Sequence record: NC_019538.1
Reading direction: 5' to 3' (one strand)
Length of the DNA stretch: 64,000 nt
Shown: positions 1 through 64,000 of the stretch, in pieces
Layout of the letters: the number at the start of each line of letters is the position of its first letter
Position numbering within the stretch: position 1 is the stretch's first letter
Made by a program: the position numbers and the translations under genes
The notes under the pieces: model-generated
Database searches by the model: none
The model's input: only the letters and a program-made list of their open reading frames with translations
What the model was told of the DNA's origin: nothing

Positions 1-1996
1 TGATCAAATATACTGGTGGAATATCAACCATCGTACCCCCATTGAAATTGAAGGTGTATTTGTTGTTTTTAACCCATGATATAGTAGGTTTCTCACTAAT
101 TATATCTGGGTCAGTATAACAATCAACATCAAATTTAAGGTTTGTCATATTACCGGCAGATATCCAATTCACGCCATCTTTTCTAAAGAAGAACATGTGT
201 CTAGGCTGTAGTCCCTGTGCTGATTGTCTTTCTGCAATAACCTCATATCTTTTGTTCATTTCAATACCGGTATTCAACGTAGCACCGTTATTTTCAACTA
301 TGGTAACATAAGCCTTAGAACCGGTTTTCATTCCTGCTGGGATTAGTTGACTTCCGATGCCGCAATATAGCCAACCACCACCCGCATCCGGTGTGATATT
401 GGAACCGGAATAATAAACACCACTAGCCGGAGAAGACCCTTTAATAAAAGGTAGTTTTTCTGATTGTGGATATTCATAATACCTTGAATTATTTGGTATC
501 TCATAATCTTCATACTCCGAAGATATGATATACCCACTCATTTCAGATCCAACTCGAATTTCTTCAAACTCTCGTCTTGCTAAGTCTTCTATTGTTGTAC
601 TTCCAACTAAAACCCCGTTGACATAAAACTTCATACTTGGGCTATCAATTTCCAACTTATACAAATATTCTTTATTACAAGAAATGATTTCATTCGTGGT
701 AATCGTTTTTCCAGCATAAGTAACAATATGACCCATACCGGTAGGATGAGTCTTTGTTGTCATACCAATGAAAATAGTATCATCGGATCCAGATCCAACC
801 CGGTTTACCGGTACGTTAGTATCTGTATAAACCATTGATATAAAATAAGAAAATTTCTTACCGACTACCAATTTAGGGTCTTTTATATATTTTCCATCAT
901 TATAAGTGAAGTGAGGAAAACTAACATTTTCTAAATTACCATATTCAAATGCCGTAATATTTTTCTCTTTAATTCTACCTACAATATCCCCACTGGTTTC
1001 TATCGCATCTTCTGTAATAAAACCCCATTGACCAATAGAAGCAGTTCCGGATTTAACAACTACCGGTTTTTTCCTGAATACGGATACCGTGCGAACCCCA
1101 GTAGTACCAACATATTGGGATTTAACGGGCCATGACGTAGCATATACGGTTAATCTATCTATTGTGGTTGGAACAACAAAATCGTTATAAACAAAATCCC
1201 ACTGCCCAGACGTATCAAGAGAACTGACATATCCGGAAGTTACGGAAGTATTTCCGTTGTATCCAATATAATATAGTCTTATTGATTCACCTGCCGCAGC
1301 CGCAAGGTCGTCCCTATACGTCTCTAGAGTGAATCTGAGGGTTTCCCCCCAATTAACCACCATATCAGATATAAGGGTTTTATTCATGAATGTTTTGAAT
1401 TCCGCTGTTTTTGATTTTGCGTTTATATATTCCTGTTGGTCTGAGATGATATTGTTTCCATATCCAACAACACCAATATCATTGAACGTATCAAAAACAA
1501 CTTCTAGAGAAACATTTATAAACGAACTAACCCCAAATTGTTCTACCATAATCTTTTTGAGACCACAGTCATATATTGCAGCGTATCGGGTGTTCTGTGT
1601 GTTTGTTGATGGATTCCAATGATTTGACCAACCAATACATCCAATCTTTTTGAAATAGTTGTTGATTGATGTAGTTGTTATGTTTTCACCATGAGAGATC
1701 ATTAGAATAATCCCACTACCAATGGAATTGATCCAACCTTCAAACCGATTTACGTCAGTTTGATTCTTAAAATTAAAAACGTCTCTGATTCCAACACTAA
1801 GGTCGTTGTTTATACTGATGCACTCAAGACCGTCTATTTCGACTGGGTTGATTGAGTATCCATTGATAGACGCAATTTTATTTTGAGTGTCTGTTTTTGG
1901 GGATATCTTGATCTGATTTAATCCAGAAAAGTTCTCTGATAATTTATTAGACTTGATACCACCGTTTGAAATACTTGATATAACAAGTTCGGCCAT
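1..1996 (-). CDS. 35: long tail fibre hinge connector gp35 with C-terminal extension; 3' end runs off the window
   Basis: Not in the ORF track. Read by hand: ATG at 1996 with AGGGG SD, open for 665 codons to position 2. RYAAIYD, LEVVFDTFNDIGVVGY and GQWDFVYNDFVVPTTIDRLTVYA align with T4 gp35. Lies directly downstream of gene 34. Confidence 0.85.
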   Translation of the reverse strand, partial: MAELVISSISNGGIKSNKLSENFSGLNQIKISPKTDTQNKIASINGYSINPVEIDGLECISINNDLSVGIRDVFNFKNQTDVNRFEGWINSIGSGIILMISHGENITTTSINNYFKKIGCIGWSNHWNPSTNTQNTRYAAIYDCGLKKIMVEQFGVSSFINVSLEVVFDTFNDIGVVGYGNNIISDQQEYINAKSKTAEFKTFMNKTLISDMVVNWGETLRFTLETYRDDLAAAAGESIRLYYIGYNGNTSVTSGYVSSLDTSGQWDFVYNDFVVPTTIDRLTVYATSWPVKSQYVGTTGVRTVSVFRKKPVVVKSGTASIGQWGFITEDAIETSGDIVGRIKEKNITAFEYGNLENVSFPHFTYNDGKYIKDPKLVVGKKFSYFISMVYTDTNVPVNRVGSGSDDTIFIGMTTKTHPTGMGHIVTYAGKTITTNEIISCNKEYLYKLEIDSPSMKFYVNGVLVGSTTIEDLARREFEEIRVGSEMSGYIISSEYEDYEIPNNSRYYEYPQSEKLPFIKGSSPASGVYYSGSNITPDAGGGWLYCGIGSQLIPAGMKTGSKAYVTIVENNGATLNTGIEMNKRYEVIAERQSAQGLQPRHMFFFRKDGVNWISAGNMTNLKFDVDCYTDPDIISEKPTISWVKNNKYTFNFNGGTMVDIPPVYLI

Positions 1997-2011
1997 TATA
2001 TTGCCCCTATG

Positions 2012-2037
2012 AAAAAGCCACCCCGTAGGATGGCTTT
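2012..2037 (-). terminator. hairpin terminator with cUACGg loop between genes 34 and 35
   Basis: Minus strand reads AAAGCCATCC-TACG-GGGTGGCTTTTT. Confidence 0.7.
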
Positions 2038-2043
2038 GTTTTA

Positions 2044-5000
2044 TTAACTGATCCAAACAAAGTCAACAGACTTGGTAGTTGGGTTTGCTCTTATTTCTAA
2101 GAATTCCCCGTTACCAACTGCTATCCTAAGTTTATTTACGGTTGTTGTTCCATTCAGGTTAGAATCACCATTTACGGTTAGTGCTTTCACCGAATTGATG
2201 ATAAGCTCACCTGTCATGGTATCACCGCCCTTAAACACACGAGAACCAGATGTAGTATTCATATCGTCTATCACGGAATCCAGATAGTCTTTACGAATTG
2301 CATCATCAGGGTCAATCGGTAATGCACTTCCTATCTTAACTTGAGCATTTACCTTTAAGTCACCATTTGATTCAAACGATGATGTATTGGATGGCGAAGA
2401 TAGACCGTTAGGGCGAATTTGTAATCCACCAAGAGAACCAATATTCAAACTCTCGTTTGAGTTTATGGTTATCCCACTCTTAGAAGTATTACCCATCCAT
2501 ATGTTTTGAACACCACTGTTCTTAAAATATGTAGTATTAACAAAAGTTTTGCTTCCGGTAATAGTTTCTGCGAAGTTACCCGGTCCACGAACATATCTTT
2601 CTTCTGCATAAGCAAAACGAACAAGGTGATTTCCTGACGTTGGGTTCTGTCCGCCGTTTTGAACTTGGTTGGTGAATATTGCGTTACCATCACGTTCGAC
2701 AGTAAAGATCCTATAGTATCTACTGTTTTCGTCCATTGCGTTAAGGATTAATGGACCATCAATCGTGTTTACACCAAGATCCAAAAACGCATTGCTACCC
2801 TGACGTTTCCACTGGATCATGGATACATGAGATGTAGTCGATGTTTCGTTGAGGTAGAAATAAGGTCTAATCTTCTCAATAGACGGATTTGCAGTAAACG
2901 TCATTTCACCGGTTATTGTTTGTGCAATAGTACGACGAACCCAATCAGTTGAAGGTATACGGTTTCCACCAACCTCCATTGCACTGGCACTTACAGCCAC
3001 CGCTTTTAGTGGTAGGAAATTGGCTAATGCTGTATTCAAACCTCTTGGGGAAACCAATACATCCCCGTGTGCATAACCGGTTAATGCTCTTGTAGAACCA
3101 AGAATATCATTACCTTCAAACACAGAGTTGGCGGAGTTGTTGTTTGACAATATCGCAGTAATACCAACACCATATCTGGTATCCGTCATTCTATATCCTG
3201 CACTATTTCTAGAGCTGGTCAGAGCGGTTAACGGGGTTAGATATTTTGTGTTGTTAGTACCGGTATCAACCTCAGATTGAGTTGCAATTTGCGACAAACC
3301 AGTTTGGGTTGTAGTTGCCAACCTAGCACTCAGTTTCTTTGGAGTTACGATAATTTCGTCATTTGCGGTTCCGGTCATATCGTTTACTTCGATCTGAGTT
3401 GCAATTCTCGCAGTACCTCGTTGTGACTCAGTAGGAATAACGATATTAAAAGATTGACCTTCCCAGATGTTACCAACTGTTCTAAGTCCTGCTGTATCAA
3501 ATACAGTCAGTCTTTCTCTAGCCAACCAATTACCAAATGTTTTTGGAGTAACAAACCATTTGTCATGTAATGTCCCTGCATCTACTTCCGCTTGTGTTGC
3601 GGTTTCGGACAAACCCCAACGGGCTTCCGTTGCAGTTCTGCTTACAAGTCCTTTTATGCTAACGTGTACGTTGTCACCAGCCGGTGGGGTGTTGCTAAGT
3701 ACTTCTGCGGCGGTTGCAGCCCTTGACAACCCGGTTAGTGATGCTGTAGCCTGACGTCCTTCTAGGGTGGTCGCTGTTACTACTAACGCACCAGTTGCGG
3801 TGTCAGCAGTACCTGTGTTAACCTCCCCTTGGTTGGCAATGTACACCATACCTTGTGAAAACTCAGTTGCATTTTTCTCAAATAGAGTTTTCGGAGTGAT
3901 TACCTTGCTATGATCGTTATAATCATAAACACCTGTACCCGGAGTTGTTCTTGTGGTAGGCTTAGTTCCATTAGCTGAGACAAGAGCCGATAAACCAGTC
4001 ATAGACTCGGTGGCAACTCTACCGTTTAGGGTAGATGGTGTGATTGCAACTTGAGCCCAGTTTTCACCAGAACCGGATTGTGCGTTTGCTTGACTCTGTG
4101 TCGCTACCTTCAACAACCCACGCATTGTTGTTGTAGATAGACGGTCGTTTAACAGGAACGGGCTTATTGCCACCCCAGACCATGCTTCATCGGATAGGTT
4201 TCCACTAACTGCCTTGGATTCGCCATTAGATGCATATCGGGTGATACCACGACGGACGGTACTTGCCGTTTTATTAGCCAATGTTTCTGCGGTAACAAAA
4301 TCCTCACAATCTGGGTTTTGACCGGTGGTGATCTCTTCTTTGTTCTTGTTTACAGATGCTTGAGAAGCAATAGCAGCCATACCATAAAATTCTGGTACAT
4401 TGCGGTCTACCCGATACGGAATCTCCGACATAGTAACAACAGACCAAACGTCTTTACCAGAACCCAGAGCATTTGTGAAGTACACAAATTCCCACTGTTC
4501 CCCCCGGTTTTGGATATCAAATGACTGAGTTTTTACGGTCTTTGATTCCATATTAGCGAGAAAATCACGATACGAGCTGATCCGTGGATTCATCAACGTA
4601 TTTCCATCCGGAACAAAGAAATCATTTGTGCTGGTTGCGTCGATGTTTAAAGTTAAAGTAGAACCCCTTTTCATGTATCGTGTGTCTATAAAGAAGCTAT
4701 CACCTCTTGCAGCATCGCGGGGGAATGTAATGTTGACAGTCGAGGGTGTTTCAGTATAAACTACTAGTCGGTCGTTTGGTTGACCCAAGTATGTAGATGT
4801 TTTAACGCTTTTCCAACGACTATAGCTATCAGAATCAAAAACTCGCCATGCGTTGAGGGTTGAATCAAAGACAAACATACCCCAATCAGTAGAATCGAAA
4901 ACAACCGTTTTCATTGGGGTCGATCCGTATTCAACTATGATGTTGTGGCTACTACCCGGATGAACGTTTACGGTTGTCTTTGTTACTGGGTTATTACCAT

Positions 5001-5736
5001 CAAGGTCATATGTGGTAATGGTATCACCGTTTCTGGCGAATTTTGGTAGTTGGATCTTAATTCCACCTGCATATCTGGTTTCTCTCATCAACTGATCGCC
5101 AACAATGGATTTATAATATCCACCTGCTGGGTATGACTTGTTGCTAATAAATGATTTGTTTACATCACCAGCGTATTCAGTTTGAACAAACCATTCACTA
5201 CCATTCAAAATGAAGTAGTTGGATGAATTTTTGGCGGTAATTTTATAAGAAGCCAAACCGGAAATAGTTCTTCCATTACCAGAAACATCTATGGTATAAT
5301 CGTGAAGATTAGAACCATTATCTCTGATAACAATAACGTCCCCATTAAGGGCATTAGTTGGTAGGGTAAATGTTACGTCACTACTTATGGTCTGTGCCAA
5401 GATGTGATCGCCAGCAGAAAGATTTGTCAACGCTGGTGCATTAGTCGTAACCAGCTTCCAACTTGGGTCTGTACGTACTGGTTTCCATTTTACCGGGTTG
5501 AATGCCTCTGGTGAGGTTATATCAACTTGACTTAGGTATATGCGGTTATCATAGATAACAGCAAAGTTTTTGTCGTATGTTCTAGTTGCGTCATATAGTT
5601 GGATTGTGTTTTCTTGTACAAAGAAATCGACACTCACACCATCCATCTTTGAGTTAATATCGGGATATCCGACGTTAACTATTTTTTGACCTGCGGCATC
5701 TAAGCCGTCGGTAACGCGAAACGGAATTGAAGACAT
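2044..5736 (-). CDS. 34: long tail fibre proximal subunit gp34
   Basis: 1230 aa. N-terminus FRVTDGLDAAGQKIVNV, internal ATExRxG / ATQxEVxxG / VTPKTL repeats, divergent from rnh as in T4. Confidence 0.95.
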   Translation of the reverse strand: MSSIPFRVTDGLDAAGQKIVNVGYPDINSKMDGVSVDFFVQENTIQLYDATRTYDKNFAVIYDNRIYLSQVDITSPEAFNPVKWKPVRTDPSWKLVTTNAPALTNLSAGDHILAQTISSDVTFTLPTNALNGDVIVIRDNGSNLHDYTIDVSGNGRTISGLASYKITAKNSSNYFILNGSEWFVQTEYAGDVNKSFISNKSYPAGGYYKSIVGDQLMRETRYAGGIKIQLPKFARNGDTITTYDLDGNNPVTKTTVNVHPGSSHNIIVEYGSTPMKTVVFDSTDWGMFVFDSTLNAWRVFDSDSYSRWKSVKTSTYLGQPNDRLVVYTETPSTVNITFPRDAARGDSFFIDTRYMKRGSTLTLNIDATSTNDFFVPDGNTLMNPRISSYRDFLANMESKTVKTQSFDIQNRGEQWEFVYFTNALGSGKDVWSVVTMSEIPYRVDRNVPEFYGMAAIASQASVNKNKEEITTGQNPDCEDFVTAETLANKTASTVRRGITRYASNGESKAVSGNLSDEAWSGVAISPFLLNDRLSTTTMRGLLKVATQSQANAQSGSGENWAQVAITPSTLNGRVATESMTGLSALVSANGTKPTTRTTPGTGVYDYNDHSKVITPKTLFEKNATEFSQGMVYIANQGEVNTGTADTATGALVVTATTLEGRQATASLTGLSRAATAAEVLSNTPPAGDNVHVSIKGLVSRTATEARWGLSETATQAEVDAGTLHDKWFVTPKTFGNWLARERLTVFDTAGLRTVGNIWEGQSFNIVIPTESQRGTARIATQIEVNDMTGTANDEIIVTPKKLSARLATTTQTGLSQIATQSEVDTGTNNTKYLTPLTALTSSRNSAGYRMTDTRYGVGITAILSNNNSANSVFEGNDILGSTRALTGYAHGDVLVSPRGLNTALANFLPLKAVAVSASAMEVGGNRIPSTDWVRRTIAQTITGEMTFTANPSIEKIRPYFYLNETSTTSHVSMIQWKRQGSNAFLDLGVNTIDGPLILNAMDENSRYYRIFTVERDGNAIFTNQVQNGGQNPTSGNHLVRFAYAEERYVRGPGNFAETITGSKTFVNTTYFKNSGVQNIWMGNTSKSGITINSNESLNIGSLGGLQIRPNGLSSPSNTSSFESNGDLKVNAQVKIGSALPIDPDDAIRKDYLDSVIDDMNTTSGSRVFKGGDTMTGELIINSVKALTVNGDSNLNGTTTVNKLRIAVGNGEFLEIRANPTTKSVDFVWIS

Positions 5737-5750
5737 TTACAAGATCCTCT

Positions 5751-5761
5751 TGTGTTAGAAT
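5751..5761 (+). promoter_or_regulatory. extended -10 promoter candidate for the rnh operon
   Basis: TGTGTTAGAAT, nearly identical to TGTGATAGAAT of the early promoter at 9021-9031; no well-spaced -35. Confidence 0.4.
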
Positions 5762-5775
5762 TAGTTATCATATAT

Positions 5776-5784
5776 TATTTAGGG
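5776..5784 (-). promoter_or_regulatory. late promoter (CCCTAAATA) for gene 34
   Basis: Motif 40 nt upstream of the gp34 ATG; the opposite strand reads AGGGAG, the SD of rnh. Confidence 0.75.
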
Positions 5785-5794
5785 AGATTAACAG

Positions 5795-6730
5795 ATGTCA
5801 TTATTTGACAATCCAGATCTTGGGCTAACTGGCGAACCCAATATTCAACTAATAGATTATAGCCAAATAGTAATTTCAAATTTGATGTTTTACTTCAAAC
5901 CGGAAGATATCATCACTCCAAAAATCATTCGTAATATCATCATCGATGCATTGCGTTCTCATGTTTTGAAAAACAAAAATGATTATCCAAATATCATTAT
6001 TGCAATAGATTCCGTTGATGGATATTGGCGACGGGATGTAGCGCCGTATTATAAAAAGAGTCGGATCGCCAAAAAAGAAGAAAGTGGTTACGATTGGAAA
6101 GCTATTGGTGAAGCAATGACCGAAGTTCGGAAAGAAATTGCGCAATACCTTCCGTATAAGACTATTTATGTTCCGGGTGCAGAAGCAGATGATATTTTTG
6201 GTGTTTTGATAAAATACTTCAAAGAGAAAGACCCAGATGTTAAGATACACATAACGTCAGCAGATGGAGACTTTACCCAGCTTCAAAAGTGGAAAGGTGT
6301 TCGTCAATGGAACCCAATGCATAAGAAATGGGTTAAACCTGAACATGGTAGCGCCCAACGGGATCTCCTTTATAAAATTGTAAAGGGTGATACCAAGGAC
6401 TCCATCGCAAATATCTACTCTCCGTCTGACCTTATTTATAAAAATAGTCTTCTGGAAAAAGAAGACCGAGTGAGACAGAAATCAATTCGAAAAGAATTGC
6501 TGGCAAGTGTATTTACTGCCAAGGAACCAAAATCGCTTTTTGAAGGTGATGTATTGGAAAGATTTGAAGAAAATGAAAAATTAATTGATTTTAACTTCAT
6601 CCCCGATGATATTTCTGCTAAAATACTCACAGAATATCATTCTTTCAAAGTTCCAGCTCGTGGTAAAATCACAAATTACTTTATCTCTTCTGGTATGTCA
6701 GAAATGATCGGAAAAGAATCTGAATTTTAA
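5795..6730 (+). CDS. rnh: RNase H / 5'-3' exonuclease
   Basis: IDYSQI, YWRRD..PYYK..R, EADDIFG, SADGDFTQL, KGDTKDSIAN motifs of T4 RNase H. Confidence 0.95.
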   Translation: MSLFDNPDLGLTGEPNIQLIDYSQIVISNLMFYFKPEDIITPKIIRNIIIDALRSHVLKNKNDYPNIIIAIDSVDGYWRRDVAPYYKKSRIAKKEESGYDWKAIGEAMTEVRKEIAQYLPYKTIYVPGAEADDIFGVLIKYFKEKDPDVKIHITSADGDFTQLQKWKGVRQWNPMHKKWVKPEHGSAQRDLLYKIVKGDTKDSIANIYSPSDLIYKNSLLEKEDRVRQKSIRKELLASVFTAKEPKSLFEGDVLERFEENEKLIDFNFIPDDISAKILTEYHSFKVPARGKITNYFISSGMSEMIGKESEF

Positions 6731-6745
6731 TTGAGGAAATATAAT

Positions 6746-7069
6746 ATGGCTCGTGAAGCAAAAGAAAAACCTATTTTTAATATCCATTCTTCTAAGCAAG
6801 AACTTATTCAACTAGTAAAAACTTGCTATGAACATCACACCAAGATCTCTATCGAGAAGGAAGGTATCAAAGCCGCTAAAGATGCAGCAAAGGCGATGGG
6901 TGTGGATGGTAAGCGTTTCAATAAGGTTCTGAAAATGTATCTTGATCAGAACCGTGACGAAGTAGAACAAGAAAACGAAGAAGCAATCGACCTCTTTGAT
7001 ACTCTGTTTGTTAATGGTATGAAACAACAATCCCACGACTTTGATGATGAAGTTGAGGAAGATGAATAA
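6746..7069 (+). CDS. dsbA: dsDNA-binding protein DsbA
   Basis: ATG 6746 after GAGGA; GVDGKRFNKVLKMY..QNRDEVEQENEE; synteny rnh-dsbA-33-59-32. Confidence 0.88.
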   Translation: MAREAKEKPIFNIHSSKQELIQLVKTCYEHHTKISIEKEGIKAAKDAAKAMGVDGKRFNKVLKMYLDQNRDEVEQENEEAIDLFDTLFVNGMKQQSHDFDDEVEEDE

Positions 7070-7308
7070 TGGCTACAGAAAACGATAAGATTGAATTCTC
7101 TAAGAGAGTTGAAGAACTAGCAGAGGCTCAAGGTTTGAGCCTGCTTACCGCCTGCTTTGAAGTGGCTGACGAACAATCGGTGGAAGAGGATCAGATCCAT
7201 TCACATATCCACCCTGTTTTAAAAGAGAAAATTCGAATGGAAGCTATCAGTAACCGAGTACTTCGAGTTGAACAAGAAAATAACTTGGACTTTCTATTTA
7301 ACCAATGA
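7069..7308 (+). CDS. 33: late transcription co-activator gp33
   Basis: EKIRMEAI..RVLR and C-terminal NNLDFL motif; synteny. Confidence 0.88.
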   Translation: MATENDKIEFSKRVEELAEAQGLSLLTACFEVADEQSVEEDQIHSHIHPVLKEKIRMEAISNRVLRVEQENNLDFLFNQ

Positions 7309-7970
7309 TTAAACTAATTCTCCCTCCAAAACCAATGATTACGATTGATGGGAGAAGCTGTTATCGCCTTTATAGGTCTTTAAAGACCCAATTTTCGAAC
7401 CCTAAATATCAGGTGGTTAAAGGTGGTGATTGGAAACTCCTAAATACATCGGAAGCAACCTATAATAAAATGGCTCGAAAGCACATTTACGAAAGGTTGG
7501 CGAAGAAATATAATCTGGGTACTCTCTGTGGTATAATGATCACGAATCTGTGTTCTAATCCGGATATGTGGGGTGGTGAATTCGGTGGTGAAGACGCCCA
7601 CGATCATTACTTAAAAACTACCGGTAAATATGAGAGAATGAGTATAGTCTTTAAGAAAGAAATTCAAGACTTACTCAGGAAATCAAAATCAAAAGGTGTA
7701 TCGTTCCGTGATATGATACTACCGACTGATGGTCAACCTTGGTTATTTAAATACGTCCAACAAGACGTTATTAGTTATGAAACGATGTTGCTTTTGGATT
7801 CATTATTCAATTTCATTGATTCGTATGATAAATTAAACGACCATGTTTGGCAGAACGGTTATTCTAGCCGTATCAAAGCTTATCGTAGCTTAGTTAAAAT
7901 AGATAAAGAAAAAGTAAGAAAACATTTCAAAAAAATAATCGAAGATTACAAAGAACTAAACAATATCTAA
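7305..7970 (+). CDS. 59: helicase loader gp59
   Basis: MIKLILPP, YERLAKKYNL, SYETMLLLDS; synteny. Confidence 0.93.
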   Translation: MIKLILPPKPMITIDGRSCYRLYRSLKTQFSNPKYQVVKGGDWKLLNTSEATYNKMARKHIYERLAKKYNLGTLCGIMITNLCSNPDMWGGEFGGEDAHDHYLKTTGKYERMSIVFKKEIQDLLRKSKSKGVSFRDMILPTDGQPWLFKYVQQDVISYETMLLLDSLFNFIDSYDKLNDHVWQNGYSSRIKAYRSLVKIDKEKVRKHFKKIIEDYKELNNI

Positions 7971-7994
7971 AAATAATCCAAAGGAAAATAAAAT

Positions 7995-8966
7995 ATGTCT
8001 ACTGCATTTGTTCGTCGTAAAAAAGACCCGTCCGCCCTGCAAGCTCAACTGGAAGCTGTATCTAACAAAGGTGGTTTCCAACAAGACCTGACTGAATGGA
8101 AACTGACTGTTGATAAGAAAACCAAAGAAGGCTCCGCTATCATTCGTTTCCTGCAACCTAGTGATCTGGAAGGTATGGAAGATTGGCCCACCATCGTGAC
8201 CATCTCTAACCACTTTGTAGAGCGCGGTGGTAAGTACTACGTAGAAAACTGTACCGGTGGTACTCACAAGAATTACGACGGCTGCCCTGTGTGTCAATGG
8301 CGTAATGCTCAAGGTTGGGACTGGTCTAGCGAAGCTGATAAGAAAGCTGCTCGTGAAACTGGAACCAGTATCAATACCAACTACTGGGCTAACATCATGG
8401 TCATCAAAGACCCGGCTAACCCAGATAATGAAGGTAAAGTATTCAAATACCGTTTTGGTGTTACCATCCTGAAAATGATTCAAGCCGCTGCCGCTGGTGA
8501 TGAGGAAATGGGTGAAGCCAAGATTACCGTTACTGATCTGGACGAAGGCGCTAACTTCCTGCTCCGTTCTACCAAGAAGAACGAAAAGAATGGTACTCTG
8601 GAAACTTCCAAGTTCCAGCCGGTTGGTCCTCTTCCGGGTATTGAAAAGCCGGAAGTTCAGAAGGCAATTCTGGAAGGTATGCAGGATCTGCGTAAGATTG
8701 TAGCTGCTGACCAATTCAAGCCCTATGATGAACTCAAGAAGAAGTTTGATACTATTATGGGTGTTCGTGGTTCTACTGCTTCTGCAAAGAAAGCTGATCA
8801 AGAACTCGATTCATTCGAAGCAGATATGAAAAACTTCGAAGCAAGCACCACTTCCAAACAGGAAGTAAAGAAAGATGATACCGACGAACTGGCTAAAGCT
8901 GTGTCAGAAAGTGTAGGTTCCTCTGATGGTGATGACGACCTAGACGCTCTGTTGGCTGGTCTGTAA
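7995..8966 (+). CDS. 32: single-stranded DNA-binding protein gp32
   Basis: EWKL..D....GSAIIRFL, zinc ligands H..ENC..CPVC, YWANIMVIKDPANPDNEGKVFKYRFG, acidic tail DDDLDALLAGL. Confidence 0.97.
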   Translation: MSTAFVRRKKDPSALQAQLEAVSNKGGFQQDLTEWKLTVDKKTKEGSAIIRFLQPSDLEGMEDWPTIVTISNHFVERGGKYYVENCTGGTHKNYDGCPVCQWRNAQGWDWSSEADKKAARETGTSINTNYWANIMVIKDPANPDNEGKVFKYRFGVTILKMIQAAAAGDEEMGEAKITVTDLDEGANFLLRSTKKNEKNGTLETSKFQPVGPLPGIEKPEVQKAILEGMQDLRKIVAADQFKPYDELKKKFDTIMGVRGSTASAKKADQELDSFEADMKNFEASTTSKQEVKKDDTDELAKAVSESVGSSDGDDDLDALLAGL

Positions 8967-8972
8967 GAATTC

Positions 8973-8998
8973 AAAAAGAGACCTTCGGGTCTCTTTTT
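8973..8998 (+). terminator. rho-independent terminator, cUUCGg tetraloop
   Basis: AAAAAGAGACC-TTCG-GGTCTCTTTTT right after the gene 32 stop. Confidence 0.9.
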
Positions 8999-9000
8999 TA

Positions 9001-9031
9001 GTTTACAACGTATGAAATTTTGTGATAGAAT
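9001..9031 (+). promoter_or_regulatory. T4-type early (sigma70) promoter
   Basis: GTTTACA ... TGTGA-TAGAAT matches the T4 early consensus GTTTAC / TGTGG-TAnnnT. Confidence 0.75.
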
Positions 9032-9055
9032 GATTTAAAACATAATGAGGTGAAA

Positions 9056-9658
9056 ATGAAAAGTGCATTTCTAACAGACATTGATGGTGTATGTGTTTCA
9101 TGGCAAAGTAATCTACCGTTCTTTGCGGCTGAACATAACCTACCGACTGACGTAATTATCGAGATGATGATGGACGAGAAGTTTAGACCGATGAGCGAGA
9201 TTTTTAATTGCTCCCCTGCATTTGGTGAACAACTTCTCAGGAAATACAATGAAAGTAAGTGGATTCGTGGTCTCAAACCTTATAACGATGCACTGAAATT
9301 CATCAATGAAAATAAAGATGAATTCGATTTCATTGGTATTACTGCTTTGGGAACTAAGTTCGAAGTTGCTGCAAACCGGATGTCGAACCTGAACGTATTA
9401 TTTCCCGGTGCGTTTCGTGAAGTTCTGATCTGTGATCATAACGAAAGTAAAGAGAAACTGTTTGAAGAGGCATTTCAACACTATGGAAATCGGATAGTAA
9501 CTTACGTGGATGATCTACCTCATCACTGTGATATGGCTCGTAAGGTGCTAAATGACCGTTGTGGACTCAATATCCCAGTTTATGAAATGAACCGCCGTAA
9601 TAGCGACAAATCCGAATTCGTAGTTAACGATTTCAGTCAACTAGTAGGTAAAATTTAA
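9056..9658 (+). CDS. 30.2: HAD-superfamily protein, T4 gp30.2 homologue
   Basis: FLTDIDGVCVSWQSNLPFFA, NLNVLFPGAF.EVL.CDH, YVDDLPHHCD match T4 30.2. Confidence 0.88.
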   Translation: MKSAFLTDIDGVCVSWQSNLPFFAAEHNLPTDVIIEMMMDEKFRPMSEIFNCSPAFGEQLLRKYNESKWIRGLKPYNDALKFINENKDEFDFIGITALGTKFEVAANRMSNLNVLFPGAFREVLICDHNESKEKLFEEAFQHYGNRIVTYVDDLPHHCDMARKVLNDRCGLNIPVYEMNRRNSDKSEFVVNDFSQLVGKI

Positions 9659-10119
9659 TGCAATATGAAGTAATTTGTGATGAAACAAATAATCCGATGT
9701 TAAATATTCAGTCTCCTGTTCCAACCTATTCTGTACCTCGCAGGGGGTACGTTTTTGTGCATCGTGGGATCTCTGGTATCTATGCTGGTATTCAGCTTGC
9801 ACATGCACTCGCACGACTTGTACATGACCAATACGCAAATACTGATATGATTGAGTGGATCCAAAACCACGAAACGCTGGTTGCTCTTGATGGTGGTAAT
9901 TCCGATAATATGAACCAGATTATGGGAATTTTGTATGGGGCAGATAATGTATTTTCGGCGTTTGAAGAACCCGATATGAACAATATGGTTACTGCAATTG
10001 CATATGTTCCATCTGAGGATGAAATGTTGGATATCGAATTCTATAAAAATAACAAGGAATTGATCCCTACAAATCCAGTAATCGATCTCCTTATTAAAAC
10101 TCGCACTCACAAAGGTTAA
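9658..10119 (+). CDS. peptidyl-tRNA hydrolase 2 (PTH2)-like protein
   Basis: YVFVHRGISGIYAGIQLAHA ... ETLVAL ... FEEPDMNNMVTAIAYVP follows the PTH2-fold motif order. Confidence 0.55.
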   Translation: MQYEVICDETNNPMLNIQSPVPTYSVPRRGYVFVHRGISGIYAGIQLAHALARLVHDQYANTDMIEWIQNHETLVALDGGNSDNMNQIMGILYGADNVFSAFEEPDMNNMVTAIAYVPSEDEMLDIEFYKNNKELIPTNPVIDLLIKTRTHKG

Positions 10120-10122
10120 TAT

Positions 10123-11676
10123 ATGATTCTTGATATTCTGAACGAAATTAATACAGCCCGTGGTAGCGCAAAGCTGGAAGTTTTGAAATCACATGTAGAC
10201 AACGAACTTCTCTCCCGCGTATGTCTGATGACATACAGTAAGCAGATTACCTTTGGTATCAGCAAAAAGACATTCCCAGTCGTGTCGTCCCATACAGGGG
10301 AATGTAGTCTTGAAAAAGCTCTAACTTTCATGATGGAAAAATTTGCAACTCGGGTCTTTACTGGTGGAGATGCAATCAGTAGACTTTCCGAAATTCTCAG
10401 TCAATTGTCTGAATCGGATTCGGAAGTAGTTAAAAGGATCATGTTTGGTGATCTGGATGTCGGTATTAACGTATCCACTATCAATAAGGTATGGAAAGGT
10501 CTGGTTAAAGAACAACCTCAAATGTTGAGTAGCCCGGAAGATCAAAAACTAATTGATAAAATCCTCAAATTGGGTAATGCGTATGCAGAACTTAAGGCGG
10601 ACGGGGCTCGTGGATTTGGTGATGTGACCGGATTATCCACTGATGATGGTGTACATTTCTTTACCCGTAGCTCAAACGAATATTTGGGTCTTAATCGCAT
10701 TATGAGAGCGATTGATAAGATGCAATGCATTGGGTGGGTGTTGGACGGGGAATTCGTTGTACGCGCATCTGATGAGCCAGAAATCGATGTTATGGCATCC
10801 CTCATGGGTGATGTTGAAGAAGTTGAACTATCGAAAAGTAAAAAATACGATAAAACTGTGTTTGACCGTGAATCTGGTAATGGGATCATGAACACCTCCC
10901 TTAAAAACAGTATCACTCCGGAAGACTCAGAACGTGTGGTTTATCAGGTATGGGATATTGTACCCCGTGATGTGTATTATGGTTTGGTTCCATGTCCCCC
11001 AGAATTGACCCAACAGAAACGACGTCAAATTTTGATTGACTTCTTGTCTAAGTTGGATGATGATTGTATCCAGATCATTGAGTCTACCCCCGTAAAAACT
11101 CTTGCCGATGTACGCCGCGTGTATCAGGGTTATGTACAAGATGGATATGAAGGTATCATTCTTAAACACGGTGATTCTTTGTGGGAAAATAAGCGTAGTA
11201 AACTGTTTGTTAAGTTCAAGGAAAAATACCCGTTTGACCTTCGAATCATTGAGGTTTATCCTCATGACAAAGACCCTAACAAGGTTGGTGGATTTGTCAT
11301 GGTTTCCGAATGTGGTACTATCAAGACAAACGGCGGTAGTGGTCTTACTGATACAACACACAAGAAGTCATATAGTTCGGTTGACATTTTTAACCATCCA
11401 GAACTAGAACGATTTGAAGATAAGGGTGGTCAATTTATCGAAATCTATATCCCGTTGGAAGAACGTGGGGAACTAGACAGAGAAAAATTGATGCAGATGT
11501 ACCGCGATGGGGAACTTGATGATATGATTGTTGAGTGTGAAGTTAACGCACCAACCACATCAAAAACTCGGAAAGCTGGTGACCCAGAGTATAGTTTCTT
11601 CTTGCCTATCATCAAGAAACTGAGATGGGATAAGAATACCGCAAACCGCTACGAAGATGTTTTTGTTATCAGTTGA
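10123..11676 (+). CDS. 30: ATP-dependent DNA ligase gp30
   Basis: Adenylation motif AELKADGAR, VLDGEF, YQVWD, EGIILK, VKFKE, FFLPI. Confidence 0.96.
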   Translation: MILDILNEINTARGSAKLEVLKSHVDNELLSRVCLMTYSKQITFGISKKTFPVVSSHTGECSLEKALTFMMEKFATRVFTGGDAISRLSEILSQLSESDSEVVKRIMFGDLDVGINVSTINKVWKGLVKEQPQMLSSPEDQKLIDKILKLGNAYAELKADGARGFGDVTGLSTDDGVHFFTRSSNEYLGLNRIMRAIDKMQCIGWVLDGEFVVRASDEPEIDVMASLMGDVEEVELSKSKKYDKTVFDRESGNGIMNTSLKNSITPEDSERVVYQVWDIVPRDVYYGLVPCPPELTQQKRRQILIDFLSKLDDDCIQIIESTPVKTLADVRRVYQGYVQDGYEGIILKHGDSLWENKRSKLFVKFKEKYPFDLRIIEVYPHDKDPNKVGGFVMVSECGTIKTNGGSGLTDTTHKKSYSSVDIFNHPELERFEDKGGQFIEIYIPLEERGELDREKLMQMYRDGELDDMIVECEVNAPTTSKTRKAGDPEYSFFLPIIKKLRWDKNTANRYEDVFVIS

Positions 11677-11706
11677 CAAAAATGTACAGGGGGAGTAAAA
11701 TCCCCC
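11673..11706 (+). promoter_or_regulatory. sigma70-type promoter whose -10 lies in the loop of an inverted repeat
   Basis: TTGACA(11673-78)-17 nt-TAAAAT(11696-701); GGGGGA/TCCCCC arms at 11689-94 and 11701-06. Confidence 0.7.
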
Positions 11707-11730
11707 ATACAATCAAAAGAGGAATACATT

Positions 11731-11907
11731 ATGAAAGGTTATATCTCATACATGGGTAAAGTTGTTGATGTAGAGCTTGACGAAAATGGTAACATCGATT
11801 TTGAATCTATGGGGATCCCAATCGTCGGGGTTGTACCGACTGCGTTTAACCAAAACACGTTTGTTGATGCATACGGTAATGTCCTTCATTTCAACGTACA
11901 TCGGTAA
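11731..11907 (+). CDS. small hypothetical protein (58 aa)
   Basis: Read by hand: MKGYISYMGKVVDVELDENG...LHFNVHR; GAGGA SD; behind the promoter at 11673. Confidence 0.7.
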   Translation: MKGYISYMGKVVDVELDENGNIDFESMGIPIVGVVPTAFNQNTFVDAYGNVLHFNVHR

Positions 11908-11915
11908 GGGATTTT

Positions 11916-12536
11916 ATGACTCGCAAATTTAAATTCAAAGACGAAGAATCATTTAACAATTTCATCAATAAACATCTTTATATGAAAGGGGTTTTGTTCT
12001 GGTTCAGAGAATTTGAAGTCGATTATGACGAGGACTTTGGTGGGATCTATAATATCCAAGACGTTTTTGGTGATTGGCATACCACCCAGTTTGGTTCGCC
12101 TTTTTTCTGGTATGGTGATATTAAATCGTCCCTTATCGAAATTTATGATTGTGAATATCGCAATAAGTATGGTATGACCAGAGAAGAATACTGGGATGAG
12201 GTAATGCGCCGTCGTCAACCAGAATGGTGTGAGCTGGACCGTCTTAACATGATCGGGTCTCATTTCTTCCATGAAGATGAATACAAAGACACATATTATG
12301 ATGGTAAAATGTCTGTATTCCTTAGTGAGGCAAAAAGACCTTATGGGAACAAAGATATTCAACAGTCTATCGCCTATACTTTGGGGTGGGATTGGGGTCG
12401 TGAACTTTGTTACGATATGAAGGGGTTGCCAGATAATGTAAAAGAAGCAGCTACACAATTACATGAAAAATTGATAGCACAAGTTAGAGAGAAGGAAAAT
12501 AATGAGGAACGAGAACGAAATCACACTAACAAATAG
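11916..12536 (+). CDS. hypothetical protein
   Basis: 206-aa ORF with AAGGG SD; N-terminal KFKFKDEESF motif shared with ORF 57952. Confidence 0.7.
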   Translation: MTRKFKFKDEESFNNFINKHLYMKGVLFWFREFEVDYDEDFGGIYNIQDVFGDWHTTQFGSPFFWYGDIKSSLIEIYDCEYRNKYGMTREEYWDEVMRRRQPEWCELDRLNMIGSHFFHEDEYKDTYYDGKMSVFLSEAKRPYGNKDIQQSIAYTLGWDWGRELCYDMKGLPDNVKEAATQLHEKLIAQVREKENNEERERNHTNK

Positions 12537-13806
12537 TCAACAAATGGCGGTGGATGCGGTTCAATCTGGGACTGGTCATATTACGATATCCGGTCCCCCC
12601 GGTAGTGGTAAAACATTCTTGGTAAAATATATTATCAAAATGCTTGGTGACGAATTGGGTACAGTTCTTGCTGCCCCCACACACCAAGCTAAAATCGTTC
12701 TAACCGAGATGTCAGGTATTGAGGCTTGTACAATCCATAGCTTAATGAAAATCCACCCAGAAACACTCGAAGACATTCAGATCTTTGACCAAAGTAAAAT
12801 GCCAGACCTTAGCACGGTTCGATATCTCATTATCGAAGAAGCGTCTATGCATTCAAAAGCCCTGTTTAATATTACGATGAAATCTATTCCTCCGACTTGT
12901 CGTATTATTGCCATAGGAGATAAAGACCAGATCCAACCAGTAGATCACGCACCGGGCGAATTGAGTCCGTATTTCACAGATAGTAGATTTACTCAAATCC
13001 GAATGACTGATATTATGCGTCAATCTCTGGATAACCCGATTATTCAGGTAGCGACAACTATTAGGGAAGGTGGATGGATCTATCAGAACTGGAACAAAGA
13101 GAAAAAGTCTGGTGTGTATAAAGTAAAAAGTATCACAGACCTGATCAACTCATATCTCCGAGTTGTGAAAACTCCGGAAGACCTAACCAAATACAGGTTC
13201 TTGGCATTTACAAACAAGGTAGTTGATAAAGTCAACTCGATTGTTCGTAAACACGTATATAAAACAGACCTACCATTCATCGAAGGTGAGAAGCTTGTTT
13301 TACAAGAGCCGGTTATGGTTGAATACGACGATGATACGATAGAGACAATCTTCACTAATGGTGAGGTAGTAACTGTCGATGAAATTGAAGTGTCAGATAT
13401 GAACATTCGTATTGATGGCTCCCCAGCATTTTCTATTTCCGTTGCCAAGCTTAAGGTAACATCAGATTTTTCTGGTGTGACCCATGACATAATGTCTGTA
13501 TATGGTGAAGACTCAAAAGCTGAGTTTAATTACCAACTCAGTGAAGCGGCGGCTGTTATAAAACAAATGCAACGTGGACAAACTAAGGCAGCATGGGCTT
13601 CGTTCTGGGATGCTAAAAAGACATTTACAGAAACAAAATCTCTTGGTGCATGTACCATTCATAAAAGCCAAGGATCTACTGTAAAGGGTGTCTGGCTTGG
13701 GTTGCATGATATCAGTTACGCTGATACCGACCTACAACAACAACTTGTTTATGTTGGTGTGACTCGCCCCACGGATTTCTGTTTGTACTTCGATGGCTCT
13801 AAATAA
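12502..13806 (+). CDS. dda: SF1B DNA helicase Dda
   Basis: Walker A GPPGSGKT, LAAPTHQAK, CTIHSLMKI, GDKDQIQPV, CTIHKSQGSTV, YVGVTR. Confidence 0.96.
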   Translation: MRNENEITLTNSQQMAVDAVQSGTGHITISGPPGSGKTFLVKYIIKMLGDELGTVLAAPTHQAKIVLTEMSGIEACTIHSLMKIHPETLEDIQIFDQSKMPDLSTVRYLIIEEASMHSKALFNITMKSIPPTCRIIAIGDKDQIQPVDHAPGELSPYFTDSRFTQIRMTDIMRQSLDNPIIQVATTIREGGWIYQNWNKEKKSGVYKVKSITDLINSYLRVVKTPEDLTKYRFLAFTNKVVDKVNSIVRKHVYKTDLPFIEGEKLVLQEPVMVEYDDDTIETIFTNGEVVTVDEIEVSDMNIRIDGSPAFSISVAKLKVTSDFSGVTHDIMSVYGEDSKAEFNYQLSEAAAVIKQMQRGQTKAAWASFWDAKKTFTETKSLGACTIHKSQGSTVKGVWLGLHDISYADTDLQQQLVYVGVTRPTDFCLYFDGSK

Positions 13807-13828
13807 AGGAAAGGGGGAGTACCCCCTT
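13799..13828 (+). promoter_or_regulatory. late promoter CTAAATA followed by a 5' hairpin
   Basis: CTAAATA 13799-13805 overlaps the dda stop; AAGGGGG-AGTA-CCCCCTT starts at the expected +1. Confidence 0.55.
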
Positions 13829-13847
13829 ACTTGAAAGGAATATGAAA

Positions 13848-14021
13848 ATGAAATGTATCATTTGTAAACAAAAAATTGAATCTCATCAAACCACTGTAGA
13901 TACTCCCCATGGTACTCTCCATTATCAAGGATGTTATGCATACTACAAAGATCAATTTGAAAACTCTAAACTGAACGAATCGGATTTGAGTTCTAAAATT
14001 GAAGAGGTGCAAATGCTGTAA
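13848..14021 (+). CDS. uvsY.-2: small CxxC/HxxxC protein, T4 UvsY.-2 homologue
   Basis: Read by hand: MKCIICKQKIESHQTTVDTPHGTLHYQGCYAYYKD...EEVQML; stop overlaps the uvsY ATG. Confidence 0.8.
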   Translation: MKCIICKQKIESHQTTVDTPHGTLHYQGCYAYYKDQFENSKLNESDLSSKIEEVQML

Positions 14022-14437
14022 TGGATTACTCATTGGAAAGCTTACAAGCCGAATTGGAAAAAGACCTTATTATCGACCGTGGTAATATTCAAAATTCCGC
14101 TATGGACAATCCAGTAATCTATGGGAAATGGATCCGGTATAAAGCAGACTTAAGCCGTCAGCGTATTGGTATTCATTCTTCGCATGTTGTTATCCTGAAA
14201 GATAGTCTAATGCACAATACTGGGCGTGGTGATGATATATGCGAGTTTGATTTTAGTGCAACTGAATTAAAAACTATCATCCCAGCGGACGATAACGTTC
14301 TTTTGTCATCCAAAAAACTGGATTATCTTGATCTTATGATTAAGTTTTGTGACGGTGCAATCGAATCTATCAGACAACGTGGGTTTAGCATTCGAGCGAT
14401 TGTTGACCACCAAGCCCTTATGGTTGGTGTAAAGTAA
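14021..14437 (+). CDS. uvsY: recombination mediator UvsY
   Basis: LQAELEKDLIID, NPVIYGKWIRY, ELKTIIPADD, IESIRQRGFSI. Confidence 0.92.
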   Translation: MDYSLESLQAELEKDLIIDRGNIQNSAMDNPVIYGKWIRYKADLSRQRIGIHSSHVVILKDSLMHNTGRGDDICEFDFSATELKTIIPADDNVLLSSKKLDYLDLMIKFCDGAIESIRQRGFSIRAIVDHQALMVGVK

Positions 14438-14440
14438 AGT

Positions 14441-14475
14441 AAAATCCCAAGTGAATCAATCACTTGGGATTTTTT
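14441..14475 (+). terminator. rho-independent terminator after uvsY
   Basis: AAAATCCCAAGTGA-atcaa-TCACTTGGGATTTT followed by TT. Confidence 0.85.
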
Positions 14476-14497
14476 GTATTTATTTTTCAAAAATCGC

Positions 14498-14525
14498 TTG
14501 CACCAAAATCCAGTTCTGGTAATAT
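14498..14525 (+). promoter_or_regulatory. sigma70-type early promoter candidate
   Basis: TTGCAC-16 nt-TAATAT with a TGn extension. Confidence 0.55.
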
Positions 14526-14572
14526 TACTCATGTCGGGACGGGTTGTCCCTCTTCTGAAAAGGAAATGAACC

Positions 14573-14800
14573 ATGACTATGACCGCTCAAGTTTTCTTCA
14601 CCACTCGTTCTGCTGCTCGTGTCGCTTCCTTCGGTAAAATGACCGACAACGGTAAAGATTCTGCAAATCGTTGGGCTCGTTCTGTAGAGGTTACCCCTTC
14701 TCAGAAAAAAGAGACTATGACCCTCACCCGAACTGGTCGTCGTGGACCTTCCACCCAGACTACCGTGGTTGTTAAGAAAATGAAAACCATGGTTCGCTAA
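14573..14800 (+). CDS. small basic hypothetical protein
   Basis: 75 aa, K/R/T-rich, AAGGA SD, strongly biased codons (GCT, CGT, GGT, ACC). Confidence 0.75.
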   Translation: MTMTAQVFFTTRSAARVASFGKMTDNGKDSANRWARSVEVTPSQKKETMTLTRTGRRGPSTQTTVVVKKMKTMVR

Positions 14801-14811
14801 GGAGAGATAAA

Positions 14812-15168
14812 ATGAATCACTACAACAATGAAGTTTTGAAAAATGGTGAATTTGGTAAAGTTATGGAGATCCGTGAACTGACTAACGAGGTTCGAAAAGA
14901 ACTTAATTGTCTTGTTCTAGAACACTCACGGGGAAAGAACCGCCAAAACTGCATCTTGACTCTCCTTTATGATGTAGACCCAGATCTCGCCCACATGTTT
15001 TCCGCGTCACGTTATGTTCGGGTTGGTGGGACGATCTATCAAAAAGAAAAATGTAGCGTTGGTTTCATTTCTCAGTTGGTCTATGAAACTCTGCGTGATT
15101 ATGAAAAATTCCTGATGAAACCAACAGGCTACGACCCACTGTTCGTTAAAAACAAAAAGCCCGCATAA
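14812..15168 (+). CDS. hypothetical protein
   Basis: 118-aa ORF, AAGGAG SD. Confidence 0.75.
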   Translation: MNHYNNEVLKNGEFGKVMEIRELTNEVRKELNCLVLEHSRGKNRQNCILTLLYDVDPDLAHMFSASRYVRVGGTIYQKEKCSVGFISQLVYETLRDYEKFLMKPTGYDPLFVKNKKPA

Positions 15169-15178
15169 AGCGGGCTTT
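15156..15178. terminator. bidirectional terminator between convergent genes
   Basis: AAAGCCCGC-ataaa-GCGGGCTTT. Confidence 0.75.
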
Positions 15179-15183
15179 AAAAA

Positions 15184-15465
15184 TCAAAAGTCTTCTACTT
15201 CCTCACCACCTTCCTCTTGTTTAAAGGCTTCACGGCGACCATCGATTGCATCCCGGATCTGAATATCATCAGTATCCGAAATAGCAACGGATTTTATTCG
15301 ACTTTTATAATAACGTTCTAGTTCGTCAAGTCCTTTGGGTGTCATTGCTGACATAATTTTACCCAAAAACTTTTCGATACTTACAGCAGGTTTGTCATCA
15401 CCACCATCGGTGTTTTTTTCTTCTACCTCTTCTTGAAGGCGAAGATAATCAGCAAAATATATCAT
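15184..15465 (-). CDS. uvsW.1: UvsW.1
   Basis: SIEKFLGKIMSAMTPKGLDELERYYKSR..ISDTDDIQIRDAIDGRR matches T4 UvsW.1; ATG 15465 after GAGG. Confidence 0.9.
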   Translation of the reverse strand: MIYFADYLRLQEEVEEKNTDGGDDKPAVSIEKFLGKIMSAMTPKGLDELERYYKSRIKSVAISDTDDIQIRDAIDGRREAFKQEEGGEEVEDF

Positions 15466-15466
15466 T

Positions 15467-16390
15467 TTATACCTCTTGAATAATTGATAATACTCTTGGT
15501 AAGTCTCTTTCATATATAGTCTCTGTATTACCAGAGTACAACCAATCAGACACACCAGAAAATTGTTGTTTTATTTTTTGTTCTATATTGAAAGGTACGT
15601 TTCCATCGTCATATAACCGTTTAAACACGTTTTCGGATATTTCCATATCTACACCACGTATATGTTCGGATGACCTTTCGTCGGGGTCTCTATTTGTTAT
15701 CCCATATTTGTATATAACAGGGAGACGTTCTGCTTTGTATTTATACACATAAAACCAACCAGATTTTGATTTGTCATATCCGCCGTGACTAGAACACCCA
15801 GAACACCTATAACCATTTATAAAATTGTTGGCAGTAGAACTATTTATTCCATGATCAGGGCAAATATATTCGAATCTCGATTTTTGGTTTTTATAGCCTT
15901 CTGGAAATCCTAAAAATTCATACCCAGAATCATCACATAAAGACTTAATGTGTGATGATATCTCTTTTAATGTCTTCCTTTTATTTTTACTACACGAAGG
16001 GCATCCAGTTTCTTTATTTACAAAATTTACATAAAATGATTTTTGTGTTCCATGATGTTTACATTCAAATACAACAGAACGCATATCATTTAACTCATAA
16101 TCAGAAAATTCTATAAATTTATATCCAGATTTTTCGCATCTTCGTTTTATTAAAATTTCGTGCTGTTCTTTTGTTAAATGCTTCTTTTTAGAGCACCCAC
16201 AATTGAAATTACCATTCTCCAAATTATATTTTGTTGTAGAGAACGGGTGTGGGTATAACTCTTTATCTTCCGAGCATATCGAACAAGTATATTCGAAATG
16301 GGTTCTTCCCAATTTTTTAATTTTATTAATTACAACAATTTTACCACCACGGTCGGTGGTAAAATTGGAACCTACGAAATCACATATCAA
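15467..16390 (-). mobile_element. free-standing putative homing endonuclease (Cys-rich repeats plus a C-terminal GIY-YIG/T5orf172-like domain)
   Basis: Two tandem C..SGY.F...C..HG...NF.N...CxxC modules; C-terminal FYVY...YKYGITNRD..ER..EH...E..IK...G.TE; more AT-rich than its neighbours; inserted between uvsW and uvsW.1. Confidence 0.75.
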
Positions 16391-17892
16391 AGCAAAATCT
16401 CCTTGATCTGATAATCAAACATCTCACTTGCATATCTTTCGATACGAAGCATTGCATGTTTGTAAGCATAATTTTTATGTGCATATTTAACCGAGCCCGG
16501 TTTTGAATTTTTGGTCTCGATACATAGGTTATCTACAATATCCCATAGAGTGGCTATAGTCTTCTCACCATGCTTTCGAAGAACCCGACCAATACTCTGT
16601 AACGTGGTAACCTTAGATTTAAATGGGGAAGCGAATATAACGTGAAATAGCTTTTTGATAGAAATACCGGTTGAGAATATACCGATAGAAGCAACGATGA
16701 TCATTCCATCGCTACCTTCTGCAATTTTCTTAAGCTGATCCCGTTCCTCTACGTTAGTATCACCATTAGCAAAGAATACATTATCGTGCTTTTTGCTAAG
16801 GGCCTCATAAAGTTTCTTCCCATGTTCCTTATGCCTAAACAATATCAAGGTATTCTCTTTCTTCTCTTTGGCTAATTTTAAAGCCAAACGACACACAAAA
16901 GCATTTCTCTTTGTATGTTCCTCGATATATTTAATCTCTTGTTGATATTCTATTCCTTTAGTTAATACACAATCTTGTTTAGGATACCGCAAGAACAGGT
17001 TATTTATTTTAAGATCTGTTACTTGACCCTCTTCCATAAGTTGTTTAGTACTAACCGGCTTGAATACATCCCCAAACAAACCAACATACGACATAATATT
17101 ACATTTACCATCTTTCAAAGAACCACTCATACCCCATTTAAACGGGCACTCAGAGAGGTTTGTGATGATATTCTTAATCTCACTACCTACGTTGTGACAC
17201 TCATCAATCAAAAGAGCCCCAAATTGACGAAACCAATGAACAGGTTGTTTTGATGCACTTTGCCATGTACTAACGAATACTGGTGCTGGGTGATCTTTTG
17301 TTTTGCCAGCCATAATACCATGAGAAAATTCCCGTCTCATAAACTGGTAATCCGCGAAATCGTCCATCATCTGAGTAACAAGGGAGGTTGTTGGAACGAT
17401 CAGCAATATTTTCCCATCATAATTAGTCATATACCAGTAGCAAATAAGAGCTGCTATTAGGGATTTACCGGCAGATGTAGGAAGGTTTAAGATACCCCGG
17501 TTATTCTGAATTGCGTAATAAACCGCATCAGCCTGATACCAGTGAGCGGTAATCTTATTTCCCCCAGAATATATATCAATATCCGCCAACCATTTGTCAA
17601 ACTCTTCTCTAGATGTGAAATGGCTAATAGGGGTGAAGTCTTCTTCTTTTTCAAATTCGTATTCGTTTCTAGCGCAATATTTCTCAAGGTTATTGACCAG
17701 ACCATAAGGGAATTTCCCATCCGGTTGTAGGAGACGGATCCGACCATCCCAACCGCTATATTTAAACTTAGGATTAAATCTAGCGCCACCTTCCGTCTCA
17801 AATGAATAATACTCTCTCAACTCCATGAAGATGTCACGTTCACACTCAATAATCGCATTACTATAGTCGTTGAATTTAACTGATACTTTCAT
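16387..17892 (-). CDS. uvsW: SF2 DNA/RNA helicase UvsW
   Basis: WDGRIRLL, LPTSAGKS, VPTTSLV.QM, IDECH, GMSGSL, FSTGISIK, LQSIGRVLR; likely start MKVSVKF at 17892. Confidence 0.96.
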   Translation of the reverse strand: MKVSVKFNDYSNAIIECERDIFMELREYYSFETEGGARFNPKFKYSGWDGRIRLLQPDGKFPYGLVNNLEKYCARNEYEFEKEEDFTPISHFTSREEFDKWLADIDIYSGGNKITAHWYQADAVYYAIQNNRGILNLPTSAGKSLIAALICYWYMTNYDGKILLIVPTTSLVTQMMDDFADYQFMRREFSHGIMAGKTKDHPAPVFVSTWQSASKQPVHWFRQFGALLIDECHNVGSEIKNIITNLSECPFKWGMSGSLKDGKCNIMSYVGLFGDVFKPVSTKQLMEEGQVTDLKINNLFLRYPKQDCVLTKGIEYQQEIKYIEEHTKRNAFVCRLALKLAKEKKENTLILFRHKEHGKKLYEALSKKHDNVFFANGDTNVEERDQLKKIAEGSDGMIIVASIGIFSTGISIKKLFHVIFASPFKSKVTTLQSIGRVLRKHGEKTIATLWDIVDNLCIETKNSKPGSVKYAHKNYAYKHAMLRIERYASEMFDYQIKEILL

Positions 17893-17923
17893 CTCATCTC
17901 TCTTTAAATTTTTCACATATATA

Positions 17924-17950
17924 ATTTATTTAGGGTAACACTAAATAAAT
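17924..17950. promoter_or_regulatory. back-to-back late promoters (uvsW and ORF 17993)
   Basis: ATTTATTTAG-ggtaaca-CTAAATAAAT, a perfect 10-bp inverted repeat. Confidence 0.7.
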
Positions 17951-17992
17951 GCGAGGGAATACCATTTCCTCATGACGTAGGGAGAAAATAAA

Positions 17993-18355
17993 ATGCTTAT
18001 AAATAGTAAGCTGTTTAAAGACACCCTACCCGTCCTAACCGTTATTGTGGCGATTTGGGCCTCTATATTTTCATATAATGAATTTATAGCGGATTCCCGC
18101 CAAGTAGCTTTTAAAGAGCAAATCACTTCCCACATGGACAAATCTATAGATAACCTAAGAACGGAGATTAAATCTCTCCCAAATAAGGATTCTGTAGAAA
18201 CTGCTCAACTGCGGGCAATGCTTTATAGCAAGGATCTTATCGATGAGGTTAATAGGGGGAACCGAGTTGAATTGGAGAGACTTGAGAAGCGGATCAGTGA
18301 AATGGAAAACGCCAGAGTTGAGAAGAAAACTCAAACAAAACGCGAGGACGGTTAA
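17993..18355 (+). CDS. late, N-terminally membrane-anchored coiled-coil protein
   Basis: Hydrophobic TLPVLTVIVAIWASIFSY, then charged helical region; GGAG SD; late promoter upstream. Confidence 0.7.
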   Translation: MLINSKLFKDTLPVLTVIVAIWASIFSYNEFIADSRQVAFKEQITSHMDKSIDNLRTEIKSLPNKDSVETAQLRAMLYSKDLIDEVNRGNRVELERLEKRISEMENARVEKKTQTKREDG

Positions 18356-18415
18356 GTTGTCTAACGTGGGTCATGATGCAATTTGCTCATGGCCTTTTTT
18401 CTTTTTAAAAAGGGG

Positions 18416-18445
18416 TTGACTCATGAAACTTATGTGTAGTATTAT
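18416..18445 (+). promoter_or_regulatory. sigma70-type early promoter
   Basis: TTGACT-18 nt-TATTAT with an A-tract upstream, just after a U-tailed hairpin at about 18368-18400. Confidence 0.6.
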
Positions 18446-18453
18446 CTATCTCG

Positions 18454-18960
18454 TTGAGACACGAAAGAGGAATTACAATGCTGAATGATCCTTATGAGTT
18501 GTTTTTTGATATGGATGGGGTGATGGCGGACTGGTGTCGTGCATTCGATGCTCGTTTTGGTGCGGGTGCGGCGGAACAGTTTGATAGCCTGAACAAAGAA
18601 GAGAAGAACCTTATCAAAGAAGAACTGGCAAATGGTAATTTCTATCGTCATCTTCCGGTGATGGAAAAGGGGGTTTCTCTGGTTATTGAGATGGTTCGTC
18701 AGGGTCGCAAGGTAAGTATTTTGACTAGCGTCGGTCGTCAAAACCCAGAAAACGTAGTTCGCCAGAAGAAAGGTTGGATCTCTTATGTATATCCCGCTGA
18801 TGTTGCTGCGGTTCTGTTAGAAAACTTCCATTATACCCTGTGTAGCGAAGACAAAGCCGCGTTTGCTCGTCCGAACGTTTGTCTGGTTGATGACCGTGCT
18901 AAGAGTCGCATCCCGTTCATCGCTGCTGGTGGTGTTGCTGTTGATATCGCTGACCTTTAA
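18454..18960 (+). CDS. HAD-family 5'(3')-deoxyribonucleotidase-like phosphatase
   Basis: FFDMDGVMADW motif I, FYRHLP, ILTS motif II, K..WI, LVDDR motif IV. Confidence 0.75.
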   Translation: MRHERGITMLNDPYELFFDMDGVMADWCRAFDARFGAGAAEQFDSLNKEEKNLIKEELANGNFYRHLPVMEKGVSLVIEMVRQGRKVSILTSVGRQNPENVVRQKKGWISYVYPADVAAVLLENFHYTLCSEDKAAFARPNVCLVDDRAKSRIPFIAAGGVAVDIADL

Positions 18961-18972
18961 GAGGAATTGATT

Positions 18973-19287
18973 ATGTTGGTAGAAAGTTTGTCTGTTGGTG
19001 TTGTTTGTCTTGGTCTGGCATATGGTCTTGACAAGTTTTTGGGAACTGGTATCTTTTCTTGGAAAGAGAAAACCCCATCAAAATTGATGCGATCTAACTC
19101 AGATCAAGATTCAGTAATGAGGAACCAACACAACCAAAAAGGTATGATCGCCAAAAATGTGTTTGGTAAATTTTATGGTGGAAAGCATAAAGCTAGGGTA
19201 AACTATGTCGAGAAAGAACTTTGTGTTCCACACCCGGTAATTGTTAACTTTATGAACAACCTTTATAAAGAAAGGAAACAAAAATGA
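18973..19287 (+). CDS. hypothetical protein with an N-terminal hydrophobic segment
   Basis: ATG 18973 after GAGGA; LSVGVVCLGLAYGL. Confidence 0.65.
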   Translation: MLVESLSVGVVCLGLAYGLDKFLGTGIFSWKEKTPSKLMRSNSDQDSVMRNQHNQKGMIAKNVFGKFYGGKHKARVNYVEKELCVPHPVIVNFMNNLYKERKQK

Positions 19288-19607
19288 GTAATGAAGAATT
19301 GCAAGTAGAATATCCAAACATTTATTTTTCGAAGTACAGTACAGGGTCTTATTGGCGAAAAGGGGCTGGTGGAAGGGATGCAGAAGCACTACCACGAAAC
19401 AAACCACTTGAGTTTCTTAACGAACAGTGCGGTTTGGTAAATGTAGGTGTTCGATATTTTGTATGTACTTGTTGTGGTACTGCACAAGACGAAGACCAAC
19501 TGGTGGGTAATGTGTTTGCGGGGAAATATTGCAAAACCTGCTATGACAAAGAGCCACAAATTCGCAAATCTATTGCCGAAAGCAAAAAACCCGGTTTTTA
19601 TGACTAA
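19284..19607 (+). CDS. CxxC zinc-ribbon hypothetical protein
   Basis: CTCC...CKTC; start overlaps the upstream stop. Confidence 0.65.
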   Translation: MSNEELQVEYPNIYFSKYSTGSYWRKGAGGRDAEALPRNKPLEFLNEQCGLVNVGVRYFVCTCCGTAQDEDQLVGNVFAGKYCKTCYDKEPQIRKSIAESKKPGFYD

Positions 19608-19622
19608 ATAAAAGGAAATAAT

Positions 19623-20624
19623 ATGATTTTTGTAAAATATAACTCTCTTGAGAACCACTATCGTCAAAACGTCATCGACTCTTTTACAACTTCCGGATAT
19701 ACTGCAAAGGGTGTTGAATGGGTTGCAATGGAAAAGATTCATGGTACGAATTTTCAACTTGCTGTAAATGATGAACATGTACAGGCGGGTCGTCGAACTG
19801 ATCTTATTGGTGATTTTGACCAGTTTTATGAAGCAGACCTGATTGTAAAGAAATATCATGACAATGCACGAAAAGTATACGACTTTGTTAAACAAAAACA
19901 CCCAGAAGTTGATCAAGTAACAATCTTCGGGGAATATGCCGGTAATCTTACTACTGGTAAAATGATTCAAAAGGAAGTAGAATATGGAGATCAAGACTTT
20001 TATGTGTTTGATATCTTCATTTTCTCTGGTGAAACTGGAATGTACCTCTCCCACGATTTCGTGATGGAGTCCATCAGAGGAATCTTCAAACATGCCCCGG
20101 TTATCTACCGTGGGGATTTCGATGGTGTGACAAAACTCCCGAACGACTTCCAATCCGTTGTTATCCCAAACAACAAAGAAGGAAAATTCGGTCTGGTGGT
20201 AGGAACTGATAACATTGCGGAGGGGTTTGTTGCGAAGACAGTAGACCCACATTATACCCGTCAAGGTCGGACTATTTTCAAATCTAAAAACTCCAAGTTT
20301 ACCGAGAAAGGGAAATCTGACAAACCGGTAAAGGTAAAAGAGCCTCTGGGTGAATCTGATCTTGCTATGGTCCATGAGATCGCAGAATATATCAACGTAA
20401 ATCGTCTTAAAAACGTCCTAAGTAAGATCGGGATCCCTACCACTAAAGAGTTTGGTAAGGTTTCTGGTAACCTCTCGAAAGACGCAATCGAAGATTTCAC
20501 GAAGGATACCAACAAAAACCTACGAGATGCAGAACGACCTTCTGATGTGGGTAAAGCAGTGAACAACCTAGCAGGGGAACTTGTTCGGGAACACTGGATG
20601 AATATCCTTGATGGAAATTTCTAA
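19623..20624 (+). CDS. rnlB: RNA ligase 2
   Basis: KYNSLENHY, motif I EKIHGTNF, FGEYAG, FYVFDI, AEGFV, FKSKNSKFTEK. Confidence 0.95.
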   Translation: MIFVKYNSLENHYRQNVIDSFTTSGYTAKGVEWVAMEKIHGTNFQLAVNDEHVQAGRRTDLIGDFDQFYEADLIVKKYHDNARKVYDFVKQKHPEVDQVTIFGEYAGNLTTGKMIQKEVEYGDQDFYVFDIFIFSGETGMYLSHDFVMESIRGIFKHAPVIYRGDFDGVTKLPNDFQSVVIPNNKEGKFGLVVGTDNIAEGFVAKTVDPHYTRQGRTIFKSKNSKFTEKGKSDKPVKVKEPLGESDLAMVHEIAEYINVNRLKNVLSKIGIPTTKEFGKVSGNLSKDAIEDFTKDTNKNLRDAERPSDVGKAVNNLAGELVREHWMNILDGNF

Positions 20625-20634
20625 AAATAAATGA

Positions 20635-20672
20635 AAAAAGGCTTGCCAACGGGTAAGCCTTTTTGATATCTT
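20635..20672 (+). promoter_or_regulatory. terminator hairpin overlapping an early promoter
   Basis: AAAAGGCTTGCC-AACG-GGTAAGCCTTTT hairpin contains TTGCCA; TGA-TATCTT 18 nt downstream. Confidence 0.6.
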
Positions 20673-20707
20673 ATACATATCGAAACAAGAGACAGAAAGG
20701 ACGAATC

Positions 20708-21343
20708 ATGAACAACGAAAAATTCAATGAAATTATGGAAAACGTAGTTGGTATGGTAGAAGCCGGTTTTGTTTCTAAGGCCGGTCAGAAACGCGCCCTG
20801 AACGAATGCACAAAAATGATGGATCTGGTGCGAGCCGAATTTTCTTCCTTCTATCTGGACTCCATTAGTATCGAACAGCGTAATATGGATCTTCCGGAAC
20901 ACGAAGCGGCGGTAGACCTTTATTATGCACATCCAAACACCGCAACTTTTGCCAAATATCTGGTAAAAGCAGAAAAAGCAATGCCTTGGATGGATAAAGC
21001 TCTGTGTGAAGAATTGGTTTCTATGGGTGAACAGGTTGTTGCTATGATTGCAACAGTTAAAAACGCCCCCATCAACCAACCAGAACCGAAAGTTAGCGAG
21101 AAAGAAGCAGTCATCAAGAAAAACATCATGGAAATCATGGAACTTCGGGGTGAACAGTTCAACCGGTGTCTTCGTTTGGATGAGATGTTTGGTCGGATGA
21201 TGGTAACCGCTAACGTTCACCTTGTTCGTGGACACAAAGGTACTGTGTTTGTTCGCGCCTTCTACTACGTTTGTGGTCACCTGACCCCTCTGAACGTAAT
21301 CATTGCTGCAATGGAAGAAGCAGCAAAAAAAGAAACCAAATAA
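20708..21343 (+). CDS. hypothetical protein (phage-type, biased codon usage)
   Basis: ATG 20708 after AAGGA; C-terminal VTANVHLV.GHKGTVFVRAFYY..G.LTPLNVIIAA. Confidence 0.75.
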   Translation: MNNEKFNEIMENVVGMVEAGFVSKAGQKRALNECTKMMDLVRAEFSSFYLDSISIEQRNMDLPEHEAAVDLYYAHPNTATFAKYLVKAEKAMPWMDKALCEELVSMGEQVVAMIATVKNAPINQPEPKVSEKEAVIKKNIMEIMELRGEQFNRCLRLDEMFGRMMVTANVHLVRGHKGTVFVRAFYYVCGHLTPLNVIIAAMEEAAKKETK

Positions 21344-21364
21344 CTTTAAATTGAGGAATGAAAA

Positions 21365-22084
21365 ATGAAAAAGCGGTTTGTTAGTTTTGCTATCTTAGGT
21401 GCGATGTGCGCTATTAGTGCGGTACAGGTTAATGCCGCATCTTTTGATTGTGAGAAAGCATCAAGCAAAATAGAACGAACTATTTGTACAGACGAACGTT
21501 TGAGTGAATCAGACGAGAAACTAAATTCTGTTTATAAAGAAGTTCGAAAAATTAACCCGGCGATTATTGAAGGTCAGCGGGATTGGGTCAAACGTCGTAA
21601 TAAAGCATCTTCAATCGAAGAACTCGACCAACTTCATGAAACACGGATCCAAGAACTTGAATCCATGCTTAAACCAATCATCGAACAAGATGATGAAAGT
21701 GTATTCACTCGTTCCGAACAACCAAAAATCAAGAAAGTGTCTGTTGTTGAAAATAAAAACGTAGTGAAAGACATTAAATATTATATCGATGAAGTACAGC
21801 GCACTGGTGGAATGACTAATAAGGATGGATTCTTTTCCGCAAAAGAAGTGGGTAAGGGTTATCCTAGTTGGTTAAAAGGTTGTGGGATGGTTGTGGGTGA
21901 AGCACACGGTACAAAATATTTCATTAGTGACGCCAAGAAATATGGTCAATTTGATATCTATATCCAGAATGAATTGAGCTTTAAAACTGTCGCGGCTAAT
22001 ATCATGATTAAAAATATGGTAGATTCCGTAAAAGGCGATCTAGGTCTTGTTAAAATTATGTGTGATTCCGGAGAATTATATTAA
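21365..22084 (+). CDS. secreted LprI/DUF1311-like (lysozyme-inhibitor family) protein
   Basis: Sec signal MKKRFVSFAILGAMCAISAVQVNA|, then ASFDCEKASSKIERTICTD.RLS..D..LN.VY...QRDWVKRRN, the typical LprI/DUF1311 pattern; extra C-terminal domain. Confidence 0.7.
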   Translation: MKKRFVSFAILGAMCAISAVQVNAASFDCEKASSKIERTICTDERLSESDEKLNSVYKEVRKINPAIIEGQRDWVKRRNKASSIEELDQLHETRIQELESMLKPIIEQDDESVFTRSEQPKIKKVSVVENKNVVKDIKYYIDEVQRTGGMTNKDGFFSAKEVGKGYPSWLKGCGMVVGEAHGTKYFISDAKKYGQFDIYIQNELSFKTVAANIMIKNMVDSVKGDLGLVKIMCDSGELY

Positions 22085-22350
22085 TGAACCTCAAAGCTCG
22101 TGAATTGATGATAGAGCTATTCAATAACGGGATCGAGTGTAGGTTGGTATCTTCATCCACAAGCTCTTATATCGACGTACAGGGGCATATGGTGAGGGTT
22201 TCAGATCACGGAGGTCATTCTAAGTTCAAAGGAACTCAGATCCGAAAAGACCATGGCTATAAAAAGACCAAATATGGTATGATCTTTGGGTATAACGAGA
22301 TTGGAATGGCAGTAAAATATCTCAAATCCCTAAATACATTAACAAACTAA
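22084..22350 (+). CDS. small basic hypothetical protein
   Basis: 88 aa; S.Y.....VRVSDH motif. Confidence 0.65.
   Translation: MNLKARELMIELFNNGIECRLVSSSTSSYIDVQGHMVRVSDHGGHSKFKGTQIRKDHGYKKTKYGMIFGYNEIGMAVKYLKSLNTLTN
22328..22336 (+). promoter_or_regulatory. late promoter for inh
   Basis: CCCTAAATA 26 nt before the ATG. Confidence 0.75.
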
Positions 22351-22362
22351 GAGGAATGCGAA

Positions 22363-23235
22363 ATGGCATTGAATTATGTAGAAGAACCAGTAGAAAAAGA
22401 AACTAAACCAAAAAAGTCTACTGCGAAAAAACAAAAAGAACTTGACCTTGGGGTAATCAACGAAATTGTTGATGCTAATACCGCACCAGAAGCAAAGGCT
22501 AAAATTCAAGCATATGCTAAAGAGTGTGGATTTAAAATTAGCAAGTCTAATACTTCTGTTGACGATATGATCGTCAAACTCCTTGAAATGGCGGACGCCA
22601 AAGAGAATGAAAAACTGGATCTTGCACCAGAACCAAAAGAAAAAACCCCTTTTATTGAACCTGTTGTAGTCGATGATGAATTCGACGTTGTAGATGAGGT
22701 TATTGAACTTGGTGTGGTTGAATCAATCAAAATTGATGATGGGGTAGTTAATATAAATACTCCAAACGATGTGAAAATTGAATTCACTCCACCAAAACCA
22801 CTAGAATATGTTGATGCTTCTGGGTTTAAAACTCTAGACGAATTAATTGAAGATGAAAAGACGTTTGTTAAAGAAAAAATGAAATCTGAAATTGAGGAAC
22901 CAAAGGATGATTGGTCTCCAATTGCAGGACCAGAGCGCGGTTTAATCCCATCGTTAAAGAATAATCAAAACCAATATACCAGAGAACCAGATTTGACCTA
23001 TGGTTTCAAACCAAAAGTAAATCTAATTGGTGCAGTTGGAAACCAATACCTTAATTGCCCATATTGGATTCTTGATTGGATTCTTGAGAAGGGGCCGACT
23101 TGGAAGAGTATTATTGATACTCATGAACGTGAACCGGATAAAGCACTTCTGAAAACAGTTCTTTATTACATCCAGATTAATGGCAGCGTGACATTGCGAG
23201 AAAGTCGAAATTCTCGTTTCCATACCATTTACTAA
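22363..23235 (+). CDS. inh: inhibitor of prohead protease
   Basis: EAKAKIQAYAKECG.KI.K..., acidic middle, NLIG....CPYWI..WI...PTWK, YYIQINGSVTLRESRNSRF. Confidence 0.9.
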   Translation: MALNYVEEPVEKETKPKKSTAKKQKELDLGVINEIVDANTAPEAKAKIQAYAKECGFKISKSNTSVDDMIVKLLEMADAKENEKLDLAPEPKEKTPFIEPVVVDDEFDVVDEVIELGVVESIKIDDGVVNINTPNDVKIEFTPPKPLEYVDASGFKTLDELIEDEKTFVKEKMKSEIEEPKDDWSPIAGPERGLIPSLKNNQNQYTREPDLTYGFKPKVNLIGAVGNQYLNCPYWILDWILEKGPTWKSIIDTHEREPDKALLKTVLYYIQINGSVTLRESRNSRFHTIY

Positions 23236-23240
23236 TATCT

Positions 23241-23265
23241 AGCCATCCTACGGGGTGGCTTTTTT
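23241..23265 (+). terminator. terminator after inh, identical over 24 bp to the one after gene 34
   Basis: AGCCATCC-TACG-GGGTGGCT-TTTTT. Confidence 0.85.
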
Positions 23266-23316
23266 GTATCCCTAAATACTAATTGACCATTTTGGTCAAT
23301 ATAATAAGGGTGTTTA

Positions 23317-23538
23317 ATGGAATACAATTTCATCGAAGTTAATGAAAATATTTTTGTTCTTACTGGATATTTCGGATCTTATAATTTGATTGAGAGATGG
23401 AAAAGACTTGAAGAAGATGACCATTTAATGATCGTGAAGATAAAGGAATATTTGGAGAGGGGAAATATTGTGGTTGTACATGATGTACAAGAAGATTTAT
23501 TCGTTAAGCTAGATGGAGATAAATTTTACGTTTTTTGA
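23317..23538 (+). CDS. small hypothetical protein (late promoter upstream)
   Basis: 73 aa; AAGGGTG SD; CCCTAAATA at 23270-78. Confidence 0.6.
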   Translation: MEYNFIEVNENIFVLTGYFGSYNLIERWKRLEEDDHLMIVKIKEYLERGNIVVVHDVQEDLFVKLDGDKFYVF

Positions 23539-23584
23539 TTTCGTATTGTATCAGACACTACGAATGTTTTTAACTTTTATACTT

Positions 23585-23609
23585 AGGTGATCTCTCGATC
23601 ACCTTTTTT
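23585..23609 (+). terminator. rho-independent terminator
   Basis: AGGTGATC-tctc-GATCACCT-TTTTT. Confidence 0.7.
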
Positions 23610-23642
23610 GTATCTTTTATATACAAAAATAATTAGTTTCAC

Positions 23643-23671
23643 TTGCAATCAAAGTATAAAATCTCTATAAG
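23643..23671 (+). promoter_or_regulatory. sigma70-type promoter
   Basis: TTGCAA-17 nt-TATAAG. Confidence 0.65.
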
Positions 23672-23683
23672 TATTTATATAGA

Positions 23684-23753
23684 AGATCTATAATTAGAAA
23701 GTGTGAGCGAAGCGAACAGGCGGCTACGCCGTCTCACTACGTTCGAGATCTAT
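23684..23753. other. GC-rich structured non-coding element in AT-rich flanks (candidate origin or ssDNA signal)
   Basis: AGATCTAT direct repeats at 23684 and 23746 bracket GCGAAGC (+ strand), GCGTAGC and ACGTAGT (- strand) triloop motifs and a GGCG-GCTA-CGCC stem. Confidence 0.5.
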
Positions 23754-23791
23754 TTATTTATAATGCTATTTAGGTGTGTTAAAATACTATC

Positions 23792-24352
23792 ATGAAAAGG
23801 AAAATTGTAACTCTTATAGGAACCAGATATCCTAATGAAGAGTATAAACAGTTGATGATAAGAATTGGAAAAGCTTTTTCGGATCGTGGTTATGGTGCTA
23901 GGTCTGGTGGTGCCATTGGTTCTGATACACTTTTCCTAACCGAATATGACCCAACATTAACCATTGTATATCGTCCTGATGATAGACCCGGTTGTGTTAA
24001 TGTCAAAAACCATGAAAACTATTATGAATTTGAATTGCTTGCTTCCCGTGTTCATGGGTCTGGAGTTGGCTGGGAATTTATGCCAATCGGTCACCAAGAA
24101 TTACACGCTCGGAACGTTCCTCAAGTTATGGGATTAAACCTCAAGTCTTATTCTGACTTAGTTGTATTTTGTGCAGAGGAATCGATACATGGTACTGTAT
24201 CTGGTGGAACTGCTACTGCGGTTAAAATAGCAAGAAGCCTAAATATACCTACCCTAAACATTATGAACCCAGTTCAAAGATCAAAACTTTGTAAATGGTT
24301 GGGTATTGATGATATACCAGTATTAGAAAAGGTTGACATTTTCAATCTCTAA
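23792..24352 (+). CDS. stand-alone SLOG-superfamily (DprA/Smf/YspA-like Rossmann fold) protein
   Basis: LIGTR..., RSGGAIGSD, LHARN..QVMG, SDLVVF, SGGTATAVKIA...IP..N. Confidence 0.75.
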   Translation: MKRKIVTLIGTRYPNEEYKQLMIRIGKAFSDRGYGARSGGAIGSDTLFLTEYDPTLTIVYRPDDRPGCVNVKNHENYYEFELLASRVHGSGVGWEFMPIGHQELHARNVPQVMGLNLKSYSDLVVFCAEESIHGTVSGGTATAVKIARSLNIPTLNIMNPVQRSKLCKWLGIDDIPVLEKVDIFNL

Positions 24353-24390
24353 ATATTGTTGTGGAATAATAACAATAAACGAGGTTGAAA

Positions 24391-24735
24391 ATGAAAAGCT
24401 CACCACGTAAGATCGCCAGAACTGCGCATGATGCGATTCGACGGTTTAATTTAATACTAGGCGACACCGATACATTGTGGAAAGAAGAACCCGAAAAGGT
24501 TAAACGGGTCTGGACTAAACATGTAACATATATAATCGACCACCCTGATTCTGATGCTCGAACTGTTCATGAGCTTTGGAGAAATTATAAAGAGGGAGAA
24601 GGTTGGATATTTGGTGAAGATAAATCTAGAGACGAGAAAACCCATCCATGTTTGACATCTTACGATGAACTACATGAAATAGAAAAGATGAAATATTATA
24701 TTTTCATCGAAACTGTTCTTGAGCAATCAAAATAA
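24391..24735 (+). CDS. stand-alone RyR-domain protein
   Basis: HELW...K..EGW.FGEDK..DEKTHPCL.SYDEL...EK.K..IF; ATG 24391 after GAGG; CTAAATA at 24349-55. Confidence 0.8.
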   Translation: MKSSPRKIARTAHDAIRRFNLILGDTDTLWKEEPEKVKRVWTKHVTYIIDHPDSDARTVHELWRNYKEGEGWIFGEDKSRDEKTHPCLTSYDELHEIEKMKYYIFIETVLEQSK

Positions 24736-24770
24736 AAAAGCCCCGACCTAAAAAGGTTGGGGCTTTCTTT
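24736..24770. terminator. terminator between the convergent RyR gene and gene 24
   Basis: AAGCCCCGACC-taaaaa-GGTTGGGGCTT with A/T tails. Confidence 0.75.
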
Positions 24771-24813
24771 TATCCAGAATAAAGCTTCTACGTCTTTTTA
24801 TCTGGAAAATTAA

Positions 24814-26043
24814 TTATGCGTAATCTTTCATTTCAACCATACACATACGAGCCAATTGAGACTTGTTGGCAGCACCTACCCAATCTTCCCCATCATATAC
24901 CTTAGCAGGGTTGGATTCAATTTTTCTGAAATCCGGGCTAGTAGATAGAGCATATCTTGAGATAATACCAACCACTGGTTGTAGCGCATCTGGATCGGCA
25001 GCAACCATAAAAGTGCCTGCTTCATCTTCTTCAATATATGGACTGTAATAAACAGCACTTACTGTATCAACACCTTCATCAAATTTAGCCTTAACACCAA
25101 CCAGCATATAATGGACTGGGGTTTTTGAATCAACAACCAATTTCATTTTAGTACCGATAATTCGGTGTTGATCGTCAACTAATCCAGACGTTTGAATAAG
25201 TGCGGCCACATGAGCAGAAGCAAGAATATAAGTCGGTTTGAATGTGGTATCCAAAGTAATTTGAGCAGCCATACGACACGCACGAGCAACAAGATCACGA
25301 CCAGCAAAATATTCAGTGGTTGCTACATTGTACGGAGTTGCTTTAACCTCTTTAGATGCAACGGTCACCAGCTTCATGATAATATCGCTGTTAATCTCTT
25401 CTGCAATGGCAACAGACAATAGATCTTCTACTGCTGCATCACCATCCATATTCATACCACCCATATCTTGAAGAAGTTCAAGAGTGATGTTAGATTTTAG
25501 TTTGCGACTACGAACAACGGATTTCCATTTGTTCATTACATATCTGGTTTTTTGGATTTCTTTATCTTCTTGGGTGTTCGGTACAATAGCATCAACAACA
25601 AGACGAAGGTTACCAGTAAAGACATTCTCAAAAAGAGAATTCAAATCGCCGGAATAATCACCATCATTGATAACTTGGAACACATAACCTTCACTGGCAA
25701 AATATGCTTTTGATACCATACCAGCACTACCAGCGGGTAATGCAGAAACGGCTGCCATATCAAATTCACCACCATAATTACGGTTATCAAGGTTAATATC
25801 CCGATGACTTTGATTGTCTTCGCTAATATACTCGTAACGTACACCAAATACGTTTGCTACTGGGTCTGTAGTTGGTTGAACACCAGCAAGCTCATCATAA
25901 ATTTTATTAAATGTTTTGCGAGTTAGTGAAACTAAAGAAGGGCGACCAGTTACGATATCACCACTACTAGATTCAACCAACCGCCCGGACATACCAGACT
26001 CTTTAATTAGGTCTTGTATTTTTTTGGAGACTACTTTAGCCAT
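24814..26043 (-). CDS. 24: capsid vertex protein gp24
   Basis: GRPSLVSLTR, VQPTTDPVANVFGVRY, KW...VRSRKLK, LQPVVGIISRYALS; downstream of gene 23. Confidence 0.9.
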   Translation of the reverse strand: MAKVVSKKIQDLIKESGMSGRLVESSSGDIVTGRPSLVSLTRKTFNKIYDELAGVQPTTDPVANVFGVRYEYISEDNQSHRDINLDNRNYGGEFDMAAVSALPAGSAGMVSKAYFASEGYVFQVINDGDYSGDLNSLFENVFTGNLRLVVDAIVPNTQEDKEIQKTRYVMNKWKSVVRSRKLKSNITLELLQDMGGMNMDGDAAVEDLLSVAIAEEINSDIIMKLVTVASKEVKATPYNVATTEYFAGRDLVARACRMAAQITLDTTFKPTYILASAHVAALIQTSGLVDDQHRIIGTKMKLVVDSKTPVHYMLVGVKAKFDEGVDTVSAVYYSPYIEEDEAGTFMVAADPDALQPVVGIISRYALSTSPDFRKIESNPAKVYDGEDWVGAANKSQLARMCMVEMKDYA

Positions 26044-26066
26044 TTTTAAGATTCCTCTTTTTCTTT

Positions 26067-26120
26067 TATTTAGGGCTCATTCATTGGTTGACTGTATGAA
26101 CTCTATCTAGTATTATTTAG
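26067..26120 (-). promoter_or_regulatory. two tandem late promoters for gene 24
   Basis: TATTTAG on the + strand at 26067-73 and 26114-20. Confidence 0.65.
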
Positions 26121-26138
26121 ACCAGTAAGAAAAACGAA

Positions 26139-26160
26139 AAGGGAACCCGAAGGTTCCCTT
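26139..26160 (-). terminator. gene 23 terminator, cUUCGg loop
   Basis: Minus strand AAGGGAACC-TTCG-GGTTCCCTT-TTCGTTTTT. Confidence 0.9.
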
Positions 26161-26176
26161 ATTTTTGGATTTGCTA

Positions 26177-27859
26177 TTAGGCACCCAGAACACGTACACG
26201 ACGGTAGAAGGAGTTCTTACCGAAGATTGCAGCACCCGGCATACCGGAAGTGATCTTGGAGAAGCCTTTGTTCTTGGAACCGTCAGCGAACGGGTGCAGT
26301 TTAACACCGTAACGGGTCTTGAAGCCAAGAATGGTAGCGAAGGACTTAGGATCCACACCACGCAGCGGGCTCAACGGGATGTATGGGCAGTAGTACAGAC
26401 CTGCATCCAGTTCGGAGCTACCCTTGAAGCCTACAGTGAAGTAATCTTCAACAGCGTACTGGTCGATGAAGACACGATACTTACCAGCCAGAACACCAGC
26501 GAACTGAGATACAGAGGTATCAGTGTTCAGCTTGGTAGTACCAGCAGCAGCCGGAGAAACCATCTGGTCGGTGGAACCGAGCATTACAGCAACGTTACGG
26601 GAACAGATTACGAAGTTACCGTTACCACGACCGGTTTGACGACCGATTTCAGCAGCTTCCTTATCGATTTGGGTAACCAGAGCCTTGGCGCTCTCACCTT
26701 GCCAACGAGCACCGCGAACGTCGTTCGGGTCTGCAAAGTTAAAGACACCAGCTTGTCCGCCATGTTGGTTAGTCCAACCAGTCTTACCGATTTGGGCGGT
26801 AGCGTTGATCCACAGGATCATTTCGCGGTTGATTTCCAGCATGATTTCGTTAGCCAGAATGCTGGACAGTTCGCTATCTGCATCCAGACCGTGAACGTTA
26901 CGCAGATCCTGAGCCAGTTCGATGGAGTACTGAGCTTTCAGTTGACGAGCCTTAGCTTCAACTACTTGCTTATCAATACGGAAACTCATTTCAGGCCACG
27001 GGTTATTGCTGGAACCATTAAAGTTCTCTTGCAGTTCCGCCATGGAGGTAGCCATACCTTCACCGATTTCAACCGCGATCTTGTCGTGGATCAGTTTCAG
27101 GTAACCAGCGGTTTTAACGTCAGCAGCAGTACCAGCAGTATAAGCGGTAACGAACTGAACAACCTTAGTACCGGAGTTGGAATAAGCGTCTACTTCTTCA
27201 TCCAGTTGGAAGCGAGCCAGATCACCGATTGCATAGGTTCCGTCTTTATCAAAAGCAGGAATCAGCGGAGCAGTGGCACCACGACCAGAGAAGCTGGAAT
27301 CAGGTGCATATTGCGGGTGGAAAGCTTCGCGAGCTTGAGCATCCAAAGCATCAGTACCATAGATGGCACGGAGGGTGAATACTTGACCAGCAGAAGAGGT
27401 CATCGGCTGAACACCACAGATATCAAAGGCAATCAGGTTGCTGATAGCACGACGAGCCAGACCCATAACAGCCGGACCGACGTTGGTGATGTTACCGGAA
27501 GCTTCACCAGAGGCGATCTTGATAGCATCATAACCGTGGTCACCGACGATGTTAGCTTCGGTCAGCATGGTTTCCATCTCTTCGCCGGACAGTTCGCGAC
27601 CTTCTGCCAGAGCAGCGGCTTGAGCTTCGTTCAGCATCTTTTTGGCTTCTGCCAGTTGAGCTTTACGACCTTGTACGTCAACCATGGAATCGATTACGGT
27701 TTGGTCGGTATATGCAGCACCGTCGTTACTCTTGATGTCTTCATATTGGTTTTCCATCAGACGAGCGACGATATCCTTGCGCTTCATGGTAGCAATTTCC
27801 GGCATACCTTCTTTTTCAAGCAGCGGTTTCCACTTAGCGATAATAGCGGTCTTAGACAT
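26177..27859 (-). CDS. 23: major capsid protein gp23
   Basis: KWKPLLEKEGMPEIA, LTEA.I.GDHGY, AFDICGVQPM, WPEMSFRIDKQVVEAKARQLKA.YSIELAQDL..VHG.DAD. Confidence 0.98.
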   Translation of the reverse strand: MSKTAIIAKWKPLLEKEGMPEIATMKRKDIVARLMENQYEDIKSNDGAAYTDQTVIDSMVDVQGRKAQLAEAKKMLNEAQAAALAEGRELSGEEMETMLTEANIVGDHGYDAIKIASGEASGNITNVGPAVMGLARRAISNLIAFDICGVQPMTSSAGQVFTLRAIYGTDALDAQAREAFHPQYAPDSSFSGRGATAPLIPAFDKDGTYAIGDLARFQLDEEVDAYSNSGTKVVQFVTAYTAGTAADVKTAGYLKLIHDKIAVEIGEGMATSMAELQENFNGSSNNPWPEMSFRIDKQVVEAKARQLKAQYSIELAQDLRNVHGLDADSELSSILANEIMLEINREMILWINATAQIGKTGWTNQHGGQAGVFNFADPNDVRGARWQGESAKALVTQIDKEAAEIGRQTGRGNGNFVICSRNVAVMLGSTDQMVSPAAAGTTKLNTDTSVSQFAGVLAGKYRVFIDQYAVEDYFTVGFKGSSELDAGLYYCPYIPLSPLRGVDPKSFATILGFKTRYGVKLHPFADGSKNKGFSKITSGMPGAAIFGKNSFYRRVRVLGA

Positions 27860-27896
27860 TTTTGTTTTCCTTTTTGGATTTGAAATTTAATTTTCG

Positions 27897-27970
27897 GGGA
27901 GAAGAACCATTTCTTCTTTCCCTTACAAATATATTTAGGGGAGTTATTTCAGTTATTTTTATAACTCCCC
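27897..27970 (-). promoter_or_regulatory. gene 23 late promoter, overlapping upstream hairpin and 5'-UTR stem-loop
   Basis: CCCCTAAATA at 27932-41; GGGGAGTTAT...ATAACTCCCC repeat; leader stem GGGA(A)AGAAGAA-ATGG-TTCTTCTCCCC. Confidence 0.7.
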
Positions 27971-27983
27971 GTTAAACAGAAAA

Positions 27984-28817
27984 TTACCAGCGCATGAACT
28001 CTTGTACAGACTCATCGATTTTTGATTTGGGTTCTGGCTTTTTATCTTTCTTATCTTTTTCGCCTTTCTCACCCTTTTCATCTTTGTCGTCTTTCTTATC
28101 TTCGTCATCATTGAAGTTAAGATTTTCGTTTAGAGGTTTCTGATTAGATTCTTGCTCTTTCTTCTGAGAAACCATTTCAACCAGAGCACTTACACGAGTA
28201 CCGAATTGTTCAGCAGAACCAAACGAAATTCCCTCACAAAGAGTTTTAACTTGTTCTTGTTGAACCATAGTCAGCTCTTTAATAGACTCAGCGATAACAG
28301 CTTCACGTTCTTTAGCTTGAATACTTTCGGTCAGAGCAGAGTTTTTACTAACCAGATCGTTAATCATGCTTTGGGCTTCTTCCAGCTCGGCAGCTTGTTC
28401 GGCAACGATATCAACTGCATCCTCTGGAACAACAACGTGATGAGAAACAAATAGTTCTTTCATACCAGCAAGCAGACTTTCAGCAAGTTGGGCTTGGATA
28501 CCAGTTTCAATAGCTACTTTGTTATCTTCCATAAAGCTTTCTGCTAGATGTTCGAAATAGCTATCCATGGTTTTAATCAGTTCTGCATTCTTTGCTTCGG
28601 CGGCTTCTTGAACCAGTTCATCGGATTTAGCGGCTAGGGCTTCGATGTGCGATTCTGCGAGCTGTACGGCTTCCTCACGCAGTTTGGTTTGAAATACTTG
28701 GGTCAGTGCGTCAACGACACCCTCGCTCAAATTGAGCCCTTGCAGAGCGCCAGAAATGGCATCTGCTTGTACAGTGATATTTTTAGATTCACTGAGCAGT
28801 TGGTCTTTAATAGACAT
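27984..28817 (-). CDS. 22: prohead core scaffold protein gp22
   Basis: MSIKDQLLSESKNI, LAESHI, IETGIQAQLAESLL.GMKELFVSHHVVVPE..VD.VAE. Confidence 0.93.
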   Translation of the reverse strand: MSIKDQLLSESKNITVQADAISGALQGLNLSEGVVDALTQVFQTKLREEAVQLAESHIEALAAKSDELVQEAAEAKNAELIKTMDSYFEHLAESFMEDNKVAIETGIQAQLAESLLAGMKELFVSHHVVVPEDAVDIVAEQAAELEEAQSMINDLVSKNSALTESIQAKEREAVIAESIKELTMVQQEQVKTLCEGISFGSAEQFGTRVSALVEMVSQKKEQESNQKPLNENLNFNDDEDKKDDKDEKGEKGEKDKKDKKPEPKSKIDESVQEFMRW

Positions 28818-28838
28818 TGGTTTTTCCTTATTTGAAAG

Positions 28839-29564
28839 TTAACTTTTCAATGCTTCGATTAATTTGAGAATCTTTGCATCGTCTGTATTATTTAGGGTAG
28901 ATTTTTGATCGGTTTTTGATTCGTTAACTCGGTATGCGTTTGTATACGCATTAGGTGCGCTTGGTCCCCAAACAACATCCACCCCAACAGTTAAACGATA
29001 ACCTTCTTGAACTTCATTTAAACCGCGTGAATTGCGCTTCAAAGAACCAAGACCACGAGAACTAACACCCGGAATCCAACCAGCTCTAATAAGAGCAGCG
29101 ACCTTATCACCTTCCGCGTGGTCCCCTTCTACAATACGAGCACGACCATAAACGTCGTTACCTTTCCACCAGAGCTTTTCGATGACCAAAGCTGATTTTG
29201 ATGGGTCTGGATAAGAACGATCACCGGGGTGATTTAGTTCACCAAGAGATTGTTTGGACTCTACCTGATCTTTAACGTATCTTTCGACGGCTTTTTCCAT
29301 TACCCGTTTTGGATAAATACGACCATTACCATTAGGAACTTCCGCTTGGAGGAAAATACCCTCGATATAAAGATTACCAGTACCTTTGTCATCCACTGAT
29401 TCAATCAGGTAATATTCTTTATTGGGAACCCCAGATTCATTTTTCTCGGTTAGATTGTTATCAGTCCTATATTCGGTGCTCCAATGCTCAATTAAAAGCA
29501 TATTTTTTGAAGGTTCACCGTTATCTCTACCTTCCCAGTTTTCGACTAGAATATTTTCATACAT
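28839..29564 (-). CDS. 21: prohead protease gp21
   Basis: LYIEGIFLQAEV.N.NGRIYPK, GELNHP, GWIPGVSSRGLGSL, VDVVWGPSAP. Confidence 0.96.
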   Translation of the reverse strand: MYENILVENWEGRDNGEPSKNMLLIEHWSTEYRTDNNLTEKNESGVPNKEYYLIESVDDKGTGNLYIEGIFLQAEVPNGNGRIYPKRVMEKAVERYVKDQVESKQSLGELNHPGDRSYPDPSKSALVIEKLWWKGNDVYGRARIVEGDHAEGDKVAALIRAGWIPGVSSRGLGSLKRNSRGLNEVQEGYRLTVGVDVVWGPSAPNAYTNAYRVNESKTDQKSTLNNTDDAKILKLIEALKS

Positions 29565-29566
29565 GA

Positions 29567-30043
29567 TTAGAGCCCCATCGAATGGCGCTTGCGCATAGCC
29601 TTTTTATATTTCTTATTAGCTCGAATCTGAATAGACGGGTTAGCTCTTTTGGTCTTAACCGCATGTCTAGCAATTTGACGACGCTGTGACTTACTCAATC
29701 CAGTTGTTTGTGACGCTCTACGTCTACGGGTTTCACGATCATGGATACGGGTAACAGTACCAGCCGCGTTTACACGTTTTACAAGAACTTCATCAAGTTC
29801 CTCAGACTCTTCCAAAATACTTAGAATAGCTAGTGCTTCAATCGCATTTTCAGAAATCATATTTTCTGCAATTGTCAAAGAATCTTCTTCACCAAATACA
29901 GATTTAAGGTGTTGTGCTTTTTCGGGAGCAGTCGATTCGACGCATTCAGCGATTAACGAAAGGAGTACGTCGTACTCCAAATCGGTTTCAAGAATGCGAG
30001 AACCTTTTACTCCCCATTTGGAAATTACTTCTTGTTTTTCCAT
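29567..30043 (-). CDS. 68: prohead core protein gp68
   Basis: LDEVLVKRVNAAG...R.RRASQTTGLSKS.RRQIAR, basic C-terminus. Confidence 0.9.
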   Translation of the reverse strand: MEKQEVISKWGVKGSRILETDLEYDVLLSLIAECVESTAPEKAQHLKSVFGEEDSLTIAENMISENAIEALAILSILEESEELDEVLVKRVNAAGTVTRIHDRETRRRRASQTTGLSKSQRRQIARHAVKTKRANPSIQIRANKKYKKAMRKRHSMGL

Positions 30044-30072
30044 TTTTATTTTCCTTATGGGGTTGTTAAAAA

Positions 30073-30228
30073 TTATTCTTGTTCGTCTTCGAAGGGGGCT
30101 AAGGATGCTCCCATCTGAACCCGCATATCATGAGTTTTAGCGGCAATACGTGAAAACATTTCAGTTTCGAATGCACCTTTAGCGGCAATAAGATCGCCAG
30201 CTCGTGCTGCATTAATAAATTCTTCCAT
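30073..30228 (-). CDS. 67: prohead core protein gp67 (51 aa)
   Basis: Read by hand: MEEFINAARAGDLIAAKGAFETEMFSRI...EDEQE; between 20 and 68; CACTAAATA upstream. Confidence 0.8.
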   Translation of the reverse strand: MEEFINAARAGDLIAAKGAFETEMFSRIAAKTHDMRVQMGASLAPFEDEQE

Positions 30229-30253
30229 CACTCTATACCTTTATTTAGTGTTG

Positions 30254-31831
30254 TTAAAAATCAGCGAGACCATCTTCTGGATTTGGTGGATTGAGAATTT
30301 CGGATTTCATTTCTTCCTCAATCTTCTTCGCCTCTTCTTCAATTTGTTTATCTGTCATTTTCATTATGTCTTTCATAATTGTGTTATGAGACATATATTT
30401 CCCGACGATATTATTTTGAATGAGACTACTTACCACATCTATTCTACGTTGAAGAATCTCAATATCTTTAAGTTCTTCATAATAAGAATCTTTGGCATAT
30501 ACAATCTTGATGTTATTCTTTTCTTCGTCCCATTCTTCCTGACTCATAATACCTTTTAGAATAAGGTTTGTAACGAGTGGGTCATAGAAAATTGGGTCAA
30601 ATTGGCGCTGCATACCGCGAACCAATTTAGCAAACAACAGCTCATCACGAGATATTTCCCCACCATTCGAGAATGTAACACCACCAGATTCCATTGGGAG
30701 GCGACTAAGAGGCAATTTCATTGCTTCATAAACTTTACGGTTGAACCAACGAACGTCGTCCATTTCACCAATAGACTGGGCACCCGGAAGAGTAGAAATC
30801 TCAGTGGAAGCCTTACCATCTCGACGCATCAACCAGAAATCTTCTGTCATGCTTAGGTTATTGGCTGCTGTTTTAACCTTACCCGTCGAACTGTCATAGA
30901 TAACTCGGTTTTTAAAGCCTTGCATGACTTTGTTTACGTGTTCGGTTGCTTTTTTAGGTTGCATATTACCAACGTCAATATAAAAAATACGACGCTCTGG
31001 TGCGCGTGATACGCGATATATAACCAACGCATCTTCTAACATCTTCAAAATGTTAGCTGGCTTTATTGCAGCATGTAGATGCCCTATAATAGACCTACCA
31101 TCACAAGATACTTTACCACTGTGAGCATAAACCATCGCATCGCGGGGGATAACGATATGGTTTGTATTGGCTTGGTTTATATTATAAGTTGAACATTCAG
31201 TACCTGAATAAGTAAAATATTCCCGATGACCTTTATAAATGCTATTACCACCTTCAACCTCTTTAAAGTTTTCTCTGTGATAATATACGGCTCGGGGGTC
31301 TAACAACCGAAGTTCTTTAATACCTTCTTTTTGGTGTTTCGGGTCGATCATTTTATGGAAATAGATTCGACTATCGACATACCAACGGCGATATAATCTC
31401 TTACCTTCTTTTTCGAAGTTCAAAAGAGACAATATTTCTTCAAATTCTTCTTGAACCCGGTCTTTAATGGATTTATTCCATTTAGTTGCATCCAGATCCA
31501 ATGAAACAGTATTCTTTTCGTCTTCTTGAACAATTGCATCATTTACGATTTCATCAATCGCATTATCAACTTCATGATAATTTGTTAGAGCGCGATATTG
31601 ATCTATAAGTTGACGAGTTGAATTAATTTTTTGTTCAGTACCATATGCATAAGCTTGATATGCACGACTAGGAGCTGATGTATCGGTCCTATCAATAGAA
31701 TTAGCACCATCAGGATTGTCTGGTGCGGAGAAACTATCAATCCCCGATTTGAGTTCTATATCTAGTTCCTTATCGTCGTCTTTCGCCCACGGACGAAGAA
31801 AACTTGGAACAGTAAAACGACCATTGAACAT
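30254..31831 (-). CDS. 20: portal protein gp20
   Basis: EVDNAIDEIVNDAIV, RRWYVDSRI, MLEDALVIYRVSRAPERRIFYIDVGNM, EISRDEL.F. Confidence 0.97.
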   Translation of the reverse strand: MFNGRFTVPSFLRPWAKDDDKELDIELKSGIDSFSAPDNPDGANSIDRTDTSAPSRAYQAYAYGTEQKINSTRQLIDQYRALTNYHEVDNAIDEIVNDAIVQEDEKNTVSLDLDATKWNKSIKDRVQEEFEEILSLLNFEKEGKRLYRRWYVDSRIYFHKMIDPKHQKEGIKELRLLDPRAVYYHRENFKEVEGGNSIYKGHREYFTYSGTECSTYNINQANTNHIVIPRDAMVYAHSGKVSCDGRSIIGHLHAAIKPANILKMLEDALVIYRVSRAPERRIFYIDVGNMQPKKATEHVNKVMQGFKNRVIYDSSTGKVKTAANNLSMTEDFWLMRRDGKASTEISTLPGAQSIGEMDDVRWFNRKVYEAMKLPLSRLPMESGGVTFSNGGEISRDELLFAKLVRGMQRQFDPIFYDPLVTNLILKGIMSQEEWDEEKNNIKIVYAKDSYYEELKDIEILQRRIDVVSSLIQNNIVGKYMSHNTIMKDIMKMTDKQIEEEAKKIEEEMKSEILNPPNPEDGLADF

Positions 31832-31912
31832 ATGAGTAATCCTTTTATTTTATCTATATTTATTTAGGGCAATAAAATTAAAAGGATATGGGGTATTTCT
31901 ACCCCAATCATT

Positions 31913-32401
31913 TTATTCCCACCAGTCCAAAGCCATAATAACTTCAAACATTTCAACCTCAGACCCAGTATCCCAGTCCAAAGCAAGTTCGGAAATTTGG
32001 GTAGGCCAAGTACCATAAACTGTATAAGAACGAGTACGCTTACCAGTACGGTCGAGTTGATGTACGGTTGCTTCCTTCTTATATACGGTTGGAACTTCAC
32101 CATTGATATTACGACCAAGGGATTGAGCTATATTTTGCCACTCAATAAATTGTTGACGTGTGTTGTGTTCGGTGTCATTATAGACTGTGAGTGTCCAGTC
32201 ATCGAATGTACGGTCACCAGCCAGTTTGAGCTTTTTATTCTGATAACCCAGAATTACGGGTTCTACAGTTGCACCCGGCATAGAAGCAGCTTTACATTTG
32301 AATGAAAAGTCTTGCCCCATGAAAGGAATTTCAATCTCAAACAGGTTAGGGCGAGCCAGATCACCGTTAGAAAACGCACGGCTTACATCAGTAAGATCCA
32401 T
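31913..32401 (-). CDS. 19: tail tube protein gp19
   Basis: GDLARPNLFE.EIP, FKCKAASMPG, AGDRTFDDWT.TVYND, WPT.ISE..LDWD. Confidence 0.96.
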   Translation of the reverse strand: MDLTDVSRAFSNGDLARPNLFEIEIPFMGQDFSFKCKAASMPGATVEPVILGYQNKKLKLAGDRTFDDWTLTVYNDTEHNTRQQFIEWQNIAQSLGRNINGEVPTVYKKEATVHQLDRTGKRTRSYTVYGTWPTQISELALDWDTGSEVEMFEVIMALDWWE

Positions 32402-32468
32402 TTTAAACCTCTTTGTATTCTTTAATTATTTAGGGTGGTTAAAATGGGGGATATTATCCCCCACTCTA

Positions 32469-34505
32469 TTAGTTTTGTGGACCAACCAACTCATCGAAGT
32501 TAGCGGAAGTTCCCACAGCGGAGAAGTTCAGGCTAACATAGTTGATAGACCGTGCTGGTTTGATTAGAATAGTTGCAACAAACTCGTTACGGTCAATAAC
32601 CGCCGGGGTGTTGTTTGTCTCATCACACACGACGCGGAAATCATAGATACCACCAAGAGACTTGATAGAATCTAGGTAGGAATTGACCTCGCTGCGGAAA
32701 GAGTTACGAGTAAACGCATCGTTATTCTCAAACAGCTTATATTTCGCGCTTTCAGAGATAGACTTCTTCAACAGGTTGAACAAACGACGGACGTTGATCC
32801 GGTCGAATGGGGTTGGTTGAAGACTCATAGTCTTATCACCATACAGAATGAAACCTTGACCGGGGAATCCAACTACTGGGTTCATACTGTTTTGATACAG
32901 CTCATCACGATGCGCTTGACGAGTCTCGATAGCCAGCTTACGAACGTCTAGGATCTGCCCACGGTTAAACCCAGCCGGAGACATCCATGGTTGGGCTACT
33001 GTGTCTGTACGAGCACACAAGCCAGCCATATCAGCAGACAGCGGGATCCAACGGTTGGTGTCGTTGTATTTGTCGTATTGCAGCTTGTAGTTTGCAGATG
33101 TAGAACTATAGGTGGTTCCTATGTTCATGTTATCATCAACCACAACACCCGAATCGGTAACACCACGACGCCATTCAACCATCTTCTTAACAGCAGTTGC
33201 TACGGGTAGGTTTACCATGTATTCGCGGGGTGGGCTGATCCAACCAAGGCAATCCTGACGCTCATCACAGATAGCAGCAACGGATTTCTGTACAGTTGAA
33301 GCAATTTCTACCCCTTCACCAGCACAAGAACCGGCAATAAACAGGTTTACATCTACGTGCTCACGGTCAGAGAACATATCCCAGCCTTCAATCCAATCAC
33401 CGGCAGACGCAGTTGAGTTACCACTATTACCACCACCAAATGTAAGGATTCCAGAATACTCGGTAGGCCACGACTCAGCAACACCTTGGATAAAGGTGGA
33501 ATATCCGTTAATGAAGAATTCATCAACATAGATGCTGGAACCGTATATATCACGGTCATTCTCTTTTACTGACAGAATACGAGATTCAACAGCAGAACCA
33601 CCAACAAAAACAATCATCGCGAACTGGTCTTTTGTTTGTGGACCATATTCCAAATAAGAGCTTGGGGTGATATTACCAAAACTCAAGCCGCTTGGGAAAG
33701 TTTTCAGGTTTACTGTATTAACAGAAGAAATCTTACCATCTACACCAAACTTGTAATAATCTTTGTACGCAATAAATGCGACTTGGATATTATCACCAGT
33801 CAGACCGGCGTAACGAGAAGCAACAACAGGAATACCATAGGATTCGCACATATCGATGTATGTTTCGGTCGTTTCGTCTCTACGAAGCAGGGATTCACGG
33901 GAATATTCATCATTACGAATATAAATCTTACTATCTTGACGAATACCGTTCAGTACAGCCGTTGCGGATTGACCACTACCGGGACCACCAGAGGTGAATT
34001 GGATCTGCCACCCATTTTGAAGGGCTGGATAGTCGTTAAGTTCTTTTGCCTTTTTAACTACTTCGGCAGTAGAGAATCTAACGAAGGTGATACCACCAAC
34101 GGAGTTAAGTGCGGAAACTTTACCAGTAGTGATAGTTGCACCATTCTGGAGAATTTTAACATCGTCACCAATACGATAATCCACACCCGGAGATGTAATT
34201 GTATAATCAATTGTTTCAAAAAACGGACTAGAGTTACGTGCAGTATCTTCATCAAGAATACGGACGGTACGAAGATCGTTACCATATTTCAGGAAGTTGA
34301 TCGCACTGAGAACGCTATCAGCAGTTTGATTATCAGGACGACCGAAACGGTCGATAAGGTCGGTCTCAGAAACTAGTTGAGAAATTTGATATGCAGGCCC
34401 CCACTGGAATTTACCAGCCAGAGCCGCCCGTCCAGTAGATGAACGGGCAATAGTAGTTTGCATATTATTCTCTTTAGATTCTACACCCGGAGAAAGTAAT
34501 GCCAT
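32469..34505 (-). CDS. 18: tail sheath protein gp18
   Basis: MALLSPGVESKE, AALAGKFQWGPA, WMSPAGFNRGQI, FDRINVRRLF, IKPARSINYV.LNF. Confidence 0.97.
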   Translation of the reverse strand: MALLSPGVESKENNMQTTIARSSTGRAALAGKFQWGPAYQISQLVSETDLIDRFGRPDNQTADSVLSAINFLKYGNDLRTVRILDEDTARNSSPFFETIDYTITSPGVDYRIGDDVKILQNGATITTGKVSALNSVGGITFVRFSTAEVVKKAKELNDYPALQNGWQIQFTSGGPGSGQSATAVLNGIRQDSKIYIRNDEYSRESLLRRDETTETYIDMCESYGIPVVASRYAGLTGDNIQVAFIAYKDYYKFGVDGKISSVNTVNLKTFPSGLSFGNITPSSYLEYGPQTKDQFAMIVFVGGSAVESRILSVKENDRDIYGSSIYVDEFFINGYSTFIQGVAESWPTEYSGILTFGGGNSGNSTASAGDWIEGWDMFSDREHVDVNLFIAGSCAGEGVEIASTVQKSVAAICDERQDCLGWISPPREYMVNLPVATAVKKMVEWRRGVTDSGVVVDDNMNIGTTYSSTSANYKLQYDKYNDTNRWIPLSADMAGLCARTDTVAQPWMSPAGFNRGQILDVRKLAIETRQAHRDELYQNSMNPVVGFPGQGFILYGDKTMSLQPTPFDRINVRRLFNLLKKSISESAKYKLFENNDAFTRNSFRSEVNSYLDSIKSLGGIYDFRVVCDETNNTPAVIDRNEFVATILIKPARSINYVSLNFSAVGTSANFDELVGPQN

Positions 34506-34517
34506 TTTATTTTCCTT

Positions 34518-36440
<1,923 letters not shown>

Positions 36441-36746
36441 TTATCCCTCAAAAATATATCGATAGAATGAACCTCTGGGGATATCTAACTTATTAGTAAA
36501 TTTGATAACAGAGTTCCCGATGATATATTTATCACCAGAAACATCATATCCTAATTTAGAAAAAATATAGGTGTATAGTTCTCTAACAAGTGGATAATTA
36601 ACAACTTGAACTCTAACACCATTTCTGTGTGTTAGAATATCCCACGATGTACTAATTAGATGGTCATTAAATTCCGTTCTATCTAGGTCAATATAAGCCC
36701 TTAGATGTTCTTCTGTTTTTATATGGTCTCGCCAATTAAGTTGCAT
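36441..36746 (-). CDS. hypothetical protein inserted between genes 16 and 17
   Basis: 101 aa from ATG 36746 (GAGG SD, overlapping the end of gene 16); ends 3 nt before the gp17 ATG. Confidence 0.6.
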   Translation of the reverse strand: MQLNWRDHIKTEEHLRAYIDLDRTEFNDHLISTSWDILTHRNGVRVQVVNYPLVRELYTYIFSKLGYDVSGDKYIIGNSVIKFTNKLDIPRGSFYRYIFEG

Positions 36747-37248
36747 TTTTAACCTCTTCTGATTCACCATCAATGACAAGAGATTGAGCCTGTGTTTGGG
36801 TTCCTTCTCTTAGCATTAGTTCAGCAGGGGTTCCCATAAAAACAGTAGCGTTTTCAATATTCATACTCGGGCTAGGAGTTTCTGGTTTATTTCCACCAGT
36901 CTTTGTTTTCTCGGCTGTAATTGCGTCCATTTCTTTATGGAGCTTAAGAATTTCCTTTGTATTAGCAGTCCACGTTCCCATTAACTGAGTAAACGCATTA
37001 ACTTGGTTTGGACTCTCTGAATTCTTTGCATTCTCTAATGCAATTGCAGCCATAGCCATAATCATTTGTTGTTGTTGGTTTAATGCTTGTCTAGCCAAAC
37101 TGTAATCGTCTGATAGGTCTTTCGCTCTATCTAACGGGTTGGATTCCACTGGAAGTAATACAGTTGGTTCATACACAACAACTTCACCACCATCAAATCC
37201 GGGTAACCCAGATACATCAAGTAGACTTTTCATATCTAATTCGCTCAT
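36736..37248 (-). CDS. 16: terminase small subunit gp16
   Basis: LDMKSLLDVSGLPG..G, VESNP.DR..DL.DDY...R, NIENATVFMGTP.ELM. Confidence 0.93.
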   Translation of the reverse strand: MSELDMKSLLDVSGLPGFDGGEVVVYEPTVLLPVESNPLDRAKDLSDDYSLARQALNQQQQMIMAMAAIALENAKNSESPNQVNAFTQLMGTWTANTKEILKLHKEMDAITAEKTKTGGNKPETPSPSMNIENATVFMGTPAELMLREGTQTQAQSLVIDGESEEVKNAT

Positions 37249-37249
37249 T

Positions 37250-38062
37250 TTAATTCTCTCTTGGTTTTGATGGTTCTGGATCTACGGGGATCGGGACGCC
37301 AGCAGAGCAAGTTTCTATATAATCCCCATTCCATGTGTTTGGTGTGGAATCAAAAGGAACCACCTGTGAATCAACGGATTCATAAGCTTCAATCGGTAAT
37401 CTTTTCATATTCCCAAAGAAATCAAGATATGTGGTTTTGATCTCACCTTTAAGGTCTGCAAAGTTCGCATACATCCACCCATCTAGTTCAAAGAATAAGG
37501 TCCATTCTAGACGACGACGTTCTCCACGGTCTCCTTCTAATTCTTCCGACATAGAAACAGATTGGATTGTTATCTGAATATCTCTATCAACGGGAGTTTT
37601 ACCGTCATGAAGTTCAACAATTTTGCATGGGAAGTTAGGTTGGAAATATGGTAGAATTTGCTCTACGATGGTATGCATATCAGTTTCATATCTGGTGTGA
37701 ATAGAAACCTCAAAAGTAAATTTCCAAGGTACTGGGTTGAAAATATTATATGACTTATTGTTTTGATCAGATGCTTGTCTTCCCTGCATACCTGTTTTAT
37801 ACTGGGAGTTATACATCATATCCACCATATGGATATTTATTCTAGGGAGAATGGTTTCACCACGAGCCATTTCACCATCATAATTGTTGCTAAACGCATT
37901 GTTAAGCTTTATGATAAATCTCTCTTTTGATGCGTTTGTAATTGGTACTTTATTATAAAATTTTTGGTCTCCCCGTGTACGTTCTACTTGTACACCACTA
38001 AGGAGGTCCATTAGCAAAACCGTATATCTACGCATTGAGCTATTATAGAAATATCCAAACAT
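37250..38062 (-). CDS. 15: tail sheath stabiliser / terminator gp15
   Basis: MFGYFYNSSMRRY, KVPI..ASKE, TILPRI, EQILPYFQP.F. Confidence 0.95.
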   Translation of the reverse strand: MFGYFYNSSMRRYTVLLMDLLSGVQVERTRGDQKFYNKVPITNASKERFIIKLNNAFSNNYDGEMARGETILPRINIHMVDMMYNSQYKTGMQGRQASDQNNKSYNIFNPVPWKFTFEVSIHTRYETDMHTIVEQILPYFQPNFPCKIVELHDGKTPVDRDIQITIQSVSMSEELEGDRGERRRLEWTLFFELDGWMYANFADLKGEIKTTYLDFFGNMKRLPIEAYESVDSQVVPFDSTPNTWNGDYIETCSAGVPIPVDPEPSKPREN

Positions 38063-38124
38063 AATTTATACTCCATATGTATTTATTGTATTTAGGGAAG
38101 CGGGGTTTCCCCCGCCTTTATATT

Positions 38125-38916
38125 TTATCTAAAGTCAAGATCACTGAATGGGTCTTTATTAGTTTGACCCTTAACAAATGGTTGATATGGAGCTTCTGCA
38201 ACCGGGGCACCAGTACCAATTAACACATCAAATTCTTCTACAAAATCATCTGCTTCGTCAGAAACAAAATCATCTTCTTCATATTCAAGAATAGATGTAT
38301 CAACTCGTTTATCGAGTTTACGAACCGGATCAAGTGCTGGGTTCATAATATAATCAGATGGACTAAACTCGGGTTGAATCTCTTCACCAGAATATATGAA
38401 TTTCTGTGCTGTAATTTTATACAGTGTTTCTTGTCCATTTTGATAGAATGGGTTATTTGGTTCAACCCAAGTTACTTCGAAAAGGGCATTATTCATAGGG
38501 AAATATATTAGGTCTCCCTCTCTTGCCTTCTCTCCATCACCTTGTCTATTAAACAGTTCTGGGGATACGGAGAATTCGGCTTCGTCATTTACACTCATAC
38601 CAAATTTTGAGAAAAATTCTTGACGTCCCTGATACCCCTCAAAGTTTTCCAAATACATAGCAACCCGGAAAGCGTTGTTGAATTTGGATTGCATATCTTC
38701 CCCGTATAAAAGGTCAAGTTTAACTAGTTCTCTTCGAATATAGAAAACTTCAATGCCTTTCATTTGGATTGCTTCTGACATTAAATGTCTAGCAAATGCT
38801 TGTGTATAGCCACAACCATAATTATTAACATGAGGATTCAATACTTCTTTTTTATTAGTTGAATCCTCATATCCAGAACCATCTTCCAGTCTGGCAAATA
38901 AATTAGAATCGTACAT
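38125..38916 (-). CDS. 14: neck protein gp14
   Basis: LFARLE..SGY, EAIQMKG, FSKFG....DE, EGDLIYFPM.N.LFE.TWVE. Confidence 0.95.
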   Translation of the reverse strand: MYDSNLFARLEDGSGYEDSTNKKEVLNPHVNNYGCGYTQAFARHLMSEAIQMKGIEVFYIRRELVKLDLLYGEDMQSKFNNAFRVAMYLENFEGYQGRQEFFSKFGMSVNDEAEFSVSPELFNRQGDGEKAREGDLIYFPMNNALFEVTWVEPNNPFYQNGQETLYKITAQKFIYSGEEIQPEFSPSDYIMNPALDPVRKLDKRVDTSILEYEEDDFVSDEADDFVEEFDVLIGTGAPVAEAPYQPFVKGQTNKDPFSDLDFR

Positions 38917-38919
38917 ATA

Positions 38920-39840
38920 TTACCCCATAATAATTGGATCTGGACCAGCTAACAGAAGCAATTCCTCTCGAAGGGTCTCAATTTCTTGTTTGGCTTCTTG
39001 AATTAGTCTAGTTCCATCAACAGTTACTCCACCGGGGAGTTGCATCCCTTGGTGTTTAGCCATTATGTTCCCCCAAACCTCTTTAACGAACGCTGTGGAC
39101 ATATCTTTAACCCACCTGTTGTTATATACCTTCTGATCTGGGAAATCGTTCCTTGCGCTTCCTATGACACTTTGGGGGAGTTTCTTGTATGGGTTAGACC
39201 ATTTGTTTTCTAAATCCGATGCAGGTACACCGTGACCTATTGGTAAAGCACTACCTATATCGTTAAATGCGTATTCGTCGAGGTCTACGAAGTTTTGGAC
39301 ATATGCTTCAATAACCATCACATCACCTTTTTTGAGGTTGTTGTGTGTGATCTGTAGAATCCCAGATTTGGTATCAAAATCATAATCCGGTAGTGGATTT
39401 AATTGGTCTTGTAGGAGTTTCTGATATGAACTAAACGCAGCAAAATACCCAACGGAACCGATTGTTCCAAAAGGACCATGGTAGCAGGAACCAACGCCAC
39501 TTGTTGCTAACCCAGTAATGAAACTAGCAAACCAGTTTAGAGGAACACCACCACCCAACAGAGTCATATTACCGACCATACTACGCAGAATTCTAGTTAC
39601 TGCGAATACTGGGTATTCACTCAGATCGATATATCCGGTCATGGCTTGTTCTTCGGTTAGAATACAGGTTATAAAGGCCCGGTTTAGTGCGTCATGGTGG
39701 TAATCTTTATAAAGTTCAAGAGCCCGCCCGATACTGTCATAGATCTGAGTTTCTGTAACCTCAATATTTATAATTGGAGCACCTAACCGACGAAGAATAT
39801 TATCTTTTAGTTCTTTAGGGTTATTACAGGTATTATACAT
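38920..39840 (-). CDS. 13: neck protein gp13
   Basis: NPKELKD.ILRRLGAPIIN.EVT..QIYD.I.RALE, YNNRWVKD, GMQLPGGVT.DG. Confidence 0.96.
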   Translation of the reverse strand: MYNTCNNPKELKDNILRRLGAPIINIEVTETQIYDSIGRALELYKDYHHDALNRAFITCILTEEQAMTGYIDLSEYPVFAVTRILRSMVGNMTLLGGGVPLNWFASFITGLATSGVGSCYHGPFGTIGSVGYFAAFSSYQKLLQDQLNPLPDYDFDTKSGILQITHNNLKKGDVMVIEAYVQNFVDLDEYAFNDIGSALPIGHGVPASDLENKWSNPYKKLPQSVIGSARNDFPDQKVYNNRWVKDMSTAFVKEVWGNIMAKHQGMQLPGGVTVDGTRLIQEAKQEIETLREELLLLAGPDPIIMG

Positions 39841-39877
39841 TTTATCTTCCTTTAATAGTTTACAATGGTATTTAGAG

Positions 39878-39911
39878 AAAAGCCCCGAACGAATAAACGA
39901 ACGGGGCTTTT
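39878..39911. terminator. terminator hairpin at the end of the wac operon
   Basis: AAAAGCCCCG ... CGGGGCTTTT. Confidence 0.7.
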
Positions 39912-39913
39912 AA

Positions 39914-40057
39914 TTATTGTTCTTTATTTTTGTTAGCCTCTTTATCTTCTTCATTCTGCTTCTGTTTTTTGGTGATTGCTTCCGCCGCCACCTTAAGCAA
40001 CTGAGTTAGAATTTCGAGACCTATTGTCCTAAAGAATAAAAGTACAGCGGTTTGCAT
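39914..40057 (-). CDS. small amphipathic/charged peptide (47 aa)
   Basis: Read by hand: MQTAVLLFFRTIGLEILTQLLKVAAEAITKKQKQNEEDKEANKNKEQ; AAGGGG SD. Confidence 0.6.
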   Translation of the reverse strand: MQTAVLLFFRTIGLEILTQLLKVAAEAITKKQKQNEEDKEANKNKEQ

Positions 40058-40068
40058 TTTAATGCCCC

Positions 40069-41565
40069 TTAAGATATTTGGATCCTAGTTGAGCGAGTGG
40101 TTACTTGACCATAACTGTTCTTATAAATGGCGTAATAGAAAATTGATGTGTCGAGGGTTGGGGTAACTTCTATCTCTAGATTTTTAGAATTACCTACTTC
40201 AACACCCCTTGAGGTTTTCCATTGAACCGTGGAAAATCTATCACAATCCGATTCTATCACAACCGTATCACCAACTTGCGCGTTATATATAACTTGTGGT
40301 TGTTTCGTTATTTTAGGCGCAACCGTACTCCACCAAATTGTATCACCGACGATATCAAGAACCAGTTTTCCATCAGTAGATACCAATTTTCCATTACCCT
40401 GATTTGAAATATTAAATAGATGACTGTTTCCATCCATGTAAATTTCAAATTGTTCAATGGTGATGTTATTACTATTTAACCCGAATACAGTATTGAGCCC
40501 TGTATCAAGACTAAGATATGGATCTGTTATTCTTGCGTAGACTTCACCGTTTACATACAACCTTATATTTTGAGCAAATCCGTTAGATACATCAAACCAA
40601 ACGGCCACACCAATACTGTTATTTCTTGGTAATGGTCTTTTCAATGGTTTGGTATGATAAACACCATCAGGAGTTTTAACCCAGAATGTGTTAGTTTCTA
40701 GATTTATGCCCATACCAGTAGAAATATCACCAACGTTTTTTGAAGCTATCACTAGTTCTGTAGCGATATCGCCAATAACAAGGCCACCAGAAACTTTATG
40801 TGTCTTGTTCGCAACCATCAAAGAACCAGTGGTAGAGAATCCAGCGTCTCCATTTAAAATGATTGCTTCGTTGGTTAAAACGTGAGGGGTTGGTTGATAA
40901 TCAATCAGGATATTTGTATTTGTAACCATAGGTGAATCAAAAGAGAAATCACCATTTGTGTTATATCTAACTCCAACACCAAAGTTAAATTGTATTAGAC
41001 AGTCTTTCTTTGCGGTAAAAGTAGAGTATATACGGGTTCTCTCTTCACCAATTAATGGATTATTATCAAATTTCGTTTTGAATGTTAGATAATTATCAAT
41101 GGGTTCCCCATTATCCATGTATATATCAGCAAGTACACCACTATGAACCAACGTAAGATCGTTGTTTTTAACCATAACACTTGCGGTATAAGTTTTTCCA
41201 GCCTTTAACGAAATACGGGTTTGGAAGAACATTCGACTATCAATAGTTCTGAATGTATATCCTTTCGTATTTTCATTATCTTGGTTGAAGCTTATAGCAA
41301 AAGCATTATTTCCCGTATTTGTCGAGTTATTATAAACGGTATAGCAGGGTGGAACGTTTCCAATAACAACCCCGTCAGAATAACAAAAAATATCAGTACC
41401 ATTCAACATTCGACTATTTGCTAATAGGTTTTCGTCTCCAAGATCATAAGCTCTATGCCATGCCCCATTAGAAAAAACCCACGGTACGGATCTATGCCAG
41501 TTATTTTTATAAATGGATGGGATGGTGTCATGCACCACCCCATTTTTATACACTTTGTTAGCCAT
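40069..41565 (-). CDS. multidomain virion adhesin candidate (fibre-tip-type N-terminus, CBM/ConA-like modules, C-terminal Ig-like domain)
   Basis: N-terminal KVYKNG..IYKNNW...WVFSNGAWHRAY; ENLLANS; VAVWFD..IRLYVNGEV; APKITKQP..VGDTVVIE..VQWK..YYAIYKNSYG Ig pattern. Confidence 0.6.
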   Translation of the reverse strand: MANKVYKNGVVHDTIPSIYKNNWHRSVPWVFSNGAWHRAYDLGDENLLANSRMLNGTDIFCYSDGVVIGNVPPCYTVYNNSTNTGNNAFAISFNQDNENTKGYTFRTIDSRMFFQTRISLKAGKTYTASVMVKNNDLTLVHSGVLADIYMDNGEPIDNYLTFKTKFDNNPLIGEERTRIYSTFTAKKDCLIQFNFGVGVRYNTNGDFSFDSPMVTNTNILIDYQPTPHVLTNEAIILNGDAGFSTTGSLMVANKTHKVSGGLVIGDIATELVIASKNVGDISTGMGINLETNTFWVKTPDGVYHTKPLKRPLPRNNSIGVAVWFDVSNGFAQNIRLYVNGEVYARITDPYLSLDTGLNTVFGLNSNNITIEQFEIYMDGNSHLFNISNQGNGKLVSTDGKLVLDIVGDTIWWSTVAPKITKQPQVIYNAQVGDTVVIESDCDRFSTVQWKTSRGVEVGNSKNLEIEVTPTLDTSIFYYAIYKNSYGQVTTRSTRIQIS

Positions 41566-41576
41566 CGTAAACCCTT

Positions 41577-44500
41577 TTAGTTGATGAATTCGAAGAACAC
41601 ATCACCTTCTTTAGGACTGGTCGGTGCGTCTGTAGCAAAATCACCGTAGTAATAAGCTCTTGTCCACTGACCATCTTGTCTTACGTACTTGTTTCCGTCT
41701 GCTGGTGCTTCGAAACTATCCTTTGTGAGGACTTTATCGTTATTGATTGTTACCTCAGATGCGGTAATACGAACCGGTAGACCGGTATCACCAATTGCGA
41801 TAAACTTTTCTGTAGAAGGTTGCGATATACTAATTATGTTCTTATCGACATTATTTACCCGTGTGGTAATACCGAAACTATTATTAGCACCTACTTCTGC
41901 AAGCTTGAGGTTAGTTACCTTACCGTCAAACTTCATGAACGTTCTACTATCACCAATAACCATTAGCTTATCGACGCCAACTGTATCTACCTTGGCTACG
42001 TTATATCCACCAATGATGAAATCGCTGGTTTCACCAACAGAAACATCCTTGGTTGGGTCTATACCGTCATGGATTAGAGTCCATTGTCCACCCTTACGAG
42101 CGTAGAAATTAGCGTTGTTTGGTGCGTCGTGTGCATCGGTCCAAACTTTCTTAGCATCAGAACCAACACCAACAAACAGATTACCAGTAGAATATACACT
42201 CACTGGTGTGGCTGTGTCGCCGATCACTATTTTGGTTTGGGTACTTTCTAAAAGAGACCCATAAGATGTAGAAATTTTACTTTCTAATTTGAAGTCGGAT
42301 ACAGTACCACGAAGGTTTATTTTCCCTGTGGTTCCACCAATTCGAGTTGTTACGGTTGCAGAGTCAACCGTAAATGCAGTAATCGTACCACTATTGGTTT
42401 TTGCCATTATAGATACGTTTTCTGCTAGGGTTATATTCCTTTCACCAACAGCTTGCCAGAAACCAACACCATCGTCATTAACCCGAGCGTATGCCAATCC
42501 GGATTGTGGTGCATCACCGATAATACCAGTACCAGACCCACCCTGTTCAACGACCATCCATTGGTTGTTCTTACGAGCGTAAAAACTACCATCTGCGGGT
42601 GCGTCCATGCCTTGGTGCCAAACCTTAAACCGGTCTACCCCAGTGCCTTGAATATAAAGATCCGTTGCAAATACGTTAGTAGTTTCAACATCACCATATG
42701 TCAGTATCCCACCAAAGTTATTGACCACGTTTAGATGTTTACCCATACCAACATTCATCTTAAACGCTTTATCTTGGTCCATGACCAATTCGCTAACTTT
42801 ACCCTTGAATGCAAGGTTTGTATTAGCAGAACCAATATTTATTGTGGTGTTATCTAATTTAATAACATCTGCACCAGCATAACCAATTACCGCATTTTGG
42901 TTTAGGGTAAATCCATTCTCTGGGTTGACGTCGGTAATATATTTTTTATAGTTCCCGATATGCAGAACATCAAATTCGCCGGTTGGTGTGTTATATTTGA
43001 AAGAATCGATGTCCTTACCAACCATAACTATATTCTTATCACTCTGACCAACTTTTATAGTTTGATCGGTAGAACCAAGAATAGTTTTCCCATATTTTCT
43101 GATATCAGAGGTTGTATCAAGAGAAATATTTCCGATAATGTCACCGACGATACGGAGTTTGGTTGTTCCGTTGTGACCAAAGGTCGGGATATATTTCCCA
43201 TCAGAACCAGTAGAATAAGAAACAAGGGTGGTCCCGTCGATAGCGGTAATCTTATTGTTATCACCAACCACAAAGTTAGTGGTAAAAAGGTCTCTCCACA
43301 CCCAGTTAGCACCATCATATTCTCGCGACCATACAGAACCAAGACGAGTTTCTGTTGGGTTGGGAATGTATCCAGCACCATTCTTATAATCGCGGTACAT
43401 CTGTTCATACATATCTTTCGATGCTTGATATGAACCAATTCTACGGTAATCGTCGTCGGCGACGTTTTTTGTCCCCTCTACCTTGATAACCAAACCTGTG
43501 TTTGGATTACCTACGGTATTTTGTAGATCCTCAATAGAAGTTCTATATTCGACGTTAACAGTAGTTGATATACTCGAAACACGACCATCAAGATCTTCGA
43601 AATGTTCTTTCTCTCTCTGGTCTACTTCTTTAACTTTTCCCTGCAATCCATCCAGAGGACTAGACCCTAGAATACCTTCGTTATTCTCCATACGGACACG
43701 AAGATCATTAATTCTACCCCAAGCGGTGGTATCCAGTGTGGAATCACTAGCAGAACCAAGAGAACGAGCCAAGTCATCAGACAGACCTTCGGTTTGTTTG
43801 GCGATGCCACTAATATAATCCACGTCTTTCTTGACATGTAAAGAATAATCGTATAGATTACCTACTGTTTGATAAGAATCTGTTTGTACATCAAGGTATT
43901 GAAGAGGGAATTCACCGTATCCAGTGTGTTCTACAAGTTCTTGAACTAAAGGTGAATTTGTTTCGTCAGCCATTTCTAAATCGCTGATACGAGAATAAAT
44001 GTTCCTAGTTGGATCCGGGTCTTGTCCAAGTTCGGTTCTAATCTGGTTAACTTCTTCCCTCAAAGATGCAGGGGTGGAGTCTTCCCACCATTTTTCAAGA
44101 GAAGTAACGCGAACATCAAGATTAACTCCTGTGTTATAGTTACGTTCGATTTGACCTTTTACCCCAGAAGAAAGTGAACCGGGTGATGGAACTCCATCAA
44201 TATCAAAATCTTTATAATTACCCAACATTTTTTTGATATGAAGGTCATCTGCTCGGAGAGTTCGGAATCTAAGAGATGGATCACCAACTCCGATATTATC
44301 TGAAATTGACTGGATTTTTGCGTCGAGGATCACGTCGGTTTCTTTGATGTCTTCAAGGATCCCACTATGGACATCCATTTCTGTTTCCAAATCGCCGACT
44401 CGTTGATATAAATCTCGTCCGTCACCAGCATTAATTATATCATCATGAATATTCACCTTGTCGATAACTTCCGACATCTTAGAAAGGATTGTTTCTTGGT

Positions 44501-44702
44501 TTTTATCCAATGTCTCTACGTTAGCAGAAATTTGAGTAGAGGGGCGGTTTAAAACGCCCCCTTTATCACCAACAATAGTCGGATCCGCACCTTGCGGTTG
44601 CTCACCATTTTTAATCCATTCAACCTGTTTTTGACCAGAACCAGCAACAGGCATATCAGAAGTATATTTCAGGTCATCCAATACAGGTTTAATAATTTCC
44701 AT
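41577..44702 (-). CDS. wac: fibritin (Wac), greatly extended, 1041 aa
   Basis: L.Y..D.P..G.GQ.Q.EWIKNGE...GA...G.LNRP, segmented coiled coil, foldon-like motifs; located between genes 12 and 13. Confidence 0.92.
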   Translation of the reverse strand: MEIIKPVLDDLKYTSDMPVAGSGQKQVEWIKNGEQPQGADPTIVGDKGGVLNRPSTQISANVETLDKNQETILSKMSEVIDKVNIHDDIINAGDGRDLYQRVGDLETEMDVHSGILEDIKETDVILDAKIQSISDNIGVGDPSLRFRTLRADDLHIKKMLGNYKDFDIDGVPSPGSLSSGVKGQIERNYNTGVNLDVRVTSLEKWWEDSTPASLREEVNQIRTELGQDPDPTRNIYSRISDLEMADETNSPLVQELVEHTGYGEFPLQYLDVQTDSYQTVGNLYDYSLHVKKDVDYISGIAKQTEGLSDDLARSLGSASDSTLDTTAWGRINDLRVRMENNEGILGSSPLDGLQGKVKEVDQREKEHFEDLDGRVSSISTTVNVEYRTSIEDLQNTVGNPNTGLVIKVEGTKNVADDDYRRIGSYQASKDMYEQMYRDYKNGAGYIPNPTETRLGSVWSREYDGANWVWRDLFTTNFVVGDNNKITAIDGTTLVSYSTGSDGKYIPTFGHNGTTKLRIVGDIIGNISLDTTSDIRKYGKTILGSTDQTIKVGQSDKNIVMVGKDIDSFKYNTPTGEFDVLHIGNYKKYITDVNPENGFTLNQNAVIGYAGADVIKLDNTTINIGSANTNLAFKGKVSELVMDQDKAFKMNVGMGKHLNVVNNFGGILTYGDVETTNVFATDLYIQGTGVDRFKVWHQGMDAPADGSFYARKNNQWMVVEQGGSGTGIIGDAPQSGLAYARVNDDGVGFWQAVGERNITLAENVSIMAKTNSGTITAFTVDSATVTTRIGGTTGKINLRGTVSDFKLESKISTSYGSLLESTQTKIVIGDTATPVSVYSTGNLFVGVGSDAKKVWTDAHDAPNNANFYARKGGQWTLIHDGIDPTKDVSVGETSDFIIGGYNVAKVDTVGVDKLMVIGDSRTFMKFDGKVTNLKLAEVGANNSFGITTRVNNVDKNIISISQPSTEKFIAIGDTGLPVRITASEVTINNDKVLTKDSFEAPADGNKYVRQDGQWTRAYYYGDFATDAPTSPKEGDVFFEFIN

Positions 44703-44735
44703 TAGTTTTTACCCCATTCGTTTATATATTAGTAT

Positions 44736-46091
44736 TTAGGTTGTTTGGTATATGTCATTAACACCCCAAACATGCCATATAATACAGTTGTCACCCGTGG
44801 TATGGAAATAAGTACCATTGGCGTTAAACCTACCAATCCACCAAGTAGAATCGGTGTCCGCAATCCACCAAGCGTTGGCGAAATTATCTTGAAGGATAGA
44901 AATTTGAGCCTTTGATATATAGTTAGACTTCATATGTCTACCATCATCCCCAGAGGATACAACTATTAACCCATCGTAATTCCACCACGGCTGTGACATA
45001 TTAAAGTCACCACTTTTATGACCGCCATATGGAGCAGCATTAAAAATCAATTGTCTATCAGTTCTATTAAGAGTTACTGCACTTCCACGATTAACCTTTC
45101 CATTTATTTGGTTTTGTTTATCCTCAAATGCTCCAACCGCCCAATCATATCTCACAACCGCATTAGGTGAACCATCTTGGGGATTTGTAAGATATATATT
45201 TGGGGTAATCAACGCACCGGTCATTGTTCCACCGGTTTTTGCAACTAAGGTTGTTGCTCCATGAGAACTTAACGCTTTATTCGTTGCCCCTTGTACAGCA
45301 ACGTCTGTCAATGCAACAATACCCCACTGGGAAGACGATGCAATCGGAAGAGTTGCGGGGCTAATGGCTACGTCAGTTGCAGTACGGGCATTAGACTCGG
45401 CTTGCGTTGCCATTTTTACTGTACCAACTCTTGATTGAGTTGCACGAGTCTCAATAAAGCCTTTCGGACTAACTGCTACACCGTTATGCAAAGCCGCATT
45501 GATTACTGGGGATGGGGAAATCTTAACTATCCCAGAGGTCAATTCAGTTGCGCCAGAATTTGCAGTAACTGCAAACTTATCTATCATTGCCTTAACAACA
45601 TCAGGACTTGTTGCAGTAGTTGAATCAGTCCCTTGTTGTCCAATGGTAATCGTGGATAATTTCAACGTACCGGCTTTTGTGGTAGAACCGATTGCTTTTG
45701 TTCTGATGATATCCCATATACCAGCCGTATTAATGCCTATAGAGGCGCTTGCTGCTGTTTCTAGACGTTCCGCGCTGGTAGCGTACCTAACTAGACCCTT
45801 AACCGTTTCTGATGCGTCTGGGCGCACCCATTTGGCTTGTAAGGTCTTGGGGGTAACGATTGCATCAGCCACTGTTCCTGCCAATACTTCCGCTTCCGTC
45901 GCAATCCTGAGAATACCCATTTTTGTTTCGGTCGCTTTCATATCCTCATACCTTCCAATTGCATGGGGTTGTATGAGTTCAGCCATTTTTTGTACATCTT
46001 TAGTCGTTGCTGGGAAATTAGTGGTGCTAGGATCTAGCACCACATCAACAGCTTTAGAACTAATATGTTGTTCTGTATTATTAATCATCAT
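44736..46091 (-). CDS. 12: short tail fibre gp12
   Basis: NNT.QHIS..A..V.LDP..TNFP....DVQ; ATETKMG.LRIAT repeats; divergent C-terminal domain. Confidence 0.9.
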   Translation of the reverse strand: MMINNTEQHISSKAVDVVLDPSTTNFPATTKDVQKMAELIQPHAIGRYEDMKATETKMGILRIATEAEVLAGTVADAIVTPKTLQAKWVRPDASETVKGLVRYATSAERLETAASASIGINTAGIWDIIRTKAIGSTTKAGTLKLSTITIGQQGTDSTTATSPDVVKAMIDKFAVTANSGATELTSGIVKISPSPVINAALHNGVAVSPKGFIETRATQSRVGTVKMATQAESNARTATDVAISPATLPIASSSQWGIVALTDVAVQGATNKALSSHGATTLVAKTGGTMTGALITPNIYLTNPQDGSPNAVVRYDWAVGAFEDKQNQINGKVNRGSAVTLNRTDRQLIFNAAPYGGHKSGDFNMSQPWWNYDGLIVVSSGDDGRHMKSNYISKAQISILQDNFANAWWIADTDSTWWIGRFNANGTYFHTTGDNCIIWHVWGVNDIYQTT

Positions 46092-47062
46092 TAACCAATC
46101 CTTTTCCAGTAATAAAGTGTTGTTACCGTGGTATCAATTGCGACTTTATCTTCTTTGAAAAACATTTCCCAATATCCGTAACCATAAGATGCAGGAGATC
46201 CAACAACCCAATCGACGGTCATCCCATATTCAGACCATGGTTCTGGTGTATGATCACGAAGATCTCTATATGTGAAGTTTATAGAATCACTAGAAAGTTT
46301 AGTAACATCCCTCACATATAAACCATCTACTTCAAATTGTTTAAGTAAGTCGAATACTTTATCTCTAACAAATGTCGGACTTACACCATCTGCAACTTCA
46401 ATTCGAGTACCAAACACATCAAGAACAACAGGCATACCAGAAATTGGAGATGAAATAGCACCAGAAAAGGTTAATGTGTCGATTTGTGGTTTTCCGCTTG
46501 GGTCTGTATTATCTATATTTATGATGACAGAACCTTTATTAAGTCTTCCCACATATGCAGCATCGGAAATTGCGTTTTCAACTGTCTTGAACTTGTTATG
46601 ACTTCTGGCATCTTGGATTGTTAGGTTACCGATACCACCAACAACAGATAGTGTCTCTAATGTCGGGTCTCCATTAAACTCATGGTCTGATGCTTTCCGG
46701 CTCTTAATCATAGAAGCCATTCGACTTCTAGTCATATCTGTGTTTGTTCTACCGTCAAACATAGTCACGGTTACAACAGACGAATCCAAAGAACTTAGTT
46801 CCGCACCTGACGTGGAATTAACTTCTTTAACACGACATCTGAAATAACCATGATTATATGATGCGTTTGATGGAAGAACCCTTAGATTATCAGTTGCCGC
46901 ACTAGCATCAACAACAGCAGTCCAAGCATTGCTATCTACGGAAGATTCCCAAGAATATCTAAGTTCTGCATCTACGTTGTTTGTACTTGCTAAAATAGAA
47001 AGCTGGTAGGAACTACCAGCATAATATGTTAGGCTTCTTGGTTGTTGAAAAATACTTATCAT
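46091..47062 (-). CDS. 11: baseplate wedge / tail pin gp11 with an N-terminal Ig-like domain
   Basis: C-terminal two-thirds match gp11 (SRKASD, ENAISD, QID...FSG, VFG..I, GYG.W, YYWKRI); ATG 47062 overlaps the gene 10 stop. Confidence 0.85.
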   Translation of the reverse strand: MISIFQQPRSLTYYAGSSYQLSILASTNNVDAELRYSWESSVDSNAWTAVVDASAATDNLRVLPSNASYNHGYFRCRVKEVNSTSGAELSSLDSSVVTVTMFDGRTNTDMTRSRMASMIKSRKASDHEFNGDPTLETLSVVGGIGNLTIQDARSHNKFKTVENAISDAAYVGRLNKGSVIINIDNTDPSGKPQIDTLTFSGAISSPISGMPVVLDVFGTRIEVADGVSPTFVRDKVFDLLKQFEVDGLYVRDVTKLSSDSINFTYRDLRDHTPEPWSEYGMTVDWVVGSPASYGYGYWEMFFKEDKVAIDTTVTTLYYWKRIG

Positions 47063-49200
47063 TATTCTACCCTTAGCCATCTATGGGCGGTGGTTGTAGG
47101 TTGGATCACAGAGAACGGGTTTACTGTTTCGTTTGGTCTGGTATAGACATAATCCTCTCTGTATTTCTTATAACCCGGACCACTCTCGTCTGGGTCGTAT
47201 TGACACCCACCAACAAGAACATCACCATTCGGATCTGCAATAAGCGCCTTTTCCGTGCTTTTTGTTCCGGGGGTGTTATCAACCGCAAGGGTTACGTCGT
47301 TTTCACCAAAAATACTACCGGCACTGTGTCTTGGTTGTCCGTTAATATCCAAATCTTGGTTATTCAGACCGTATATCGGGTCGTTTGGATTCTGACTATT
47401 CCACCCAGCAACAACCTTACCCTCTGCCCAACGAACCCAAGTACCAATCCCCATATAGGTTGCTGGGTTGTTCGGGTTATGTGCGTTTTCGTAGATAGTA
47501 CCAACTGGATAAAACATATCAAACAGCATTGCAATAGAGTTTGCAGGAACGTTGATCAAATCGTTAGGATCTGGTTGTACTGTCTTTGGGGTTGGATTGA
47601 AAGGATCGGAATATCTAATTTTCCCGGTCAAAGTAACAGGAACAGTATTGATATACTTTTTGTCTGTCTCTTTGATAATATCGTCAAGTTCAAGCAACGA
47701 ACCAATATCATTATTAAACCAACGAATCGTAATAACGTCTTCATGGTTGAACGGTTCGTTCACCACGATATCACGCATATAACCGTTCTCATCTTCGATA
47801 GGTCCAAAATCAACACCGGTAGGAACCCAAACACCACCATTAGCAATACAAGATTCTTGAGTTAAGCTATCCGCACCTTCACAAGTAAAAAACGGTATAT
47901 CGCCCTGTCCAGATTTAACCAATTGACGACCGTTGACAATCATCTCTAGAGTTTTTGGGTTAAAAGTCTCACTCGGTTGGAAGCCGAATTCGGAAAGGTT
48001 GAATCTAAATTTAGCAGACAGATCACCAACAAACCGACGTCCAGTTTCAGAAACATAATCAACAGGAACATATTGATCAGAATAAACCCGAATAGTCGCA
48101 GTTTCGTAAGAACTTCTATATGTAGCCAAACCATCTAAGAAAGTTTCGATAACAACAACATCACCAGCTTCACATGGCTTTTCTAGCTTAATGGTATATC
48201 CATCAAGGTCTGTTATTTTACTAACACCAACATAGTATGAAAATTTTGTTGCTATTTTCATTTGAGCTAGAATGTCGGGGGTTTCATTCACAGAAACATA
48301 TTCGCTGGTCAGTTTATCAAATTTCATGAGGTATGTTTTATCGTTATAAACACACACCAGACGGTCTTCGTTAAGTGGTTTCTTATTAAGGTCGAATTTT
48401 ATGTATGTCTTTTTATCAGATTCTTTAGAATAGAAAGATACTACAGTATTCCCTTCAACTGTTCCAAACCTAGTTCCCTTACCAACAATAGTACCCCATC
48501 TATCGCTATCGATTTTTACCGGGTTAATATCAATCTTGGCTGGGTCTGCAACAGTCTTTTGAACAATAGAACCATAGTTTGATTCGGGACCGTATTCCTG
48601 ACCGTAATAAAGAATGTTACCGCGCTTATATACGTTAATCGAGTTTCTGTTATAACCAGACGAGAATATATTTTGAAAATCGGTTTGACCTTCGGTTGCA
48701 ATAAATTCTTTTTTAGCAACGGTTGCTATGTCGTTGGATCTAATTTCACCAACATATTTACTTGGTACATAATCCCAGTTACCGGGAGAGCAATATACAA
48801 GTTCAACGTCCATGAAATTGTTTTCTAATCTGTGTGTACCAGAAGACCCTTTGATGGTATTAAATCCACCGGGAACCAGAATTACAGGGTTTCCGCCCCA
48901 AGTTCCCATTACATCACGAACACGAATAACCTTACCATAATCGGCTGGTGTCCCACTCGGAAGATTGACAGTAATACGACCGGTTGTTGTATTAATTACC
49001 CAAGCCTGACCCATAATAGCTGAGAGAGTTTTTGTGTGGTCGCTATATGGTTTCCATGCACCGGCAGCATGAGGAATGTTACCATCCCCCAAGTTGTAGT
49101 AAAGTTCATTAAAGTTGTCGTTTGTCTTCTGACCACCTTTTCTAAGGTAATCACCGGTTCCGTCATCAACACGATTACCAATAATAATTTGCTGTTTCAT
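47062..49200 (-). CDS. 10: baseplate wedge subunit gp10
   Basis: MKQ.I.IGN.VDDGTGDYLRKGGQK.N.NF.ELYY.LGDG, YPVGTIYEN..NP.NPATYMG.GTW. Confidence 0.95.
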   Translation of the reverse strand: MKQQIIIGNRVDDGTGDYLRKGGQKTNDNFNELYYNLGDGNIPHAAGAWKPYSDHTKTLSAIMGQAWVINTTTGRITVNLPSGTPADYGKVIRVRDVMGTWGGNPVILVPGGFNTIKGSSGTHRLENNFMDVELVYCSPGNWDYVPSKYVGEIRSNDIATVAKKEFIATEGQTDFQNIFSSGYNRNSINVYKRGNILYYGQEYGPESNYGSIVQKTVADPAKIDINPVKIDSDRWGTIVGKGTRFGTVEGNTVVSFYSKESDKKTYIKFDLNKKPLNEDRLVCVYNDKTYLMKFDKLTSEYVSVNETPDILAQMKIATKFSYYVGVSKITDLDGYTIKLEKPCEAGDVVVIETFLDGLATYRSSYETATIRVYSDQYVPVDYVSETGRRFVGDLSAKFRFNLSEFGFQPSETFNPKTLEMIVNGRQLVKSGQGDIPFFTCEGADSLTQESCIANGGVWVPTGVDFGPIEDENGYMRDIVVNEPFNHEDVITIRWFNNDIGSLLELDDIIKETDKKYINTVPVTLTGKIRYSDPFNPTPKTVQPDPNDLINVPANSIAMLFDMFYPVGTIYENAHNPNNPATYMGIGTWVRWAEGKVVAGWNSQNPNDPIYGLNNQDLDINGQPRHSAGSIFGENDVTLAVDNTPGTKSTEKALIADPNGDVLVGGCQYDPDESGPGYKKYREDYVYTRPNETVNPFSVIQPTTTAHRWLRVE

Positions 49201-49202
49201 TT

Positions 49203-50129
49203 TTATGCCCCAATTGCATCGATAGATTTGATATATACGTCTATCGTTGACTGACTAATGTTTTTTATGGTCAGTAAAACAGAATTACCTGTGATGCTAT
49301 AAGAAGCTTCGAATAAAAGGTTTTCTTCCGCTTTATCTGGTGTTTTGGTTCGCAGTCTGGCGTATTCAGTAGAATAAACTTTGGTATCTGCGGTACTGGT
49401 ATTATTTACCATCAGTAAAGTTTCGCATGATTCTTGAAGGGCACCAACACCACGTTGAGTAACAAAGACCATGTGTTTAACGGCGTTGAATTGTGGCTTA
49501 CTAAACAAAACTACGTTTCGGTCAGCACCAACAGCAATCCCAGTAATAGTGGCGCTATATGAAGTTGCAGAATCGCCATAAATCGATTCAAGCTTATAGT
49601 TCCATTTCGAACCCGCTGGGCTTGCTTCTGCTACCCATATGGTCAATTTGAAATTGGAACGGTTTACAACCAATCTATTCCCACTAGCACCGATGGTATC
49701 ACCAGAACCACTAGTCCGAATGATCACTTCTTTACCAGCACCAAACCCCACAGAACCGTCTGTATTGACGAATTCTATGCATTCCCCACCATGACCACTA
49801 CCTTGGGGAAGAGTTATAGTAAGGTCTCCTGTACCGTCTCTGATAACAGATAGGTCGTGCATAGAACCAAATTCTACTGGGTTACCAGATGGCTGTTCTG
49901 CCCCCGCATAGTATGCCCGAGTGTGTTTCTGATAATATCCAGTACCATGGAGGGTTTGGACGCGATTACCAAAACCAGAAGTCTTACCAATTCTGTAGTC
50001 CCCGAACACGTTCCAAATACTGTTTATATCTTGGTTTAATTTTAAGCCGCCGTCATGAAGGGTATCACCTGTTCCTTCTTGACCACGGACGCCAGTATCA
50101 ACTAGCTCTTTAGGCTTTTGTACAGACAT
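49203..50129 (-). CDS. 9: long tail fibre connector gp9
   Basis: Q.PK.LVD.G..G..GTGDTL.DGG.KLN.D.N.IWN.FGD.R, HGTGYYQKH. Confidence 0.93.
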   Translation of the reverse strand: MSVQKPKELVDTGVRGQEGTGDTLHDGGLKLNQDINSIWNVFGDYRIGKTSGFGNRVQTLHGTGYYQKHTRAYYAGAEQPSGNPVEFGSMHDLSVIRDGTGDLTITLPQGSGHGGECIEFVNTDGSVGFGAGKEVIIRTSGSGDTIGASGNRLVVNRSNFKLTIWVAEASPAGSKWNYKLESIYGDSATSYSATITGIAVGADRNVVLFSKPQFNAVKHMVFVTQRGVGALQESCETLLMVNNTSTADTKVYSTEYARLRTKTPDKAEENLLFEASYSITGNSVLLTIKNISQSTIDVYIKSIDAIGA

Positions 50130-50178
50130 TATTTTATATCCTTTATTTTATAGGGTTCACCCTTGTATTTAGGAGAAA

Positions 50179-50208
50179 ATAAAAAACCCGACCTGACGGT
50201 CGGGTTTT
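50179..50208 (-). terminator. terminator after gene 8
   Basis: AAAAAACCCGACC-tgac-GGTCGGGTTTTT; gene 9 late promoter CCTAAATA follows at 50166-73. Confidence 0.8.
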
Positions 50209-51192
50209 TTAGAAACTAAACACCACGTTAAATTCTTCCGTTTGATCTCTAGAACGAATTACCGGTTGTCTATTATCCATATAGATAACATTACCGCTAT
50301 GTCTTTCTAGTTGTGACGGATCGTAACTGAGTGCAGTTGCTTTTACATCTGGGTCCGCTGGTGTATTTTTCACCAACAGTGGGTTGTTTATAATTCCCAT
50401 CTGTCGAAAACCAGTGTTACCTATTTTACTAGATGCTGGGAAATTATAACTGTCGAAATAAGACCTAAACCTAAGTGTATTACATTTTATCCTACCAATT
50501 AGGTTATAATCATTTGGATACCAAGTTATAACATGTTGGTATCCCCACACATCGGGAGATGTTTTTAGTTCATCGGGGGTTGGCACTACGATATATTCAT
50601 TTGAACAATCGTTTATTGCAACGTCGGTTGGTATTGTGTATAGATATTCCCATATATAACCATCTTGCATGTTTACGCCATCAGAACGTCCAATCGGGAG
50701 TATGCTGAATATTGATGGAGTCCATTTACCACCAACTTTCAAACACTCTTCCTTGTCTTTAATGGTTTGAATCGAACACATACCATCTGATGGTACATCG
50801 ACACAACGATAAACCATCCACCCAGACCCAATTTCAGTTGTGTTATATGGTGCTGAGTTGGTAACTACAATGTCACCGATATGGAAAGTGTATGGGTCTG
50901 CATATCTCTGGTCACCCCAATCTTTACGAGGCACCACCGGACGGATAAGTTCTTTTTGGATCTTAACTGCTCCGAGCATCCTAGACCAAATATCCGAATA
51001 CCCCTCCGATGTATCGTCAGGATATGGCGGTGCAAATTTTGGATCCGACTCGTTATCCGCCCATGCTTCACTTCTTCCGAAATATGCATAGAGGGTATTT
51101 TGTGTATTACCATCTCCGATAAGAGAATAAAAGTTTAAAAGGTTAGCGACCCGAAAGTCGCTAGTAACCATTGCTCTATAAATCACTGACAT
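50209..51192 (-). CDS. 8: baseplate wedge subunit gp8
   Basis: IYRAMVTS.FR..NLLNFY, FGRSE.W.DNE.D..FAPPYP.D, DGYIWEYLY.IP, NRQP..RS.DQTEE. Confidence 0.96.
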   Translation of the reverse strand: MSVIYRAMVTSDFRVANLLNFYSLIGDGNTQNTLYAYFGRSEAWADNESDPKFAPPYPDDTSEGYSDIWSRMLGAVKIQKELIRPVVPRKDWGDQRYADPYTFHIGDIVVTNSAPYNTTEIGSGWMVYRCVDVPSDGMCSIQTIKDKEECLKVGGKWTPSIFSILPIGRSDGVNMQDGYIWEYLYTIPTDVAINDCSNEYIVVPTPDELKTSPDVWGYQHVITWYPNDYNLIGRIKCNTLRFRSYFDSYNFPASSKIGNTGFRQMGIINNPLLVKNTPADPDVKATALSYDPSQLERHSGNVIYMDNRQPVIRSRDQTEEFNVVFSF

Positions 51193-53879
51193 TATTGTTC
51201 TACCTTAACTTGGGTAGGCGGTACTGGCACAAGGAGTTTACTTACATCACGAGGATTGCCTATATCATCCTTAAGCCGTTTTTCTGACAACCGTTTAAGG
51301 TCAGAATACCTACTACTGAAATCGCTAAACAAGGGACTACCATCAAGCCTACGCGCCGATGGGGTATAAACAACACCGTCAACAGTCCAATTTTGTTCAT
51401 CTTGGTCATAATTTCTGACCTCAAATACATTACCGGTACTTGTATCAATTGCGTTATTCCACTCAGACACATCAAATGGCGTTTGTGGTTGTTCCACTTC
51501 CATTAATTCCCCTGTTATCGGGTCGAATAGAGGTACTGGATCTGTAAACGAACCATTGGGGTCTGGTACTGTTCTATATTTAGGGGTTAGGCTAGGTAAA
51601 CCTGAATCCCACCGATATGATTTATTTATATCGACGATAGTCTCTATGTGTTTCATAGAAATACCACCGTTAACCATAACAGTTAGTAGAGTAATACCAA
51701 CAAATCCAAATCCAACTGGATGAACAAACCGAATAACATCATCCTTATATCGAGATGTGTTCAATTCAGAACGAATTCTCATCATATAGTAAGATCTGTT
51801 TCTGTTTATATAATCTATGTCGGAATATGCCAGCTCTTTACCCTTAACTCCCCGCGTGACTTCACCAACAAAAGAACTTGATTCAGATTTTATTTCTTGC
51901 CCAACTTCCAACTTACCAATAAGGTTATGAATCGTTATTTTCCATCTTAACTGACCATCAACAAACTGACGCTCAATATAGGTAACGTTGGCTCGACCAG
52001 TTTTGGTAAATATCGTTCTTCCAACAAGATCAGTACTGATATTAGACGACTTAACCAGTATATCATAATCTATCCCAACTTGAGATTCGATTTCAATATC
52101 TACATCGGCATCATATAGCAGTTTGAACAAGAACTTATAACTATCCAGAGTTCCCTTTGAGCTATAAAAGTTATTGGCGTTAGCTTCGAAGAATTTAACA
52201 ACCTCATCTCTCTTGTTTTGGTCTAGATATATATTCCGTCTTCTCATCTCAGACCACAAAAATACGAAAGAATCTTTTTCTCTCGGGTATTTCAGTTTGA
52301 TGAAATTGAGAAGCTTGCCATACATCGAATCAGTACCATCAGATAGGAATTGAAGATAATATTCAGCAAACTTAGAGTAATTTGAATCATTGAAATAATG
52401 TTCAGGCCCCATAATTCTCAACATAGGTGCGATATTTGGGTCAATAATTCCTGTATCATCCTTCTTCTCTTCAACAACTTCTCTTTCTTGGTTTATCAAA
52501 GAAGCTTGCAACGCGATATATTCTGGTCTCCAAAATACAGATGCTTCGTCTCTAACACGATAAGGGAACTCATAGTATCCAAATATCTCTCCACCAAGAC
52601 CATTCTCTCTATTATAAGCAGTATGGATCAAAATACCGTTACAATACTTACTAAAGTTTTTGAAATTGATATTGTTCAGATAAAATTTTACAGAACCTTT
52701 ATTCCAAACTTCTTTGTTATATACCCGTGTAGGGTCTATGTTATATTGGTATTTGGTGGAAGGTGTTATAAGAACTATTCGGTTTTCATGGTTTTTCCAA
52801 ACCCTCTCCCCAGTCATAGCCATATAATCAAACCCAGCCTCGTTATAATATCTAGCTGGTCTTAAGGAGAAAACATCACCATCTTCGGTTTCCCATTGAT
52901 ACATGAAAACTTTCTTTTCACTAAGATATCCAAAGTCGGAACTGTATTTCACCGCATAGGTCACATCATCCGGGTATTTATTAACGGTATCAAGATCTTC
53001 GATAGTATTGGTGTATTTGTAAGTTGCACCTGATACAAATAATTTAGTACCATCAACACTCATATCTGAATATTTGTGTTCGATATTATACCGTTCATCC
53101 TCGGTATTCCCAAATACTCTTTCCCATGAACCACCATCCGGAACAGAAGGCTTTACTATCTGTCCATCTTCTTGGTAAAGGTCAAAAATATTAGGATAGG
53201 CAAAATCGTCAACAAACCGACTATATTTCACCGGGTCTACTATCTTTTGTACAGGGTCAGAATAGATATCAGCAATAAACTCAAATGAGTCGTGGCTATC
53301 ACTTGGTACAAAGTTGACTTTCATTTGCATTCCATGGGTTCTACCTTGGAATATCCTAGATTCCCATCGTGTAGAAACTTTACCAACGTGTGTACCGTCA
53401 GGAAGGAAAGTCACCATCTCACGACCAACGTCAATACCATTGATAAAACTAATATCTTCTGCTGGGTCGGAGAAGTTCATATTCCCCAACATAAAATCTT
53501 CTTTCTTGTATTTTTCGTTGAGACGATATACACCAGAATATGTAGATTTCTTTACGTTTTTCGGATCTCTTTTATCTTTCCCTGCGTCTACTTCACCGGA
53601 TACCAGCGCATAACAAACCTCGTTAAGCACATCCATTTTCTTAACTACTACGTTTGGATTATCACAGATCGTAAAGACTTCCGGATCCCATATGATATTA
53701 CCTTCATTATCGGTTGGGCCACCAGATACACGTATACGTCTAGCAACACCATTTGCAGAGGCATATAGCCACATATTAGAGGACGTTTGAGCTTCTACTT
53801 TTCTTCTGATGTCGTCGGGGTACTTGGCAAAAGTCCCAAAGAACATAGTAGGAAATGGGATAGACGAATCAGTATCCAT
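51192..53879 (-). CDS. 7: baseplate wedge initiator gp7, C-terminal part (frame continues upstream to about 53957)
   Basis: W.RVFGNTE.ER, FYSSKGT..SYKFLFK, FVHPVGFGF, RLKDDIGNPRD; no SD before ATG 53879. Confidence 0.9.
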   Translation of the reverse strand: MDTDSSIPFPTMFFGTFAKYPDDIRRKVEAQTSSNMWLYASANGVARRIRVSGGPTDNEGNIIWDPEVFTICDNPNVVVKKMDVLNEVCYALVSGEVDAGKDKRDPKNVKKSTYSGVYRLNEKYKKEDFMLGNMNFSDPAEDISFINGIDVGREMVTFLPDGTHVGKVSTRWESRIFQGRTHGMQMKVNFVPSDSHDSFEFIADIYSDPVQKIVDPVKYSRFVDDFAYPNIFDLYQEDGQIVKPSVPDGGSWERVFGNTEDERYNIEHKYSDMSVDGTKLFVSGATYKYTNTIEDLDTVNKYPDDVTYAVKYSSDFGYLSEKKVFMYQWETEDGDVFSLRPARYYNEAGFDYMAMTGERVWKNHENRIVLITPSTKYQYNIDPTRVYNKEVWNKGSVKFYLNNINFKNFSKYCNGILIHTAYNRENGLGGEIFGYYEFPYRVRDEASVFWRPEYIALQASLINQEREVVEEKKDDTGIIDPNIAPMLRIMGPEHYFNDSNYSKFAEYYLQFLSDGTDSMYGKLLNFIKLKYPREKDSFVFLWSEMRRRNIYLDQNKRDEVVKFFEANANNFYSSKGTLDSYKFLFKLLYDADVDIEIESQVGIDYDILVKSSNISTDLVGRTIFTKTGRANVTYIERQFVDGQLRWKITIHNLIGKLEVGQEIKSESSSFVGEVTRGVKGKELAYSDIDYINRNRSYYMMRIRSELNTSRYKDDVIRFVHPVGFGFVGITLLTVMVNGGISMKHIETIVDINKSYRWDSGLPSLTPKYRTVPDPNGSFTDPVPLFDPITGELMEVEQPQTPFDVSEWNNAIDTSTGNVFEVRNYDQDEQNWTVDGVVYTPSARRLDGSPLFSDFSSRYSDLKRLSEKRLKDDIGNPRDVSKLLVPVPPTQVKVEQ

Positions 53880-53932
53880 CTTAACAAATGTAAGCTGATC
53901 ATCAGACCAAAAATGAAGATCTGAGCTAAATC

Positions 53933-54694
53933 TTACTTCATCAACGTTTCGTCCATAAAAGCAAAATCATATCCAAGAAGGAAAGATGTATTCCTGTTTT
54001 GGCTCATTACGGTATTACCGGTTGGATATCCAACACGGTCAGAAATAGCTTGGTAGTAATACCAGTTCTGCCCACCGTCGTTAGTTACCTTACAGTAGTT
54101 TTGATATTTTTCAAATGCATATACAACACGGCGATTCGCACCAAGGTAAACACTATTAATATCCCGACAAATTTTTGATACAGAACCCAAAATCTCATGA
54201 TATTCGTCGTCGCTAGTAACAAAGTTTTCTATATTTGTGACGTTCGAGATGCTAGGGTCATATATAAAGTTTTCATTCATCAAACTAGCCTGAATTACAT
54301 CACTATTGAGGTTGATATAATCCATCTTGTTTTTATGCAACTTCATATCAATAAACTTAAACGACGGAATGAATTTCTCCATGGTAGATATTTGATATGC
54401 GTTTGTTGTGAATGATTCGATTACATCACTAACAACCCAATCAGACGGCTCCAAACCGGGATGAGTTGTAGATATTCTAAATTTATATTTTGTATCTGGG
54501 ATGAGAGATGAACTGAAAAATTCGGGGGAATATTCCACCCCCAATTGTGTCCAACTATCTACCCCAGTACCTGAAACGATGGTGTATTCGACAATATAAA
54601 AATAGTTCGAACCTACATCATCCCATTTTAGGTGAACGAAGTTCGCGCCGAGCATGGCGACGCGAAGACTTGTTATTGTTGGAGCTTTTATCAT
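53933..54694 (-). CDS. 7: baseplate wedge initiator gp7, N-terminal part (frameshifted)
   Basis: KAP..TSLR...L.AN.V...WDDVG.N.FY.VE, RVGYP...TV..Q..NT..LLGYD; homology passes to the -1 frame at AF/YGR. Confidence 0.9.
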   Translation of the reverse strand: MIKAPTITSLRVAMLGANFVHLKWDDVGSNYFYIVEYTIVSGTGVDSWTQLGVEYSPEFFSSSLIPDTKYKFRISTTHPGLEPSDWVVSDVIESFTTNAYQISTMEKFIPSFKFIDMKLHKNKMDYINLNSDVIQASLMNENFIYDPSISNVTNIENFVTSDDEYHEILGSVSKICRDINSVYLGANRRVVYAFEKYQNYCKVTNDGGQNWYYYQAISDRVGYPTGNTVMSQNRNTSFLLGYDFAFMDETLMK

Positions 54695-54696
54695 TT

Positions 54697-56652
54697 TTAA
54701 ATTACCACCGAGTTCATTTCAATTGTTGTGTATTGAGGACGTAGGTTATTCTCAAAAACGATCAATGTGCCATCCGACGGGAATATATTAAGTGAAGTTG
54801 GTTCACTATGTAATTCAATATATGCCGCAATAAACTGATCTGGGTCTTTATTGAGAACACCAAGGTCAAATGTGATTTGGTCTATTTCATAATTTATAGA
54901 CCCAACTACATAGTATTTACTGCGCCCATCAATTACTTTCCTGTCAAAGTCGCTTCCGGTATATTCTTGAACACCGGATATATGACCAGCAGCAAAGGGT
55001 CCAACCAACATCAATCCAGTATTTACACTGTGTACACCAGACGGATCAGGAATATCGTTCTTCTTAGTACCAACATAATGAACATCATAACTTGTTGTTG
55101 TGTTATGGATATATTTTATTTCGGTGCTATAGATAGAACCTTCAACTAGGTCGTTATTGTACTGGATACCATTCATAGGACTAACTAGATAGTTGTCGAT
55201 TTCTCGAACAAGTCCAATTTTTGTTTCCGTACCAAGAATAGACACATCAGTATTATCAATACGACTGTTCATTTTTGATGTATAGAAACCAGCATTGAAG
55301 ATTTCAACCTCTTCCGTATAATAACGGTCTATGGAATTCAAGATCTGACCTTGTAACCATTCTTCGGTTTGTGGGAGCTGGTTTATTGCGTAGGTAACCT
55401 TGGCATTGGTTTTCACATACATATAATTTGGACTATGAACAACCGGTGTGATCGTACTAACGTTAAACGGTCTCAGATAGTTTTGGATGTCTTCTTTCTG
55501 AACAGTAGTCAGATATAAACCATCTTGAGGCTTTATCGCAATGAATGCATAACCCGGCTTTTCCGGGTTGGTATAACACTGGATAGCCTGAACAATGTTA
55601 CCGAACCGACTGGATATGAAAGTTTCGTAATCGGAAGCAGTAACACAACGACGCTGTGTCTCTCTCATTACCGGGCCTAGTGAACGAATACGTTCTATAT
55701 CCTCAACTTCACCACCACCAATAGATCCAACATAATTCACATCGTTGATTCCGTCAGGATGAGTTGGGTTTTCTCTGATCTCTTCAACAACCAAGTTAGG
55801 AATTGTATCAACATAATCAAAACCACGAGAACCGTTAGCGGCGGTTCCTTTGGTGCTTATGTATTCCAAAACGATGGTATCACCTACAGAAGGCTTTAAA
55901 CCACCAACGTAGTTACTGCGGAGCATACCGTTAGTATCAACGGTAGAGTCGCCTTCCCCGAAATATATTTCAGTGAAGCTATCAATTGTTTCTCGTTGAT
56001 AAAAAACAGTCGAAGTACCACCAACACGAACAATCGGTTTATTAGACCAGTCTTCCCATTTAGCCCCGTTCACATAAACGTTAACATATCTACGGTCAAT
56101 ATTTGGATCCTGAATTACAATAGTTCCATCCTGACCAAACGTCATTTGGTTTCTGATAATTCTACCCTGAACTAAGTTAAGATCGGTAATGTATCGTTTA
56201 TCTATACCACGTATTACCTCAACATCTTCCCAAGTGACATAATCATAAAATTCAACTTCTTCAATAGAAGCGGTAAATTTAGTACCCTTCGGAATTGTAA
56301 TAGAACGAGGACTACTATCAATCGGGCTATAATACGCTTGGATCTGTATCATATTAGTACTAGCACTCATACCCCAAGGCATATACCCATTGTCTTGTGC
56401 GTGTTGAACCACAGAAGAACGAAGGCGGGCTGTTTGGTTATACCCTTCAAATAAAGCCCCGTTTGCAAATTGCTGATGATACAGCATAGCATAAGCCATC
56501 GATTCAATTAGAACAGTCAATCTTGACCCTTCAAAATCATAATCTTTAAATTCATATTGGTTTTTAAAGAAATCCCGCAATCTGGTTTTGAAACCTTCAA
56601 AGGTACTCTCTTTGAATACGTTGGGGATTTCAACTGAGTTAATATTAGCCAT
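54697..56652 (-). CDS. 6: baseplate wedge subunit gp6
   Basis: F.DYDFEGSRL, TA.LRSSVVQ.AQD.GY.P, ETQRRCVTASDYE, FENNLRPQYT. Confidence 0.96.
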   Translation of the reverse strand: MANINSVEIPNVFKESTFEGFKTRLRDFFKNQYEFKDYDFEGSRLTVLIESMAYAMLYHQQFANGALFEGYNQTARLRSSVVQHAQDNGYMPWGMSASTNMIQIQAYYSPIDSSPRSITIPKGTKFTASIEEVEFYDYVTWEDVEVIRGIDKRYITDLNLVQGRIIRNQMTFGQDGTIVIQDPNIDRRYVNVYVNGAKWEDWSNKPIVRVGGTSTVFYQRETIDSFTEIYFGEGDSTVDTNGMLRSNYVGGLKPSVGDTIVLEYISTKGTAANGSRGFDYVDTIPNLVVEEIRENPTHPDGINDVNYVGSIGGGEVEDIERIRSLGPVMRETQRRCVTASDYETFISSRFGNIVQAIQCYTNPEKPGYAFIAIKPQDGLYLTTVQKEDIQNYLRPFNVSTITPVVHSPNYMYVKTNAKVTYAINQLPQTEEWLQGQILNSIDRYYTEEVEIFNAGFYTSKMNSRIDNTDVSILGTETKIGLVREIDNYLVSPMNGIQYNNDLVEGSIYSTEIKYIHNTTTSYDVHYVGTKKNDIPDPSGVHSVNTGLMLVGPFAAGHISGVQEYTGSDFDRKVIDGRSKYYVVGSINYEIDQITFDLGVLNKDPDQFIAAYIELHSEPTSLNIFPSDGTLIVFENNLRPQYTTIEMNSVVI

Positions 56653-57073
56653 TTGATAGTTCCATTTTTAGTTCAACAACAGTTGATAAATTTGTGATAA
56701 GAGAATAATAAATAGAAACTATATATTCGTTTCTGTCGTATAAAGGAACGACTTGTACCTGCCTCAATTTTACACGAGGTTCATAGTTTCTTATTGCATC
56801 ATATATACTTCGTTCAACTGCACTAGTTGACGCATCATTCATTAATTCAAATAGTTCCGCACTGATATCACAGCCAAAATCAGGATCAAACGGTTTTTCT
56901 CGCTTCCTAGTTGCTATAATACCAGCCATTGACAATTGCACCGCACCGATATTCTGTGTCATAAGAACATCGTTTGTCTTTATATCACGACGAAAATTAG
57001 GGTCTATATCTGTATAATAGACAGTCTTCTCGTTGGTGATAATTTTTAATCTGTTTCCAAAAAATCCAGCCAT
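56645..57073 (-). CDS. 25: baseplate wedge subunit gp25
   Basis: YYTDIDP.F, V..SM.GII.TRK.EKPFDPDFGCD, I..AI.NYEPR; likely ATG 57073 after GAGG. Confidence 0.92.
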   Translation of the reverse strand: MAGFFGNRLKIITNEKTVYYTDIDPNFRRDIKTNDVLMTQNIGAVQLSMAGIIATRKREKPFDPDFGCDISAELFELMNDASTSAVERSIYDAIRNYEPRVKLRQVQVVPLYDRNEYIVSIYYSLITNLSTVVELKMELSNG

Positions 57074-57081
57074 AATAAACC

Positions 57082-57378
57082 TCAAACAACAAATACATTA
57101 GATGAACATTCCACAATAACTTCCCCTTCTGTACAAAGATCTGCTAATTGTGCAACCCGTTTCCCCTCGATGAATACTTTCGCACTACTGGCGATAACAA
57201 GCCCAGACTTCGGACTCGGATCATCACCGGGTTTTATGTGAGTAACCACCCTATCATCTTCTCTAACTAGAATTTGTTTTCCGTTAGCAAATACCGTGGT
57301 TGTGGTTCCAATAACCTGACTTGGTAACCAAGGCCCCGGTCCAACAGTTTTTGCTCCATTTAATACTAAACCTGCCAT
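57082..57378 (-). CDS. 5.4: PAAR-like spike tip gp5.4
   Basis: MAGL...T.G..W.PS.V..T...VF..G..ILV..D, SSAKVF.EGK..AQLAD, SS.VFV match T4 gp5.4. Confidence 0.85.
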   Translation of the reverse strand: MAGLVLNGAKTVGPGPWLPSQVIGTTTTVFANGKQILVREDDRVVTHIKPGDDPSPKSGLVIASSAKVFIEGKRVAQLADLCTEGEVIVECSSNVFVV

Positions 57379-57380
57379 TT

Positions 57381-57893
57381 TCATATCCCCAATTTTGGAA
57401 AAGGCCCAGATGAAGATACATACGCCCTAAATTTTGCAACCCAACCATCAAAAGAACCTATGATAGTCATATTTATAGAATCACTAACTGTTTTTCTAAC
57501 TGGTAGTACAGGATCTGTAATATCGTCATAAACCAACGTCTGTGTATAAGCAACAACCTTTTTTAATTCGCTTGGTGGATTAAATGCTACGAGGTCACAA
57601 GTAGTTGGTTCTGGTAAAGAAGCGAACGAATTTGTTTGTGATATATGTAGAGATGTTCTATCTCTATACTTTAGAACCAAATCTACTTTTCCATCAAAAT
57701 AGTCATTGACTTTCCCATGTAACCTGTTACCATCAAGAAAAATCCCGTCTGGTGCTAGGTCTTCTGACGGAACTACCGCAAAACTCACAAGTTGTTCAGA
57801 TGCGGTTAGTGTATAGCTAAACAAGCTATCCACGGAAGTTTCCCCATCAAAAATGGTTGATTTCCAGTTGGTAGGTGTGTTAATTTGCGCCAT
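57381..57893 (-). CDS. 5.1: gp5.1 homologue
   Basis: F...L...E.LVS, RLHG, L.YR, PV.PVRKT, TI.G.FD.W..KFR.YV; ATG 57893 after GGAGG; CCCTAAATA at 57916-24. Confidence 0.8.
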   Translation of the reverse strand: MAQINTPTNWKSTIFDGETSVDSLFSYTLTASEQLVSFAVVPSEDLAPDGIFLDGNRLHGKVNDYFDGKVDLVLKYRDRTSLHISQTNSFASLPEPTTCDLVAFNPPSELKKVVAYTQTLVYDDITDPVLPVRKTVSDSINMTIIGSFDGWVAKFRAYVSSSGPFPKLGI

Positions 57894-57951
57894 ATAAAAA
57901 TCCTCCATTATGGAGTATTTAGGGTTGTTCATATAAAATAGAGGGTATAGT

Positions 57952-58320
57952 ATGCTAATGTGCAATAAATTCAAATTCAAAAACGAAGAAGCAATGGAAA
58001 AATTTATACGGCTTGGAAAAAAAGATGACAACGAAGAAAACAATCGTATCATAGCGGAAACACTCGGTATGGATATCTTTTTTGTCGATGAAAAACAGGC
58101 AGATGAAATCTATAAAATAGAAGGATATGAAAATCTAAATGAATTCAGCCCAATCTTTACTTCGAAAGAGATGAAAGAATGCCTTATGATAGCCGAATCA
58201 GATGATGAGGAATCGTATGAACCTCCGAAGGTAAACAAAACCAAAAATGATTTATTGGTTTTGCGTAAAGAACTGATGAAGCAAGTACATCGAATTGATG
58301 AAATGTTGGAATCTCTATAA
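57952..58320 (+). CDS. acidic hypothetical protein
   Basis: 122 aa; N-terminal KFKFKNEEAMEKF. Confidence 0.65.
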   Translation: MLMCNKFKFKNEEAMEKFIRLGKKDDNEENNRIIAETLGMDIFFVDEKQADEIYKIEGYENLNEFSPIFTSKEMKECLMIAESDDEESYEPPKVNKTKNDLLVLRKELMKQVHRIDEMLESL

Positions 58321-58332
58321 GGGGAAATAAAT

Positions 58333-58608
58333 ATGAAACTAATTTATGTAGGAACTAATTTTGCTGGTTTTAAAGAAAATCAGGTTCATAATTTTCGAGT
58401 TCGTCGAGAACTAAAAAACTTTATCGAAAAGAACTTTGATAAAGTGGAAGATGAAGAACTTCTGATGGAAGTAAAGATGAAAGAAACCATTTATTGGGAT
58501 TTCTGTCCATATGAACTTGATGTAGGTAGTGGCACTCTATCTTTTGTGTGGGGACTTGAAAAAGAAGCACTCCAAGAATATATCAAACAAAGCGCCGACG
58601 ACATCTAA
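58333..58608 (+). CDS. hypothetical protein
   Basis: 91 aa; AAGGGG SD. Confidence 0.65.
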   Translation: MKLIYVGTNFAGFKENQVHNFRVRRELKNFIEKNFDKVEDEELLMEVKMKETIYWDFCPYELDVGSGTLSFVWGLEKEALQEYIKQSADDI

Positions 58609-58611
58609 AAC

Positions 58612-58640
58612 AAAAGGGATCCCGATGTGGGATCCCTTTT
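58612..58640. terminator. bidirectional terminator
   Basis: AAAAGGGATCCC-gatgt-GGGATCCCTTTT between convergent genes. Confidence 0.85.
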
Positions 58641-58642
58641 CG

Positions 58643-60481
58643 TTAGTTAATACTAACAGTAGAACCACTAATCTCGGTCGTACCTTGAGAGGTAATAAGA
58701 GATTGAGCAGCTTGCGATTTATAGCTACCAGATACAGTTACTGTATAATCACCCAAAACGTTAAGATTCATATCACCCTCAACATTCTGATTGCAGTTAC
58801 CTTGAACTGTTGCAGTTAGATTCCCTTCTATGTCACTAACAACATCACCGCCTACAGATAGGGTCACATCGGCGTCTATACGCGATTCTAAGCCACCGTT
58901 AACAGTTTGCTTAACGTTCCCCTTCACCGACTGTTCAACGTTGCCATAGACCGATTCAGACACATTTCCTTTGACAACCTGAGTCAAGTTTCCATCAACT
59001 TGCTGGGTACAGTTTCCCATAACGTATACGGTCGCGTTACCTTCAACAACTACCTGATAATCACCCTTTACGTTGATCATCCTGTTTGCCATATCGATAA
59101 CATAGTCGTCACCCATAACTTTGTTTACTTGACGACCACCACCAGAGATCTCAATATAGGTTCCTGATGTATGTTTCAGGTTATATCGTTCTTTCCCCGG
59201 AGTATCGTCAAATTCCTGAATGTGACCACTCTCCGATTCATATACATGGTTATATGGGTATTCAGCAGCATATGCGCTTGGTGGTTCTTCGAAAAGAAGA
59301 CCATCGGTGCGAGGCGGTGGCGGAACGGACGGATCATCTGGGTCGATTTCATCAGCAAAAACAACCGGAGAGGACAATGCCATAATAGAACGCTTCATTC
59401 TTCCTGATATTGGGGGAATGGGTGGTTCCTCTGGTTTTGGTTTGACACCGTAAGACTCTAGGTTTCCGGTTAAAATAATCTTGGCGACACGATTCGCTCT
59501 CCCCGGAGTTTGTCTAGCCCAAAGAGAGTCAAGCATACCATTATATGCATCCCGCCAACGTTCTTCATACATAGCGTTTAGCGTATTTTTGAATTTTGCT
59601 AATCCGCCAGCTCCCATCTGAAACGCCATATTTTCTAAAGCCATTTGACGACTTCTATTTTCCTTGACGTAGACACGACGTATATTTTCGAATCTCATCA
59701 TATCGGCACGAGTCTTTTGAATGTCCTCGTTAAACAGCTTTGTAACGTCTTCTGGGGAGATTACACCACCTTGCACAGGATGACCTAACTGTTGAGTTAG
59801 AATCGCATCTATACGGGCTACGTTTCGTGTATTCTCATGTATGATTAAATGACCAATACCTATGGTTGGATATCCAAGGGAATCAAGATACCATTTGTTC
59901 CTAACCCCTTCATCACCCTTCAACATTTTTTCAATTGTGAAATCCGGATCATCATCTGCGATTGCATCTTCAAATGATTTGTCATCAGGGGCTAATGCAC
60001 CAGAAGTATTTTCATCCTGAGTATAAACCGATAACGGCTTCCCATCAATAGAAACTGGTGCCGTTCCATGGATTCCATCCCCTTTTTGTCCACCACCGGC
60101 TAATATATTAACGTCATTACCAATATAACGAGGATATTGACCGGTTGGGTCACAGAAACCCCGCAGAGTATTTGGTTTCTGGACATAGGATCCGGGTATA
60201 GAAAAAAGTATTAAACCATCCTGTTTAAACTCATCCTTGAAAACCCCCATAACCCATACACCCTCTACTAGGTTTGTTGGGCTATTTCCTACACCAGATA
60301 TAGAGGCTGAATCCGTTGATGTGGCACAACGCATCCAAAGAAGTTCATCAGTAGGTATACCAATTAAATCATCTTTTGATTTTTGATCTGTGTGGTATCC
60401 CATCACACGAACTCTATATCTCCCTTGACTAAGAGGATCAAACCGATCCTCTACAACTCCAAAAAAGAATTCAAATTTCAT
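58643..60481 (-). CDS. 5: baseplate hub / tail lysozyme gp5
   Basis: OB fold GVVEDR.DPL..GR.RVRV; lysozyme DEG.R...Y.DSLGYPTIGIGH; C-terminal 8-residue V.G(N/D) beta-helix repeats. Confidence 0.97.
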   Translation of the reverse strand: MKFEFFFGVVEDRFDPLSQGRYRVRVMGYHTDQKSKDDLIGIPTDELLWMRCATSTDSASISGVGNSPTNLVEGVWVMGVFKDEFKQDGLILFSIPGSYVQKPNTLRGFCDPTGQYPRYIGNDVNILAGGGQKGDGIHGTAPVSIDGKPLSVYTQDENTSGALAPDDKSFEDAIADDDPDFTIEKMLKGDEGVRNKWYLDSLGYPTIGIGHLIIHENTRNVARIDAILTQQLGHPVQGGVISPEDVTKLFNEDIQKTRADMMRFENIRRVYVKENRSRQMALENMAFQMGAGGLAKFKNTLNAMYEERWRDAYNGMLDSLWARQTPGRANRVAKIILTGNLESYGVKPKPEEPPIPPISGRMKRSIMALSSPVVFADEIDPDDPSVPPPPRTDGLLFEEPPSAYAAEYPYNHVYESESGHIQEFDDTPGKERYNLKHTSGTYIEISGGGRQVNKVMGDDYVIDMANRMINVKGDYQVVVEGNATVYVMGNCTQQVDGNLTQVVKGNVSESVYGNVEQSVKGNVKQTVNGGLESRIDADVTLSVGGDVVSDIEGNLTATVQGNCNQNVEGDMNLNVLGDYTVTVSGSYKSQAAQSLITSQGTTEISGSTVSIN

Positions 60482-61716
60482 TGTATATCCTTCCCTCTAG
60501 TATCGGAATCAGATATCAATTCTAAGTTCATGATATAAGAGCCCTGTGTACAGACATGATTTATTGAGTTGATAAGCCAGCGTCCTGCATCTTTTGATGT
60601 CATTTCACCATTCATATCACCCGCAATAATATTTACCACTTGACCACAACTCAGGTCCGAATTACCGGCAACTTGGATAAGCATTCTTTTTGCGTTTAGT
60701 GATGTTCGGTTTGTTGCTCTTATACCAAGAGAGTTACCATTAGAACCCATATTGATATACTTATACATCTGATCTTCTGTTGTGAAATAAACACAAGCAT
60801 TTCTTTCTGGTTTTATATCACCACCAAACCATGGCTCTGGGTTTAGTGTTGGATATACATCTTTTACAGACGTATAATCCTGATAACTATTTGTATAAAG
60901 CTTTTTATCCAAAGACATCGAATGAACGTTAACGCCAAGACCACCATTCCTATATTGTTCTGGTATGTTGTATCCCTTAACACGCTGCATCTTGATTATC
61001 TTGTTATACATTGTCGTGTCGTGGGTTGCTTCAAATATCAGATCGACTACAGGGTCTCCAACCATCATTGATGTACCAGTTCTGAATTTGGCTCCATCTA
61101 CATCCTCATAAAAATAGAAATTACTATCACCCTTTGAATTAACATCTGATGATTGTGCAGAAGAAGCCAAGAAATTAATAACTGATATCGGTGTTAAATT
61201 TGGAATTACAATATCCCGGTTATAAAGCGTTGGTTCAACAAATATAGTTTCATCAGTGAATCCAATCACCCGGAGCATATCAGAAACTATTGCATGAATG
61301 GATGTCCCTTTATAGCTTTTACTGATCCGACTGTATTCATTCTTATGGTCTTGTTCGGATACAAGATGAAGCCTTACAAACTTTTGGGTTTGTGTATTTG
61401 GGTTTGTAATATCTTCATAACGAGTAACCTTGAATATTTTAGAATACGTTTTTGCATCAGTTCCGTTTAAATGGACAGACCTAAAACTTATTTGTACCTT
61501 CTCATCACCTCTTGGATTAATTGAGTTTATTAAATTCATGAAATCAACAAATTCAAGGGTGCCTTTCAGCAACCCTTGACTAATCCCTTCATATATGGAG
61601 AAGGATTTGAATATATCAGTTATATCAAACCCTTCACTATCCAAGCTTTGAAAGAAAACAATACGCTCAATGGTAAAGTTTTCATACGCCGCCGTACTGC
61701 GTCTACTTATTCCCAC
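60478..61716 (-). CDS. gp27-like baseplate hub protein
   Basis: 412 aa between genes 53 and 5; DIT......IYE, FYFYED..G..F, V.GNSDL.CG.V..I, GRWLI..I.H, typical of gp27/gpD-type hubs. Confidence 0.7.
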   Translation of the reverse strand: MGISRRSTAAYENFTIERIVFFQSLDSEGFDITDIFKSFSIYEGISQGLLKGTLEFVDFMNLINSINPRGDEKVQISFRSVHLNGTDAKTYSKIFKVTRYEDITNPNTQTQKFVRLHLVSEQDHKNEYSRISKSYKGTSIHAIVSDMLRVIGFTDETIFVEPTLYNRDIVIPNLTPISVINFLASSAQSSDVNSKGDSNFYFYEDVDGAKFRTGTSMMVGDPVVDLIFEATHDTTMYNKIIKMQRVKGYNIPEQYRNGGLGVNVHSMSLDKKLYTNSYQDYTSVKDVYPTLNPEPWFGGDIKPERNACVYFTTEDQMYKYINMGSNGNSLGIRATNRTSLNAKRMLIQVAGNSDLSCGQVVNIIAGDMNGEMTSKDAGRWLINSINHVCTQGSYIMNLELISDSDTRGKDIQ

Positions 61717-62269
61717 GGATACGCTCCATTAATCTTGTATATTCATCCATAAACCTACCCAGATCAGACGGATTTAAAACGTTTATGGTTCTCTTGGATT
61801 CGTTGGTTGCTAATTCATGTTCTATAGCAGTAACAGGGACTAAAGTCCCGGTATGCTGTTTATATAGATGAGCGGTATCCCCTTCATCATACCAAACACC
61901 AGAACCAACAGGATATTCTTTCATACGAAAATACATCTCACCATTTTCATCAATATGATATAAAACAGTTCCCTCTTTTGCTGGAAGGTTTTTATATTTT
62001 TGTGCTGTATATTGATGAACTATTTCTTCCTCACATATCCAATCATAAAAAGGATCGTATACTTGGTTAAGAAATAGTAGGATCCAATAATATTTCGTAT
62101 CCCCATATAAATCATAGGAAACAACTTCTGGTCTGGGAGAACCAGATACGATATATTTTCTTACAATGAATTTGCTCAAAATATCATCAAAATAGTTACC
62201 ATGTGGACGAAATATATCAGCAGTTGGTGCCCCATTATATTTTATAGGGGGGAAATAGTTAAATAACAT
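61703..62269 (-). CDS. 53: baseplate wedge subunit gp53
   Basis: MLFNYFPPI.Y...ADIFR, GSPRPE.VSY.LYG...YYWILL..N.VYDPF.DW. Confidence 0.93.
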   Translation of the reverse strand: MLFNYFPPIKYNGAPTADIFRPHGNYFDDILSKFIVRKYIVSGSPRPEVVSYDLYGDTKYYWILLFLNQVYDPFYDWICEEEIVHQYTAQKYKNLPAKEGTVLYHIDENGEMYFRMKEYPVGSGVWYDEGDTAHLYKQHTGTLVPVTAIEHELATNESKRTINVLNPSDLGRFMDEYTRLMERIRGNK

Positions 62270-63327
62270 TATCTCTTACCTCCATACGATCCGAAGAAGA
62301 ATTCACCAGAATCGGGATTACCCAAATCTGATGTAAGAGCTTCCCAGTAATCGCGATAAACCGGACGAAGTTCTGTAACAGTGATTTCTAGATCTATTGC
62401 AACAGAATCAGCAGCCGTTGACGCGAATGTATCATATATTTGGTCTGGGGTTTTGTTGATCCGGATATTACTAATACCGGCTGGACCCATTGCAAATTTA
62501 GGTGTAAATCTAATCTTCTGTTCTTGACTTTGACTTACCCTTTCCTCGATAAACCATAGAGGGGGAACTTCTAGATAAGTATACCCTTCCCCAGCTCCGA
62601 GTTCTGAATCCGTACCAATTCCAAGAGAAGCAAGATCTACAGCCCCTTTGTTTTCAGCAGCACTAAGAACCATAAAAGTTTTGATTATTTGCCCAACCTC
62701 TTTTAATTCTGCCATAGATCTTGGTCGGAATTGAAATATAAATGTTTGGGAACGTACACCAGTACCACGATACATTTGAGCGGCTCGGTCACCAAGCAAA
62801 TTACCAGTCACCTGAGAATTATATCGTTGTGCAATACCACCAGTAGAGACAATGACCTTTTGAGCCATTGCGTTTACAACGGCTTTGCCGCCGTTTGCAA
62901 TACTATCCAATGTACCATCTCTTTCTGATGCGTTAGCTTGATAGTTCATAACTATATCTTGAAGGAATCCACCATCATTATCTTCATAATTATGACTAAT
63001 GTTTTCGTTCATGTTTGGCATATATAACTGAATAACTGCTAGGGTTTCTTCGTTGAATTTACCCTTAACAGACCTCATAGAACGTTCGTGGATATCACTA
63101 TTTTTAAGCCCCCCATTTGTTGGTTTTACGGCATAGAAAACTAGATAAGAAGAGTGTTTGTTGTCACTACCCTTCATGGTTAATGGGTACTGCAAAGCCT
63201 TTATACCGGGTTTCTTAGAGTTTTTATTTTCTATAATAAGATCTGTTCCCTCTGACTTAGTGTCAGTGAGTGGGTTGAAACTACCACCGGTAGCTCGGTT
63301 AACCCCATTGAGAATATTAACTTTCAT
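62269..63327 (-). CDS. 48: baseplate tail-tube cap gp48
   Basis: LQYPL, IQLYMP, Y.G...RS..F.F.FRPRS..E...V..II..F, GP..IS.I. Confidence 0.75.
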   Translation of the reverse strand: MKVNILNGVNRATGGSFNPLTDTKSEGTDLIIENKNSKKPGIKALQYPLTMKGSDNKHSSYLVFYAVKPTNGGLKNSDIHERSMRSVKGKFNEETLAVIQLYMPNMNENISHNYEDNDGGFLQDIVMNYQANASERDGTLDSIANGGKAVVNAMAQKVIVSTGGIAQRYNSQVTGNLLGDRAAQMYRGTGVRSQTFIFQFRPRSMAELKEVGQIIKTFMVLSAAENKGAVDLASLGIGTDSELGAGEGYTYLEVPPLWFIEERVSQSQEQKIRFTPKFAMGPAGISNIRINKTPDQIYDTFASTAADSVAIDLEITVTELRPVYRDYWEALTSDLGNPDSGEFFFGSYGGKR

Positions 63328-63352
63328 TTTTAAACCTCATGTTGTTTACTTG

Positions 63353-63375
63353 TATTTAGGGGCAAACCCTAAATA
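63353..63375. promoter_or_regulatory. back-to-back late promoters (gene 48 and gene 4)
   Basis: TATTTAGGG-gcaaa-CCCTAAATA, a perfect 9-bp inverted repeat. Confidence 0.8.
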
Positions 63376-63396
63376 AAACAAATAGGAGAATTTATT

Positions 63397-63867
63397 ATGG
63401 CCGGAAATAACACATACAAAGGTCAATACTTTGTAAAGAATAGAGAAAAATATAAAGGTGATCCAAAAAAGGTTACCTACCGTAGTTCGTGGGAAAAGTA
63501 TATAATGGAGATGCTGGATAATAATCCAGACGTTAGATATTGGAATAGTGAATGTATGGTTATTCCGTATTTTTCTAATGCAGATGGAAAGAAACGACGT
63601 TATTTTATGGATATGTGGATACAGTGGTCTGACGGTTCTATTTCTCTCTGGGAAGTTAAGCCTAAAAAAGAATGCTTTCCACCAGTACCACCAAAAAGGA
63701 ATACATTAAAAGCAAAAAATGCTTATATTCAAGCTGTGTATACATGGCAAGTCAATAACGACAAATGGAAAACCACCGCAGAATTATGCAAGAAAAAAGG
63801 GTGGAGATTTAATATAATTAATGAGGACTCATTGAAAGCAATGGGTTTCAAAGGACTTACTAAATGA
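63397..63867 (+). CDS. 4: head completion nuclease gp4
   Basis: KN.EKYKGDPKK.TYRSSWE, W.SE..VIPYF.NADGKKRRYFMD.W, EVKPKKE, VN.DKW. Confidence 0.95.
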   Translation: MAGNNTYKGQYFVKNREKYKGDPKKVTYRSSWEKYIMEMLDNNPDVRYWNSECMVIPYFSNADGKKRRYFMDMWIQWSDGSISLWEVKPKKECFPPVPPKRNTLKAKNAYIQAVYTWQVNNDKWKTTAELCKKKGWRFNIINEDSLKAMGFKGLTK

Positions 63868-64000
63868 TATTCGAAATAACGGAACGTGCAGAGTCCACAA
63901 CAGAAAAACGCAATAGAAAACAATGGATTGATGTTGGTGTTGATTATATGAACGCCAAGAAAAAGAACCCAAGTCTTACTGCAAAGAAATATGCAGAGGA
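63864..64000 (+). CDS. 2: DNA end protector gp2, 5' part
   Basis: Read by hand: MIFEITE...KQWIDVGVDYMNAKKK...TAKKYAE resembles the T4 gp2 N-terminus; ATGA overlap with the gene 4 stop. Confidence 0.75.
   Translation, partial: MIFEITERAESTTEKRNRKQWIDVGVDYMNAKKKNPSLTAKKYAE

Follow-up and report, generated by a model that had tools for sequence, protein, structure and literature searches.

A six-copy promoter and mini-hairpin cassette at orthologous, evenly spaced sites of Aeromonas phage CC2 and its relatives: a candidate family of replication origins

Results

Setting of the locus

A 64-kb window of the genome of Aeromonas phage CC2 (T4-like, 231.7 kb) was analysed, and all coordinates refer to this window. 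The phages concerned belong to the Emmerichvirinae, genera Ceceduovirus and Ishigurovirus. The non-coding gap under study (Table 1) had been described in a first-pass annotation as the only large intergenic gap; it is the largest ORF-free gap of the window but not the sole one, a gap of 159 nt being located at 39910-40068. The cassette proper (about 115 bp, core 23634-23753) consists of two parts, an AT-rich module P (67 bp) and a GC island (43 bp). All motifs listed by the first-pass annotation were recovered, among them the terminator at 23585 with its stem and T-run, the TTGCAA-17-TATAAG promoter at 23643 with both boxes and spacer, the convergent box at 23767 as CCTAAATA on the minus strand, and every motif of the GC island, the length of which was corrected from 45 to 43 nt. 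Of two TATAAATA copies on the minus strand, the second was correctly placed at 23755-62, whereas the first lies at 23672-79 and not at 23671-78, one base off.

Table 1 Features of the locus (window coordinates)
Feature	Position	Strand	Description
Non-coding gap	23539-23791		between stop of 73-aa ORF and ATG of DprA-like/SLOG gene
Intrinsic terminator of upstream 73-aa gene	23585-23609	+	8-bp stem 23585-23604, T-run after
Module P	23634-23700	+	conserved 67-bp AT-rich quasi-dyad with promoter
Sigma-70-like promoter (predicted)	23643-23671	+	-35 TTGCAA 23643-48, 17-nt spacer, -10 TATAAG 23666-71
Least stable 50-bp duplex of region	23651-23700		nearest-neighbour duplex energy
First AGATCTAT	23684-23691	+	inside P, overlaps second TATAAT box
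Second TATAAT box	23689-23694	+	23 nt downstream of first -10, nearly invariant
GC island	23703-23745		43 nt; GCGAAGC at 23707-13, GCTACGC, ACTACGT, CGGC-TAC-GCCG stem
Hairpin M	23703-23717	+	GTGA-GC-GAA-GC-GAAC, GNA triloop
Central GC hairpin	23721-23731		CGGC-TAC-GCCG, 4-5 bp stem, variable triloop
Hairpin M2	23733-23745	-	CGAAC-GTA-GTGAG, GNA triloop; stable only on - strand
Second AGATCTAT	23746-23753	+	directly 3' of island
CCTAAATA box	23767-23774	-	outside repeat, points into cassette

The terminator is the sole terminator-like site in the region (1 found vs 0.2 expected), and an orthologous hairpin of different sequence occurs in phage 65. GC skew peaks near the site and tracks the switch of gene orientation there. 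The CCTAAATA box matches the apparent late-promoter consensus of CC2, its TATTTAG is invariant in both genera in the site alignment, and a late-type box facing the cassette was found at this site alone among the six described below. CTAAATA was found upstream of gp23, gp24 (twice), gp22, inh and gp26, the last having its own copy outside P. The T4-type TATAAATA, considered as a late promoter, was rejected: it occurs 20 times in the genome against about 35 expected, and because late genes carry CTAAATA it is not the late-promoter type of CC2. It is thus unlikely that the TATAAATA boxes drive late transcription in CC2; copies outside P appear to lie mostly within coding DNA.

Six copies at orthologous sites

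Searching the CC2 genome with the 120-nt element 23634-23753 returned five further matches (E 1e-19 to 1e-55). CC2 thus contains exactly six cassettes, none of them degenerate, and the one in Table 1, which the first-pass annotation had taken for a single special locus, is copy four of these near-identical six. The copies are 82-100% alike and their flanks are unrelated to one another, for which reason the terminator at 23585 is placed outside the repeated cassette.

Conservation, which had been proposed as a check, was borne out, the cassette being present at the same six sites in all eleven usable relatives from two genera. By flank homology, the copies of phage 65, avDM6, Aswh_1, AS-zj and AsSzw2 lie at the six sites of CC2, and five further complete genomes have six cassettes each, with flanks corresponding to the same sites. 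Extra, missing or decayed copies were not seen in the usable genomes examined, and the copies evolve in concert. In four DNA sequencing runs, contigs break at the cassette, where depth is 7-12 times as high, which bears out that the repeat is multi-copy in relatives too; an RNA run containing the phage was not found. In the contigs, a joint of 367 nt between 23264 and 23632 was distrusted, as it rests on 24 letters only.

The six sites lie at 32.1, 81.1, 122.1, 147.7, 189.9 and 219.9 kb of the CC2 genome, with gaps of 25.6-49.0 kb between them. This spacing is more even than expected by chance (P = 0.004 for the minimum gap, P = 0.001 for the variance; P = 0.0036 with six random draws from 13 large ORF-free gaps as the null), in a test that was post hoc and that, because the sites are orthologous, amounts to effectively one observation. 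The same spacing pattern is found in phage 65, Aswh_1 and five further relatives.

Four of the six CC2 copies are co-directional with the downstream gene; at sites 2 and 5 the cassette runs opposite to the genes on either side, and the order of the flanks is the same in other genera. P and island occur in either relative orientation: at site 3 of Aswh_1 and ZPAH1, P is inverted in place so that its promoter points away from the island, the island at site 4 of Aswh_1 is an exact inverted copy of the site 1 and site 5 islands, and site 5 of phage 65 has two convergent P modules. The island halves were found in four different arrangements across copies, and the distance from P to island varies by 0-9 nt among close relatives. 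In all genera, the island of site 1 has a Shine-Dalgarno sequence and an ATG within 13-25 nt behind it, and at site 5 the gp54 terminator hairpin comes after the island; a terminator common to the six copies was not found. Upstream of site 2, three different flanks were found among CC2-like phages, and in P19 the downstream flank differs; the other five sites are syntenic. In such close relatives, this suggests that genes have been replaced at the cassette borders of site 2.

Module P

The six P copies of CC2 are 95-100% identical, with no weaker match elsewhere in the genome. P contains three TCTATAA-like repeats (direct, inverted, direct), and every copy is in addition similar to its own reverse complement. 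Between CC2 and Aswh_1, P is about 95% identical and the adjacent gene region 74.5%. Three lineages have nTGnAA, a spacer of 16-18 nt and TATAnn in common. Their -10 boxes differ: the CC2 type has TATAAG, the phage-65 type the perfect TATAAT, and a metagenome relative TATAGT. A consensus promoter scanner omits the TTGCAA/TATAAG pair because this -10 lacks the final T. The second TATAAT box, kept in 23 of 27 distinct copies aligned and in both genera, may act as another promoter or as a pause site; transcripts would be expected to begin near 23678 from the first -10 and near 23701 from the second box.

The first AGATCTAT is kept in CC2-type P and replaced by AACTCTAT or AACTTTAT in the phage-65 type. 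The second was found at three of the six CC2 copies only and nowhere in the phage-65 group; it is possibly a recombination or insertion scar. The earlier picture of an island bracketed by two such repeats therefore holds for the present site but for just half of the CC2 copies.

With respect to melting, the six P cores rank 1-5 and 10 for the lowest 50-bp duplex stability (nearest-neighbour energy, all distinct loci of the 231.7-kb genome), and the P core is the least stable 50-mer at 17 of 17 loci of relatives, despite a P divergence of about 20%. Such low calculated stability is what would be expected of a DNA unwinding element. The purine fraction of the predicted transcript (0.55-0.68 over 40 nt) is unremarkable.

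A MotA domain was not found in the CC2 genome in a search that had no positive control, and P contains no MotA box, which speaks against P as a T4-type middle-mode origin promoter; AsiA is present.

GC island

For the 35-nt core of the island, 0 matches are expected from shuffled sequences. GCTACGC and ACTACGT read as GC-GTA-GC and AC-GTA-GT on the minus strand, and the island contains the complementary 5-mers GTGAG/CTCAC and CGAAC/GTTCG. As judged from base-pair changes between copies, it is best read as three local triloop hairpins, such that each DNA strand carries a purine-rich GNA/tandem-GA hairpin at its 5' side, with the central GC hairpin between them.

Hairpin M (pairs G-C, T-A, tandem G.A/A.G, G-C, C-G) includes the d(GCGAAGC) mini-hairpin; compensatory changes are C-G to T-A in 6 of 11 sequences and G-C to A-T in 1 of 11, and site 6 of phage 65 and avDM6 has one extra base pair. 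In the central hairpin, the stem flips from CGGC/GCCG to CGCC/GGCG among copies, around the loops TAC, GAA, TCC, TAG, TTC, AAA, TGC and TTT. Hairpin M2 (pairs C-G, tandem G.A/A.G, A-T, C-G) corresponds on the plus strand to pyrimidine-pyrimidine mismatches, as read from the sequence, and shows a compensatory A-T to G-C change (pair 39-45) in phage 65 and avDM6, at the site orthologous to this one. The mini-hairpin variants GCGAAGC, GCGTAGC and GTGAAAC retain closing pairs and GNA loop. Such GNA mini-hairpins are far stabler as DNA than as RNA and are found at the G4 origin and in RSF1010 ssiA (PMC13037366).

Covariation across relatives, another of the proposed checks, supports the local hairpins: compensatory changes were found in every helix of the three-hairpin model, and five pairs are changed on both sides, with a covariation score of 0.298 (0.137 for shuffled alignments, none of 500 reaching the observed value), a result drawn from few independent events in sequences that evolve in concert. 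The alternative pairings of the 5-mers put forward in the first-pass annotation did not hold up. A pseudoknot of GTGAG/CTCAC with CGAAC/GTTCG and a nested long stem would each be about 92-95% paired, but in these two structures two-sided changes are confined to the central hairpin. Standard folding energies of the island are no better than those of shuffles (z -0.4 to -1.4); over island, P and whole cassette, folded as RNA and DNA on both strands, z ranged from -0.3 to -2.0, and there is therefore no thermodynamic signal. An Rfam covariance scan of 23400-23900 with E up to 10 returned noise only, the best matches (E >= 0.26) being of eukaryotic snoRNA type and far under gathering scores.

Occurrence outside the group

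In IMG/VR, the exact P pattern was found in phage 65, AS-zj and one 16-kb metagenome virus only, and a looser pattern gave random matches only. Four short contigs of the JGI metagenomes have the exact pattern; three are phage-65-like and the fourth shares the pattern only, not the remainder of P. An unrelated contig from a metagenome has P set between the arms of a perfect inverted repeat of 28 nt, made of M plus hairpin, within a 1.2-kb non-coding region with three ATGACACTAT iterons; the CC2 copies have the island on one side only and no inverted repeats flanking P, an arrangement that the metagenome relative alone shows. If the cassette is an origin, its module in this unrelated contig would point to a portable one. 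The island pattern was not found in 185,579 bacterial species genomes save for two unrelated matches, and no description of the repeat was found in the literature on phages CC2 and 65 and their genera.

Discussion

A candidate family of origins

The first-pass annotation had offered either an R-loop/primosome origin or a structured leader or ncRNA controlling the SLOG gene. A dedicated SLOG-gene leader now looks unlikely, as the cassette is a six-copy family beside unrelated genes, with two copies antisense and, at one site of Aswh_1 and ZPAH1, a promoter pointing away from its island. The origin survives as a candidate, since the sites are fixed at six and evenly spaced, duplex stability is the lowest of the genome and hairpins are kept on both strands; independence of cassette orientation from the genes (antisense sites 2 and 5, inverted P or island) supports it further. 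Our tentative preference, to which we would give somewhat less than an even chance, is that the cassettes are a sequence-defined family of transcription-primed replication origins, six per genome.

What was observed is the build of the cassette, how many copies there are and where, their conservation and covariation, and the melting rank of P; promoter activity, R-loop formation and replication initiation are inferred, in the following way. Early host RNA polymerase would fire from P. The transcript would remain paired with the easily unwound DNA in an R-loop, in the manner of T4 oriF and oriG, and prime leading-strand synthesis. The exposed strands would fold into SSB-resistant mini-hairpins. 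On both strands, these may serve as signals at which the phage helicase-primase enters or primes, comparable to RSF1010 ssiA/ssiB. The six evenly spaced copies would form the origin set of the phage, and at four sites P would double as the promoter of the downstream gene.

Only two of the T4 origins are understood. At least five origins are dispersed over the 169 kb of T4; minimal origins of about 100 bp combine a promoter with an A+T-rich unwinding element, oriE has an early promoter and iterons, and the origins share no common sequence motif (PMC3016281). The CC2 cassettes resemble oriF (uvsY), oriG (34) and oriE in the pairing of a (predicted) promoter with an A+T-rich element in about 100 bp, in being dispersed in several copies per genome and in that the promoter may serve a gene; as in T4-type R-loop origins, the A+T-rich P core lies at or downstream of the promoter. 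They differ in that the six are 82-100% alike, in that P lacks the MotA box of the MotA-dependent middle-mode oriF and oriG, and in the GC mini-hairpin cluster, none being described for T4 origins. Since T4 origins have no common motif, a repeated origin family would be without precedent among T4 relatives.

The ssiA and ssiB sites of RSF1010 oriV lie on opposite strands, by an AT-rich region and iterons. A T4-type primase is not known to depend on ssi-type signals, and no dedicated primase or initiator for the cassette was identified. The island appears to share with ssiA/ssiB and the G4 complementary-strand origin the conserved short ssDNA hairpins with GNA/GNNA mini-hairpins (PMC13037366); the likeness shown is one of hairpin type, and the CC2 hairpins measure only 13-15 nt.

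Against an origin speak the missing MotA box, folding energies of the island no better than those of shuffles, the CC2-type -10 TATAAG without the conserved final T, the Shine-Dalgarno sequence and start codon right after the site 1 island, as expected of a plain promoter with leader, and the extreme AT-richness, which fits a very strong promoter too.

Other readings of the cassette

In a second reading, somewhat less probable than the first, P is a very strong early promoter and the island a structured 5' leader (mRNA stability or insulation) or an attenuator, while recombination keeps the repeats alike and the repeats double as linkers for modular exchange. Such cassettes are known from T4-type phages as promoter-early stem-loops (PeSLs; Arbiol 2010; Comeau 2014; PMC2839356, PMC4122927), with PeSL-like sequences in Aeromonas phages, and PeSL-linked modular gene exchange has been described for RB49/phi1, T4/PST and KVP40/nt-1. 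Like PeSLs, the CC2 cassettes are repeated, intergenic and kept alike, with a sigma-70-like early-type promoter, conserved in three lineages, in AT-rich surroundings next to GC stem-loops; the apparent gene replacement at the borders (site 2), the four co-directional copies, the leader-like site 1 of all genera, and the succession of terminator and promoter at site 4, which mimics the PeSL layout, all fit. In a PeSL, however, the stem-loop precedes the promoter and ends transcription that arrives from upstream, whereas the island of the present family has three hairpins and no T-run, occurs in both orientations, lies downstream of P or on the side from which P points away, and has one hairpin that is stable only on the non-transcribed strand. 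PeSLs further number in the dozens, cluster in hyperplastic regions and vary between close relatives, as against six fixed, evenly spaced sites, two of them antisense to their neighbours in all genera. The low duplex stability of P is unapproached by any other promoter of the genome.

Fixed positions, even spacing and orientation independence would also suit another DNA-level cis site of which few, spread copies are needed, such as a TCTATAA dyad bound by a regulator or DNA-organising protein, an entry site for recombination or topoisomerase, or a clamp-loading site for late transcription. The dyad and iteron-like build of P, its conservation far above that of adjacent coding DNA and the absence of decayed copies agree with this. 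We nevertheless consider it improbable, as no candidate binding protein was identified and a simple protein-binding site would not predict promoter geometry or hairpin covariation.

There is still less to recommend the view that P drives a small non-coding RNA gene or a cis-regulatory RNA (riboswitch, pseudoknot, antitermination leader). The 43-nt GC-rich segment comes after a promoter and has 5-mers that could give a pseudoknot or a 14-bp imperfect stem, and a transcript from site 5 could stop at the gp54 terminator hairpin after about 110 nt, but no Rfam family was matched even at E = 10 and the long-range helices lack covariation. Moreover, the island is found inverted relative to P, with its halves in four arrangements and in one case not downstream of P, its distance from P varies by 0-9 nt among close relatives, and the copies share no terminator.

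Least probable of all, with hardly any weight in our view, is a selfish miniature mobile element (MITE, REP, IS200-type hairpin) or a programmed promoter switch that works by inversion: the scatter of near-identical copies between unrelated flanks, modules in both orientations, the 8-bp direct repeat AGATCTAT around the island at three sites and the inverted repeats flanking P in the metagenome relative recall one, but the six insertion sites are common to two genera with no extra, missing or decayed copies in usable genomes, the island pattern gave only two unrelated matches in the bacterial genomes searched, and no serine or tyrosine recombinase (Resolvase and Phage_integrase domains) and no Y1 transposase (Y1_Tnp) was matched in the CC2 genome. 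Similarity to REP/BIME elements extends to GC-rich imperfect palindromes of about 40 nt that are intergenic and in both orientations; unlike REP/BIME with their RAYT transposases, the CC2 islands number six only and always lie beside P.

Conclusions

How start sites are chosen in the replication of T4-type phages is largely unknown, and the cassette offers a defined sequence that can be cloned and mutated. It joins a promoter, the most meltable DNA of the genome and mini-hairpins on both strands at six even, orthologous positions. Should it prove to be no more than a promoter cassette, it would represent a PeSL-like element of different build and fixed positions, and would bear on how identical repeats in both orientations are kept up in a highly recombinogenic genome that is not scrambled. 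If the origin reading is true, the cassettes would give the T4 superfamily, whose origins are otherwise idiosyncratic, its first repeated and recognisable family of origins.

Studied locus and associated repeat family

The window covers positions 124,001-188,000 of the genome of Aeromonas phage CC2 (NC_019538; 231,743 bp; Straboviridae, Emmerichvirinae, Ceceduovirus). The studied gap comprises 253 nt between a 73-aa ORF and a 186-aa gene annotated as DprA-like, with weak Pfam support for DprA (E 0.0013) and a RyR-domain gene downstream of it. Between the SLOG and RyR-domain genes (24356-24361), relatives from two public runs are longer by about 1,006 bases, owing to an insertion or additional gene missing from CC2. 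The gene annotated as gp35 (long tail fibre connector; CC2 genome 122217-125996, in part window 1-1996) encodes a product of 1,259 aa; this label may be wrong, since the size fits T4 gp34, not gp35.

All motifs named in the first-pass annotation were found in the gap. Of its late boxes, one had to be moved by one base, and both copies of AGATCTAT are present, the second being limited to some sites and one lineage. The gap had been described as the only large one; other ORF-free gaps exist, and it is the largest of the window.

Features of the studied gap and its borders (window positions)
Feature	Position	Strand	Description
73-aa ORF	23317-23538		upstream border
Terminator	23585-23604		with T-run
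Cassette core	23634-23753		site 4
Module P	23634-23700		67 bp, AT-rich quasi-dyad
Candidate promoter	23643-71		TTGCAA, 17-nt spacer, TATAAG
Late box	23672-79		corrected position
AGATCTAT, first	23684-91		
GC island	23703-45		43 nt; GCGAAGC, GCTACGC, ACTACGT; central stem CGGC-TAC-GCCG; complements GTGAG/CTCAC and CGAAC/GTTCG
AGATCTAT, second	23746-53		
CCTAAATA	23767-23774	-	fits the apparent late-promoter consensus of the phage
186-aa gene	23792-24352		DprA-like, downstream border

The core is one copy of a cassette, consisting of module P and the GC island, with five further copies in CC2 at 81.0 kb (+), 122.1 kb (-), 189.9 kb (-), 32.1 kb (-) and 219.9 kb (-). Similarity among copies was 96-100% for four and 82-85% for two, and their flanks are unrelated to one another. 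A profile search of the CC2 genome returned precisely these six and no weaker or degenerate copies. Every copy of P matches itself on the reverse strand, and the module carries the -35/-10 pair, a second, almost invariant TATAAT 23 nt further downstream, and three TCTATAA-like repeats in the order direct, inverted, direct. The linker between P and the island differs in length by 0-9 nt between close relatives.

Distribution and evolution

The cassette family occurs in relatives from both genera. Translated flank comparison placed the same six sites in phage 65, avDM6, Aswh_1, AS-zj and AsSzw2; five additional complete genomes gave precisely six matches apiece, with flanks agreeing with those sites. 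The six sites are orthologous across relatives, and their positions are therefore older than the split of the genera. Copies are more alike within one genome than to orthologues in other genomes: TATAAT and two one-base deletions are common to all phage-65 and avDM6 copies, TATAAG to all CC2 and Aswh_1 copies, a pattern that points to concerted evolution. Between CC2 and Aswh_1, identity was about 95% in P vs 74.5% in the neighbouring gene region.

In four independent public DNA runs, contigs end at the cassette, where depth is 7-12 times as high, confirming that wild relatives, too, carry the repeat in multiple copies. The deposited genomes of AS-zj (loci L018, L021, L027, L046) and AsSzw2 (L025) contain N's and short deletions precisely within cassettes, probably reflecting collapse of the repeat in assembly; these copies were left out of the evidence. 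At site 2 (L197, L199-L203: P19, AS-yj, Asswx_1 and G2, set against CC2 genome 80980-81140), three unrelated upstream flanks were observed in phages otherwise 96-97% identical, P19 differing downstream too; genes have apparently been exchanged at the cassette borders.

Outside the Emmerichvirinae clade, the exact P pattern was found in one 16-kb viral metagenome contig, IMGVR_UViG_3300005046_000023, and the island pattern was missing from 185,579 bacterial species genomes, save two unrelated matches. On this unrelated contig (L056:7350-8550), a perfect 28-nt inverted repeat of hairpin M plus a hairpin stands on both sides of P; the surrounding non-coding region of 1.2 kb has three ATGACACTAT iterons. 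This arrangement adds a hint to the interpretation. The region also holds two TTCCGAAyAATATTCGATTT repeats and lies upstream of genes, one encoding an Ant-like anti-repressor. In phage 65, site 5 (the gp54-gp26 interval, L047:1502-1702) contains a convergent pair of P modules. They are 70 nt apart and flank two GC triloop hairpins (GGGC-TTT-GCCC and GCGCC-AAA-GGCG) and a possible short ORF (start ATGAAAATC).

Orientation of cassette and modules

Four of the six CC2 copies are co-oriented with neighbouring genes; two are opposed, at site 2 among genes adjoining alc and at site 5 between gp54 and gp26, and the flank order at both is unchanged in other genera. P and island also vary freely in orientation with respect to one another: in Aswh_1 and ZPAH1, P at site 3 lies inverted in place and hence directed away from the island, the Aswh_1 site-4 island is the exact reverse complement of those at sites 1 and 5, and all four possible arrangements of island halves were seen.

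Island structure

To compare three structure models, 11 distinct islands were aligned. Three local hairpins paired 93.8% of cells, with five pairs changed on both sides (at least one per helix) and a covariation score of 0.298 vs 0.137 shuffled (0 of 500 shuffles as high), reflecting few independent covariation events because the aligned islands are related and evolve in concert. For a pseudoknot (94.8% paired; 0.134 vs 0.076 shuffled) and a nested long stem (91.6%; 0.173 vs 0.114 shuffled; one pair broken in 6 of 11 islands), two-sided changes were confined to the central hairpin.

Hairpin M, at the 5' side on the + strand (GTGA-GC-GAA-GC-GAAC), consists of G-C, T-A, tandem G.A/A.G, G-C and C-G pairs and a GNA triloop; its variants (GCGTAGC, GTGAAAC, ATGAG...GAAT and one with an additional base pair) all preserve pairing. 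Hairpin 3, at the other end, shares this design on the - strand only (CGAAC-GTA-GTGAG), its G.A positions turning into pyrimidine mismatches on the + strand, so that, on each DNA strand, a purine-rich GNA hairpin comes first and the central GC hairpin next. Standard energy models gave no special stability for the island; according to a 2026 review, conventional parameters miss the stability of mini-hairpins, which are much less stable as RNA than as DNA, and such motifs are known from the G4 origin, RSF1010 ssiA and N4 hairpin promoters (PMC13037366).

Spacing and duplex stability

The six CC2 sites are evenly spaced (gaps 25.6-49.0 kb). Against random points, P(min gap) was 0.004 and P(variance) 0.001, and against random choice of six from 13 large ORF-free gaps the value was 0.0036. 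The pattern recurs in seven relatives; given the orthology of the sites and the post hoc nature of the test, it counts as a single observation. When 50-bp segments of the CC2 genome are ranked by nearest-neighbour duplex energy, the least stable are the P cores (ranks 1-5 and 10, counting distinct loci), and no other promoter region there attains this low stability. In 17 of 17 loci from phage 65, avDM6 and Aswh_1, the 50-mer of lowest stability again lay in P, although the sequence has diverged by about 20%.

Late boxes

The T4 consensus TATAAATA is under-represented in the CC2 genome (20 observed vs about 35 expected); six copies lie within P, and the others appear to be mostly in coding DNA. 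Late genes gp23, gp24, gp22, inh and gp26 instead have CTAAATA upstream (for gp23, in window 27870-27960), that of gp26 lying outside P. The convergent box reported at 23767 is present as CCTAAATA and faces the cassette, an arrangement seen at no other site. Its TATTTAG core is invariant at site 4 in both genera. It is directed leftwards where there is no - strand gene, and could instead be part of the SLOG gene's start region on the + strand.

Interpretation

The first-pass annotation had offered an origin or a leader of the SLOG gene. The features speak more for a cis-acting DNA site than for the leader of one gene: the promoter lies in an extreme unwinding-prone segment with DNA-type hairpins on both strands, the six sites are fixed, evenly spread and indifferent to gene orientation, and sequence constraint is strong with decayed copies absent. 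By analogy, the cassettes are tentatively regarded as candidate T4-like origins with hairpins akin to single-strand initiation signals, on which the island hairpins are modelled. The closest working model comes from T4, whose origins combine a promoter with an A+T-rich unwinding element within about 100 bp. At least five origins are dispersed over the T4 genome, and one of them, oriE, has an early promoter and iterons (PMC3016281). Against this reading, T4 origins share no common motif, unlike the repeated cassette, the CC2-type -10 is imperfect, and neither MotA domain was detected in the CC2 genome in searches run without a positive control, though a homologue of the anti-sigma factor AsiA lies at CC2 genome 215646-215873, beyond the window (E 8e-23). 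Middle transcription in this phage group may be unlike that of T4.

The main rival, somewhat doubtful, is a promoter cassette of the PeSL (promoter-early stem-loop) type of T4-type phages (PMC2839356, PMC4122927), which accounts for the promoter, for start codons following the site-1 island and for apparent gene replacements at the borders of site 2. The hallmarks of PeSLs, a terminator stem-loop placed upstream and numerous copies that are clustered and variable, are lacking here. Three further readings are each unlikely: an ncRNA or riboswitch, a mobile element, and an invertible switch. No serine recombinase, tyrosine recombinase or Y1 transposase was found in the CC2 genome. The origin and PeSL readings are mutually compatible, since genes are also expressed from T4 origin promoters.

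Follow-up and report, generated by a model that had tools for sequence, protein, structure and literature searches.

The locus described here raised the question of what two small neighbouring genes of a T4-like phage do, one encoding a SLOG-fold protein and the other a RyR-domain protein, and whether they do it together. The window analysed was a stretch of 64,000 nucleotides from sequence record NC_019538.1, and its coordinates equalled the record coordinates minus 124000. Region 23200-24850 of the window was 100% identical to Aeromonas phage CC2 (NC_019538; Straboviridae, Emmerichvirinae, Ceceduovirus; T4-like) and was also present in 14 related Aeromonas phages at 95-98% identity. The first-pass annotation of this DNA had described two co-oriented ORFs 38 nt apart and proposed that they form a two-component counter-defence against immune signals derived from ADP-ribose. 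Both the ORFs and their spacing were borne out, and the ORFs matched the RefSeq coding sequences F485_gp017 and F485_gp016. The pair sat in the variable inh-gp24 region of this T4-like Aeromonas phage (Table 1).

Table 1. Features in and around the SLOG-RyR gene pair of phage CC2 (window coordinates)
Feature	Position	Strand	Remarks
inh	22363-23235	+	Gene 5' of the SLOG-RyR pair
Small ORF	23317-23538	+	Unit upstream of the SLOG-RyR pair
Terminator-like hairpin	23585-23604	+	8-pair stem followed by a T-run; ends the upstream unit and forms the 5' limit of the pair's unit
Candidate sigma-70-like promoter, TTGCAA-17 nt-TATAAG	23643-23671	+	Weak; read from the sequence, absent from the scanner list
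GC-rich hairpin	23703-23737	+	Presumed 5' leader of the SLOG gene; -17.6 kcal/mol, z = -1.4
SLOG gene (CC2 F485_gp017, phrog_768)	23792-24352	+	186 aa; DprA-like clade, stand-alone
Spacer between the SLOG and RyR genes	24353-24390	+	38 nt, without a terminator
RyR gene (CC2 F485_gp016, PF02026, RyDEP family)	24391-24735	+	114 aa counted from ATG
Strong hairpin terminator	24737-24766		Between the convergent RyR and gp24 genes; 13-pair stem with 7 G-C pairs, followed by a T-run
gp24 (head gene)	24814-26043	-	Convergent with the RyR gene
gp23 (head gene)	26177-27859	-	Beyond gp24

The SLOG and RyR genes are likely to form one transcription unit because terminators were located on both sides of the pair and the hairpin scan found none between the two genes. 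Terminator-like sites were over-represented in this region, with 4 observed and 0.9 expected. The ribosome-binding site of the RyR gene (GAGG, 6 nt 5' of the ATG) lay inside the spacer. The first-pass annotation had assigned an early promoter to the SLOG gene and a late one to the RyR gene, and this staging was not supported. The late-box search pattern was the 8-nt T4-type late-promoter consensus. No exact match to it was found near the RyR gene on the plus strand, and the total for the window was 9 compared with 6.3 expected. The closest late-box-like site matched at seven of the eight positions (24347-24354) and overlapped the SLOG stop codon. Moreover, sigma-70-like promoter matches in the region showed no excess (5, versus 7.2 expected from shuffles). 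The candidate promoter block upstream of the SLOG gene was kept in phage ZPAH1, although this conservation did not establish the timing of expression.

The RyR protein scored 41.8 bits against Pfam PF02026, where the gathering score is 27.4, and thus belonged to this family; it also matched phrog_5154. Its AlphaFold2 model (pLDDT 95.8) consisted of four helices, and the top Foldseek matches of the model were all RyR domains, such as the B. thetaiotaomicron RyR protein and the R12 domain of human RyR3, in a fold library that did not contain 35TM. A phmmer search of PDB sequences returned RyR R12 domains, a Bacteroides RyR protein and 35TM. The last entry is the structure of RyDEP, a PF02026 protein encoded by mycobacteriophage DyoEdafos as gp78 (Lopez Rivera et al., bioRxiv May 2026, PMC13232231). 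BLASTP aligned the CC2 protein to gp78 with E = 2e-8 and about 30% identity over 64 residues.

RyDEP has been reported to act as an inverting glycosidase on 2'cADPR and 3'cADPR, whose ribose-ribose bond it opens with H75 and D117 as the catalytic dyad (PMC13232231). In its pocket, W78 stacks on the adenine, H100 holds the phosphates, and D117 also touches the terminal ribose (PMC13232231). The ADP-ribose released by RyDEP feeds the flanking NARP1 enzymes in DyoEdafos (PMC13232231). The first-pass annotation had mentioned reports of phage RyR-only proteins cleaving cADPR isomers, and this was correct, RyDEP being such a protein. When the two proteins were aligned, H75, W78, H100 and D117 of gp78 corresponded to H60, W63, H85 and Y102 of the CC2 protein, with no gaps nearby. 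Thus, similar to RyDEP, the CC2 RyR was a small four-helix stand-alone protein of PF02026 with the same ligand contacts. However, two features of the glycosidase subtype were absent. Namely, Tyr102 occupied the position of the catalytic acid D117. Also, whereas the RyDEP gene lies in a NARP1 operon, the CC2 gene had the SLOG gene as its neighbour close to the head genes, and the NARP1-like genes were about 84 kb distant. On this basis, the CC2 RyR protein falls within the RyDEP family but outside its glycosidase subtype.

An alignment of 139 RyR-only sequences showed where the CC2 protein departed from its family. The ligand-contact columns H60, W63 and H85 were invariant. The Y102 column was occupied by Asp in 129 of the 139 sequences, and Tyr was limited to a clade comprising CC2, ZPAH1, phage 65 and three metagenomic relatives (the CC2 clade). 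The same clade also differed from the rest at I16 (Asn in 125/139), S79 (Asp or Asn in 129/139) and H95 (Pro in 126/139), while the column of D14 contained Glu in 124 sequences. The strings HDAIR and KYYIF, which the first-pass annotation had considered divergent, were present in the translation and were indeed departures from the family norm, at the columns D14, I16 and Y102. The residues of the Tyr clade were maintained within the clade at 72-81% identity, as would be expected of a functional protein whose pocket has been remodelled. A second sample, of 80 IMG/VR RyR loci, contained 77 with Asp and three with Tyr, namely CC2, phage 65 and an unrelated contig (L181). Among the homologues sampled beyond the CC2 clade, this one metagenomic sequence was the sole exception to Asp. 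The occurrence of Tyr in the unrelated contig as well indicates that the Asp-to-Tyr change arose at least twice, once in the Aeromonas-phage clade and once, independently, in a metagenomic contig.

With the His/Trp/His contacts retained and the catalytic Asp replaced by Tyr, the predicted outcome was either binding without cleavage or a changed ligand. Most likely, the CC2 RyR protein would be a non-hydrolytic binder of an ADP-ribose-based signal. Such proteins are known in this family, since six of eight other phage homologues of RyDEP bind 2'/3'cADPR without cleavage, and two of the binding homologues (H4 and H7, from Ruegeria and Pectobacterium phages) protect phages as anti-Thoeris sponges (PMC13232231). 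Non-catalytic sequestration of 2'/3'cADPR by H4 and H7 was the same behaviour as predicted here for the CC2 protein. On the other hand, the homologues of Ruegeria V12 and Pectobacterium Nepra, which were perhaps not the exact proteins assayed, retained the Asp together with the usual pocket residues, and the CC2 clade departed from them at four near-invariant columns. Because the inspected homologues of the sponge lineage kept the Asp, and because D117 also contacts the terminal ribose, a shift of the ligand preference away from the family norm was a live alternative. The Tyr variant may bind the cADPR isomers poorly, or it may bind something else. The suggestion of the first-pass annotation that the protein was a catalytically dead sponge or had a different ligand agreed with the missing catalytic Asp.

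Word-based searches that started from single proteins recovered close relatives only. The SLOG protein belonged to phrog_768 ('DprA-like', E = 8e-52). Its matches to Pfam DprA PF02481 (18.4 bits, cutoff 29.6) and to TIGR00732 (15 bits, cutoff 191) were both below the cutoffs. A full HMMER scan for the SLOG family gave 1573 representative clusters at E <= 0.001, and most of these were stand-alone proteins with lengths of 160-200 aa. The strings GTR, SGGAIGSD, HARN and SGGT that had been used to recognize the fold were all found in the translation. Among 91 homologues, residues G39, A41, G43, D45, R107, G138, G139 and T140 were invariant, and G10, R12, S38, N108 and Q111 were nearly so. It has been reported that the ssDNA-binding DprA domain is characterized by the motifs G-S/T/A-R and F/L/Y-x-x-R-N/D, and that the contrasting LOG motif is P-G-G-x-G-T-x-x-E (Wang et al., PMC3950713). 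Both motifs of the DprA ssDNA pocket were present in the CC2 protein, as G10-T11-R12 and L104...R107-N108. The LOG motif was absent from it; the corresponding sequence was S-G-G-T-A-T-A-V-K, lacking the Glu, and there was no match to LOG PF03641. This combination makes it likely that the CC2 SLOG protein has a DprA-type nucleobase pocket.

The AlphaFold2 model of the SLOG protein had a confident SLOG fold (pLDDT 95.2), and Foldseek placed H. pylori DprA first (E = 2e-6, TM-score about 0.53), followed by ShosA, Moco carrier protein, LOG proteins, the SLOG domain of ThsA and YpsA. The ThsA domain, which binds cADPR (7uxs), ranked below DprA, with E = 1.8e-3, a TM-score of 0.45 and 9% identity. 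Structure-sequence searches found no close solved relative of the CC2 protein, and the best sequence matches were again DprA. PADLOC gave a weak match to ShosA that was below threshold (E = 1.5e-4) and covered residues 3-47 only. Thus, DprA and ShosA were the top sequence and fold matches, and the CC2 protein had both DprA pocket motifs; however, DprA and ShosA are multidomain proteins whereas the CC2 SLOG was a single 186-aa domain with no flanking DprA domains, its scores were below the cutoffs, and the Foldseek TM-score was about 0.5. A 'DprA-like' protein of DyoEdafos, gp89, was also considered as a relative and dropped because the similarity was not significant (E = 0.11).

The relatives of the SLOG protein provided a different view of its possible function. 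Three family members were fused to NADAR (P0059, P0063 and P0120) and one to DUF4326 (P0079), and further larger members carried DUF488-N3a plus DUF7831. Gene neighbours were surveyed within ±5 kb of 80 IMG/VR SLOG loci that formed 48 lineage groups at 60% identity, using a 15-sequence alignment as the query. NAMPT was found near SLOG at 14 of the 80 loci (4 lineage groups), RNA ligase 2 (Rnl2) at 10 (4 groups), PhoH at 9 (6 groups), a Macro-like protein at 9 (3 groups), a metallophosphoesterase at 7 (4 groups) and gp23/gp24 at 11 (7 groups). A role in sensing or degrading cADPR-like signals has been predicted for viral SLOG domains with such fusions (Iyer et al. 2022, PMC9503650). The ADP-ribose-linked viral SLOGs described there (Iyer, Burroughs, Anantharaman, Aravind 2022, PMC9503650) are stand-alone proteins with NADAR- or DUF4326-fused relatives and a location near NAD+ salvage genes, as was the case for the CC2 SLOG family. 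The fusions and neighbours found here fit this published prediction of ADP-ribose-derivative handling. The role of SLOG in that paper is itself a prediction, RyR is not mentioned in it (PMC9503650), and we found no report of an experimentally tested phage SLOG protein in the literature searched. The link between SLOG and ADP-ribose proposed by the first-pass annotation restated this published prediction, and its support here was contextual, from the fusions and from the NAMPT and Macro-like neighbours. The two ssDNA motifs would also suit a DprA-like ssDNA binder, which that annotation itself had set against its proposal.

Whether the two genes belong together was then a question of their linkage. 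In a collection of 50,697 phage records, the SLOG protein matched 1392 and the RyR protein 280. An RyR gene was located within ±5 kb of SLOG at 3 of the 80 IMG/VR SLOG loci, all from Aeromonas T4-like phages, and a SLOG gene was located within ±6 kb of RyR at 5 of the 80 IMG/VR RyR loci. Four of these five were adjacent pairs, again all from Aeromonas T4-like phages, and in the fifth the genes were 3 kb apart on a jumbo contig. The remaining 75 RyR loci had no SLOG gene nearby, and linkage recurring in unrelated phage lineages was not found among the two sets of 80 loci. RyR genes without SLOG were present, for example, in Pectobacterium Nepra, Salmonella Marshall, Pseudomonas LKA5 and Vibrio Kuja, and in Ruegeria V12 the RyR gene was 8 kb from a SLOG gene. 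Conversely, RB49 had SLOG beside gp24 without RyR, and Cronobacter phage leB had SLOG directly 3' of RNA ligase, also without RyR and with NAMPT 1.3 kb downstream.

Inside the Aeromonas T4-like phages, the pair was stable. The order SLOG then RyR was kept in CC2, ZPAH1, Aeh1, PX29, phiWae14, phiAS5 and one metagenomic contig, and the spacer was 35-39 nt in the six loci other than CC2. The pair persisted through several genera of these phages and remained constant while the small ORFs flanking it varied. Between CC2 and Aeh1, identity had fallen to 41% for SLOG, 33% for RyR and 45% for gp24; retention of the pair over such divergence, with different flanking ORFs, agrees with the two genes having been inherited as one unit for a long time. 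Phage 65 had an intact RyR gene but a SLOG gene split over two frames, by at least one frameshift or by a sequencing error. Thus, the case for the two-component cassette of the first-pass annotation was weak: the pair was confined to one lineage, its SLOG half was split in phage 65, and the expected linkage in other genomes was reduced to adjacency in Aeromonas T4-like phages (3/80 SLOG loci and 4/80 RyR loci). From this distribution, the 'cassette' appears to be a lineage-restricted operon whose products may possibly cooperate.

CC2 also possessed genes related to the NARP1 enzymes, outside the window at record positions 60.1-64.2 kb and about 84 kb from the RyR gene. The Adps-like protein had 33% identity to DyoEdafos Adps (E = 4e-28), and the Namat-like protein had 37% identity to DyoEdafos Namat (E = 3e-89). 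These genes were adjoined by a gene of the gp30.3 family. The presence of NARP1-like and gp30.3-like genes shows that the phage has other counter-defence genes related to NAD+ and ADP-ribose.

The explanation that we preferred, and to which we gave about an even chance, was a two-gene unit encoding an RyR signal binder and a SLOG protein with a nucleotide pocket, both from families of NAD+/ADP-ribose conflict. Both small proteins come from nucleotide-pocket families tied to the conflicts between phages and bacteria over NAD+ and ADP-ribose. The RyR protein would most likely bind, but not cleave, an immune signal based on ADP-ribose (2'/3'cADPR or a relative), and this capture would blunt a Thoeris-type defence. 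The conserved pocket of the SLOG protein would most likely hold a nucleobase or nucleotide moiety, which might belong either to a soluble derivative of ADP-ribose or to a nucleic acid. The two genes appear to be co-inherited, and are probably co-transcribed, in Aeromonas T4-like phages. Since SLOG and RyR are separate modules elsewhere, cooperation between the two proteins is possible but not required. A bolder version, which we considered improbable, was that the RyR of the Tyr clade has been retuned to another ADP-ribose-derived signal and makes up a capture-and-process pair with SLOG that feeds the NARP1-like enzymes rebuilding NAD+.

Several other explanations competed with the two-gene unit. 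It was somewhat unlikely that the genes are neighbours by descent only, with the SLOG protein binding single-stranded nucleic acid in the manner of DprA during DNA or RNA transactions of the phage (recombination, repair, or work with RNA ligase 2) and the RyR protein acting alone. This would account for the signature residues G10, R12, R107 and N108 being invariant or nearly so in the SLOG family, for DprA being the best match in both sequence and fold, and for the cases where the two genes part company, i.e., SLOG alone by gp24 in RB49 or after RNA ligase in leB (with Rnl2 within 5 kb at 10/80 loci), the split SLOG frame next to an intact RyR gene in phage 65, and RyR without SLOG at 75/80 loci. 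However, the SLOG scores were far under the DprA cutoffs (18.4 versus 29.6 and 15 versus 191 bits), the flanking DprA domains were missing, and the NADAR/DUF4326 fusions and NAMPT/Macro-like neighbours point to ADP-ribose chemistry. Moreover, the pair and its spacer survived deep divergence while the flanks changed.

A two-step pathway, in which one protein captures the cyclic ADP-ribose signal and the other cleaves it (e.g., with SLOG as the hydrolase) so that ADP-ribose is recycled by the NARP1-like enzymes, seemed unlikely. In the pairs of Aeh1, PX29 and phiAS5 the Asp is kept; the pairing was older than the Asp-to-Tyr change, and so SLOG would not be a replacement for lost RyR activity. 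The linkage was also absent outside the Aeromonas T4-like lineage, the SLOG protein did not have the LOG-type catalytic motif, and the NARP1-like genes were some 84 kb distant. In favour of the pathway were the conserved operon-like arrangement in Aeromonas T4-like phages, the proposed cleavage by viral SLOGs of the ribosyl linkages of cADPR-like signals (Iyer et al., PMC9503650), the precedent of RyDEP feeding NARP1 in DyoEdafos (PMC13232231), and the presence of NARP1-like genes in CC2. Finally, the SLOG protein could be an orphan mimic of the ShosA-type DprA-like antitoxins that neutralises a ShosT-like toxin of the host. We regarded this as very improbable because the similarity was confined to the shared first strand-helix-loop, ShosA is a protein of ~300 aa that has extra domains and requires RecA and ssDNA binding, and no ShosT-related context was seen, even though ShosA is itself a DprA-like antitoxin that was matched weakly by PADLOC and was number 10 among the Foldseek matches.

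With regard to the preferred two-gene unit, the RyR half is a fresh variant of the already known RyDEP family, and the SLOG half represents a common phage family with a predicted role. RyDEP proteins are a newly described route by which phages silence Thoeris signalling. The Tyr-for-Asp variant with its coordinated changes provides a test case for separating the members of this family that are enzymes, sponges or binders of an altered ligand. In this locus, a gene of the RyDEP family also shares a conserved operon with a viral SLOG gene, whose family is very common in large phages. If the two proteins do cooperate, phage SLOG proteins would gain a first functional handle through this pair; otherwise, the locus would be an ordinary island of accessory genes.

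Two further observations concerned the RNA of the locus and its relatives. A scan of 23200-24900 against Rfam gave sub-threshold matches only, which were driven by the terminator, and a repeat search of the window found no second copy of the GC-rich hairpin in the presumed SLOG leader. The counterpart of this hairpin in ZPAH1 had another sequence at the same position and also folded (z = -2.6). The metagenomic contig with a SLOG-RyR pair came from a contig search that returned mostly short contigs.

A homologue of the CC2 SLOG gene was located between inh and the RyR gene in Aeromonas phage 65 (locus L005). Its coverage was nearly end to end, with the match split over two reading frames by at least one frameshift, and it could be either a pseudogene or the result of a sequencing error. 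The RyR gene of the same phage was intact.

The SLOG domain itself occurred in larger architectures. Five large relatives (P0059, P0063, P0120, P0079, and P0092) had at least one SLOG domain together with NADAR, DUF4326, or DUF488-N3a plus DUF7831, and the 1488-aa P0059 appeared to be polyvalent, with multiple regions of the SLOG type. Among the Pfam matches of these relatives, the NADAR regions were co-hit by Phage_30_3, the family of a gp30.3-like protein encoded by CC2 outside the window. The gene for this protein adjoined Adps-like and Namat-like genes, whose products are homologous to the NARP1 enzymes of DyoEdafos (CC2 record 60133-65079; L102:10133-15079), and these CC2 genes looked like an NAD+ reconstitution module. 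In Cronobacter phage leB, the SLOG gene was directly 3' of the RNA ligase 2 gene and slightly overlapped it (L017:2938-4552); an RNA ligase 2 gene was within 5 kb of the SLOG gene in 10 of the 80 IMG/VR loci. This adjacency may be the reason why some records label the SLOG protein as a putative RNA ligase.

The AT-rich leader of the CC2 SLOG gene contained a hairpin that had no match in an Rfam scan of the region. The ZPAH1 counterpart differed in sequence and likewise folded into a hairpin. Both late-box-like octamers in this intergenic region were directed away from the SLOG-RyR pair, and the count of such octamers across the whole window was not above chance.

Features upstream of the CC2 SLOG gene
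Feature	Window position	Strand	Location
GC-rich hairpin	23703-23737		AT-rich leader upstream of SLOG gene
Exact late-box-like octamer	23672-23679	minus	intergenic, upstream of SLOG
Exact late-box-like octamer	23755-23762	minus	intergenic, upstream of SLOG

Positions 21365-22084 of the window encoded a 239-aa phage protein (phrog_4675). Its N-terminus resembled a signal peptide, and it matched the lysozyme-inhibitor domain of LprI (PF07007) at 28.4 bits against 22.

An unrelated RyR-domain protein from IMG/VR contig 3300015615_000215 (L181:5827-6339) independently had Tyr at the position of the RyDEP catalytic residue D117 and kept the remaining consensus pocket residues. The RyR domain also formed one end of 290-aa proteins of other phages, being N-terminal in LKA5_045 (L013:3995-4867) and C-terminal in Marshall_85 (L010:4452-5324). 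Proteins of this form may be incorporated into the virion; the LKA5_045 gene was surrounded by structural genes in phage LKA5, and a related gene of this type was annotated as "minor head protein" in one Salmonella-phage record.

What the first reader, a model, noticed from the sequence alone, without database searches (positions are those of the whole stretch)
40069..44702. Whisker turned receptor fibre? Five-foldon Wac plus a dedicated lectin/Ig tip protein
Seen: Wac is 1041 aa. After the coiled coil come five foldon-like motifs (GYIPNPTE..VWSR..W about 43300-43380; DAPADGSFYARKNNQW about 42550-42606; DAPQSGLAYARV..FW about 42450-42518; DAPNNANFYARKGGQW about 42072-42128; EAPADGNKYVRQDGQW about 41655-41711). 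These are interleaved with xxIGxxxxxxxxxG beta-repeats, two copies share CTTACGAGCGTA at DNA level, and the protein ends APTSPKEGDVFFEF. The next gene begins with a W-rich KVYKNG..NNW..WVFSNGAW segment, followed by CBM/ConA-like and Ig-like modules. Known: T4 Wac is 487 aa with one foldon, variable Wac C-termini have been described in T4 relatives, and gp38-type adhesins dock on fibre tips via W-rich N-termini. Inference: a modular collar fibre about twice normal length carrying a separately encoded adhesin, i.e. a third host-sensing apparatus besides the long and short tail fibres.
Basis: partly seen in the sequence, partly recalled or inferred. Interest (0 to 1): 0.7.

Follow-up and report, generated by a model that had tools for sequence, protein, structure and literature searches.

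The report
Long phage whisker with lectin-like partner
Aeromonas phage CC2 has a double-length collar whisker and a co-transcribed lectin/Ig-like partner; this "Aeh1-type fibritin" pair is already described, with the partner published as a folding helper, and whether it also sits on the whisker tip as an adhesin is untested.

Summary
The window is Aeromonas phage CC2. wac (41577-44702, minus strand) encodes 1041 aa. Residues 1-475 are a complete T4-like fibritin with collar-binding N-terminus, coiled coil and a diverged foldon. Residues 476-1041 are an all-beta extension of three homologous tandem modules with four clear foldon-like motifs. The next gene (40069-41565) encodes a 498-aa all-beta protein with a conserved Trp-rich N-terminus, two lectin-like jelly-roll domains and an Ig-like domain.

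The pair is not new. It is the "Aeh1-type fibritin" of Letarov & Krisch (PMC3797505). They reported that the Aeh1 orthologue of the partner (gp218) is needed for soluble trimeric fibritin, called it a chaperone, and had already suggested a host-recognition role for this whisker.

New here:
- Extension and partner occur in the same 41 phage records, always adjacent.
- The best-conserved stretches are Wac's last 45 aa and the partner's first 60 aa.
- The partner's predicted fold resembles displayed carbohydrate-binding proteins; it matches no fibre-chaperone or gp38 family.
- Both genes are under strong purifying selection and do not track host range among close isolates.

Best reading: a folding helper that stays on the tip, as T2 gp38 does. 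This is unproven, and a helper absent from virions remains a serious rival.

The parts
41577..44702 (-). wac: Aeh1-type long fibritin, 1041 aa
   Evidence: ORF and translation. Full-length match to phrog_9687 'fibritin neck whisker' (1620 bits). Annotated wac in CC2.
44487..44702 (-). N-terminal collar-attachment domain, aa 1-72
   Evidence: phmmer aligns aa 7-72 to T4 fibritin residues 4-66 (E 5e-11). Mean pairwise identity across six divergent phages is 0.44.
43383..44486 (-). Segmented coiled-coil shaft, aa 73-440
   Evidence: aa 7-408 align to T4 fibritin 4-396 (E 4e-26). phrog_1056 covers aa 4-408.
43278..43382 (-). Diverged first foldon, aa 441-475, at the end of the T4-like part
   Evidence: Pfam Fibritin_C covers aa 388-474 against profile 6-92 of 93 (E 4.3e-10). 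Not found by the profile built from the other copies.
41580..43277 (-). 566-aa all-beta extension, aa 476-1041
   Evidence: tblastn finds it only in 41 phage records, all under wac. AF2 secondary structure is all beta, but the model confidence is poor.
42537..43025 (-). Repeat module A, aa 560-722, ending in foldon-like motif 2
   Evidence: hhalign A vs B: probability 99.2%, E 8e-20. A vs C: 98.1%, E 8e-14.
42063..42515 (-). Repeat module B, aa 730-880, from motif 3 to motif 4
   Evidence: hhalign B vs C: probability 98.6%, E 1e-15, aligned start to start.
41643..42128 (-). Repeat module C, aa 859-1020, from motif 4 to motif 5
   Evidence: hhalign.
42552..42608 (-). Foldon-like motif 2, aa 699-717 (DAPADGSFYARKNNQW)
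   Evidence: Part of the aa 700-745 match to foldon tags. Contains one copy of the 12-mer.
42450..42518 (-). Foldon-like motif 3, aa 729-751, with a 4-residue insertion
42072..42131 (-). Foldon-like motif 4, aa 858-877
   Evidence: Contains the second copy of the 12-mer.
41655..41714 (-). Foldon-like motif 5, aa 997-1016, the copy closest to the T4 foldon
   Evidence: Aligned to the T4 foldon in the PDB search. Pfam Fibritin_C positions 72-91, 20.2 bits. Only part of the AF2 model with pLDDT 65-74.
41580..41642 (-). C-terminal tail, aa 1021-1041. Together with motif 5 it is the best-conserved stretch of the protein and the proposed partner-binding tip.
   Evidence: The last 45 aa have mean pairwise identity 0.52 across six divergent phages, against 0.19-0.28 for the modules. 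0 of 45 sites vary in nine close isolates.
40069..41565 (-). Partner gene, orthologue of Aeh1 gp218, 498 aa
   Evidence: ORF. Full-length match to phrog_9363, unknown function. 38% identical to Aeh1p218. Starts 11 nt after the wac stop.
41368..41565 (-). Partner N-terminal region, aa 1-66: Trp-rich, three predicted beta-hairpins, proposed docking or recognition segment
   Evidence: Best-conserved part of the partner: 0.58 for aa 25-60. W29 and W36 are invariant. Low pLDDT as a monomer. Weak likeness of aa 29-44 to Wac aa 1006-1021.
40891..41367 (-). Partner domain 1, aa 67-225: beta-sandwich / jelly-roll
   Evidence: AF2 pLDDT about 80-90. Foldseek hits to CBM- and lectin-bearing proteins.
40330..40872 (-). 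Partner domain 2, aa 232-412: ConA/LamG-like beta-sandwich
   Evidence: AF2 pLDDT about 83-92. Foldseek hits to laminin LG pairs, sialidase lectin wings and phage 'ConA-like lectin/glucanase' proteins. Pfam Laminin_G_3 only E 0.56.
40072..40317 (-). Partner domain 3, aa 417-498: Ig-like (Ig_3 / I-set type)
   Evidence: The profile of the partner family matches this region to multi-Ig proteins, which carry Pfam Ig_3 and I-set. The S13 orthologue hits Ig_2 at 5.7e-8. AF2 pLDDT about 85-93. Absent in the VmeM-32 orthologue.
39914..40057 (-). 47-aa ORF, last gene of the unit
   Evidence: Annotated in CC2. phrog_20541, E 2e-33. Small ORFs sit at this position in relatives.
39872..39911 (-). Intrinsic terminator hairpin plus U-run closing the wac-partner-orf47 unit
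   Evidence: RNA fold -19.6 kcal/mol, z -5.9, 0 of 200 shuffles as good.
44732..44739 (-). Late-promoter-like CTAAATAC box upstream of wac
   Evidence: 9 copies in the window against 2.9 expected, with 0 of 100 shuffles reaching 9. Minus-strand copies lie just upstream of gp15, gp13, wac and gp9, and none lies between wac and the partner.

Best explanation
This is the CC2 member of the 'Aeh1-type' fibritin system.

The whisker. Residues 1-475 of Wac are an ordinary T4-like whisker: a collar-binding N-terminus, a trimeric coiled coil and a diverged foldon. A 566-residue beta-structured extension is appended to it. The extension arose by tandem triplication of a module of about 130-150 residues. 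Each module junction carries a foldon-like hairpin motif, which most likely re-registers and clamps the three chains along the fibre.

The unit. wac, the 498-aa partner and a 47-aa ORF form one late transcription unit.

The partner. Its conserved Trp-rich N-terminus most likely recognises the equally conserved last ~45 residues of Wac (terminal foldon-like hairpin plus tail). This contact lets the long beta part fold and trimerise, as was reported for the Aeh1 orthologue. I infer that the partner then stays bound as the distal subunit of the whisker. There it would display two lectin-like jelly-roll domains and an Ig-like domain that make weak, broad contacts with a conserved surface glycan. 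This is the same logic as the T2/S16 gp38 helper-plus-adhesin, built from unrelated folds.

Status of each step. Shown: gene structure, repeats, motifs, homology to the Aeh1 pair, co-occurrence and conservation pattern. Published for the orthologue: dependence of fibritin folding on the partner. Inferred: the binding site, retention in the virion and glycan binding.
For: - Fibritin identity. Synteny gp12-wac-partner-gp13 in CC2, 65, Aeh1, S13, VmeM-32 and Ci1.
- Tandem modules: hhalign probability 98-99%, E 1e-14 to 1e-20, with a coiled-coil control at E 0.35-0.81.
- Foldon-like motifs.
- Orthology to Aeh1 Wac and gp218. The same 41 records hold both genes, always adjacent.
- Only about 7 full-length representative clusters of the partner exist among 1.84 billion proteins.
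- One transcription unit: promoter-like box before wac, an 11-nt gap between the genes, and a terminator after orf47.
- Co-conserved ends: Wac last 45 aa at 0.52 and partner aa 25-60 at 0.58. Conservation falls along the partner: D1 0.32, D2 0.28, Ig 0.22.
- Partner model: pLDDT 77, three beta domains, a disordered N-terminus as a monomer. Foldseek hits are to CBM, lectin, LamG and Ig proteins. The Ig assignment is supported.
- No match to gp38, Tfa or other fibre-chaperone families.
- Relatives add further fibre-like genes after the partner, with PTR repeats (S13, Ci1) and a weak BclA_C-like end in Ci1. This suggests a chain of structural subunits.
- Literature: co-expression of Aeh1 fibritin with gp218 gives soluble, SDS-resistant oligomers. 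RB43-type fibritins carry Ig-like domains fused at the whisker tip (PMC3797505).
Against: - No virion proteomics, EM or binding data exist for any member.
- The authors who worked with the orthologue call it a chaperone and do not report co-purification.
- The partner is nearly invariant among nine isolates from A. hydrophila, A. salmonicida and A. dhakensis: 8 of 498 variable sites, pN/pS 0.04. No site separates isolates with different reported host ranges.
- It diverges more slowly than the distal long-tail-fibre protein: 68% against 49% identity to phage 65, and 38% against 25% to Aeh1.
- Lectin assignment is at fold level only, with low TM-scores of 0.17-0.29. The Pfam Laminin_G_3 hit is not significant, E 0.56.
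- The likeness between the Wac C-end and the partner N-end is marginal: E 0.014 among 1191 six-frame pieces for CC2, and weaker in relatives.
- The monomer model of the extension failed, pLDDT 39, so its architecture is not established.
Confidence: 0.5

Rival explanations
1. Pure assembly chaperone. The partner binds nascent Wac chains, helps the long beta extension trimerise, then dissociates and is absent from virions, as T4 gp38 is for gp37. The whisker tip is the bare Wac C-terminus.
For: - This is the published conclusion for the Aeh1 orthologue: fibritin is insoluble alone and soluble and oligomeric when co-expressed with gp218 (PMC3797505).
- Strict co-occurrence, co-transcription and co-conserved ends fit a dedicated chaperone equally well.
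- Strong purifying selection, with no host-range-linked variation.
Against: - A 498-aa protein with three beta-sandwich domains (two lectin-like, one Ig-like) matches no fibre-chaperone family in Pfam, PHROGs or the PDB.
- Conservation falls from the N-terminus to the distal domains, and the Ig domain is lost in VmeM-32. This is more typical of a displayed distal subunit.
- Relatives encode additional fibre-like proteins directly after it.
Confidence: 0.3
2. The long whisker acts only in long-tail-fibre handling and environmental sensing, as in T4. The extension simply reaches a different site on this phage's tail fibres, and neither Wac nor the partner touches the host.
For: - The T4-like part (collar domain, coiled coil, foldon) is fully retained.
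- The phage has long-tail-fibre genes: gp34 at 2044-5736, followed by a 1259-aa fibre protein.
- Wac and the partner evolve under strong constraint, as expected for a virion-internal contact.
Against: - Lectin-like and Ig-like surface domains on the partner have no obvious role in binding another phage fibre.
- Letarov & Krisch note a tail-fibre-like organisation and argue for host recognition.
- Nothing here tests the fibre-fibre contact.
Confidence: 0.12
3. The partner is a virion protein that sits elsewhere, on the collar, neck or head as a Hoc-like decoration, and its link to Wac is only genomic.
For: The gene lies between wac and the neck genes gp13 and gp14. It has an Ig-like domain of the class seen in phage decoration proteins.
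Against: Aeh1 fibritin folding depends on gp218. The partner is found only where the Wac extension is found. The Wac C-end and partner N-end are co-conserved.
Confidence: 0.05

Closest known systems
Aeh1-type fibritin with downstream gp218 (Letarov et al. 2005; Letarov & Krisch 2013, PMC3797505)
   Same: - Same gene pair in the same position.
- CC2 Wac extension is 29.7% identical over 100% of its length to Aeh1 Wac (E 2e-70).
- The partner is 38% identical to Aeh1p218 over 98% of its length (E 4e-97).
- About twice T4 length, with a tail-fibre-like beta C-terminal half.
   Different: - CC2 and phage 65 belong to other genera (Ceceduovirus, Ishigurovirus).
- They lack the third gene (gp219 family) and the partner's short C-terminal extension.
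- Folding dependence has not been tested for CC2.
T2/T6/S16 gp38 adhesin on the long-tail-fibre tip (my knowledge of the literature; not retrieved here)
   Same: The proposed logic: a separately encoded protein, made from the gene after the fibre gene, needed for fibre maturation and then carried on the fibre tip as the binding module.
   Different: - No sequence or family relationship: no Pfam or PHROG gp38 hit and no PDB hit.
- Different predicted folds, beta-sandwich lectin and Ig domains.
- It belongs to the collar whisker, not the long tail fibre.
- Low variability among isolates, unlike host-range adhesins.
T4 gp38 / gp57A / Tfa-type tail-fibre assembly chaperones (my knowledge)
   Same: Needed for folding of a trimeric fibre, and encoded next to it (the published reading of gp218).
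   Different: Much larger and multi-domain, with no family match.
JS98-type fibritin with two foldon motifs (PMC3797505)
   Same: More than one foldon-like motif in a single fibritin.
   Different: In JS98 the spacer is coiled coil and the protein folds unaided. Here four further motifs punctuate beta modules, and a helper gene is present.
RB43/KP15-type fibritins with C-terminal Ig-like domains (PMC3797505)
   Same: Ig-like domains associated with the whisker's distal end.
   Different: There they are fused to Wac. Here the Ig-like domain is on the separately encoded partner, behind two lectin-like domains.

Membership tests
Fibritin (Wac) of T4-like phages | Conserved N-terminal collar-attachment domain | tested here: met
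   aa 7-72 align to T4 fibritin 4-66 (E 5e-11).
Fibritin (Wac) of T4-like phages | Long segmented coiled-coil shaft homologous to T4 fibritin | tested here: met
   aa 7-408 align to T4 fibritin 4-396 (E 4e-26). phrog_1056 at 8e-70.
Fibritin (Wac) of T4-like phages | Foldon at the end of the coiled coil | tested here: met
   Pfam Fibritin_C at 40 bits, above the 21-bit cut-off, covering aa 388-474 to profile position 92 of 93. The copy is diverged.
Fibritin (Wac) of T4-like phages | Gene located between gp12 and gp13 | tested here: met
Aeh1-type fibritin system (Letarov & Krisch) | About 2x T4 length, with a C-terminal extension homologous to that of Aeh1 Wac | tested here: met
   1041 aa. The extension matches Aeh1 wac over 100% of its length (E 2e-70). 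Full-length match to phrog_9687.
Aeh1-type fibritin system (Letarov & Krisch) | gp218 homologue immediately downstream of wac | tested here: met
   38% identity over 98% of the length (E 4e-97). Adjacent in all loci inspected.
Aeh1-type fibritin system (Letarov & Krisch) | Fibritin folding and trimerisation depend on the downstream protein | not testable with these tools
   Reported only for Aeh1, as unpublished data cited in PMC3797505.
gp38-type tail-fibre adhesin (T2/S16) | Sequence or profile homology to gp38 | tested here: not met
   No gp38 family among the Pfam hits even at E<=10, none in PHROGs, and no PDB hit.
gp38-type tail-fibre adhesin (T2/S16) | Bound to the fibre tip in the virion through its N-terminal domain | not testable with these tools
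   Only indirect evidence: conserved partner N-terminus and Wac C-terminus.
Tail-fibre assembly chaperones (Tfa, gp57A, T4 gp38) | Membership of a known chaperone family | tested here: not met
   No such Pfam or PHROG hit.
ConA-like lectin / LamG superfamily (partner domains 1-2) | Jelly-roll beta-sandwich fold with a significant family match | tested here: inconclusive
   Foldseek E 3e-7 to 1e-4 against CBM, lectin and LamG proteins, but TM-scores of only 0.17-0.29 for the whole chain. Pfam Laminin_G_3 at E 0.56, 10.8 bits against a 27.6-bit cut-off.
Ig-like domain (Ig_3 / I-set type; partner aa 417-498) | Profile match to Ig-domain families | tested here: met
   The partner-family profile matches multi-Ig proteins over aa 414-498 (E down to 1e-16), and these carry Pfam Ig_3 and I-set. 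The S13 orthologue hits Ig_2 at 33.3 bits, above the 27-bit cut-off. The CC2 protein itself has no direct Pfam hit.

The most novel reading that the evidence does not exclude
The collar whiskers of this phage group are a third, segmented receptor-binding fibre. A T4-like coiled-coil stalk is followed by a triplicated beta shaft clamped by foldon-like hairpins. The shaft is capped by a separately encoded lectin/Ig subunit that acts both as folding helper and as glycan adhesin. In relatives (Aeh1-like phages, S13, Ci1 and a metagenomic contig) the fibre is lengthened by one to three more fibre proteins encoded between the partner and gp13.
Probability: 0.35. Interest if true: 0.65.

Novelty: new member of a known kind. 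Interest (0 to 1): 0.4.

Why it matters
If the partner really caps the whisker, T4-like phages of Aeromonas, Cronobacter, Citrobacter and Vibrio would carry a glycan-binding fibre set on the collar, in addition to long and short tail fibres. This would bear on how these aquaculture- and food-relevant phages first contact cells or mucus. It would also give a second, structurally unrelated example of the helper-that-becomes-adhesin principle known from T2 gp38. The repeated foldon-like clamps are of interest as natural trimerisation units placed inside a fibre rather than at its end. If the partner is only a chaperone, the finding is an ordinary member of a system described in 2005-2013.

Tried and rejected
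- AF2 monomer model of Wac aa 476-1041 with a 6-sequence alignment: mean pLDDT 39, unusable, so no fold search was run on it.
- A multimer prediction of the Wac tip with the partner N-terminus could not be run. The tool predicts one chain and accepts only window or database sequences.
- Idea that the partner N-terminus is itself a foldon-like copy: only marginal support. The all-copies profile gives E 0.057. The terminal-copy profile gives E 0.014 for CC2 and 0.8-8 for relatives, although always at the same position. Kept as a hint, not a result.
- Idea that the partner's short C-terminal extension in Aeh1, S13 and Ci1 is the docking site for the third gene product: weakened by contig L011. 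There the partner has a long extension but no third gene follows.
- Host-range association: no residue of Wac or the partner separates AS-zj and AS-sw (which lyse A. hydrophila) from AS-szw and AS-yj.
- Literature searches for virion proteomics or EM of whiskers in CC2, P19, VmeM-32, phiAS5, S13 and LPCS28 found nothing relevant.
- Letarov et al. 2005 (PMC545706) is not held.
- The sigma-70 promoter scan was uninformative, 11 sites against 15.8 expected.

Full report
IDENTITY OF THE REGION. The 4.6-kb stretch is 100% identical to Aeromonas phage CC2 (NC_019538; Straboviridae, Ceceduovirus). It is 96.5-96.8% identical at DNA level to 13 further Aeromonas phage records. In CC2 the genes run on the minus strand in the classical T4 order: gp9, gp10, gp11, gp12, wac, a 498-aa 'hypothetical protein', a 47-aa ORF, gp13, gp14, gp15.

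CHECK OF THE OBSERVATION. The two ORFs are 1041 and 498 aa.
- The PDB search aligns aa 998-1014 with the foldon of T4 fibritin and of many foldon-tagged fusion proteins. It aligns aa 700-745 with foldon tags.
- Pfam Fibritin_C positions 72-91 match aa 998-1017 at 20.2 bits, against a cut-off of 21.
- The 'first' foldon (aa 441-475) is much more diverged. It is covered by the significant Fibritin_C hit (aa 388-474, profile 6-92 of 93, E 4.3e-10). A profile made from the other copies does not recognise it in CC2, although it recognises the same site in S13 and Ci1.
- The shared 12-mer occurs exactly twice, against 0 expected.
- The 'IG-x9-G' strings occur six times in aa 476-1041 and never in aa 1-475.
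- The C-terminus and the Trp-rich partner N-terminus are as described.

ANATOMY OF WAC. Residues 7-408 align with T4 fibritin residues 4-396 (E 4e-26), and the Pfam foldon region follows. So residues 1-475 are a complete T4-like fibritin, and 566 residues have been added behind its foldon. I cut the family alignment of six divergent Wac proteins (CC2, 65, Aeh1, S13, Ci1, VmeM-32) into modules and compared them profile against profile. A (aa 560-722), B (730-880) and C (859-1020) are homologous, with probability 98-99% and E 1e-14 to 1e-20. A coiled-coil control gives E 0.35-0.81. The extension is therefore a tandem triplication of a unit of about 130-150 residues, with a foldon-like motif at each junction and an extra one after module A. 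An AF2 monomer model of the extension failed (pLDDT 39). Only the last 45 residues reached pLDDT 65-74. The failure may reflect an obligate trimer, but the alignment had only six sequences, so it is not evidence for one.

ANATOMY OF THE PARTNER. An AF2 model built on 16 sequences has mean pLDDT 77. It shows:
- a poorly defined N-terminal 66 residues (three hairpins);
- a beta-sandwich at aa 67-225;
- a second beta-sandwich at aa 232-412;
- an Ig-like domain at aa 417-498.

Foldseek against the PDB returns multi-domain carbohydrate-active or lectin-bearing proteins: a cellulosomal arabinoxylanase with CBMs, Vibrio cholerae sialidase with its lectin wings, laminin LG4-5 pairs and galactose oxidase. 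E-values are 3e-7 to 1e-4, but whole-chain TM-scores are low. Against viral models it returns the orthologues, then phage proteins labelled ConA-like lectin/glucanase or LamG-like jelly-roll.

The Ig assignment is firmer. The family profile matches multi-Ig proteins over aa 414-498, and these carry Pfam Ig_3 and I-set. The S13 orthologue passes the Ig_2 threshold.

The CC2 protein itself has no significant Pfam hit. No gp38, Tfa or other chaperone family is matched in Pfam, PHROGs or the PDB.

WHAT IS ALREADY KNOWN. Letarov & Krisch 2013 (PMC3797505), citing Letarov et al. 2005, define eight fibritin C-terminal types.
- The 'AehI type' is twice the length of T4 gpwac, with a long fibrous domain that 'mimics the structure of many phage tail fibers'.
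- It is followed by gp218, found in all Aeh1-related genomes.
- Aeh1 fibritin expressed alone was insoluble. Co-expressed with gp218 it was soluble, trypsin-resistant and formed SDS-resistant oligomers (unpublished data). They concluded that gp218 is a chaperone.
- They also argued that this fibritin takes part in host recognition.
- They describe JS98-type fibritins with two foldon motifs, and RB43-type fibritins with one to three Ig-like domains at the tip.

CC2's extension and partner are clear orthologues of Aeh1 Wac and gp218: 29.7% identity at E 2e-70, and 38% at E 4e-97. The finding is thus a member of a described system, and its central idea has been voiced before.

NEW COMPARATIVE EVIDENCE.

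(a) Co-occurrence. tblastn with the extension and with the partner finds the same 41 of 50,697 phage records (Aeromonas 35, Cronobacter 4, Citrobacter 1, Vibrio 1), always adjacent. In 1.84 billion representative proteins the partner family has only about seven full-length clusters. Metagenomic members sit in the same gp12-wac-partner-gp13 context.

(b) One unit. A CTAAATAC box lies just upstream of wac. The box is enriched (9 copies against 2.9 expected) and on the minus strand it sits in front of gp15, gp13, wac and gp9. None lies before the partner, which starts 11 nt after the wac stop. A strong terminator hairpin follows the 47-aa ORF.

(c) Conservation polarity. Across six divergent phages the best-conserved stretch of Wac is its last 45 residues, at mean pairwise identity 0.52. 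That is higher than the collar-binding domain (0.44) and the modules (0.19-0.26). The best-conserved stretch of the partner is aa 25-60 (0.58). Conservation then falls to 0.32, 0.28 and 0.22 in the three domains, and the Ig domain is missing in VmeM-32. This fits a conserved Wac-tip to partner-N-terminus contact with more freely evolving distal domains.

(d) Constraint. In nine close isolates from three Aeromonas host species, pN/pS is about 0.04 for both genes. The partner has 8 variable residues, and the Wac tip and the Ig domain have none. No residue separates the isolates reported to lyse A. hydrophila from those that do not.

(e) Rate. The partner diverges faster than neck genes but more slowly than the distal half of the 1259-aa long-tail-fibre protein.

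Identity of CC2 proteins to close isolates, ZPAH1, phage 65 and Aeh1 ('-' = not computed):

| Protein | Close isolates | ZPAH1 | Phage 65 | Aeh1 |
|---|---|---|---|---|
| Partner | 99% | 74% | 68% | 38% |
| Distal long-tail-fibre half | 98% | 78% | 49% | 25% |
| gp13 | - | - | 79% | 56% |

(f) Growth of the module. Aeh1, phiAS5, PX29, Ahp1 and avDM12 have a third gene of 201-207 aa. S13 and Ci1 have a 403-aa and a 315-aa gene sharing its N-terminal ~78 residues, followed by phage-tail-repeat segments; Ci1 also has a weak BclA_C-like end. One metagenomic contig has three further genes of 133, 902 and 347 aa.

INTERPRETATION. The facts fit a whisker whose beta shaft needs the partner to fold, through recognition of the conserved terminal hairpin plus tail by the partner's conserved N-terminus. 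Whether the partner then leaves or stays is open.

I favour staying, at about 0.5. A 55-kDa protein made of two lectin-like sandwiches and an Ig-like domain matches none of the fibre-chaperone families I could search. Its conservation gradient is that of a distal subunit. Relatives append more fibre-like genes behind it. Another fibritin type carries Ig-like domains fused at the same place. T2-type gp38 is a precedent for a protein that is both helper and tip adhesin (my knowledge of the literature).

Against this stand the published label 'chaperone', the complete lack of virion data, and the low variability. If the partner binds anything on the host, the target is conserved rather than a strain-specific receptor. 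The pure-chaperone rival gets 0.3. A T4-like role limited to tail-fibre handling gets about 0.1. A location elsewhere on the virion gets about 0.05.

NOVELTY AND SCORE. This is a new member of a known kind. The added value is the module and motif anatomy, the fold assignment of the partner, and the comparative statistics. None of these settles the function. Interest 0.4.

DECLARATION OF A SLIP. Early in my private reasoning, before any tool had shown it, I wrote out from memory a stretch of the T4 foldon. Later I wrote two short motif strings that I recalled from other phage fibre proteins. All likeness to the T4 foldon reported here rests. I stopped doing this once I noticed it, and nothing was deleted.

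Noticed in passing
L003:7594-8199, L007:4397-5002, L008:5025-5630, L009:5114-5737, L010:5094-5699, L004:7550-8761, L006:7512-8459: A third gene follows the partner in Aeh1-like phages (201-207 aa), in S13 (403 aa) and in Ci1 (315 aa). All share an N-terminal domain of about 78 aa (phrog_23703). The S13 and Ci1 versions add phage-tail-repeat segments, and Ci1 has a weak BclA_C-like end. This updates the 2013 statement that Aeh1 gp219 has no homologues and may be a pseudogene. CC2, 65 and VmeM-32 lack this gene.
   Followed up: partly
L013:5001-11054: A metagenomic relative has a 603-aa partner followed by genes of 133, 902 and 347 aa before gp13. The wac-gp13 interval appears to be a growth zone for extra fibre-like genes.
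   Followed up: no
window 39914-40057 (-): A conserved 47-aa ORF (phrog_20541) closes the wac-partner unit. Its N-terminal half is hydrophobic and its C-terminal half is Lys/Glu-rich. Small ORFs of 49-66 aa occupy the same place in Aeh1, VmeM-32 and metagenomic relatives. Function unknown.
   Followed up: partly
window 1-5736 (-); L024:8218-15737: The long-tail-fibre locus is gp34 (1230 aa, window 2044-5736) followed by a single 1259-aa protein annotated 'gp35'. After that come a 39-aa ORF, a homing endonuclease and the nrd genes. No gp36, gp37 or gp38 genes lie next to it.
   Followed up: partly
window, 9 sites (e.g. 38088, 39868, 44732, 50165, 57915, 63352 on the minus strand): CTAAATAC is enriched: 9 copies against 2.9 expected, with 0 of 100 shuffles reaching 9. 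On the minus strand it sits just upstream of late structural genes. It is probably this phage group's variant of the T4 late promoter. The T4-type TATAAATA is not enriched (9 against 6.3).
   Followed up: partly
window 46091-47080 (-): gp11 is 329 aa by ORF (323 aa as annotated in CC2), but the baseplate-wedge profile covers only aa 116-328. The N-terminal ~115 aa weakly match a different 'virion structural protein' family (phrog_25852). This extension is absent in S13 gp11 (212 aa).
   Followed up: no
alignment A1, columns 520-563 (Aeh1, S13, Ci1, P0006, P0007 orthologues): Some partner orthologues carry a 20-45-aa extension after the Ig domain with a repeated Thr-Glu-x-Gly-like pattern. It co-occurs with the third gene in the sequenced phages, but not in metagenomic contig L011.
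   Followed up: partly
Aeromonas phage Ah1 (MG250483 / NC_055733), hits H90/H91: In this record wac is annotated as two CDS (wac_1, wac_2), and the tblastn match comes in two pieces. That is one break in the gene or in the assembly.
   Followed up: no
L008:6970-7653: Phage PX29 has a Seg-like GIY-YIG homing endonuclease inserted between gp13 and gp14, next to the wac module.
   Followed up: no
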